Source: an uncultured virus (IMG/VR IMGVR_UViG_3300005680_000091) (taxonomy: Duplodnaviria > Heunggongvirae > Uroviricota > Caudoviricetes). Taken from it: a DNA stretch of 20,000 nucleotides. Below are positions 1 to 20,000 of this stretch, piece by piece. The position numbers were made by a program, and so were the translations under genes. The DNA lies in the IMG/VR virus record IMGVR_UViG_3300005680_000091. One strand, 5' to 3'. How positions within the stretch are numbered: position 1 is the stretch's first letter; each line of letters begins with the position of its first letter. The notes under the pieces were generated by a model that made no database searches, had not been told where the DNA came from, and saw nothing but the letters and a program-made list of their open reading frames with translations.

Positions 1-927
1 CTCATCCGTCCACCTGCGATTCGAGCGGCCGGCGACCAGCTTGTAGCCGGGGATCTTGCCGCCGTGGTCCCGCGCCTGGACGTAGGCGAAGTCTTGGATG
101 TTCTTCGCCCAGTTGATGATCCGGTCGAGCTTCGGCAGTAGTGCAGCGATCTGCTCGAAGCTCAACAGGCCCGGGATCGCGTCGTGCTCTTCGAAGGTCG
201 AGACCGCCTCGCGCGCCCGCTCCGGACAGGTCGCCCTCACCTTGCAGAACGTGCAGTGGTCGCCCGCGCGGAGAGTTGCGCTCCCCTTGTAGGCGTCGTG
301 CGCGATCGGCTTGATGTCCTCGAGCCAGACAAGCAGCTCTTCGGCGCTGATTTCCCACCGGTCGAAGTGCGCGATCCGGGGCTGCACGATGCAAAGCTCG
401 ATCGACTGGATCTCGACGATGCAGTCCAGCAGATCCAGCACGCCGGCGCCGTAGAGCTTCAGCTGCGGGTTGTCCGCAGCGAAGACCTTGATGCCCTGGC
501 CGCCCTTCAGATCGACCATGTAGGCCTTCTTCGCGCGGGGGAACACCAGCACCAGGTCGGCCGTGCCGAAGCCACCCGGCACCCAGCGGCTGAAGTCGAG
601 GCGCTCCTCGATCCAGATCAGCGGCTCCTCGTCGTGCTCGGCGAGGATGCCCTCTGCGAAGTTGCGGTAGGCGGCGACTGCGGCGTACATCTCGGCGTCG
701 TACTTGTCCGACTCGAGGACGACCTTCTCCCCGAGGAGTCGGTTGCGCAGCGCGAGCTCGCCCAGCTCGTGGCAGGTGGTGCCCCACTCGGCGTAGCTGC
801 TCGACGTGTCGGGCATGTCGCGCGTCAAGGCCACCGAGCCGGGGCAGTTGAGCCACCGGTCGGCACCCGACGCGGACAAGACCGCATGTGCGCGCTCGCC
901 GTGATCAGGCGTGGCGTGCTCGGTCAT
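1..927 (-). CDS. DUF2800-family Cas4-like PD-(D/E)XK nuclease; 3' end lies beyond the left edge of the window
   Basis: Hand-translated from ATG 927; this frame is absent from the ORF track because it has no stop in the window. Reads MTEHATPDHGERAHAVLSASGADRWLNCPGS...YAEWGTTCHEL...GFGTADLV...VDLKGGQG...NPQLKLYGAG...IVQPR...GDHCTFCKVRATC...IPGYKLVAGRSNRRW. Start overlaps the upstream stop (TGATG). Confidence 0.9.
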   Translation of the reverse strand, partial: MTEHATPDHGERAHAVLSASGADRWLNCPGSVALTRDMPDTSSSYAEWGTTCHELGELALRNRLLGEKVVLESDKYDAEMYAAVAAYRNFAEGILAEHDEEPLIWIEERLDFSRWVPGGFGTADLVLVFPRAKKAYMVDLKGGQGIKVFAADNPQLKLYGAGVLDLLDCIVEIQSIELCIVQPRIAHFDRWEISAEELLVWLEDIKPIAHDAYKGSATLRAGDHCTFCKVRATCPERAREAVSTFEEHDAIPGLLSFEQIAALLPKLDRIINWAKNIQDFAYVQARDHGGKIPGYKLVAGRSNRRWTDE

Positions 928-1454
928 CAGCCGAACTCCGCATCCGTGGTGGCGCCGGCCTCGAGGGCATCGAGGGCAGCCCAGAATGCGACGCGCTGGG
1001 CATCGTCCATACCTGAGATGTTGCCGGCTGCCGGGTTGATCTTCTTGATCAGGCCGGTCACGGCTTCCTTGCCGAACTTCTGTGCCAGCTTCGGGGCACG
1101 CAGCTGCAGTTGCTCGACGGTCGGCGCGTTGGCGGCAGGGGCAGGGGCTGCAGGCACCGGTTCCGGCTGTGCCGCAACCACAGCCTCCTTGGTTTTCACC
1201 TCTTCCGTCGGCACGGGGGCGGCGACCGCTTCAGCCTTCGGCTCCTCCGCGTTCTTGCGGGGGCGGCCACGGCCGCGGGTCGCAGCCTTTTCGACGGCCG
1301 CCTCGGCAACTTCCGCCGCGGCGGTCTCAGCCTCTTCAGCCGCGGCGGCCCGGGCCAATGCAGCGGACTCCAACAGGAGATTGCGACCGGCTTGCAGATC
1401 GACCAGGCGCTCGAGCGAGTCGGCGATGCGTTCCAGGGTGTTTTCGATGCTCAT
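927..1454 (-). CDS. Hypothetical Ala/Glu-rich phage protein (175 aa) with AT-hook-like RGRGRPRK motif
   Basis: Start moved to ATG 1454 (MSIENTLERIADSLERL), which has a GAGGA RBS. Translationally coupled to the DUF2800 gene. Confidence 0.8.
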   Translation of the reverse strand: MSIENTLERIADSLERLVDLQAGRNLLLESAALARAAAAEEAETAAAEVAEAAVEKAATRGRGRPRKNAEEPKAEAVAAPVPTEEVKTKEAVVAAQPEPVPAAPAPAANAPTVEQLQLRAPKLAQKFGKEAVTGLIKKINPAAGNISGMDDAQRVAFWAALDALEAGATTDAEFG

Positions 1455-1467
1455 GGGTTCCTCGAGT

Positions 1468-1482
1468 GGGAGACGCGCTCCC
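1468..1482. promoter_or_regulatory. Operator-like palindrome GGGAG-acgcg-CTCCC
   Basis: Matches GKGAG-N5-CTCMC; just upstream of the RBS of 927-1454. Confidence 0.65.
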
Positions 1483-1681
1483 TTTGTGGTTGAAGTCAGA
1501 TCCGTCCGGCAGCCTTGGCGGCCAGCTGGATGGAGACCAGAACGTGGGGGCGGTTGCTCTGATGCCACAGGTGGGCACTCGAGTCGTAGCGCGGGTGAAG
1601 AACCCACGCCTCGCCAAGATACGCCTTGGCGGCAGCGAGCTTTGCTTCCATGTCGATTGGCTCCGATGTCGAAATATCACA

Positions 1682-1696
1682 GGGAGAAGGACTCCC
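1682..1696. promoter_or_regulatory. Operator-like palindrome GGGAG-aagga-CTCCC
   Basis: Matches GKGAG-N5-CTCMC; in the divergent intergenic region. Confidence 0.7.
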
Positions 1697-1699
1697 CTA

Positions 1700-1788
1700 T
1701 CGGACCAGTGCAGAGCGCTCAACGACGAGGCAATCAGGGAGAGGAGACAGGGCAACCAACCTCGCCGGAGCGCTCTGCACTGGTCCGA
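1700..1788. repeat. Perfect 21-bp inverted repeat with 47-nt loop
   Basis: TCGGACCAGTGCAGAGCGCTC (1700-1720) / GAGCGCTCTGCACTGGTCCGA (1768-1788). Confidence 0.9.
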
Positions 1789-1793
1789 CGGAT

Positions 1794-1808
1794 GTGAGTC
1801 TGCCTCAC
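1794..1808. promoter_or_regulatory. Operator-like palindrome GTGAG-tctgc-CTCAC
   Basis: Matches GKGAG-N5-CTCMC. Confidence 0.7.
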
Positions 1809-1914
1809 TCGCGGGGCTAGCGCAAGGCCCTGCGCCGAAAATTTTTACAGCACCAGTGCGGGTGCCCCCTTGTTAATCGCCGAAACTGTGCAAGAACAAA
1901 AAGCGCTCGGCAAC

Positions 1915-1965
1915 GGGAGTCTTGCTCCCAGGTGCTGCGCCCGGTACGATGTGAGTTCTACTCAC
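1915..1965 (+). promoter_or_regulatory. Rightward sigma70 promoter flanked by two operator palindromes
   Basis: -35 TTGCTC (1922-1927), 17-bp spacer, -10 TACGAT (1945-1950). GGGAG-tcttg-CTCCC (1915-1929) overlaps the -35; GTGAG-ttcta-CTCAC (1951-1965) directly follows the -10. Confidence 0.7.
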
Positions 1966-1978
1966 CCTCTCCTCTACC

Positions 1979-2257
1979 ATGAAACCCTCTGAACTCCGCA
2001 ACCTCATCCGCGCACTCGGCGGAGCCAAGGTGGTCGCCCGCGCTTGTGATGTCACGAGCCAGGCGGTGAGCCACTGGAAGTGCGTGCCGCCTGAGCATGT
2101 CGTCCGCATCGAAGAGATGGCGCGTCTGAAGCGTGTCCTGCGCTCCGACGGCACCCCCTACTCAGTCGCCGTGCTCCGCCCCGACATGGTTCGCGGCTTC
2201 GACCGGATCGAACCGGCCTCCCGCACCGCTGCTGCAACTCTGGTGGAAGCGGACTGA
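1979..2257 (+). CDS. Cro/YdaS-like HTH transcriptional regulator
   Basis: LGGAKVVARACDVTSQAVSHW..VPPEHV..IE....LRPD pattern typical of Cro/YdaS-like proteins; first gene of the rightward operon. Confidence 0.8.
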   Translation: MKPSELRNLIRALGGAKVVARACDVTSQAVSHWKCVPPEHVVRIEEMARLKRVLRSDGTPYSVAVLRPDMVRGFDRIEPASRTAAATLVEAD

Positions 2258-2305
2258 TGGCACCTGAAAACGATTTGCGCAGAGTTTTGAAGGCGGTGCT
2301 CTGAA

Positions 2306-2539
2306 ATGGACGAACGCTACCTCGAGCAGGCTGAGCGCCTGACCTCCGCGCTGGCCGAAGAAGAGCAGGACCGCATTCGACGCGAGCTTGCCCAGCCCGC
2401 GATCCCGCCCGACTGGGACGGCACCTGCCCGGATTGTGGCGCCGAGGTGCCCAAGGCGCGCGTCGTGGCCTCCGGTTCGATGCTCTGCGTGGATTGCAAG
2501 ACCGAACAGGAATACCGGAGCCGTTTCACTCGAAGGTGA
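2306..2539 (+). CDS. TraR/DksA C4-type zinc finger protein
   Basis: CPDCGAEVPKARV......LCVDCKTEQE motif after an N-terminal helix (MDERYLEQAE). Confidence 0.88.
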   Translation: MDERYLEQAERLTSALAEEEQDRIRRELAQPAIPPDWDGTCPDCGAEVPKARVVASGSMLCVDCKTEQEYRSRFTRR

Positions 2540-2620
2540 GTAGGGCGCCCCTCTGCCGCCGGGTGCTTCCTGCGCTTCGGCCTCGCGGCTTCAACGTGAA
2601 AGCGCTGCACGGAGAAAACC

Positions 2621-3832
2621 ATGAAGCTCACTGACGAGCAGGAACGCGCGCTGATCCAGATCCAGGAGCTGCGCGAGGACGGGGCCAAGGAGATCCGGTT
2701 CGCCGGTCCGGCCGGCACCGGCAAGACGACGTTGATCCGCCAGCTGCTGGCGGATCTGCCCGGGGCCGACATCGAGGTGGTGACCCCGACGAACAAGGCG
2801 GCCAAGGTGCTGCGCTCGAAGGGGGTGCCGGCATCGACACTCTACTCGGTCTTCTTCACGCCTGAGGACGAGGCCGAGGGTCGCAAGTCGAGTGGCGGCC
2901 GGGTTCGCTTCCTGCCCAACTACCAGCTGTCGAACTTCAGCGAGGGCAAGCGCGACTTCGCCGACACGATCGTGCTCGATGAGGCTTCGATGCTCCAGAC
3001 CTGGCTGCTGCAGCACCTGCGCCGGATGTGCAACACCCTCATCCTGGTGGGTGATCCGCACCAGCTGCCGCCGGTGAACGACCAGATCAACCCGGACGGC
3101 TACTTCGTGACGGCCCGGCCGCACGTCGAGCTCACCACCGTGATGCGGCAAGGGGAGGGCTCGCCCATCCTCGATCTGGCCACCCACATCCGCAACGGGC
3201 GCTTCCCGGACGCACTCGTGCGCAACTTGGCACCGCGCGACCAGTTCCACCAGTGGCTCGCCGCCGACAAGAAGATCATCGCCTTCACCAACGCGCACCG
3301 TCGGCAGATCAACCTGATCGCGCGGCGCGTGCTGGGCTTCGAGGGTGTGCTCCCGAAGCCGGGCGATCGGCTGGTGTGCAACGACAACCACGACAGCGCG
3401 ATCCTCAACGGCACCGAGGTCGAGGTGATCCAGTTCGCCTGGAAGATGCCGGATCTGCTGGGCAAGCTGGTGTGCTCGGACGAAGAGGGCCGGACGCACA
3501 CGCTCGACCTCAACATGGGCAAGTTCCTGTCCGACCTGCCGGAGGAGTCCTATCCGGTCGCCAAGATGGAACACATCGTCAAGGCCGGCAAGGTGCTGGA
3601 TCAGGGCCTGTCGTTCTCCTACGGCTACTGCATCACCGCCCACAAGGCGCAGGGCAGCGAGTGGGACGACTGCTGTGTGGTCGATGAGCGCTTCGTGCTG
3701 GGCAAGGTGGATCCGTCGGGCAACACCGCGCGCCGCTGGATCTACACCGCCATCACCCGGGCGGCGAAGCGCCTGACCTTCGCCGATTACCGCTGGATCA
3801 AGAACGCGCAAGACGTGCGGAGGGCAGCATGA
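2621..3832 (+). CDS. RecD/Dda-like SF1B DNA helicase
   Basis: Q motif LTDEQ, Walker A GPAGTGKT, TPTNKAA, DEASM, VGDPHQLPPV, LTTVMRQ, YCITAHKAQGSEW, YTAITRA; GGAG RBS. Confidence 0.93.
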   Translation: MKLTDEQERALIQIQELREDGAKEIRFAGPAGTGKTTLIRQLLADLPGADIEVVTPTNKAAKVLRSKGVPASTLYSVFFTPEDEAEGRKSSGGRVRFLPNYQLSNFSEGKRDFADTIVLDEASMLQTWLLQHLRRMCNTLILVGDPHQLPPVNDQINPDGYFVTARPHVELTTVMRQGEGSPILDLATHIRNGRFPDALVRNLAPRDQFHQWLAADKKIIAFTNAHRRQINLIARRVLGFEGVLPKPGDRLVCNDNHDSAILNGTEVEVIQFAWKMPDLLGKLVCSDEEGRTHTLDLNMGKFLSDLPEESYPVAKMEHIVKAGKVLDQGLSFSYGYCITAHKAQGSEWDDCCVVDERFVLGKVDPSGNTARRWIYTAITRAAKRLTFADYRWIKNAQDVRRAA

Positions 3833-4482
3833 TCAAACCGATCGAGACGCAATACAAAGGCTACCGGTTCCGCAGCCGCCTCGAGGCGCGCTGGGCGGTG
3901 TTCTTCGACACGCTAGGCGTCAAGTGGGAGTACGAGCCAGAGGGGTTCGACTTGGGCGAGGCAGGATGGTATCTGCCGGACTTCCGGGTGACCAGCCCGC
4001 AGGGGATGGTCACCTGGTACGAAGTGAAGCCGCAGGGAGTGACGTCTGACATGAAGTTCTCGGCGTTCAAGTGTGCAATCGATGCGCGAGCCGACACGAC
4101 ACAGGCGGCTCTACTCAGCGGAGACCCGACAGATGTACTGGGCGAAGAGCCTGAGACTCACGCGTGTCCCCGGTGCGGTAGTTTGGCTAGGTTGGGAAGT
4201 ATTAGCTCCTTGCTATCGTTTGTGAGAGGCGACGGGGAAGACTCGGACGGTATGCCCCGCTGTGGCCCCCTTGAGGAGGTAGGCATCGCCTATGGGTGTT
4301 GGGCTTGTGACGTCAATACCCCCGTCGGAGGAGGCCACCCGCTTGAGATGGGTTTGGCGGGGCCGGTGCAACCCAACAAAGGTCTGGTGGAATTTTTCGA
4401 CGTAGCTGGTTGGCGCAGCATGCTCCGTCAATCTGCGAATGCTGCTCGAGCTGTCCGCTTCGGTAAGGGAGGTCGTGGATGA
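3829..4482 (+). CDS. Putative PD-(D/E)XK endonuclease with Cys-containing C-terminal region
   Basis: FRSRLEARWAVFFD..WEYEPEGF....YLPDF....YEVK; CPRC and CWAC pairs; ATGA overlaps on both sides. Confidence 0.75.
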   Translation: MIKPIETQYKGYRFRSRLEARWAVFFDTLGVKWEYEPEGFDLGEAGWYLPDFRVTSPQGMVTWYEVKPQGVTSDMKFSAFKCAIDARADTTQAALLSGDPTDVLGEEPETHACPRCGSLARLGSISSLLSFVRGDGEDSDGMPRCGPLEEVGIAYGCWACDVNTPVGGGHPLEMGLAGPVQPNKGLVEFFDVAGWRSMLRQSANAARAVRFGKGGRG

Positions 4483-6944
4483 CCTTCACATCTCTCGGCC
4501 CGAAGCTGCTCGCGCAGGGCTTCGAACCCATCCCTGTCGCCGGCAAGGCGCCGGCCGTCGACCGCTGGTCAGACGTCACGCTGCACCGCGACCAAGTTGC
4601 AATCTGGGCGCGGAACGGGAAAGGCCACCTGAACGTCGGCCTGCGCACCGGCACCCTCGCCGCGGTGGATCTGGACCTCTACGACCCGGCGGTCGCCGCC
4701 CGGGTGTATGAGGCCTTCGTCGCGCGCTTCGGCGAGGCGCCATGCCGCATCGGCCGCGCGCCGAAGCGGCTGTTGGTGTATGCCGCGCTGGAGCCGCGCA
4801 CGAAGATCAACTCGGCGTCCTGGATCCGGCCAAACCCGGAGGAGGGCGAGAAGGAAAACAAGGTCGAGGTGCTCGGCATCGGCCAGCAGTTCGTCGCCTA
4901 TGGCATCCACCCGGACACCCACAAGCCCTACCAGTGGCTGAACGGCAGCCTGGAGGACCAGGAGCTGTGGATGCTGCCCTCGATCGACCTGGACGCGGTG
5001 GCCGCCTGGGTGCGCGAGGAGCTGCCCGCGCTGATCCCGTCGGACTGGACCGTGAAGGGCTCGGCCACCGCCGGCGCCGCCTGGGACGACGACCCCTTCG
5101 AGGCGATAAAGAACCGCCACGACGACGTCGACCTCGAAGCGCTGCGCTGGATGCTCGAGCAGCTGCCGCAGGACTACTGCGACGATCGCGACTCGTGGCG
5201 CAACGTGATCTTCGCGGCGCACCACCAGTTCCACGGCACCGAGGAGGAGCTCGAGGCGCTCGAGATCGTCGATGGGTGGTCGTCGAAGTCGGTGAAGTAC
5301 GTGACCGGCGTGGTCGCTGCGATCTGGGAAAACGCGCACGAGCAGCGCACCGGCGGGCTGGTCACGGTCGGGTCGCTGAAGGACTGGGTCGGGTTGGACA
5401 ACTGGGCCGCGTATCGGGCGCAGCGCCTGGCGGAACAAGCGGCAGCGGTGGTGACCGATCGCAACTGGTTTGCTCGTATCGCAGAAGCCGATCAGGCCAC
5501 GATTGAAGGTACGATCGCTGCGGAGATTCGGACGGCCGATCTGACCCACGCCCAGCGTGAGCAGCTTGCCAACGCGGTGGCCTCGCGAATGACGCAGCTG
5601 CATCGTCGGATGGGCATCGCGGCGATCAGGCGCATGTTGGCGCCGATAAATCCGATCTTCAACCGCCCGGCCGAAGTCGATCTGACCGACTACATCCCCT
5701 TCGATATGGCGGTGCCGGCTCTCAACCCGGCCACCTTCCCGCACCACATCGCGACCGACACAGCCGTGATCGTGCGGACCACGATCGAGAACACGCAGCG
5801 CCTCCTGTCCGCCTACGGGATCACCGCCTACTACGACGAGGTGCGCAAGAAGGCTGTGATCAACGTGCCGGGTTTGTCGGTGAGTCCGGATCAGGCGGAC
5901 CCTGCCGCCCTGTCCTGGATCGCCTCGCTGGCCTCCCTCAACGAGATGGCCGCGGACCGCACGGTCGAGTTCGCGCTCACCACGGCCAGCCAGCGACCGC
6001 GCAACATCATCGCCGACTGGATCAAGTCGGCGCCTTGGGATGACAAGGACCGGATCAGCAAGCTGTGCAACACCCTCACCGTGAAGCCGGGTTTCCCGCT
6101 CGCGTTGCGCGACACGATCGTCCGGCGCTGGTTGATCTCGGCCGTGGGCGCTACGCTCAACACCAGCTACCGGTTCTACTCGAAGGGCGTGCTGGTGCTG
6201 CAGGGGCCACAATCCATCGGCAAGACCCCGTGGGTGGCCCACTTGGTACCCCAGACCTTGGACCAGTACGTGCTGCTGGGCATGCACCTAGACCCAGGCA
6301 GCCGTGACTCGATCAAGACGGCCGTTAGCCACTGGATCGTCGAGCTGGGCGAGGTCGATTCCACCATGAACCGGTCCGACGTGGCGATGTTGAAGGCCTT
6401 CATCAGCCAGCGCACGGACAAGATCCGGCTCCCCTACGCGAGAGTCGATTCCGAGTTCAAACGGCGCACCGTGTTCTTCGCGTCGGTGAACCCCGAGGAG
6501 TTCCTGCGCGACGAGACCGGCAACGTGCGGTGGTGGACGATCCCGGTCACCGCAGTGGATTTCCAGCACAGCATCGACTTGCAGCAGCTCTGGGCTCAGG
6601 CCGCCAGCCTCTACGAAGCGGGCGAATCCTGGTGGCTGACCAAGGAAGAGGAGGTCCGCCTCGAGCAGCGCAACGAGGACCACACCGTCAAGAGTTCGAT
6701 CTACGAGATGCTGGCCGACGTGCTGGAGCTTGGCGCACCGCGCGGAGAGTGGCAACGGATGAGTGCGTCCGAGGTGCTGCGCAACCGACTCGGCATCAAG
6801 ACGCCGACTAACCCGCAGTCGCGCGAGGCCGGGAAGGCGCTTCGTCTTCTGCTCGGCGCCCCGTGCGGCCGGACCGCCGGCACAGATCGGTGGGAGGTGC
6901 CACCTGCGAGGTTCGATCGGGCAATCGAGGAGGCCTTTGAATGA
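4479..6944 (+). CDS. Bifunctional primase-polymerase (Prim-Pol) + PriCT-2 + VirE/VapE-like P-loop helicase
   Basis: N-terminal PIP..GKAP..NVGLRTG..AVDLD..GQQFVAYGIHPDT..PYQW; PriCT-2-like DDRDSW...WSSKS.KY; C-terminal VLVLQGPQSIGKT, WIVELGE, KAFIS..DKIRLPYAR, FLRDETGNVRWW. Confidence 0.92.
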   Translation: MTFTSLGPKLLAQGFEPIPVAGKAPAVDRWSDVTLHRDQVAIWARNGKGHLNVGLRTGTLAAVDLDLYDPAVAARVYEAFVARFGEAPCRIGRAPKRLLVYAALEPRTKINSASWIRPNPEEGEKENKVEVLGIGQQFVAYGIHPDTHKPYQWLNGSLEDQELWMLPSIDLDAVAAWVREELPALIPSDWTVKGSATAGAAWDDDPFEAIKNRHDDVDLEALRWMLEQLPQDYCDDRDSWRNVIFAAHHQFHGTEEELEALEIVDGWSSKSVKYVTGVVAAIWENAHEQRTGGLVTVGSLKDWVGLDNWAAYRAQRLAEQAAAVVTDRNWFARIAEADQATIEGTIAAEIRTADLTHAQREQLANAVASRMTQLHRRMGIAAIRRMLAPINPIFNRPAEVDLTDYIPFDMAVPALNPATFPHHIATDTAVIVRTTIENTQRLLSAYGITAYYDEVRKKAVINVPGLSVSPDQADPAALSWIASLASLNEMAADRTVEFALTTASQRPRNIIADWIKSAPWDDKDRISKLCNTLTVKPGFPLALRDTIVRRWLISAVGATLNTSYRFYSKGVLVLQGPQSIGKTPWVAHLVPQTLDQYVLLGMHLDPGSRDSIKTAVSHWIVELGEVDSTMNRSDVAMLKAFISQRTDKIRLPYARVDSEFKRRTVFFASVNPEEFLRDETGNVRWWTIPVTAVDFQHSIDLQQLWAQAASLYEAGESWWLTKEEEVRLEQRNEDHTVKSSIYEMLADVLELGAPRGEWQRMSASEVLRNRLGIKTPTNPQSREAGKALRLLLGAPCGRTAGTDRWEVPPARFDRAIEEAFE

Positions 6945-7303
6945 ACGACCCATTCGCCGCGCTCGAGCGCGAGGTGGAAGCAGATCTGGAGACCCGCTTC
7001 ACGCGCGCCGTACAGAAGCGCTTCCCGGCCGCCCGGATCCGCAAGGGAAGGTGGGAAGGACGCCGCGGGGCGTTCGACCGGGTGGTGATGTTGCCCGGCC
7101 CGTTCATCGCCTTCGTGGAGCTCAAGAACGGCAAGGCAGGGCGGCTGTCCGGGCCGCAGAAGGAGGAGCTGCAGGCCCTGTGCGACATGGGCTTTTTCGC
7201 CCGGGTCGTGCGGACCGATGCGGACATCGCGCTCTTCGTTGAAGACCTCGCGAGGGTCGGGCGGCTGGGTCGGATAGACGCGCTCTGGGGCTTCAAGCCG
7301 TGA
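6941..7303 (+). CDS. VRR-NUC domain nuclease
   Basis: E..LE....GRRGAFDRVV...FVELK...GRLSGPQ; usual position directly upstream of the SNF2 helicase. Confidence 0.85.
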   Translation: MNDPFAALEREVEADLETRFTRAVQKRFPAARIRKGRWEGRRGAFDRVVMLPGPFIAFVELKNGKAGRLSGPQKEELQALCDMGFFARVVRTDADIALFVEDLARVGRLGRIDALWGFKP

Positions 7304-8733
7304 AGCCCTACACCCCGCGCCCATACCAGACCCGGATGACCCAGGCGATCCTGGAAGACGACGTCCTGTTGGCGGCCCGGCCGGGCCTGGGCAAAACGGC
7401 CGCGGCGCTCGACGCCATTGCGCAGGGTATCTTCGACCGGTGCGAGTTCAGCCGCGTGCTGGTTGTGGCGCCGAAGGTGGTGGCCTCGGACACCTGGCCA
7501 AACGAGATCCGCAAGTGGGCGCCGTTCGCACGCCTGACGTACCGCTACTGGGGTGCAGAGGACTTTGGCTACGAGCGACAGGAGCGGGTCGTAGCCGGCG
7601 AGGTGGTCGGCCAGAAACTGCGCCCGGCCGACGCCGCGGCGCTGCGCGACGAGGTGCTGCGCGACCCGGCCCTGATCCACCTCGTGAGCCGTGACAACAT
7701 CTACAACTTCGTGCTCGCGCTGGGCAAGACGTTTCCCTACGACCTGCTGGTGCTCGACGAGTCGGGCAGCTTCTCGGACCTGGAATCCGGCCGCTACCGG
7801 GCGGCCCTGGCCGTGCGCCCGCTGGTTGATCGGCTGGTCGAGTTGAACGGCACGCCGATCGGCAACAAGCTCGAGAAGCTCTGGGCGCAGGTGTGCCTGC
7901 TCGACGGTGGCGCCGCGCTGGGTACCGACGTCGGCCGGTTTCGCATGAGCTACATGGAGCCGAACAAGATCGACCGCAGCCGCGGCAAGGTCTTCAGCTG
8001 GAAGGTGCGCGAGGGGGCGCTGGCGGCTGTGATCGAACGTTGCCGCGGCCGGATCGTGGCGCTGCGCGAGGAGGACTGGTTGACCCTGCCGCCGATGATC
8101 CAGAACCCGGTCTTCGTCGACATTCCGATGGGTGAGTACCGGCGAATGGCGCGCGAGCTGCTGCTCGAGCTCGGTGGTGATGCCCAGGCGCTGGCGGTCA
8201 ATGCCGGCGTGCTCTACGGAAAATTGGCCCAGATCGCGTGCGGCATCGTGTTCGACACCGAGAAGGTCGTGCACGAGATCCACCAGGTGAAGCTCGACGC
8301 GCTGGCCGAGCTCGACGAGGTGCACGACGCGCCGCTGCTGATCTGGACCCGGTTCAACCCGGACGTCGCGCGGATCAAACGGCTCTTCCCCAAGGCGCTC
8401 GAGGCGAACAAGGTGAAGAACCTGGAGGCGCGCTGGAACGCCGGCGAGATCCGGCACCTGATCGCCCACCCGGATTCGCTGGCCTATGGAGCCAACCTGC
8501 AGGACTGCCCAGGCTCGGCGATGTGTTGGTTCGGGATCACGGAGAACGCCGAACACTGGAACCAGGGCATCAAGCGGCTACACCGGTCTGGGCGCACCGA
8601 GCCGGTTGTGAACTACTCGATCGTGGCGCGCGGCACGGTCGAGGAGGGGATGATCGAGCGGCGCATGGAGCGCGGTGCCCTCGAGGAAGACCTGATGGCT
8701 GCGCTGGCGTTTCAGAAGGAGATGCTGAGGTGA
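7300..8733 (+). CDS. SNF2-family (SF2) phage DNA helicase
   Basis: PRPYQ, PGLGKT, VLVVAP..V...W..EI.KW, LVLDES, LNGTP, GANLQ, QGIKRLHRSG. Confidence 0.92.
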   Translation: MKPYTPRPYQTRMTQAILEDDVLLAARPGLGKTAAALDAIAQGIFDRCEFSRVLVVAPKVVASDTWPNEIRKWAPFARLTYRYWGAEDFGYERQERVVAGEVVGQKLRPADAAALRDEVLRDPALIHLVSRDNIYNFVLALGKTFPYDLLVLDESGSFSDLESGRYRAALAVRPLVDRLVELNGTPIGNKLEKLWAQVCLLDGGAALGTDVGRFRMSYMEPNKIDRSRGKVFSWKVREGALAAVIERCRGRIVALREEDWLTLPPMIQNPVFVDIPMGEYRRMARELLLELGGDAQALAVNAGVLYGKLAQIACGIVFDTEKVVHEIHQVKLDALAELDEVHDAPLLIWTRFNPDVARIKRLFPKALEANKVKNLEARWNAGEIRHLIAHPDSLAYGANLQDCPGSAMCWFGITENAEHWNQGIKRLHRSGRTEPVVNYSIVARGTVEEGMIERRMERGALEEDLMAALAFQKEMLR

Positions 8734-9125
8734 GGTGTTTCCCGTCAGAGGCGGCCTATCTGCTGTGGTGCCGGAGTAGCACGCCAAGCGTGTTGCCGTG
8801 CCAGGACTGCAACCCGGTGCATAAGGCGCGCATGCTGCAGGTCGGTCGTTGCGAACAGCCGGCGGTGGTGTTCGTGAAGAACAAGGACGGGGAGCTCGTC
8901 GGGCGAGTGCCGACGGGGGGCGGGGCGGGGCCGGTGGCCGAGGAGAGTGTGTTCCTCGTGCGAATCGCGACCCAGCTGCTGGGTGATGCAGCGCTGGCTG
9001 AGCTCATCGGGATCTCGGCGCCCTCGCTGCCGCACTATCGTAACGGCAACAGAACGCTGCCAGGGGAGAAGGTGAGGGTGCTGCGCGCCGCGGTTCGCCG
9101 CGGCGCGGGGCTGCTAGTTGGTTAG
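8730..9125 (+). CDS. Hypothetical protein (131 aa): Cys-rich N-terminus, C-terminal HTH-like segment
   Basis: GTG start overlapping the helicase stop (GTGA); PCQDC...GRC; AALAELIGISAPSLPHYRNGNR. The longer ORF-track version (from 8238) overlaps the helicase. Confidence 0.65.
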   Translation: MRCFPSEAAYLLWCRSSTPSVLPCQDCNPVHKARMLQVGRCEQPAVVFVKNKDGELVGRVPTGGGAGPVAEESVFLVRIATQLLGDAALAELIGISAPSLPHYRNGNRTLPGEKVRVLRAAVRRGAGLLVG

Positions 9126-9337
9126 GTACCTCCCGGTGTGTCGCCCACCCCGTTGAAGTCCCGGAACCCCAGAGACAAGGCGGCGCAGGCCAGGGTGACT
9201 GCCTGTGGAATCGTGGCGCGGCCAGTCTCGTAGTTCTTGACCGTCCGGGCGGAGGTGCCCAGCCAATCCCCAAGCTGCTTCTGCGAAACGCCCATGTGTT
9301 CGCGCCAAGCGCGGAATCGTTCTGCCGTCAGAGGCAC
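9122..9337 (-). CDS. XRE-family HTH DNA-binding protein
   Basis: FRAWREHMGVSQKQLGDWLGTSARTVKNYETG; GGAG RBS before GTG. Confidence 0.85.
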   Translation of the reverse strand: MPLTAERFRAWREHMGVSQKQLGDWLGTSARTVKNYETGRATIPQAVTLACAALSLGFRDFNGVGDTPGGT

Positions 9338-9418
9338 GGTGTGTTCTCCAGTTGTTTTGCTCGCTTCGAGGCCTTTCGCACTCGCTTTGCGGTGTTGCTC
9401 TACCTGAAAGCAACTTGG

Positions 9419-9760
9419 TCATGTAATTCGACCTCCTGTCGCACGAATGGCGGCACGAACCGCCTCTTCCTTATCTTTGGCGCACTCGACCACGAACGAC
9501 ACCGCGTTCTGCGCCTTGCGCCAGCGCTTGAAGTGGGCCTCAAACGAAGGACCGTCATCCTCCCAGTCCGGCAGTCCGAGAACGACGCCGCCGGTGATCT
9601 TCACCACGGCATTGTCGGGAACGTCTTCGATGCCAATGTCTTCAGAAAGCGGCGAGCCATAGACCTCAATCTCTTCGTCCTCGTGCCACGCGCCGTCAGG
9701 CCAGAAGGCTTCATCAAAATAGAAGCGCTTGAGCTCGGTGCCGGTAGTCTTTACGGTCAT
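9419..9760 (-). CDS. Hypothetical acidic protein
   Basis: 113-aa ORF with GGAGGAG RBS and ATGA coupling. Confidence 0.75.
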   Translation of the reverse strand: MTVKTTGTELKRFYFDEAFWPDGAWHEDEEIEVYGSPLSEDIGIEDVPDNAVVKITGGVVLGLPDWEDDGPSFEAHFKRWRKAQNAVSFVVECAKDKEEAVRAAIRATGGRIT

Positions 9761-9933
9761 TTCGCCAACTCCTCCATCGTCCTCCAGGTTGAGTTCCGGG
9801 CCTCTTGCCGCAGCCGCTCGATCTCAAGCTCCTTCATTTTCCGTTCGTGCTGGCGCTTGTCTTCGCTGTTCGCCCACCATGCGAGGGCGATAAAGGGCGA
9901 GGCAGCAGCCAGAATAACCAGTGCGAGGTCCAT
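9757..9933 (-). CDS. Small membrane-anchored protein (58 aa)
   Basis: Hand-translated: MDLALVILAAASPFIALAWWANSEDKRQHERKMKELEIERLRQEARNSTWRTMEELAK; GGAGG RBS; coupled on both sides. Confidence 0.65.
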   Translation of the reverse strand: MDLALVILAAASPFIALAWWANSEDKRQHERKMKELEIERLRQEARNSTWRTMEELAK

Positions 9934-10109
9934 CACTTAGCCTCCCGTTTCGTGGTGTGCCACGCGCAAAACTCGTTCATCTCGTGTGGCCCTTCAGGGT
10001 GGATGCAGCTCTCGTGGCGGCGCTTGATCGGCGCCTTGGCGCCCTTGGCCCAGACGACGAGGTGCTCGACGTGGCCGCAAGTGTGGCACGGGTGGGGTGT
10101 CAGGGTCAT
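9933..10109 (-). CDS. Small Cys/His-rich protein (58 aa)
   Basis: Hand-translated: MTLTPHPCHTCGHVEH...SCIHPEGPHEMNEFCAWHTTKREAK; ATGA/TGATG overlaps. Confidence 0.6.
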   Translation of the reverse strand: MTLTPHPCHTCGHVEHLVVWAKGAKAPIKRRHESCIHPEGPHEMNEFCAWHTTKREAK

Positions 10110-10582
10110 GCGGGCACCTTCGTGGGTATCTCGACGCGCTCCATGAACTTGCCACCGGCGGCACGCGCCTCGGCGTTGATCCGATCAACGGTCATCGCGG
10201 CTTGGGTGAAGCGCCGGTTCGTCCAAGCGCGCAGGTAGCGGTCCATCTTCGTGATGTTCTCGATCAGGATCTCGCGCTCCTCTGTGGTGCAGTTCCAGGC
10301 TTTGCCGGCATCGGCGCGCGCCTTCATTGCGACCAGGACGGTGCCGACGCGATCGGCGACCTGCCAGGCGCCGTCACCCCGGCCGGCGCTGTCCGCCGCG
10401 ACGAGGTTCACGATCTTCGCGATGTGCTCGGCGTGGGCCTTGGTGAAGAGGCCCAGCGGCAGCAGCTTGACGCTCATGTGCAGCGGCGTGAGGATGCGGC
10501 CGATCGCGGCCTGGTCGAGCAGGGCGCCGGTCAGCACCGGGTTGATGCGGCGGCCCCAGCGGTGGGTCATTGGGCGGGGCAT
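10106..10582 (-). CDS. Hypothetical phage protein
   Basis: 158-aa ORF in the coupled operon; alternative start at 10570. Confidence 0.75.
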   Translation of the reverse strand: MPRPMTHRWGRRINPVLTGALLDQAAIGRILTPLHMSVKLLPLGLFTKAHAEHIAKIVNLVAADSAGRGDGAWQVADRVGTVLVAMKARADAGKAWNCTTEEREILIENITKMDRYLRAWTNRRFTQAAMTVDRINAEARAAGGKFMERVEIPTKVPA

Positions 10583-10659
10583 TCGAGCACCTCTTTGCGC
10601 AGTTGGTCCATGGCATCGACCAAGCGATCCAGCAGCTCAAGGGCTTGGGGTTTGGGCAT
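10567..10659 (-). CDS. Small hypothetical protein (30 aa)
   Basis: MPKPQALELLDRLVDAMDQLRKEVLECPAQ with GGAG RBS. Confidence 0.45.
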   Translation of the reverse strand: MPKPQALELLDRLVDAMDQLRKEVLECPAQ

Positions 10660-10831
10660 TTCGATTTCTCCAGAAAATAGGTGCCCCACCGGCACCAGGT
10701 GTTCCATGACCCACAACGGACATCTCCTATCGGATTGAGGTTGTCGAGGGTGCGGCGGGGCGTTGATCAGGTGGTTGCGCGCAGCAGCACGCGGGGTTTG
10801 GTGCGGCCCGGCACCGTGCCGGCGACTTCGA

Positions 10832-11131
10832 TCAGGTCCGGGCGCGGCGCGGCGGCGGCCAGCTGGCGGGCGAGGTTCGGGAGCACACCGTCGCCTCCAG
10901 CTCGAGGAACTCCTCCGGCTCGGGGCACAGCTCCCGCACCAGAAGCGCCTCGCGCACGATGCGGCATTGGTCTTCGAACGGCACGCCGAGGCGCTCAAGG
11001 CGCCGGCCTGCAGTCTCCGGCGAGATATGGCCCGCCGTGACAAGGGTCGCCACGTTGTCACAGAAGGCCCGCAGCCTGTGCTGCAGCCGACGGTCGTGCT
11101 GAGCCCATTCCGGGAACGGATTCAGGTTCAT
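10832..11131 (-). CDS. Hypothetical protein
   Basis: 99-aa ORF with AAGGAG RBS. Confidence 0.65.
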   Translation of the reverse strand: MNLNPFPEWAQHDRRLQHRLRAFCDNVATLVTAGHISPETAGRRLERLGVPFEDQCRIVREALLVRELCPEPEEFLELEATVCSRTSPASWPPPRRART

Positions 11132-11150
11132 GGCAAACTCCTTGTCAGGT

Positions 11151-11165
11151 GGGAGTGCTACTCAC
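11151..11165. promoter_or_regulatory. Operator-like palindrome GGGAG-tgcta-CTCAC
   Basis: Matches GKGAG-N5-CTCMC; lies in a 37-bp intergenic gap. Confidence 0.65.
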
Positions 11166-11168
11166 ACT

Positions 11169-11537
11169 CTATGGAAGATCCGGGCCGGCTGCGGCCTTCT
11201 GTATCGCGGCCAATGCTGCGTTGAAGGTCTCGTCGTGCTGGTCGGCTGCACGGTACATATCCGTGCGTGCGCTCAACGCCTCGAGGGTCAGCTCGGTCAG
11301 CCGGGCAAGGCCTTCGCCTTCCAGTATCTGGCACATGTCGAACACCGTCTTCGCGCAGGCGTAACCCAGCAGCTTGCGCAGGATGGGATCTTGCTGCGGC
11401 TTGGACAGCTTCGCGGTCAGGTCCATCAGCTGGGCGAGCTCAAGCGCCAGAGAGCCGGCCGGGCCATGCTCCACCACGAAGGCTTCGCTGCGCGCCCGGA
11501 AGGTGTCGGTCAGCAGATCGATGTCGTCCTTGTTCAT
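11169..11537 (-). CDS. Hypothetical helical protein (122 aa)
   Basis: ATG 11537 overlaps the DHH gene stop (ATGA). Confidence 0.7.
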   Translation of the reverse strand: MNKDDIDLLTDTFRARSEAFVVEHGPAGSLALELAQLMDLTAKLSKPQQDPILRKLLGYACAKTVFDMCQILEGEGLARLTELTLEALSARTDMYRAADQHDETFNAALAAIQKAAAGPDLP

Positions 11538-12505
11538 TTCAGCCACCCCATCAGCGTGTCGGTGTCCGTCGAAAACCCGGCCGCGTTGCGATGCCCACCA
11601 CCGCCGAACGCCTTGGCGATTGCGCTCACGTCGTAGTCGCCGTTGCTGCGCAGCGAGCAGTGGATTTGGCCGTCACCCGCCATCGACCACACGAGGCCGA
11701 ACGTGCCGGACTTGTTGGCGAGTTCGTGGCCCAGATCAGACGCGAGGAACGACGGAGCGTTGGCCGCGAGGCCGAAGAGCGAATAGCGGGTAAACCCATC
11801 AATCACCACTCCTGGTGCGTTGGCGAAGGGCGCCCACTTGAATACTTCGCACTTCTTCGCCTGTTTCAACGCCGCCTGGACGTTTTGGTTATGGGCGCGG
11901 AGGATGGCGATGCCTTCTTTGAAGATGAAATGCGGACCGACGTTGAACTCATCCCACATTTCGAGTTGCTGATTCAGTTCTTTCCACTGCTCGAAGCTCC
12001 ACGGCTCATAACTGCGCAGCGCGGCGTGGAATTCCTTGGTGCCGTCCAGCTTGAACTGCCAGCGGTCGCGGTCGTCGATGTGTTGGATCAGCATTGGCAC
12101 TTCGGTTCCGGGGTGGAAGTATTCCCAGGCGAGATATGCCCCTGAAAAATTGTCGTCCAGAACGACGTAGTGCTTCAGCGGGTCTTCCCCGCCCAACGGG
12201 ATTGCTTGGTAGCGATCCCCTCGACGATAGCCACCACACCACATCTCGAACGCCGTCTTGTGGTGATCGAGCCAGACGACGCGCTTGGCGCGACTGAGGA
12301 GCAGATCCATGACCTCGCGTGGAAACGAGAAATCAAGGACGTAGATGTCCCGTTCATTGATCTCGAACGTGTTTTCGGACTTGCTGTAGTCCTTGCCGTA
12401 ATCCATCGGCAGATACTCGGCCTCATCACCGAGCTTGAGCCATGCTGCGAAGGCCGCACCGAACCCGTCCGTGCAGTTCGCGTGGTAGATGACGAGGGGT
12501 TTCAT
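11534..12505 (-). CDS. DHH/DHHA1-family phosphoesterase (323 aa)
   Basis: Start moved to ATG 12505: VIYHANCTDGFGAA, YVLDFS, VWLDHHKT, SGAYLAW, IDDRDRW, SLRS..DVSAIAKAFGGGGHRNAAGF. Confidence 0.93.
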   Translation of the reverse strand: MKPLVIYHANCTDGFGAAFAAWLKLGDEAEYLPMDYGKDYSKSENTFEINERDIYVLDFSFPREVMDLLLSRAKRVVWLDHHKTAFEMWCGGYRRGDRYQAIPLGGEDPLKHYVVLDDNFSGAYLAWEYFHPGTEVPMLIQHIDDRDRWQFKLDGTKEFHAALRSYEPWSFEQWKELNQQLEMWDEFNVGPHFIFKEGIAILRAHNQNVQAALKQAKKCEVFKWAPFANAPGVVIDGFTRYSLFGLAANAPSFLASDLGHELANKSGTFGLVWSMAGDGQIHCSLRSNGDYDVSAIAKAFGGGGHRNAAGFSTDTDTLMGWLK

Positions 12506-12807
12506 ATCTTTCTCCGGTAGAGCTTCAAAGGTGTTGGGCTGCCGCGGTCGGACTCGACCCGACCGACGCAGTCCAGGTGCCCGAACCGCACCAGTCGGTC
12601 CATCGCGCTGCGGGCGGTGCAGCGGTTCATGTTGAGCTGATCGGCCACCGCGATTGAGGACCAGACGCGGCCATCGGCCAGCAGCGCCAGGATCTGCTCG
12701 CTGCTGGAGCCGGGCACGATGCGCTCGGCCCGGACGGTGTGCTTGCCCGCGCTGGGTGGCTGGGGCGGGGGCTGGTTGGCGGCTTGGAGTTGGGAGAGGA
12801 GGTTCAT
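12502..12807 (-). CDS. Putative winged-HTH DNA-binding protein
   Basis: EQILALLADGRVWSSIAVADQLNMNRCTARSAMDRLVRFGHL. Confidence 0.7.
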   Translation of the reverse strand: MNLLSQLQAANQPPPQPPSAGKHTVRAERIVPGSSSEQILALLADGRVWSSIAVADQLNMNRCTARSAMDRLVRFGHLDCVGRVESDRGSPTPLKLYRRKI

Positions 12808-12822
12808 GTGAGGTGCGCTCCC
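12808..12822. promoter_or_regulatory. Operator-like palindrome GTGAG-gtgcg-CTCCC
   Basis: Fills almost the whole 17-bp intergenic gap and overlaps the RBS. Confidence 0.6.
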
Positions 12823-12824
12823 TT

Positions 12825-13313
12825 TCAGTGCGAATCTGCTGCCGGCTCCAATGCTTGGAGTAGCCGGTGAAGTGGGTTCCGGATCTTGTCGATCTCTTCC
12901 TCAAGCTGGAGCGCTGCAGCCACCGCCCGAGCCCGAGTCAGGCACGCGTCTGCTCGCCTGAACTCAGCCAGTACCGTCTCCCGGGACCGATCCTCTGAGG
13001 TCTTGACCCGCTGGAGCGAGACGTAGCCTTGTCGATCAGGCGGTTGTTGCTGGTCTCGCACGTATTCGGGCACTCGGATCTCAACCGTCTCGGTCACGAT
13101 AGTCACCCGGACGCTGGAGATGTAGTTGCGGGCTTGGTGGTCTCGCCAGGACGCTGCAGCTTCTTGGTCGTCCCACTCAAAGAACTCGTGAAGGGGGTCG
13201 GCCGGGTCTAGGGCGCTTTCCCACAGCTTGCGGGGCGTTACGACACCGTTGGGGTCTGTAGCTTCCAGCGCCTTGATTCTGGCGCGCAGTAGGTCTTCTC
13301 GGCTGTTGGTCAT
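12825..13313 (-). CDS. Partner protein of the RAMP-like gene (162 aa, mostly helical, function unknown)
   Basis: ATGA overlap with the RAMP-like gene. Contains GVVTPRKLWESALDPADPLHEFFEWDDQEAAASWRDHQARNYISSVRV, a motif type I recognise from phage hypothetical proteins. Confidence 0.8.
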   Translation of the reverse strand: MTNSREDLLRARIKALEATDPNGVVTPRKLWESALDPADPLHEFFEWDDQEAAASWRDHQARNYISSVRVTIVTETVEIRVPEYVRDQQQPPDRQGYVSLQRVKTSEDRSRETVLAEFRRADACLTRARAVAAALQLEEEIDKIRNPLHRLLQALEPAADSH

Positions 13314-14074
13314 GCTGCCACCTTGAACCCGCGCGCTGCGGCCGTGCGGTTGAACCAGTCGAGTAGTTCCTCGGTGGTCAGGTCATAAGCCACCGGGTTG
13401 TCGAACGCGGCCTGCTGTGCGTCTCGACCGCCGGACTGAATGATGCGCAGGAAGTCAGGGTCGTCCGGGTTGCAGATGCTGAATTGCCCGTAGGATCCCT
13501 TGCCCTTCTCAGGGCGCCAGTCTCCGACGCCGATCGTGATGCCTGCTGCCGAGACGAGGTTGATCATCGGCGGCTGCTTGAGCAGCGGCGACACGAACTT
13601 GACGCGGATCTTCGTCGCCCACTCCCTCATGATCGCGCGGGTTCGCACGTCAGGGGTCTTGGCCATGTCTGCCGAGCGAACGGTCGTGCTCAAGACCTCG
13701 GGCACGCCCCAGACCGGGATCAGGTCTCCGGCCACGAACACAAGGCGGCCAATCGAGGCCTTCGAAATTCCCGGCAGGTCCAGCGCTGCGGTCATCAGCG
13801 CACCCTTAAACGCCGTGGCCGGGATGCCGACCAGTGTCGGGCCGCCTTTTACGCGATGGGCGGACGACCTGAACTCGGCGATCGGGTCGTGCTTCAGACT
13901 CGAGGCCTTCTCGGCTGCGTTCTTTTTCGGCGCCGGGAACAACAGCTCGCGCATCGATCGTTCGCTGATTGCGTTGTGGATGAGGGGGCTGTTTCCGATG
14001 ATGCAGAGGTTCAGCTCCTGCGTTTCGATCTTCAGCACCTCAGGTGCTGCCGTTTCCGTCTTCTTCGTTGCCAT
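13310..14074 (-). CDS. Stand-alone Cas7/RAMP-like RNA-binding protein (Vipr-like, 254 aa)
   Basis: Start ATG 14074 with AAGGAG RBS. RAMP-like motifs in the expected order: first strand LCIIGNSPLIHN; GIPATAFKGAL (cf. IPGSSLKGAL of Csm3/Cmr4-type RAMPs); C-terminal Gly-rich loop GITIGVGDWRPEKGKGSYGQF. Confidence 0.75.
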   Translation of the reverse strand: MATKKTETAAPEVLKIETQELNLCIIGNSPLIHNAISERSMRELLFPAPKKNAAEKASSLKHDPIAEFRSSAHRVKGGPTLVGIPATAFKGALMTAALDLPGISKASIGRLVFVAGDLIPVWGVPEVLSTTVRSADMAKTPDVRTRAIMREWATKIRVKFVSPLLKQPPMINLVSAAGITIGVGDWRPEKGKGSYGQFSICNPDDPDFLRIIQSGGRDAQQAAFDNPVAYDLTTEELLDWFNRTAAARGFKVAA

Positions 14075-14097
14075 GTCCTTCTCCTTGTCTGAGTAGT

Positions 14098-14362
14098 GCT
14101 CCATGCACTGGGAGGGCACCTCTTGAGAAGTGCCTACCCGCTACATGCGCCATGTCCTGTCAAACCCCGCCACGCCACACCCAGCCCCGCCGTGTCTATG
14201 AACTGCTCGGCGCTTCACGCACCGGGAGGGCACCTCTTGAGAAGTGCCTACCCGCTACATGCGCGTCACCTAGCCCCACCGGACCCCGCCGCGCCGGGCC
14301 TCGCCTAGTCTACGAACTGCCTTTGATGCTTCACGCACCGCCAAGGGTTGGCTCCCTTGGCG
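14098..14362 (-). ncRNA. Putative guide-RNA array: two ~115-nt units with (GGY-NN)n tracts between conserved hairpin-containing repeats
   Basis: 46-bp direct repeat at 14105-14150 and 14219-14264 (1 mismatch). Conserved 5' element CGGTGCGTGAAGC-N5/7-GCAGTTCRTA. Ten-pentamer tracts at 14261-14310 and 14147-14196. Hairpin GGCACUUC-UCAA-GAGGUGCC. Confidence 0.8.
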
Positions 14363-14374
14363 CTACGAAGTAGC

Positions 14375-14707
14375 TCAGGCGGTTGCGTCCTCCAGCGCCG
14401 GCGCCGCCTCGATAACCGCGCGCACGCTCTTCTCGTTGCGGCCGGACATGAACTTCTTCCAGGCGGCCTTCGCGGCGGCCGGCAGGCTGCCCCGGTTGGC
14501 CGCCAGGACGGCGTGCGGGATGTCCAACACCTTGCGCCCGCTGCGCAGGTCGGTGATCCGGTAGAGGCCGATCGTGTCGTGCGCCTCGTGGACGCCGAAC
14601 CAGAACTGCGTGTTGTCGACGGTGACGCGGAAACGGTGGCCGACCACGTCGCGGGTTTCGTTGGTGCCGTCGCGGGTCGGGGTGTAGATGCGGAATGCGG
14701 AGGTCAT
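14375..14707 (-). CDS. Hypothetical protein
   Basis: 110-aa ORF, AAGGAG RBS, ATGA coupling. Confidence 0.75.
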   Translation of the reverse strand: MTSAFRIYTPTRDGTNETRDVVGHRFRVTVDNTQFWFGVHEAHDTIGLYRITDLRSGRKVLDIPHAVLAANRGSLPAAAKAAWKKFMSGRNEKSVRAVIEAAPALEDATA

Positions 14708-14919
14708 TTCAGATGCTCCTTCCAGTCCCAGACCGCCTGCCGTGCCCCTTCATCGAACGGGTGGTAGCTGGCCTCGGGGTTGATGTAATCCAGGAGTTCA
14801 TCGGGCGTGAAGTTGGTAGCCAGCAGCTCTCCGGCGGCCCACCTATATCCGGATTCGTACTGCCACTGGCGACGTTGCGAACGGTGTTTGTGCCACCAGG
14901 CTTTGATGGTTTTGATCAT
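14704..14919 (-). CDS. Hypothetical protein (71 aa)
   Basis: Start moved to ATG 14919 (MIKTIKAWWHKH...); ATGA overlaps on both sides. Confidence 0.7.
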   Translation of the reverse strand: MIKTIKAWWHKHRSQRRQWQYESGYRWAAGELLATNFTPDELLDYINPEASYHPFDEGARQAVWDWKEHLK

Positions 14920-15125
14920 CGTGTCATTTCCTTCTGGTTGCGCCGGGCCGCCTCTTCCATGGCCTGGTCGAAGTAGTTGATCCGGCCGCGGGCGCCGACC
15001 CGGCCGATGTGCTTGGCGCGTCCGGTGTGGGCGTGGCACACGTACCAGGCCTTGCCGATGGAATTGACACCCCACGGGCCGGCCGGCCAGCCCTTGGGGA
15101 AGAAGTGGGGTTGGCAGACGGCCAT
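14916..15125 (-). CDS. Hypothetical protein
   Basis: 69-aa ORF with AGGAG RBS. Confidence 0.7.
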   Translation of the reverse strand: MAVCQPHFFPKGWPAGPWGVNSIGKAWYVCHAHTGRAKHIGRVGARGRINYFDQAMEEAARRNQKEMTR

Positions 15126-15127
15126 GC

Positions 15128-15481
15128 TTAGCGCTCCTGTCCTGTGGCGCGGGCGTAGGCGGCGCGCGCTCTCGCCCGCCAGTCGTCATCCAGCGCGACG
15201 CGCGCCGCGTCGTAACCCCACTGGTTCGGGTTTTCCTGGCCGATGATTTCGCGCAAGACGGACACAAGCCCGGTCCGCACCGCGAACCGCTGTTCTGCGC
15301 AGACCAACGCGCGGTGCATGCGAGTGACCGTACCTTCAGGTAGGCCAGTGTTTCGCAGGAAAGCCAGCACGTCTTCGTGATCCTCACTCGCGCCTTCTCC
15401 CTCGAGGAGGCCCTTGATCTGCTCATTGACGAGCCACAGCGGGTGGTCGTCATCCAGTTCGTCGGTGATCTTGTGGCTCAT
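15128..15481 (-). CDS. Hypothetical protein
   Basis: 117-aa ORF with AGGAG RBS. Confidence 0.75.
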   Translation of the reverse strand: MSHKITDELDDDHPLWLVNEQIKGLLEGEGASEDHEDVLAFLRNTGLPEGTVTRMHRALVCAEQRFAVRTGLVSVLREIIGQENPNQWGYDAARVALDDDWRARARAAYARATGQER

Positions 15482-15654
15482 GCTGCGCTCCTGTGGGCCG
15501 CCCGGAGTGCTTCAGTCCAGGTGCAGCCGGTCTGTCGTTGAAAAGCCTTTGCGCTGCGGATCTCGTCTTGCGCGCGATCCTGCTCGGCCTGTCGGAGGTA
15601 GCGCTCACGCGCCGATTCAATCTGTCGGCGCTGCGCGGTGGTGATGCTCTTCAT
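15478..15654 (-). CDS. Hypothetical protein (58 aa)
   Basis: MKSITTAQRRQIESARERY...; GAGGAG RBS; ATGA overlaps. Confidence 0.65.
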   Translation of the reverse strand: MKSITTAQRRQIESARERYLRQAEQDRAQDEIRSAKAFQRQTGCTWTEALRAAHRSAA

Positions 15655-16214
15655 GCTGCACTCCTCTTCAGGTGGTTCAACTCTTCGAACTGGGCCACGT
15701 AGGTCCGGGTGAGTTCCGGCGACGAGAACACCAGCTCCCCGGTCTCTTCGTCCTTGGCCGAGTACCAGAGCGGCGACTGCATCGCGATCAGCACCTGGTG
15801 GCGCATCCACTCGGCGTCCGGGAAGGCGCGCTGTGCCGGCGCTCGGGCCGCGGTGCGCAGGCGGCGCATCACGTTCTGCACCTTCGCGCGCCAGTTCGGA
15901 TCCGCGGCGAGCACTTCACCCATCGGCCGGCGGGCGGCTTCGTCCTCGGCGGCGATCCGCAGTGCGAGGTCGGTGGCTGTGTAGGTGCGCGTCGAGTATT
16001 TCGGCACGCTGTCCGGCGTCTCGGACACGGTGGCCAGGCCTTGAGCGCGCAGGCTCTCCAGGATGCGGACCCGGTAGTCGTCCATGCTCCAGTAGGGGCG
16101 CGTGGTGATCGGGCCGCCGACCAGCCGGCGCAGCGCCTGGATCTGGTCAAACTCCTCATCGGCGTGGCCGCTGGCGTAGCGCGGGTGAGGCAGCATGCGG
16201 GTGCGGGTCGTCAT
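15651..16214 (-). CDS. Hypothetical protein
   Basis: 187-aa ORF, GGAG RBS, coupled. Confidence 0.75.
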   Translation of the reverse strand: MTTRTRMLPHPRYASGHADEEFDQIQALRRLVGGPITTRPYWSMDDYRVRILESLRAQGLATVSETPDSVPKYSTRTYTATDLALRIAAEDEAARRPMGEVLAADPNWRAKVQNVMRRLRTAARAPAQRAFPDAEWMRHQVLIAMQSPLWYSAKDEETGELVFSSPELTRTYVAQFEELNHLKRSAA

Positions 16215-16468
16215 CGTGTGGTCTCCAGTTGCGTGTCGATCTTGCGGATCACCTCGAGGTAACGGGGTTGGCCCGCGCCACGCTTGAGGTGTTCGATGTC
16301 GCGCCGCGCATCGGATGTGAACATTTCACGGTTGGCGTGGGCGTAGCGCCAGTGGATCCGGTCTCGGTGGGCCAACCCGGCGCCGCCGATTGGCTGACCT
16401 CGGTAGGTCAGCCTGTAACCGCATGCGGCGGCGGTGAAGGAGAGTTGGCTCGGGTCGAAGGCGGGCAT
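16211..16468 (-). CDS. Hypothetical protein
   Basis: 85-aa ORF, GGAGGA RBS. Confidence 0.7.
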   Translation of the reverse strand: MPAFDPSQLSFTAAACGYRLTYRGQPIGGAGLAHRDRIHWRYAHANREMFTSDARRDIEHLKRGAGQPRYLEVIRKIDTQLETTR

Positions 16469-16532
16469 GGTTCAATCCTCCGGCCAGGGCGGCACGTCGT
16501 CGTAAGGGGTGTGGAGTTGCATCTCGTTCTCC

Positions 16533-16931
16533 TCAGAGGATGGTGTAGCGCTCTGCGAAGCGACGTTGCGCCTCGTCCGCTTGGTAGCGGGTGACGCACA
16601 GCTGCGGTTCGGGCGGCTTTTCCCAGACCGCGGTCTGCTGCACATCGACGAGGAACCAACCCTTCGCGCGACGCTCGAGGGTGACCATCGTTGCTTGGCG
16701 GCTGTACTTGTAGTACTTCGCCACGCGCCCACCTGACCAGGTGTGGAACCGGGCGCCTTTCCAGAGCTTGACCGGCAGCCCCAGTTCGCCAAGCCGCGAG
16801 GAAGCGAGGTCAGCTTCGGCCTCGATGTCGCTGTAGCAGTTGAAGGTGTGGGTCAGGGCAGCTCCGTTGGCTTTGTGCAGGGCCGCCTCAATGGCGACGG
16901 CGTTGTCTTCGTGAATTCGGATCGGCTTCAT
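16533..16931 (-). CDS. Hypothetical protein (132 aa)
   Basis: Start moved to ATG 16931 (MKPIRIHEDN), GGAG RBS. Confidence 0.75.
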   Translation of the reverse strand: MKPIRIHEDNAVAIEAALHKANGAALTHTFNCYSDIEAEADLASSRLGELGLPVKLWKGARFHTWSGGRVAKYYKYSRQATMVTLERRAKGWFLVDVQQTAVWEKPPEPQLCVTRYQADEAQRRFAERYTIL

Positions 16932-16950
16932 GGTGTGGTCTCCGGTTGAA

Positions 16951-16973
16951 GAAGGGGAGCCCGGCTCCCCTTC
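16951..16973. promoter_or_regulatory. Palindrome/hairpin GAAGGGGAGC-ccg-GCTCCCCTTC containing GGGAG-N5-CTCCC
   Basis: 10-bp perfect stem, intergenic; core motif at 16955-16969. Confidence 0.65.
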
Positions 16974-16980
16974 AGGTCGA

Positions 16981-17880
16981 TCAGTGCGCCAGCTCGAGGG
17001 CGTGCGCTTCGTCGGCGGTGCGCTCGTCCGACTCGAACCAGCCGGCCGGGGCGACAACCTGGGCGAGGCGATCGGCCAGCGTCCAGAGCGCGCGGTTCAG
17101 TTTCACGTCCTGATCCACGCCGGTCACTGCGCGGGTGGTGGTGCGTCGGCCGTTGCTCGAGCGCCCGCGCAGCCCACCCTTGATCAGGTTCTCCTGGATC
17201 CGGTTGAACGTCGTGAAGAGGTCGTTCTTGCGGTCCTCGAAGCGGCGGGCTTCCAGCAGCGAGCTGGCCAGGATCGGCGCCTTGGCCGGGTCGTCATACT
17301 TCAGGGTAAGCGCCGCCTCGGCCAGGGCGCGCTGCTGGTGGTCGGACAGCGAGATGCTGCGGTAGGCCTGGATCCGGGTGGTGGCGGCCTCGATGTTGTC
17401 CAGCGTGCGGATGCAGCCGTCGATCACGTCGTCGACCAGGTTCTGGCGTCCGCGGTGCAGCACCTTGGTGTCGTCGCAGATGTCACCGGCGACCAGGCCG
17501 TTGTCGCAGATCATGCGGAAGAAGCCGGTCATCAGGCGGTACGAGCTCGAGCCGTCGTGGCTGTTCAGCAGCAGGATCTCCGGCGTGATGCCTTCGACCA
17601 TCGCGCTGTTGGCATGGCGTAGCCGCAGCAGGTGGCGAGTGTGCTCGCGCTTGCCTTGGTCGCGCACCCGGGTCTGGCGGGCCTCGAACGGCTCGAAGCC
17701 GGCGTCGCGCAGCCCGGCCAGCACCGAGCTGGTAGGGATGAATCCGTAGCGGTCGCCGCGGCTCTCGTGGGCTTCCTGGGCGAACACACTCGGCGCGGCG
17801 CGCAGGATCTCGTCGTTGGTCAGGGGGCGGTCGCGGCGGATGATGGAACCGGAAGCGGCGGCGGATGCGTAGCGGATCAT
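16981..17880 (-). CDS. DUF932/DUF945-family protein (299 aa)
   Basis: Start ATG 17880 with AGGAG RBS; APSVFA..AHESR..RY.FIPT, EHTRHLLRLR, EILLLNSHDGSSSY....GFFRMICDNGLV, FNRIQENLIKGG, KLNRALW. Confidence 0.9.
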   Translation of the reverse strand: MIRYASAAASGSIIRRDRPLTNDEILRAAPSVFAQEAHESRGDRYGFIPTSSVLAGLRDAGFEPFEARQTRVRDQGKREHTRHLLRLRHANSAMVEGITPEILLLNSHDGSSSYRLMTGFFRMICDNGLVAGDICDDTKVLHRGRQNLVDDVIDGCIRTLDNIEAATTRIQAYRSISLSDHQQRALAEAALTLKYDDPAKAPILASSLLEARRFEDRKNDLFTTFNRIQENLIKGGLRGRSSNGRRTTTRAVTGVDQDVKLNRALWTLADRLAQVVAPAGWFESDERTADEAHALELAH

Positions 17881-17967
17881 GGTGATTCTCCTGGTTGTGA
17901 GGCGTACAGGTGCGCCTGGGGGAAACTGCACTCGGCTGCCCGGGTGGGCAGGCGGCTGGAGTCTCAG
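17881..17967 (-). repeat. Intergenic structured element, copy 1
   Basis: Core 17926-17967 is similar to 19191-19234; CTGCCC/GGGCAG stem. Confidence 0.75.
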
Positions 17968-18044
17968 CGGCGGACGATCTCGGTCACGAGGTAACCCACC
18001 ACGAGGCCAATCAGGGAGACGACGAGGGCGTCGGTGCAGGTCAT
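17964..18044 (-). CDS. Small membrane peptide (26 aa)
   Basis: MTCTDALVVSLIGLVVGYLVTEIVRR; ATGA overlap. Confidence 0.45.
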   Translation of the reverse strand: MTCTDALVVSLIGLVVGYLVTEIVRR

Positions 18045-18307
18045 CGCGGCACCCTCGCGTTCGTGCGGCCGTACTGGACGGGGTAGCACTTCAAGCAGTT
18101 GAGCCCAAGTCCATGGGGGCACGGCGGCAGCTGACCCGGACCGCCTTTCTTCGGCACCCCGAGACCCTTGTAGAACTCGTCGGCGGTCATCGGCCGGTGA
18201 GTGACCGCATCCGCGCCGCAGCTCGGGCAGTTCGGCACCGTGTTCGCGACTTGGTACCACTCGTAGTGGTGGCCGCAGTGGCAGCAGGTTCGAGACGTCA
18301 TCGACAT
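18041..18307 (-). CDS. Small Cys-rich zinc-binding protein
   Basis: CCHCG, CPSCG, CPHG..NCLKC; GAGGAG RBS. Confidence 0.65.
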   Translation of the reverse strand: MSMTSRTCCHCGHHYEWYQVANTVPNCPSCGADAVTHRPMTADEFYKGLGVPKKGGPGQLPPCPHGLGLNCLKCYPVQYGRTNARVPR

Positions 18308-18308
18308 T

Positions 18309-18491
18309 TCAGGTCTCCTCAGTTCGGTTCGGTTCGTCGTCAGGCGACCACCAGGTGTAGAAGCCGCCGTCGGGCGACTCAGCCCACACGACCGGCTCGC
18401 CGTCGCTGTTTCGCTCGGTGCCGTAGGCGGCGATGTTGCCCTCGCGTTTCTCTTGTGCGGCCAGGGCGAGGGCTTCGTGGATCGTGGTCAT
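18309..18491 (-). CDS. Hypothetical protein (60 aa)
   Basis: Start ATG 18491 (MTTIHEALAL), GAGGAG RBS. Confidence 0.7.
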   Translation of the reverse strand: MTTIHEALALAAQEKREGNIAAYGTERNSDGEPVVWAESPDGGFYTWWSPDDEPNRTEET

Positions 18492-18501
18492 GGTGGTCTC
18501 C

Positions 18502-18717
18502 TCAGTGCGTGGTTGCCGGCCGGCAAAGCCCTTGCTCGATGAGAGACGCGGCGGTCCTGCCGTACCAGCCTTGAAGCGTCCAGGCGGCGCCGGTGTCGAT
18601 GAGGTGCTGGAAGGCCTCGAGGATCTCATCCTCGGTGTGCTCTTCCCCGTCGAAGCCTTCGATCATCGCGCAGCAGTCGAAGGTGGTCAGCGTGGCGCGG
18701 GTGGTGGTGGTGGCCAT
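18502..18717 (-). CDS. Small phage hypothetical protein (71 aa)
   Basis: Start ATG 18717, GGAG RBS. FQHLIDTGAAWTLQGWYGRTAASLIEQG motif resembles a recurrent phage family. Confidence 0.8.
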   Translation of the reverse strand: MATTTTRATLTTFDCCAMIEGFDGEEHTEDEILEAFQHLIDTGAAWTLQGWYGRTAASLIEQGLCRPATTH

Positions 18718-18732
18718 GATGATCTCCAGAAG

Positions 18733-18753
18733 AAGGGGAGCGCTGCTCCCCTT
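18733..18753. promoter_or_regulatory. Palindrome/hairpin AAGGGGAGC-gct-GCTCCCCTT containing GGGAG-N5-CTCCC
   Basis: 9-bp perfect stem; near-copy of 16951-16973. Confidence 0.65.
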
Positions 18754-18757
18754 TTGA

Positions 18758-18856
18758 TCAGACGAAAAGCCAGGGCAGCACAACCAGCGTGCCGACCAGG
18801 GCGAAGAAGATGGCGGCGCCGATCAGCGACTCGCCGAGGGTCTCGCGGCGCTTCAC
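18758..18856 (-). CDS. Small membrane peptide (32 aa)
   Basis: GTG start overlapping the upstream stop; KRRETLGESLIGAAIFFALVGTLVVLPWLFV. Confidence 0.5.
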   Translation of the reverse strand: MKRRETLGESLIGAAIFFALVGTLVVLPWLFV

Positions 18857-19143
18857 GCTGCCGCCTTCAGCGCCACCTGACGCTCGCGCACCTTCAGGGT
18901 GGTCCGGGTGCCCTCGCGGCTGCAGGCGGTGATCTGGGCCGGCGTGAGCAGCGCCTTCACCTTCTTGGTGTCGAGCGAGCAGGTCTCGGTCGTGGTGACC
19001 TCGATCTCGGCGACGCGCCCGGCGTAGAGGCCATCGCCTTCAGCCTTGACGGCTTCTTTGATCGCGTCGAACTCGGCGGCGAGCGGGGCGATGAGGGCCT
19101 GGAGCTCCAGGGCGCGGTCAATCAGCTTCTTGGTGATCTTCAT
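18853..19143 (-). CDS. Hypothetical phage protein
   Basis: 96-aa ORF, GGAG RBS; N-terminal coiled coil, LDTKKVK motif. Confidence 0.8.
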   Translation of the reverse strand: MKITKKLIDRALELQALIAPLAAEFDAIKEAVKAEGDGLYAGRVAEIEVTTTETCSLDTKKVKALLTPAQITACSREGTRTTLKVRERQVALKAAA

Positions 19144-19234
19144 GGTGGTTCTCCGTTTTTGCGCGTAGGAGTGCGCGGGGTGGGTAGAGGCTGCACTCGA
19201 CTGCCCTGATCGGGGCAGGCGGCTGAAGTCTCAG
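19144..19234 (-). repeat. Intergenic structured element, copy 2
   Basis: Core 19191-19234 is similar to 17926-17967. Confidence 0.75.
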
Positions 19235-19440
19235 GACTTGGCGACGAACTGGACGGTGCGCGGATCAACACGAGGGGTGAAGTCCCGCTCGATCAGGAAG
19301 ATGTCGCCGTTGCTCCACTGCTCGGCTTTCTCGAACGCGTCGAGTTCGAGCGGTGCGCCGCGGAGGTCGCAGGGTTGCACGCCTTCGATCGGGAACACTG
19401 CGCCGTGGGTGCGGCGAGTCGGGAGCTTGATGTTGGTCAT
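19231..19440 (-). CDS. Hypothetical protein (69 aa), first gene of the leftward early operon
   Basis: Start ATG 19440 (MTNIKLPTRR), GGAG RBS. Confidence 0.7.
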   Translation of the reverse strand: MTNIKLPTRRTHGAVFPIEGVQPCDLRGAPLELDAFEKAEQWSNGDIFLIERDFTPRVDPRTVQFVAKS

Positions 19441-19499
19441 GTCGTTCTCCAGCTGGTTGGTTGGAGCAGCGACCTCGTGGGAAGTCGCTCTTCTCAACC

Positions 19500-19520
19500 G
19501 AGGGGAGTGCCGCTCCCCTC
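19500..19520. promoter_or_regulatory. Palindrome GAGGGGAG-tgccg-CTCCCCTC
   Basis: Contains GGGAG-N5-CTCCC (19503-19517); lies in the operon leader. Confidence 0.65.
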
Positions 19521-19678
19521 TGGTGCGAGTCCGTTATCGACTCGGTGCCTCTGTCGCCTATCCACCTGTATCTTCGGTGGGTCTTGGGGTCCGACGGATT
19601 GCAGCTCCGTCTCGGCATTCCCTTCTTACGGTCTGGGCTACCGGTTTCGAGGCGCTGTTCTGTCTCTCAACGGTTCCC

Positions 19679-19707
19679 ATGATAGTGAGTCCCGCTCACC
19701 TCGTCAA
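19679..19707 (-). promoter_or_regulatory. Strong leftward sigma70 promoter with an operator in the spacer
   Basis: Minus strand TTGACG (19707-19702), 17 bp, TATCAT (19684-19679). A/T-rich UP-like tract upstream. GTGAG-tcccg-CTCAC (19685-19699) sits between the boxes. Confidence 0.85.
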
Positions 19708-20000
19708 GTAGTTTTTTCCAGAAAAGTGGAAAAATAAATCAGCGGTATTTTTGGGCAGGAGTGGGGGAGTTTTCGAGGTTTTTGCCCCACCTACCACCCC
19801 CTACGGCCCGCAAACCCGCGCCAATGCTGGAAGTTGATGATGCGGGACGCATAAGGTGGGGGAGAGGGGGGCGACCCCGTATACTTCCCCGCGCCAGAAA
19901 TTTCTCCCGCGTGGTTCTCGTGGTGGTCTTTTTTCTACTCCCTATTTTTCTCCCCAGTAGATATTTCTCTATATTCTCCCCTACTCCCCTACTATTATTA

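What the first reader, a model, noticed from the sequence alone, without database searches (positions are those of the whole stretch)
12825..14362. Candidate phage RNA-guided system: lone Cas7/RAMP-like gene + partner gene + non-CRISPR periodic repeat array (VIPR-like)
Seen in sequence: a compact minus-strand cassette of array (14098-14362), then a 254-aa protein with RAMP-like motifs (IIGNSPLIHN, GIPATAFKGAL, G-rich loop GVGDWRPEKGKGSYGQF), then a translationally coupled 162-aa protein. No cas1/2/3/5/6/8/10 is recognisable in the window. Established: Cas7-type RAMPs polymerise along guide RNA with a fixed nucleotide step. Inference: the protein filaments along the array RNA at one subunit per 5-nt GGY-NN unit and forms a minimal programmable, probably nuclease-free, binding complex, e.g. 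against competing phages or host defence genes. From memory, this matches the recently reported VIPR (Viral Interference Programmable Repeat) architecture; I cannot verify that assignment here. Standard annotation would call it two hypothetical genes and an intergenic region.
Basis: partly seen in the sequence, partly recalled or inferred. Interest (0 to 1): 0.95.

Follow-up and report, generated by a model that had tools for sequence, protein, structure and literature searches.

The report
Phage VIPR system, hairpin-cut guide array
This is a phage's copy of the recently described VIPR RNA-guided gene-silencing system, unusual in pairing one protein lineage with another lineage's guide layout, whose spacer hairpins look like cut sites for the host enzyme RNase III.

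Summary
The 254-aa protein has a Cas7/Csm3-like RAMP fold. Its only PDB sequence hit is SUSP1 Vipr, and it keeps Vipr's GGY-reading R, D, W and R. Two nine-unit GGY/NN tracts lie upstream.

The variant feature is the array. Vipr and Vap belong to a ~250-aa clade whose arrays are mostly staggered. Here the guides sit between three copies of a long hairpin. A model built only from type II-like spacers ranks these three copies first and finds no between-guide use in 100 clade loci. That stem has fixed length and covaries. It fixes U-G and U-A pairs (108 and 106 of 117 copies), matching the E. coli RNase III distal box. The implied cut falls exactly at the start of a small 5' hairpin. So host RNase III probably matures the guides (inferred, untested).

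Related phages vary the guides in 5-nt steps, and one lacks the whole cassette. No target was found above chance.

The parts
14321..14375 (-). Spacer copy c0 (leader): short version of the processing-type stem plus 5' hairpin B; lacks the U-G/U-A box on its upper stem
   Evidence: R1 hit E 3.7e-4; folds
14266..14310 (-). Guide 1 tract, 9 pentamers; NN = TA GA CC GC GG CC GG TA GA
   Evidence: differs, with a 5-nt insertion, in a soil relative
14209..14265 (-). Spacer copy c1: about 21-bp irregular stem (G.G mismatch, 2x2 loop, U-G/U-A box, tetraloop); alternative hairpin B at 14223-14209; predicted 3'-arm cut between 14224 and 14223
   Evidence: R1 hit E 5.4e-8; cut site inferred
14152..14196 (-). 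Guide 2 tract, 9 pentamers; NN = AC GG TG GT GT GG TT AG AT
   Evidence: identical in a soil relative whose genes are about 92% identical, 5-nt insertion variant in a sludge run
14091..14151 (-). Spacer copy c2: same stem; hairpin B at 14109-14095 with a compensatory A-U pair; predicted cut between 14110 and 14109 would start the vipr-vap mRNA
   Evidence: R1 hit E 1.5e-9; cut site inferred
14081..14086 (-). Ribosome-binding site AAGGAG of vipr
   Evidence: sequence
13310..14074 (-). vipr: 254-aa RAMP (RRM, thumb, G-loop) with a C-terminal helical extension of about 50 aa that SUSP1 Vipr lacks
12825..13313 (-). vap: 162-aa accessory protein, translationally coupled; small N-terminal helical domain plus long helical hairpin; not Vap1
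   Evidence: homologue next to vipr in 78 of 88 viral loci
12808..14374 (-). Whole cassette as a present/absent module between ORF 14707-14375 and ORF 12807-12502
   Evidence: contigs of run X9 join the two flanking genes directly (table 7)
19679..19707 (-). Only sigma-70-like promoter found in 9000-20000 (10 of 12 matches), about 5.3 kb upstream; suggests the cassette is part of a long early transcript
   Evidence: 1 found, 1.2 expected in shuffles, so weak; none in 12700-14800

Best explanation
A phage VIPR system. The cassette is transcribed within a long early message. Host RNase III cuts the spacer stems, releasing two guides of about 110 nt and the vipr-vap mRNA. After cutting, each downstream piece starts with hairpin B at its very 5' end. 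Vipr polymerises at one subunit per pentamer, buries each GGY and presents the NN pairs. These read double-stranded DNA two bases in three and repress a competing phage or satellite gene without cutting it. Vap is a non-catalytic helper. The protein pair comes from the ~250-aa staggered-array clade, while the array has the spacer of type II (P. fulva-like) systems, so the locus is a mosaic. Shown here: fold, residues, synteny, arrays, spacer homology and covariation. Taken from published SUSP1 work: filament, skip rule, repression. Inferred: RNase III cleavage, cut sites, Vap role, target class.
For: RAMP fold: Foldseek top hits Csm3 and type VII Cas7, E about 1e-5; VIA Z 8.8, rmsd 3.7, 150 aligned to a Cmr-beta chain. 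Only PDB sequence hit is SUSP1 Vipr, E 0.0029 single and 0.00023 profile; hhalign 94%. SUSP1 R138, D177, W178, R179 map to R146, D185, W186, R187; the two arginines are invariant in 116 of 116 sequences, D in 113. Clade arrays: 343 of 575 tracts end in GGCAG. The window protein nests in that clade (SH-aLRT 96 for 77 rows, quick tree) and is only 23-26% identical to type II Viprs. In 53 type II-like loci the stem descriptor hits 203 times (52 loci with two or more; 6 on the reverse strand), against 22 hits in 132 clade loci (24 reverse). 87% of cells pair and 16 of 17 pairs change on both sides. Model R1, built without window sequence, ranks the three window copies first. Stem pairs 11 and 12 are U-G in 108 and U-A in 106 of 117 unique copies and in both full window copies, while pairs 7-10 vary freely. 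PMC1540722 names UA/UG as the canonical distal box and an 11-bp helix as the minimum. The next intergenic R1 hits lie between early genes of the same phage (19179-19230, E 0.014; 17914-17963, E 0.08). SUSP1 guides are also flanked by hairpins of about 17-23 bp. Relatives change guide length by 5 nt and array length by one 116-nt unit.
Against: No RNA evidence: the one RNA run laid gave no contig over the array. No target above chance. SUSP1 K33 and K82, needed for silencing there, are not conserved in the alignment; the H17 position is N by ungapped reading. The proximal box is imperfect in the window (A.C, U.U and G-C where E. coli prefers A-U), and c0 has no upper U-G/U-A box. The type II spacers were picked by an anchor motif and a folding cut-off, the structure was read from them, and they are related, so the pairing statistics are inflated. 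One clade sub-lineage carries a single short copy just before vipr (7 near-identical loci), so the element is not wholly foreign to the clade. R1 does not hit SUSP1. The host is unknown.
Confidence: 0.7

Rival explanations
1. VIPR, but the spacer is a structured guide tail or cap bound by Vipr or Vap (two hairpins plus an H-type pseudoknot, like the SUSP1 3' pseudoknot), processed by another nuclease or by Vipr itself.
For: The two-hairpin fold is only 0.9-2.4 kcal/mol weaker than the long stem. Hairpin B covaries across the three copies, and its loop can pair with a downstream stretch kept only in c0 and c1 (sequence). SUSP1 guides carry a 3' pseudoknot.
Against: Does not explain the fixed stem length, the fixed U-G/U-A pairs or the similar stems between ordinary early genes. 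Hairpin B has low probability in the uncut precursor (0.00-0.19), which fits folding after a cut.
Confidence: 0.17
2. VIPR with a self-cleaving ribozyme between guides, like the hammerhead-interspersed type I and V arrays, but of an undescribed class.
For: n+1 copies flank n guides; ribozyme arrays are reported for VIPR.
Against: No Rfam match at E up to 5 over the array and none relevant in three type II loci. The conserved part is a simple stem with few invariant unpaired bases.
Confidence: 0.04
3. A decaying or self-regulatory cassette: the guides no longer have targets, or act on the phage's own genes.
For: No external target found; guide 2 has three GAC units; the cassette is absent from some relatives.
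Against: Both ORFs are intact. Guide 2 is unchanged in a relative about 8% diverged in the genes. No site in the window reached 15 of 20 NN matches under the 1-nt skip.
Confidence: 0.06
4. A remnant or minimal CRISPR-Cas module (Cas7-like, as in type IV-B) using contiguous spacers.
For: Fold hits are Cas7-group RAMPs; weak PADLOC Cas5 hit.
Against: No CRISPR repeat-spacer array. The Vipr structures are not among the fold hits listed (fold library dated April 2026), but sequence points to Vipr. Homologues sit beside GGYNN tracts.
Confidence: 0.02

Closest known systems
VIPR systems (bioRxiv 10.64898/2026.04.26.720920 and .720927)
   Same: Phage-borne vipr plus vap, GGY/NN guides of about 9 units, conserved G-loop and thumb residues, no CRISPR array.
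   Different: Vipr is 254 aa with a C-terminal extension, against 195 aa in SUSP1. Vap is unrelated to Vap1. The type number could not be assigned because the figures and data tables are not held.
Type II VIPR, P. fulva-like loci (LESphi2 L150; L152-L204)
   Same: Array upstream of vipr, n+1 copies of the same spacer stem, period about 110-115 nt.
   Different: Vipr only 23-26% identical. All 53 loci carry a LESphi2-type vap and none carries the window-type vap. L159 matches 6 of the 8 residue positions the paper quotes for P. fulva Vipr.
Staggered-array VIPR clade (L001-L132; Mycobacterium phage Saal gp51/gp52 as a distant named example)
   Same: Vipr mostly 40-58% identical (Saal 33%), same Vap family (Saal gp52 E 2e-29 to the profile).
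   Different: Their guides abut with GGCAG or GGCGG boundaries; none of 100 sources searched uses the stem between guides.
RNase III processing signals (T7 R1.1-derived minimal substrate, PMC1540722; five T7 signals in a polycistronic precursor, PMC3867540)
   Same: About two helical turns, UA/UG distal box below a short loop, internal loop near the cut, position between genes of an early transcript.
   Different: Imperfect proximal box; cleavage untested; host enzyme unknown.
Cas7-group RAMPs (Csm3, Cmr4, type VII Cas7)
   Same: RRM core, thumb and G-loop fold.
   Different: 9-18% identity over the top structural matches; no crRNA array or partner cas genes seen.

Membership tests
VIPR | RAMP fold with RRM, thumb and G-loop | tested here: met
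VIPR | Homology to Vipr and its GGY-reading residues | tested here: met
   R138, D177, W178, R179 kept; K33 and K82 not conserved, H17 position is N
VIPR | Minimal vipr + vap locus without CRISPR array or other cas genes | tested here: met
   for the window only; about 37 kb of the contig unseen
VIPR | Adjacent GGY/NN tracts of 9-16 units | tested here: met
   9 units each, counting GAC units
VIPR | Viral or proviral setting | tested here: met
   helicase, prim-pol/VapE, SNF2, phage repressors; record G001 is a virus record
VIPR | vrRNA expressed and bound by Vipr | not testable with these tools
   RNA run X15 gave no contig over the array; contigs cannot show ends
VIPR | Natural target under the 1-nt skip rule | tested here: inconclusive
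   exact and near-exact scans at chance level
VIPR | No self-target at 80% NN match or more | tested here: met
   window only
VIPR type II | Vipr in the SUSP1/P. fulva clade | tested here: not met
   (quick tree, long branches)
VIPR type II | vap1 accessory gene | tested here: not met
VIPR type II | Guides separated by structured invariant segments | tested here: met
Hammerhead-interspersed VIPR arrays (types I, V) | Hammerhead ribozyme between guides | tested here: not met
   no Rfam match at E up to 5; no hammerhead core by inspection
Bacterial RNase III substrate | Helix of 11 bp or more above the cut, with UA/UG distal box | tested here: met
   c1 and c2; not c0
Bacterial RNase III substrate | Proximal box GC, AU/UA, AU, AU/UA | tested here: inconclusive
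   GC kept; other positions are a 2x2 loop and a G-C pair in the window, mostly A-U or U.U in type II copies
Bacterial RNase III substrate | Cleavage by the enzyme | not testable with these tools
   needs experiment

The most novel reading that the evidence does not exclude
VIPR guide arrays are swappable modules matured by host RNase III. A fixed-length stem with the RNase III distal box cuts type II-like arrays across at least 52 loci and was acquired by a Vipr/Vap pair from the staggered-array clade. Cutting refolds the downstream piece into a 5'-terminal hairpin (with a possible pseudoknot), the opposite end from the SUSP1 cap. This would supply the guide-maturation step that the searched VIPR texts do not give, and would show that a long-form Vipr accepts guides made by either route.
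Probability: 0.55. Interest if true: 0.65.

Novelty: new variant of a known kind. Interest (0 to 1): 0.55.

Why it matters
VIPR is a new, minimal programmable DNA-binding system, and how its guides are cut from arrays is not stated in the texts searched ('RNase III' occurs 0 times in the three VIPR preprints; no paper held has VIPR, vrRNA and RNase III together). The spacer stem gives base-level cut predictions that one rnc-mutant experiment can test, and a design rule for multiplexed guide arrays. The mosaic locus suggests guide arrays and effectors evolve as separable modules. Figures, Tables S1-S3 and Data S1-S4 of the discovery paper are not held and may already list this locus or this architecture; the protein is in NCBI.

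Tried and rejected
Targets: exact 18-base patterns for both guides in viral contigs gave 0 and 0. The guide 2 pattern of 20 bases in genome contigs gave 0. 16-base patterns gave 5 and 14 stretches, in the ratio expected from composition and without convergence on one gene. Guide 2 with up to 2 mismatches in 401 genomes of one family gave 1 hit against 2 control hits; with up to 3 mismatches in 5 genomes, 2 hits. That family was a guess; the host is unknown (searches did not settle it). Guide 1 was not run against whole genomes or metagenome contigs.

Spacer as a known ribozyme: no Rfam hit; twister, pistol and hatchet layouts, compared from recall, did not fit. An exact spacer pattern found nothing in viral contigs and, in metagenome contigs, two records identical to the window plus one chance hit in a coding gene.

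Vap function: no Pfam, NCBIfam or PADLOC family, only an unknown-function PHROG. No Foldseek match at E 0.001; the best rows are forkhead winged helices at E about 0.4; VIA hits cover only the helical hairpin, Z up to 7.2. The N-terminal domain was not folded alone. Complex prediction of Vipr with Vap was not available. Small-share RNA runs are no evidence of expression. Earlier scan findings: none returned. The careful tree did not finish; only the quick tree was read.

Full report
Observation. The cassette is as described. On the minus strand, an array region is followed by a 254-aa ORF (14074-13310) and a 162-aa ORF (13313-12825) coupled by an ATGA overlap. The 114-nt tandem period holds two GGYNN tracts whose scores, 8 and 6.4, exceed the maximum of 4.7 in 200 Markov simulations of the window. 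Each tract has nine pentamers if GAC units are counted. The window is phage DNA: RecD-like helicase, prim-pol/VapE, VRR-NUC, SNF2 and repressor-like genes. A virus record, G001, differs at 5 of 16,536 shared positions and has the same array.

The protein is a Vipr. An AlphaFold2 model from 120 sequences (mean pLDDT 85) matches Csm3 and type VII Cas7 chains by Foldseek (E about 1e-5) and a Cmr-beta chain by VIA-align (Z 8.8, rmsd 3.7, 150 residues). The single PDB sequence hit is SUSP1 Vipr, 36pp_D (E 0.0029; profile E 0.00023). The structure preprint names D177, W178, R179 and R138 as GGY readers. They align to D185, W186, R187 and R146; both arginines are invariant in 116 of 116 sequences. 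SUSP1 K33 and K82 are not conserved in that alignment, and the H17 position is N34 by ungapped reading, so the DNA-clamping surface may differ. The protein also has about 50 extra C-terminal residues.

Homologues carry the same system. Of 88 viral loci, 78 have the Vap homologue and 72 have GGYNN tracts on the vipr strand, against 1 on the opposite strand. Of 44 genome loci the counts are 18, 40 and 1. In this clade guides abut: 343 of 575 tracts end in GGCAG, the staggered layout of the discovery paper. The window protein nests among them (quick tree, SH-aLRT 96 for the 77-row group; careful search unfinished). Its Vap is unrelated to SUSP1 Vap1 and has no clear fold match.

The array does not follow its clade. 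Three copies of a structured spacer flank the two guides. In each copy the best fold is one long irregular stem, with a two-hairpin alternative 0.9-2.4 kcal/mol weaker. The same anatomy appeared upstream of vipr in Pseudomonas phage LESphi2, whose Vipr groups with SUSP1. I fetched 53 loci of that group. All carry a LESphi2-type vap, 28 of their ORFs hit SUSP1 Vap1, none hits the window-type Vap profile, and one matches 6 of 8 quoted P. fulva residues; I therefore treat them as type II-like. From 156 tracts, 139 anchored spacers were thinned to 42. In their alignment 87% of cells pair and 16 of 17 pairs change on both sides; selection and relatedness inflate these numbers. A covariance model built from them alone ranks the three window copies first of 9 matches (E 1.5e-9, 5.4e-8, 3.7e-4, rough calibration). 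In 100 sources (99 of the 132 clade loci plus Saal) it finds 8 matches: one short copy before vipr in 7 near-identical loci and one weak hit, never a series between guides. An independent descriptor gives 203 hits in 53 type II-like loci against 22 in 132 clade loci, the latter equal to reverse-strand background. The locus is thus a mosaic of a staggered-clade protein pair and a type II-like array. Direction of exchange is not shown, and the phage could also have reused its own intergenic stems.

What the spacer does (inferred). The stem has nearly fixed length (187 of 203 hits at 30-32 nt). Pairs 7-10 vary freely, yet pair 11 is U-G in 108 and pair 12 is U-A in 106 of 117 unique copies, as in both full window copies; the descriptor did not require this. 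PMC1540722 reports UA/UG as the canonical distal box of E. coli RNase III, a GC pair at proximal position 1, an 11-bp minimal helix, and single-strand cuts at internal loops that leave protective 3' hairpins. Pair 6 is mostly G-C, five steps from the U-G pair; that spacing matches the minimal substrate as I recall it, since the figure is not held. With that register and a 2-nt overhang, the 3'-arm cut falls between 14224 and 14223 and between 14110 and 14109, exactly before the first base of hairpin B, which covaries across the three copies. A released guide 2 would be 114 nt if only the 3' arm is cut. Weaker model hits lie between ordinary early genes (19179-19230, 17914-17963; a third, 12174-12232, is inside a gene and probably chance), as T7 uses five RNase III signals in one precursor (PMC3867540). 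The only sigma-70-like site found is 5.3 kb upstream, a weak hint that guides must be cut from a long transcript. SUSP1 guides are flanked by long hairpins too, though the model does not hit them. Against this: the proximal box is imperfect, c0 lacks the box, and nothing was measured.

Variation in relatives (contigs laid at 80% likeness, 4 runs). In soil run X5 the gene contig is 91.7% identical, the contig over guide 2 (14122-14253) has no difference, and the contig over guide 1 differs and gains 5 nt. In sludge run X13 one contig has a 5-nt insertion in guide 2 and another skips 116 nt, leaving a one-guide array. In sediment run X9 contigs leave the window at 14375 and 14388 with letters matching the start of ORF 12807-12502 (24 of 25), an empty site lacking 12808-14374; the same run also holds a low-depth contig over vipr. 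Cluster sizes agree with patchy presence: helicase 45 and SNF2 24 members, Vipr 4 and Vap 6. Only 40 of 250 base differences were shown, so NN-versus-GGY variation could not be counted.

Targets. None above chance, and no self-target in the window. One lead: units 2-9 of guide 1 match in codon phase a phage AAA_24 (Sak4-like, name recalled) gene in L209, 17 of 18 bases; 3 further relatives among 17 show the same eight residues. It is 1 of 14 chance-level hits, so I give it about 15%.

Comparison and verdict. It is a VIPR system and works like one; it is not type II by protein or vap, and its type number cannot be read from the text held. Papers seen: 10.64898/2026.04.26.720920 whole text without figures and a term search of its supplement.720927 parts 1-2 of 6 and passages; 2026.10.15.759431 part 1 of 8 and passages; 2026.10.21.760802, PMC1540722 and PMC3867540 passages only. 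'RNase III' is absent from the three VIPR texts and no held paper joins the terms, but figures and data tables were not visible. Verdict: new variant of a known kind, interest 0.55; confidence about 0.97 that it is VIPR and about 0.7 for the full reading with RNase III maturation and mosaic origin.

Noticed in passing
window 19179-19230 and 17914-17963 (minus): Intergenic stems between early genes that resemble the array spacer (R1 E 0.014 and 0.08); possible general RNase III sites of the early operon.
   Followed up: partly
window 16948-16972, 18729-18753, about 19500-19520 (minus): A second family of intergenic GC-rich hairpins (GGGGAGC...CTCCCC) just before ribosome-binding sites; a half copy sits at the downstream edge of the cassette, 12824-12808.
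   Followed up: no
L055 2780-2960 and 4100-4420: The nearest tree neighbour uses GGA-rich pentamers with a different boundary motif (AACGGCGGTAG), a non-canonical guide code in the same clade.
   Followed up: no
L021, L022, L026, L029, L030, L036, L038, just before vipr: A staggered-array sub-lineage carries one short copy of the spacer stem between array and vipr start.
   Followed up: partly
L149 27670-29275 (SUSP1): SUSP1 vrRNAs are flanked by long hairpins of about 17-23 bp, not mentioned in the texts searched; candidates for RNase III processing.
   Followed up: partly
L209 553-1470 (minus): Phage AAA_24 ATPase gene whose conserved DPAGPGYE stretch matches guide 1 units 2-9 in codon phase; a lead only.
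   Followed up: partly
L151 1076-1330 (Mycobacterium phage Saal): Annotated gp51 starts about 50 codons too early, inside a staggered GGYNN array; 27 Mycobacterium and 5 Gordonia phage records carry a relative of this Vipr.
   Followed up: no
L012, L111, L114, L117: Vipr relatives with no GGYNN tract at my threshold within the DNA held; may use other pentamers or have lost guides.
   Followed up: no
window 16981-17880 and 11534-12499 (minus): DUF932 gene (common on conjugative plasmids) and a DHH phosphoesterase gene in the same early region; possible anti-defence neighbours.
   Followed up: no
G001 C1 about 5940-6251 (L146, minus): Small ORF upstream of the window that looks like an H-NS-type DNA-binding protein by inspection (motif recalled, not scanned).
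   Followed up: no

Follow-up and report, generated by a model that had tools for sequence, protein, structure and literature searches.

The window, by which we mean the whole 20,000-nt stretch of DNA analysed here, is phage DNA in which primase, helicase and Cro-like genes are present, and within a long run of minus-strand genes it carries two guide tracts, a gene for a Cas7-fold protein and an accessory gene. This locus is a VIPR system, a known type of CRISPR ancestor, in which Vipr is a RAMP homolog (RRM core, G-loop and thumb), the vrRNA has 9-16 tandem GGY/NN pentamers and a vap gene is present (10.64898/2026.04.26.720920, which also defines the GGY/NN guide and a targeting code that skips one base). 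Here, the RAMP homolog lies outside any CRISPR locus, the tracts are of the GGY/NN kind, and the two-gene phage locus includes a vap-like gene; no CRISPR-like repeat array is found among the window's 20 largest repeat families. An earlier account made from the letters alone (the sequence-only reading) had described the array and left the system unnamed. Three copies of a structured cassette flank the two guides (n+1 around n), each with the order small hairpin H1, long stem H2 and a hairpin, H3, that begins with RGUG. The features, following the minus strand, are:

19679..19707, minus strand: sigma-70-like promoter, 10/12 consensus matches (0.6 expected by chance)
14325..14374, minus strand: leader cassette, no guide in front; H1 14374-14362, H2 14361-14340, H3 14339-14325
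Between 14340 and 14339, minus strand: predicted cut of the leader cassette; H2 of 8 bp, without distal box
14311..14324, minus strand: linker RGCAG-TTCRTA before guide A, from the sequence
14261..14310, minus strand: guide tract A, 10 pentamers, 8 of them GGY/NN; the first is GAC, the last CGC
14209..14262, minus strand: junction cassette 1; reduced H1 14262-14254, H2 14253-14224, H3 14223-14209; by pair table and folding, H2 is a 13-pair stem with a 2x2 internal loop and U-G/U-A at pairs 11/12
Between 14224 and 14223, and possibly between 14252 and 14251, minus strand: cuts of cassette 1 predicted from the register
14197..14208, minus strand: linker AGCAG-TTCATA before guide B, from the sequence
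14147..14196, minus strand: guide tract B, 10 pentamers, 7 GGY/NN and 3 GAC/NN
14095..14148, minus strand: junction cassette 2; H2 14139-14110, the same as H2 of cassette 1; H3 14109-14095, with compensatory changes
Between 14110 and 14109, and possibly between 14138 and 14137, minus strand: cuts of cassette 2 predicted from the register
14081..14086, minus strand: vipr ribosome binding site AAGGAG, from the sequence
13310..14074, minus strand: vipr gene, 254 aa, RAMP (Cas7/Csm3-like) fold
12825..13313, minus strand: accessory gene (vap-like), 162 aa; no Pfam family, phrog_15946 of unknown function

The junction is the window's top direct repeat (53 nt, 94% identity, spacing 114), and the motif RGTGCRTGRAGC has three exact matches in the window, all inside the array (five with at most one mismatch, where 1.15 are expected). 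The leader hairpin at 14339-14362 has a folding z of -3.4, and no Rfam family reaches its gathering score anywhere in the window. Checked against the sequence, the units proposed in the sequence-only reading (unit A, 14340-14225, 116 nt; unit B, 14224-14111, 114 nt; spacers N7 and N5) proved correct, as did the positions of its hairpins (14229-14248 and 14115-14134), of a third 5' motif (14110-14098) and of a 9-bp leader hairpin (14339-14362). However, the 3' hairpin and the 5' motif that it listed separately are one junction element, made of the top of H2 plus H3, and the third motif is not degenerate, as it had been called, because its changes are compensatory within a 5-bp H3 (the three window stems, each of 5 bp, are GGUGC/GCAUC, GGUGC/GCGCC and AGUGC/GCACU). 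The sequence-only reading saw no dedicated promoter for the array; the only sigma-70-like promoter found in 12500-20000 lies 5.3 kb upstream (19707) on the same strand and is the likely source of an early polycistronic transcript, and no minus-strand terminator was found in 12500-20000. The same array sequence also occurs in two other loci (L056 and L064), which are not independent support since both look like the same phage as the window. Target searches remained at chance level: exact 18-base patterns from guide A gave one match in viral contigs, failing at both flanking units, and those from guide B gave none. Guide A has no self-target within the window.

Pattern scans for the leader motif found other copies next to guide tracts. 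One of the 29 matches in the first scan (L033) lay within a guide array, and 179 copies, of which 139 are distinct, were parsed from 91 loci. Eight of the 139, with an H2 longer than 32 nt, were dropped, so that the element set comprises 131 distinct copies with a central stem of 20-32 nt; all 80 loci listed by a scan of genome contigs were kept out of it because the rows inspected resembled chance matches. Near-identical H1 and H3 hairpins lie beside guide tracts in L033, L042 and L048-L065. In L033 (1435-1815), a cassette comes after each of three guide tracts, every time of another subtype; with no vipr match in its flanks (about 2.5 kb on each side, L043), this is possibly a solo array.

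The cassette is a widespread family, and its structure is conserved beyond the letters used to find it, as the stem interior and the 3' strand of H3 both lay outside the search patterns. In a 42-row alignment of H2, 90.9% of cells are paired and 139 cells are changed on both sides, which exceeds all shuffles and slid registers; two pairs in the same alignment hardly vary, a U-G (41/42) and a U-A (42/42). H2 covaries freely except at the positions read by E. coli RNase III. At least five H3 pairs form in 98 of the 131 copies, compared with 23 in shuffles. A covariance model from homologous loci, named in the sequence-only reading as a check, was built from 50 copies, all from other loci, and ranked the window's three copies first, with 41.0 bits for junction cassette 1 (E 3e-9), 28.5 bits for junction cassette 2 (E 4e-6) and 23.1 bits for the leader cassette (E 8e-5). 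The counts for the family overstate the number of independent events, since the elements are related.

The cassette can also fold as a single rod, which is within 2 kcal/mol of the three-hairpin fold in 85/131 copies. Loops 1 and 3 pair above permuted partners (259 vs 211, sd 9, a difference not corrected for relatedness), and YAGC and RGUG, both conserved, are able to pair below the cut, mirroring part of the proximal box; their conservation is not independent evidence because the letters were fixed by the search pattern and parser. Among 99 matches to the distal box, 70 have guides on both sides, 15 have one upstream only and 14 have no upstream guide (of these, seven, read by eye, also lack the 5' strand of H1). 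The 14 fit a boundary element rather than a tail only. Two other structures were considered and dropped. A pseudoknot of the H3 loop with a downstream UUCRU is possible at two window guides only, the third copy having no partner, and a tRNA-like reading of the three hairpins finds neither a T-loop nor an acceptor stem.

The window copies bear what we take to be a superficial likeness to the cores of twister and hairpin ribozymes. Twister, pistol and hairpin ribozymes, compared by their cores, were dropped because the loops expected to make up the catalytic core are free to vary among homologs and because Rfam has no match to a ribozyme, either in 14000-14450 (E up to 10) or in 16 related loci (E up to 1). 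The same two observations make it very improbable that the cassette is a self-cleaving ribozyme, even though hammerhead-interspersed arrays do exist in VIPR types I and V (10.64898/2026.04.26.720920).

E. coli RNase III recognizes a distal box (U-A/U-G, with the U-G stringent) and a proximal box (G-C, W-W, A-U, W-W) (PMC1540722, available text). We converted these into a six-position score, with the box-to-cut distance set by the numbering of that paper on T7 R1.1. Over the 131 elements, the mean score of 3.37/6 at the junction register falls to 0.31-1.10 when the register is shifted by 1-4, and a score of at least 4 is reached by 59/131 at the junction register and by none at any other shift. 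The signature fits one register only, in which the predicted 3' cut falls between the H2 stem and RGUG. Among the 101 long stems, 90 have U-G at pair 11 and 79 have U-G and U-A at pairs 11/12 (31/46 when counted over stem types less than 80% alike), and the inhibitory G-C or C-G at pair 5 is found in only 4/131, which agrees with the proximal box for the family as a whole. The lower half-site is off-consensus at two places, with a G.G or G.A mismatch in 131/131 and C-G at pair 0 in 123/131; natural RNase III sites are often poor fits to the consensus (PMC5371410, available text). In hairpins of the same loci taken as controls, the distal box occurs in 24/1282, compared with 64 of the 77 elements that, out of 97, pass the same filter. 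With a loose scanner, it gives 57 rows in the window and matches near tracts in 41/91 loci of the window's Vipr clade; since a match to the distal box alone is that common, our argument depends on the register being fixed beside guides and not on single matches.

We therefore consider it probable, on comparative sequence evidence, that the scaffold is a processing cassette for VIPR guide RNAs that is cut by the host's RNase III, and likely that this enzyme, rather than either phage protein, is the nuclease. A hairpin module shaped like an RNase III cutting site would explain how guides can be released without a dedicated processing protein. The proposal that hairpin plus motif marks cleavage sites gains comparative evidence from these results, with the amendment that the two are one element whose stem is longer than the 8-bp hairpin first described.

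The SUSP1 system of Felixounavirus offers a parallel. As in the window, a hairpin with the same distal box stands before each guide: all four are directly preceded by a hairpin scoring 5/6, whose predicted 3' cut is at most about three bases away from the first pentamer. However, the SUSP1 tail is a pseudoknot without H1 or H3, and the cassette model gives no SUSP1 match. Hairpins resembling T7 R1.1 (5 or 6/6) can be listed in SUSP1 (L307/L316; also L044) at L307 296-323, 428-456, 1561-1588, 1709-1736 and 1852-1879; they lie before all four guides and after three, and the predicted guide RNAs are about 105, 121 and 116 nt. T7 R1.1 itself has the same stem top as the window site (U-G/U-A/C-G), G at pair 6, a similar stem length and a position in an early transcript (PMC1540722, available text). 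The window site differs from R1.1 in its 2x2 loop (pairs 4-5), in the two alternative capping hairpins on its flanks and in its predicted release of guides.

Within the window, the match is weaker than in the family. Both junction copies score 3/6 and have the distal U-A/U-G, which is absent from the leader copy; a G-C at pair 3 is followed by two mismatches, U.U at pair 4 and A.C at pair 5, and of the proximal box the G-C position alone agrees with E. coli rules, from which the preferences of the host may differ. According to the available portions of the literature, a G-C substitution at pair 3 lowers cleavage 14-fold in a minimal substrate in vitro (PMC1540722), and the pair-5 position is paired, strongly as A-U, in 95-97% of E. 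coli double-cut sites (PMC6212723). The same double mismatch is also present in 30/97 homologs. In the lowest-energy rod fold, the 3' cut of the junction copies has 13 pair positions above it and at least eight below, where the E. coli length rule asks for at least 11 pairs from cut to loop and about 22 overall; the leader copy, with eight pairs above the cut and no distal box, is below the 11-pair minimum and would depend on its lower stem. Internal loops are known to confine cleavage to a single strand without abolishing it (PMC1540722, introduction), and in our analysis a single nick guided by the internal loop appears likelier in the window copies than a double cut. Cleavage of these copies may also be weak.

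It could be argued from these departures that RNase III binds here and cuts poorly or never, that the cassettes are decayed or regulatory, and that guides act within a longer transcript. The mismatched proximal box, the G-C at pair 3 in both junction copies, the short leader stem and the reduced H1 would all agree with this, and substrates that bind yet resist cleavage exist (PMC1540722, available text). Against it, the distal box, the compensation in H3 and the rod pairing have all been retained, T7 R1.1 is itself mismatched at pair 3, and internal loops, according to the same source, restrict cutting to one strand without preventing it. We regard decay as quite unlikely, and continue to favour cleavage by RNase III.

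The leader of the same early transcript contains a separate RNase III-like hairpin (19463..19493, minus strand), which precedes the first ribosome binding site; this hairpin has a U-G/U-A/C-G top, G-C at pair 6 and A-U at pair 5, and is placed like a T7 early processing site. Short cassette-like copies without guides also lie between early genes at 19181-19235 and 17916-17968 (minus strand; 12.2 and 19.7 bits). They possibly represent a general element of phage mRNA that gave rise to the guide cassette.

The only PDB sequence match of the window's Vipr is SUSP1 Vipr, over the G-loop region (E 0.003 alone, E 1.9e-4 by profile), and its structure model (pLDDT 84.9) has Cas7/Csm3-family CRISPR subunits as its listed fold matches (best E 1.6e-5). 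Its identity is about 24% to the LESphi2 protein and 24-31%, over partial alignments, to the short type. At 254 aa it lies outside the VIPR type II clade (about 20 kDa), with which the window has the cassette alone in common. The accessory gene overlaps the vipr stop and has a homolog within the flanks near vipr in 82/91 clade loci, and an Atlas search with its protein returned unnamed viral clusters only. Both proteins belong to a clade with staggered-looking arrays, going by the Fig. S18 legend of the discovery preprint (10.64898/2026.04.26.720920). Staggered arrays have short boundary motifs such as GGCAG, whereas the window's guides are parted by a 64-nt structured spacer.

The cassette pattern is found in 0/91 loci of this clade, and the covariance model run over 69 of them gives at best 19 bits (E 0.017); of the 49 element-bearing loci with a vipr match, 48 are nearer to the short Vipr type. 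Since none of the 91 close relatives of the window's Vipr carries the cassette, it looks imported, and import into a staggered-type system is the simplest reading of the sequences. At least three GGCAG motifs lie in or beside the tracts of 73/91 clade loci, and a phase-shift test, which is a weak one, gives 267/300 for GGCAG vs 556/925 for other GGC pentamers. RGCAG has been retained directly after H3 before both window guides, and we infer for the linker at 14311..14324 a role as possible remnant of the clade's GGCAG boundary motif. Other boundary motifs (GGCTGAC, GGCGGTCA, GGCGGTAG and GGCTGTCA) stand in place of GGCAG in six staggered loci of the same clade (L344, L372, L373, L379, L383 and L398). 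Eight clade loci (L364-L367, L377, L406, L413 and L347) have no pentamer tract in their flanks, several of them ending at contig ends, and in L001-L003, relatives with arrays downstream, a long conserved hairpin lies about 100 nt upstream of the vipr start.

These motifs allow for another source of the RNA ends, with the hairpins only blocking exonucleases and Vipr, the accessory protein or some other nuclease cutting at the RGCAG linker. Both window guides are preceded by RGCAG, the 73 clade loci with at least three GGCAG are all without a cassette, and the fold of Vipr is that of a RAMP, a group that also includes RNA-cutting proteins such as Cas6. We think this unlikely, as RGCAG follows H3 in only 11/131 homologous cassettes, and such cutting would leave unexplained both the fixed U-G/U-A in a freely covarying stem and the register in SUSP1. 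Alongside the favoured cleavage by RNase III, the linker could serve in a second trimming step in this phage.

The cassette is probably the constant region of the published Pseudomonas fulva (P. fulva) prophage clade, because it is carried by eight loci in which Vipr agrees with the P. fulva protein at all nine named residues (10.64898/2026.04.26.720927, available text). The type II system of P. fulva has the same kind of GGY/NN array beside vipr and vap, with the same junction element; in E. coli it shows clear vrRNA expression and co-purification with Vipr (10.64898/2026.04.26.720920). In the available text of the P. fulva papers, the constant part is called an invariable 3' tail (10.64898/2026.04.26.720920; 10.64898/2026.04.26.720927). 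A structure is given there for the SUSP1 tail only, and no processing enzyme is named.

We propose the following route of maturation. The array would be transcribed inside the phage's early polycistronic mRNA, and each cassette is predicted to fold as a rod in which H2 is extended by pairing of YAGC with RGUG. RNase III would read the distal and proximal boxes and, going by the register, cut between the stem and RGUG, with a possible second cut two bases into the 5' strand. The freed 5' end would fold into H3 and so cap the downstream guide; a single nick would leave the upstream guide with H2 as its 3' hairpin, and a double cut would leave it with a short tail. Nicking would yield RNAs of 116 and 114 nt, and double cutting RNAs of 88 and 86 nt. 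Vipr, judging from its family membership, would coat the GGY/NN tract and target DNA by the published one-base-skip code, and the third cut would also create the 5' end of the vipr mRNA. The predicted cuts (between 14340 and 14339, 14224 and 14223, and 14110 and 14109) lie one base from the processing boundaries of the sequence-only reading, and its suggestion that unit-length RNAs are released without Cas6 draws support from the comparative evidence.

The repeats of CRISPR arrays are processed by Cas6 or, in type II, by tracrRNA plus RNase III. The likeness to the window lies in the n+1 constant elements around n guides and, for type II, in the use of a host RNase III. By contrast, the window has no cas6 or tracrRNA, its double-stranded substrate is intramolecular, and the cassettes within one array differ in sequence.

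A more general idea, to which we give slightly less than even chances, is that type II VIPR arrays in general are matured by host RNase III, and that the cassette is a portable two-state module, cut as a rod and refolding to cap both product ends. It would have been derived from phage early-mRNA processing sites and swapped here into a staggered-type VIPR, making effector and maturation route exchangeable. The window itself adds a natural chimera, with the effector of one clade and the probable processing module of another. If the RNase III route is true, VIPR relies on an enzyme of its host, with consequences for host range and counter-defence, and the cassette supplies a design rule for multiplexed guide arrays. 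The route also makes base-level predictions that can be checked against existing small-RNA data for SUSP1 and P. fulva.

The system is known, and the proposed maturation by RNase III is probably undescribed so far. RNase III is not named in the running text of the four relevant VIPR preprints found by full-text search outside subscription journals, and how type II guides are excised from arrays is unstated in the text of those searched. The term RNase has no mention in the text or supplement of the discovery preprint, figures and data files apart (10.64898/2026.04.26.720920), and occurs once, as RNase A, in the available text of 10.64898/2026.10.15.759431; a further preprint relevant to VIPR, available in part, is 10.64898/2026.10.21.760802.

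Several minor observations concern other elements. In L047 (Gordonia phage MakoManhole; about 1375-1420 and 2710-2880), guide tracts are parted by a tRNA-like mini-element with an acceptor-like stem and a T-arm with a TTCGA loop, a possible module for processing by RNase P/Z; arrays with such elements receive no mention in the discovery preprint text. In L083 (1646-1866), a C4 antisense RNA with its a1/b1 target and an isrK-like RNA lie beside a cassette-bearing guide array. In the window, a GC-rich hairpin occurs in two copies before early genes (16948-16972 and 18729-18753), as do three similar ribosome-binding segments (9334-9354, 16211-16231 and 16928-16948); these are the repeat families D18 and D3. 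Finally, a perfect 21-nt inverted repeat (1700-1720/1768-1788), its arms 47 nt apart, is situated between divergent genes.
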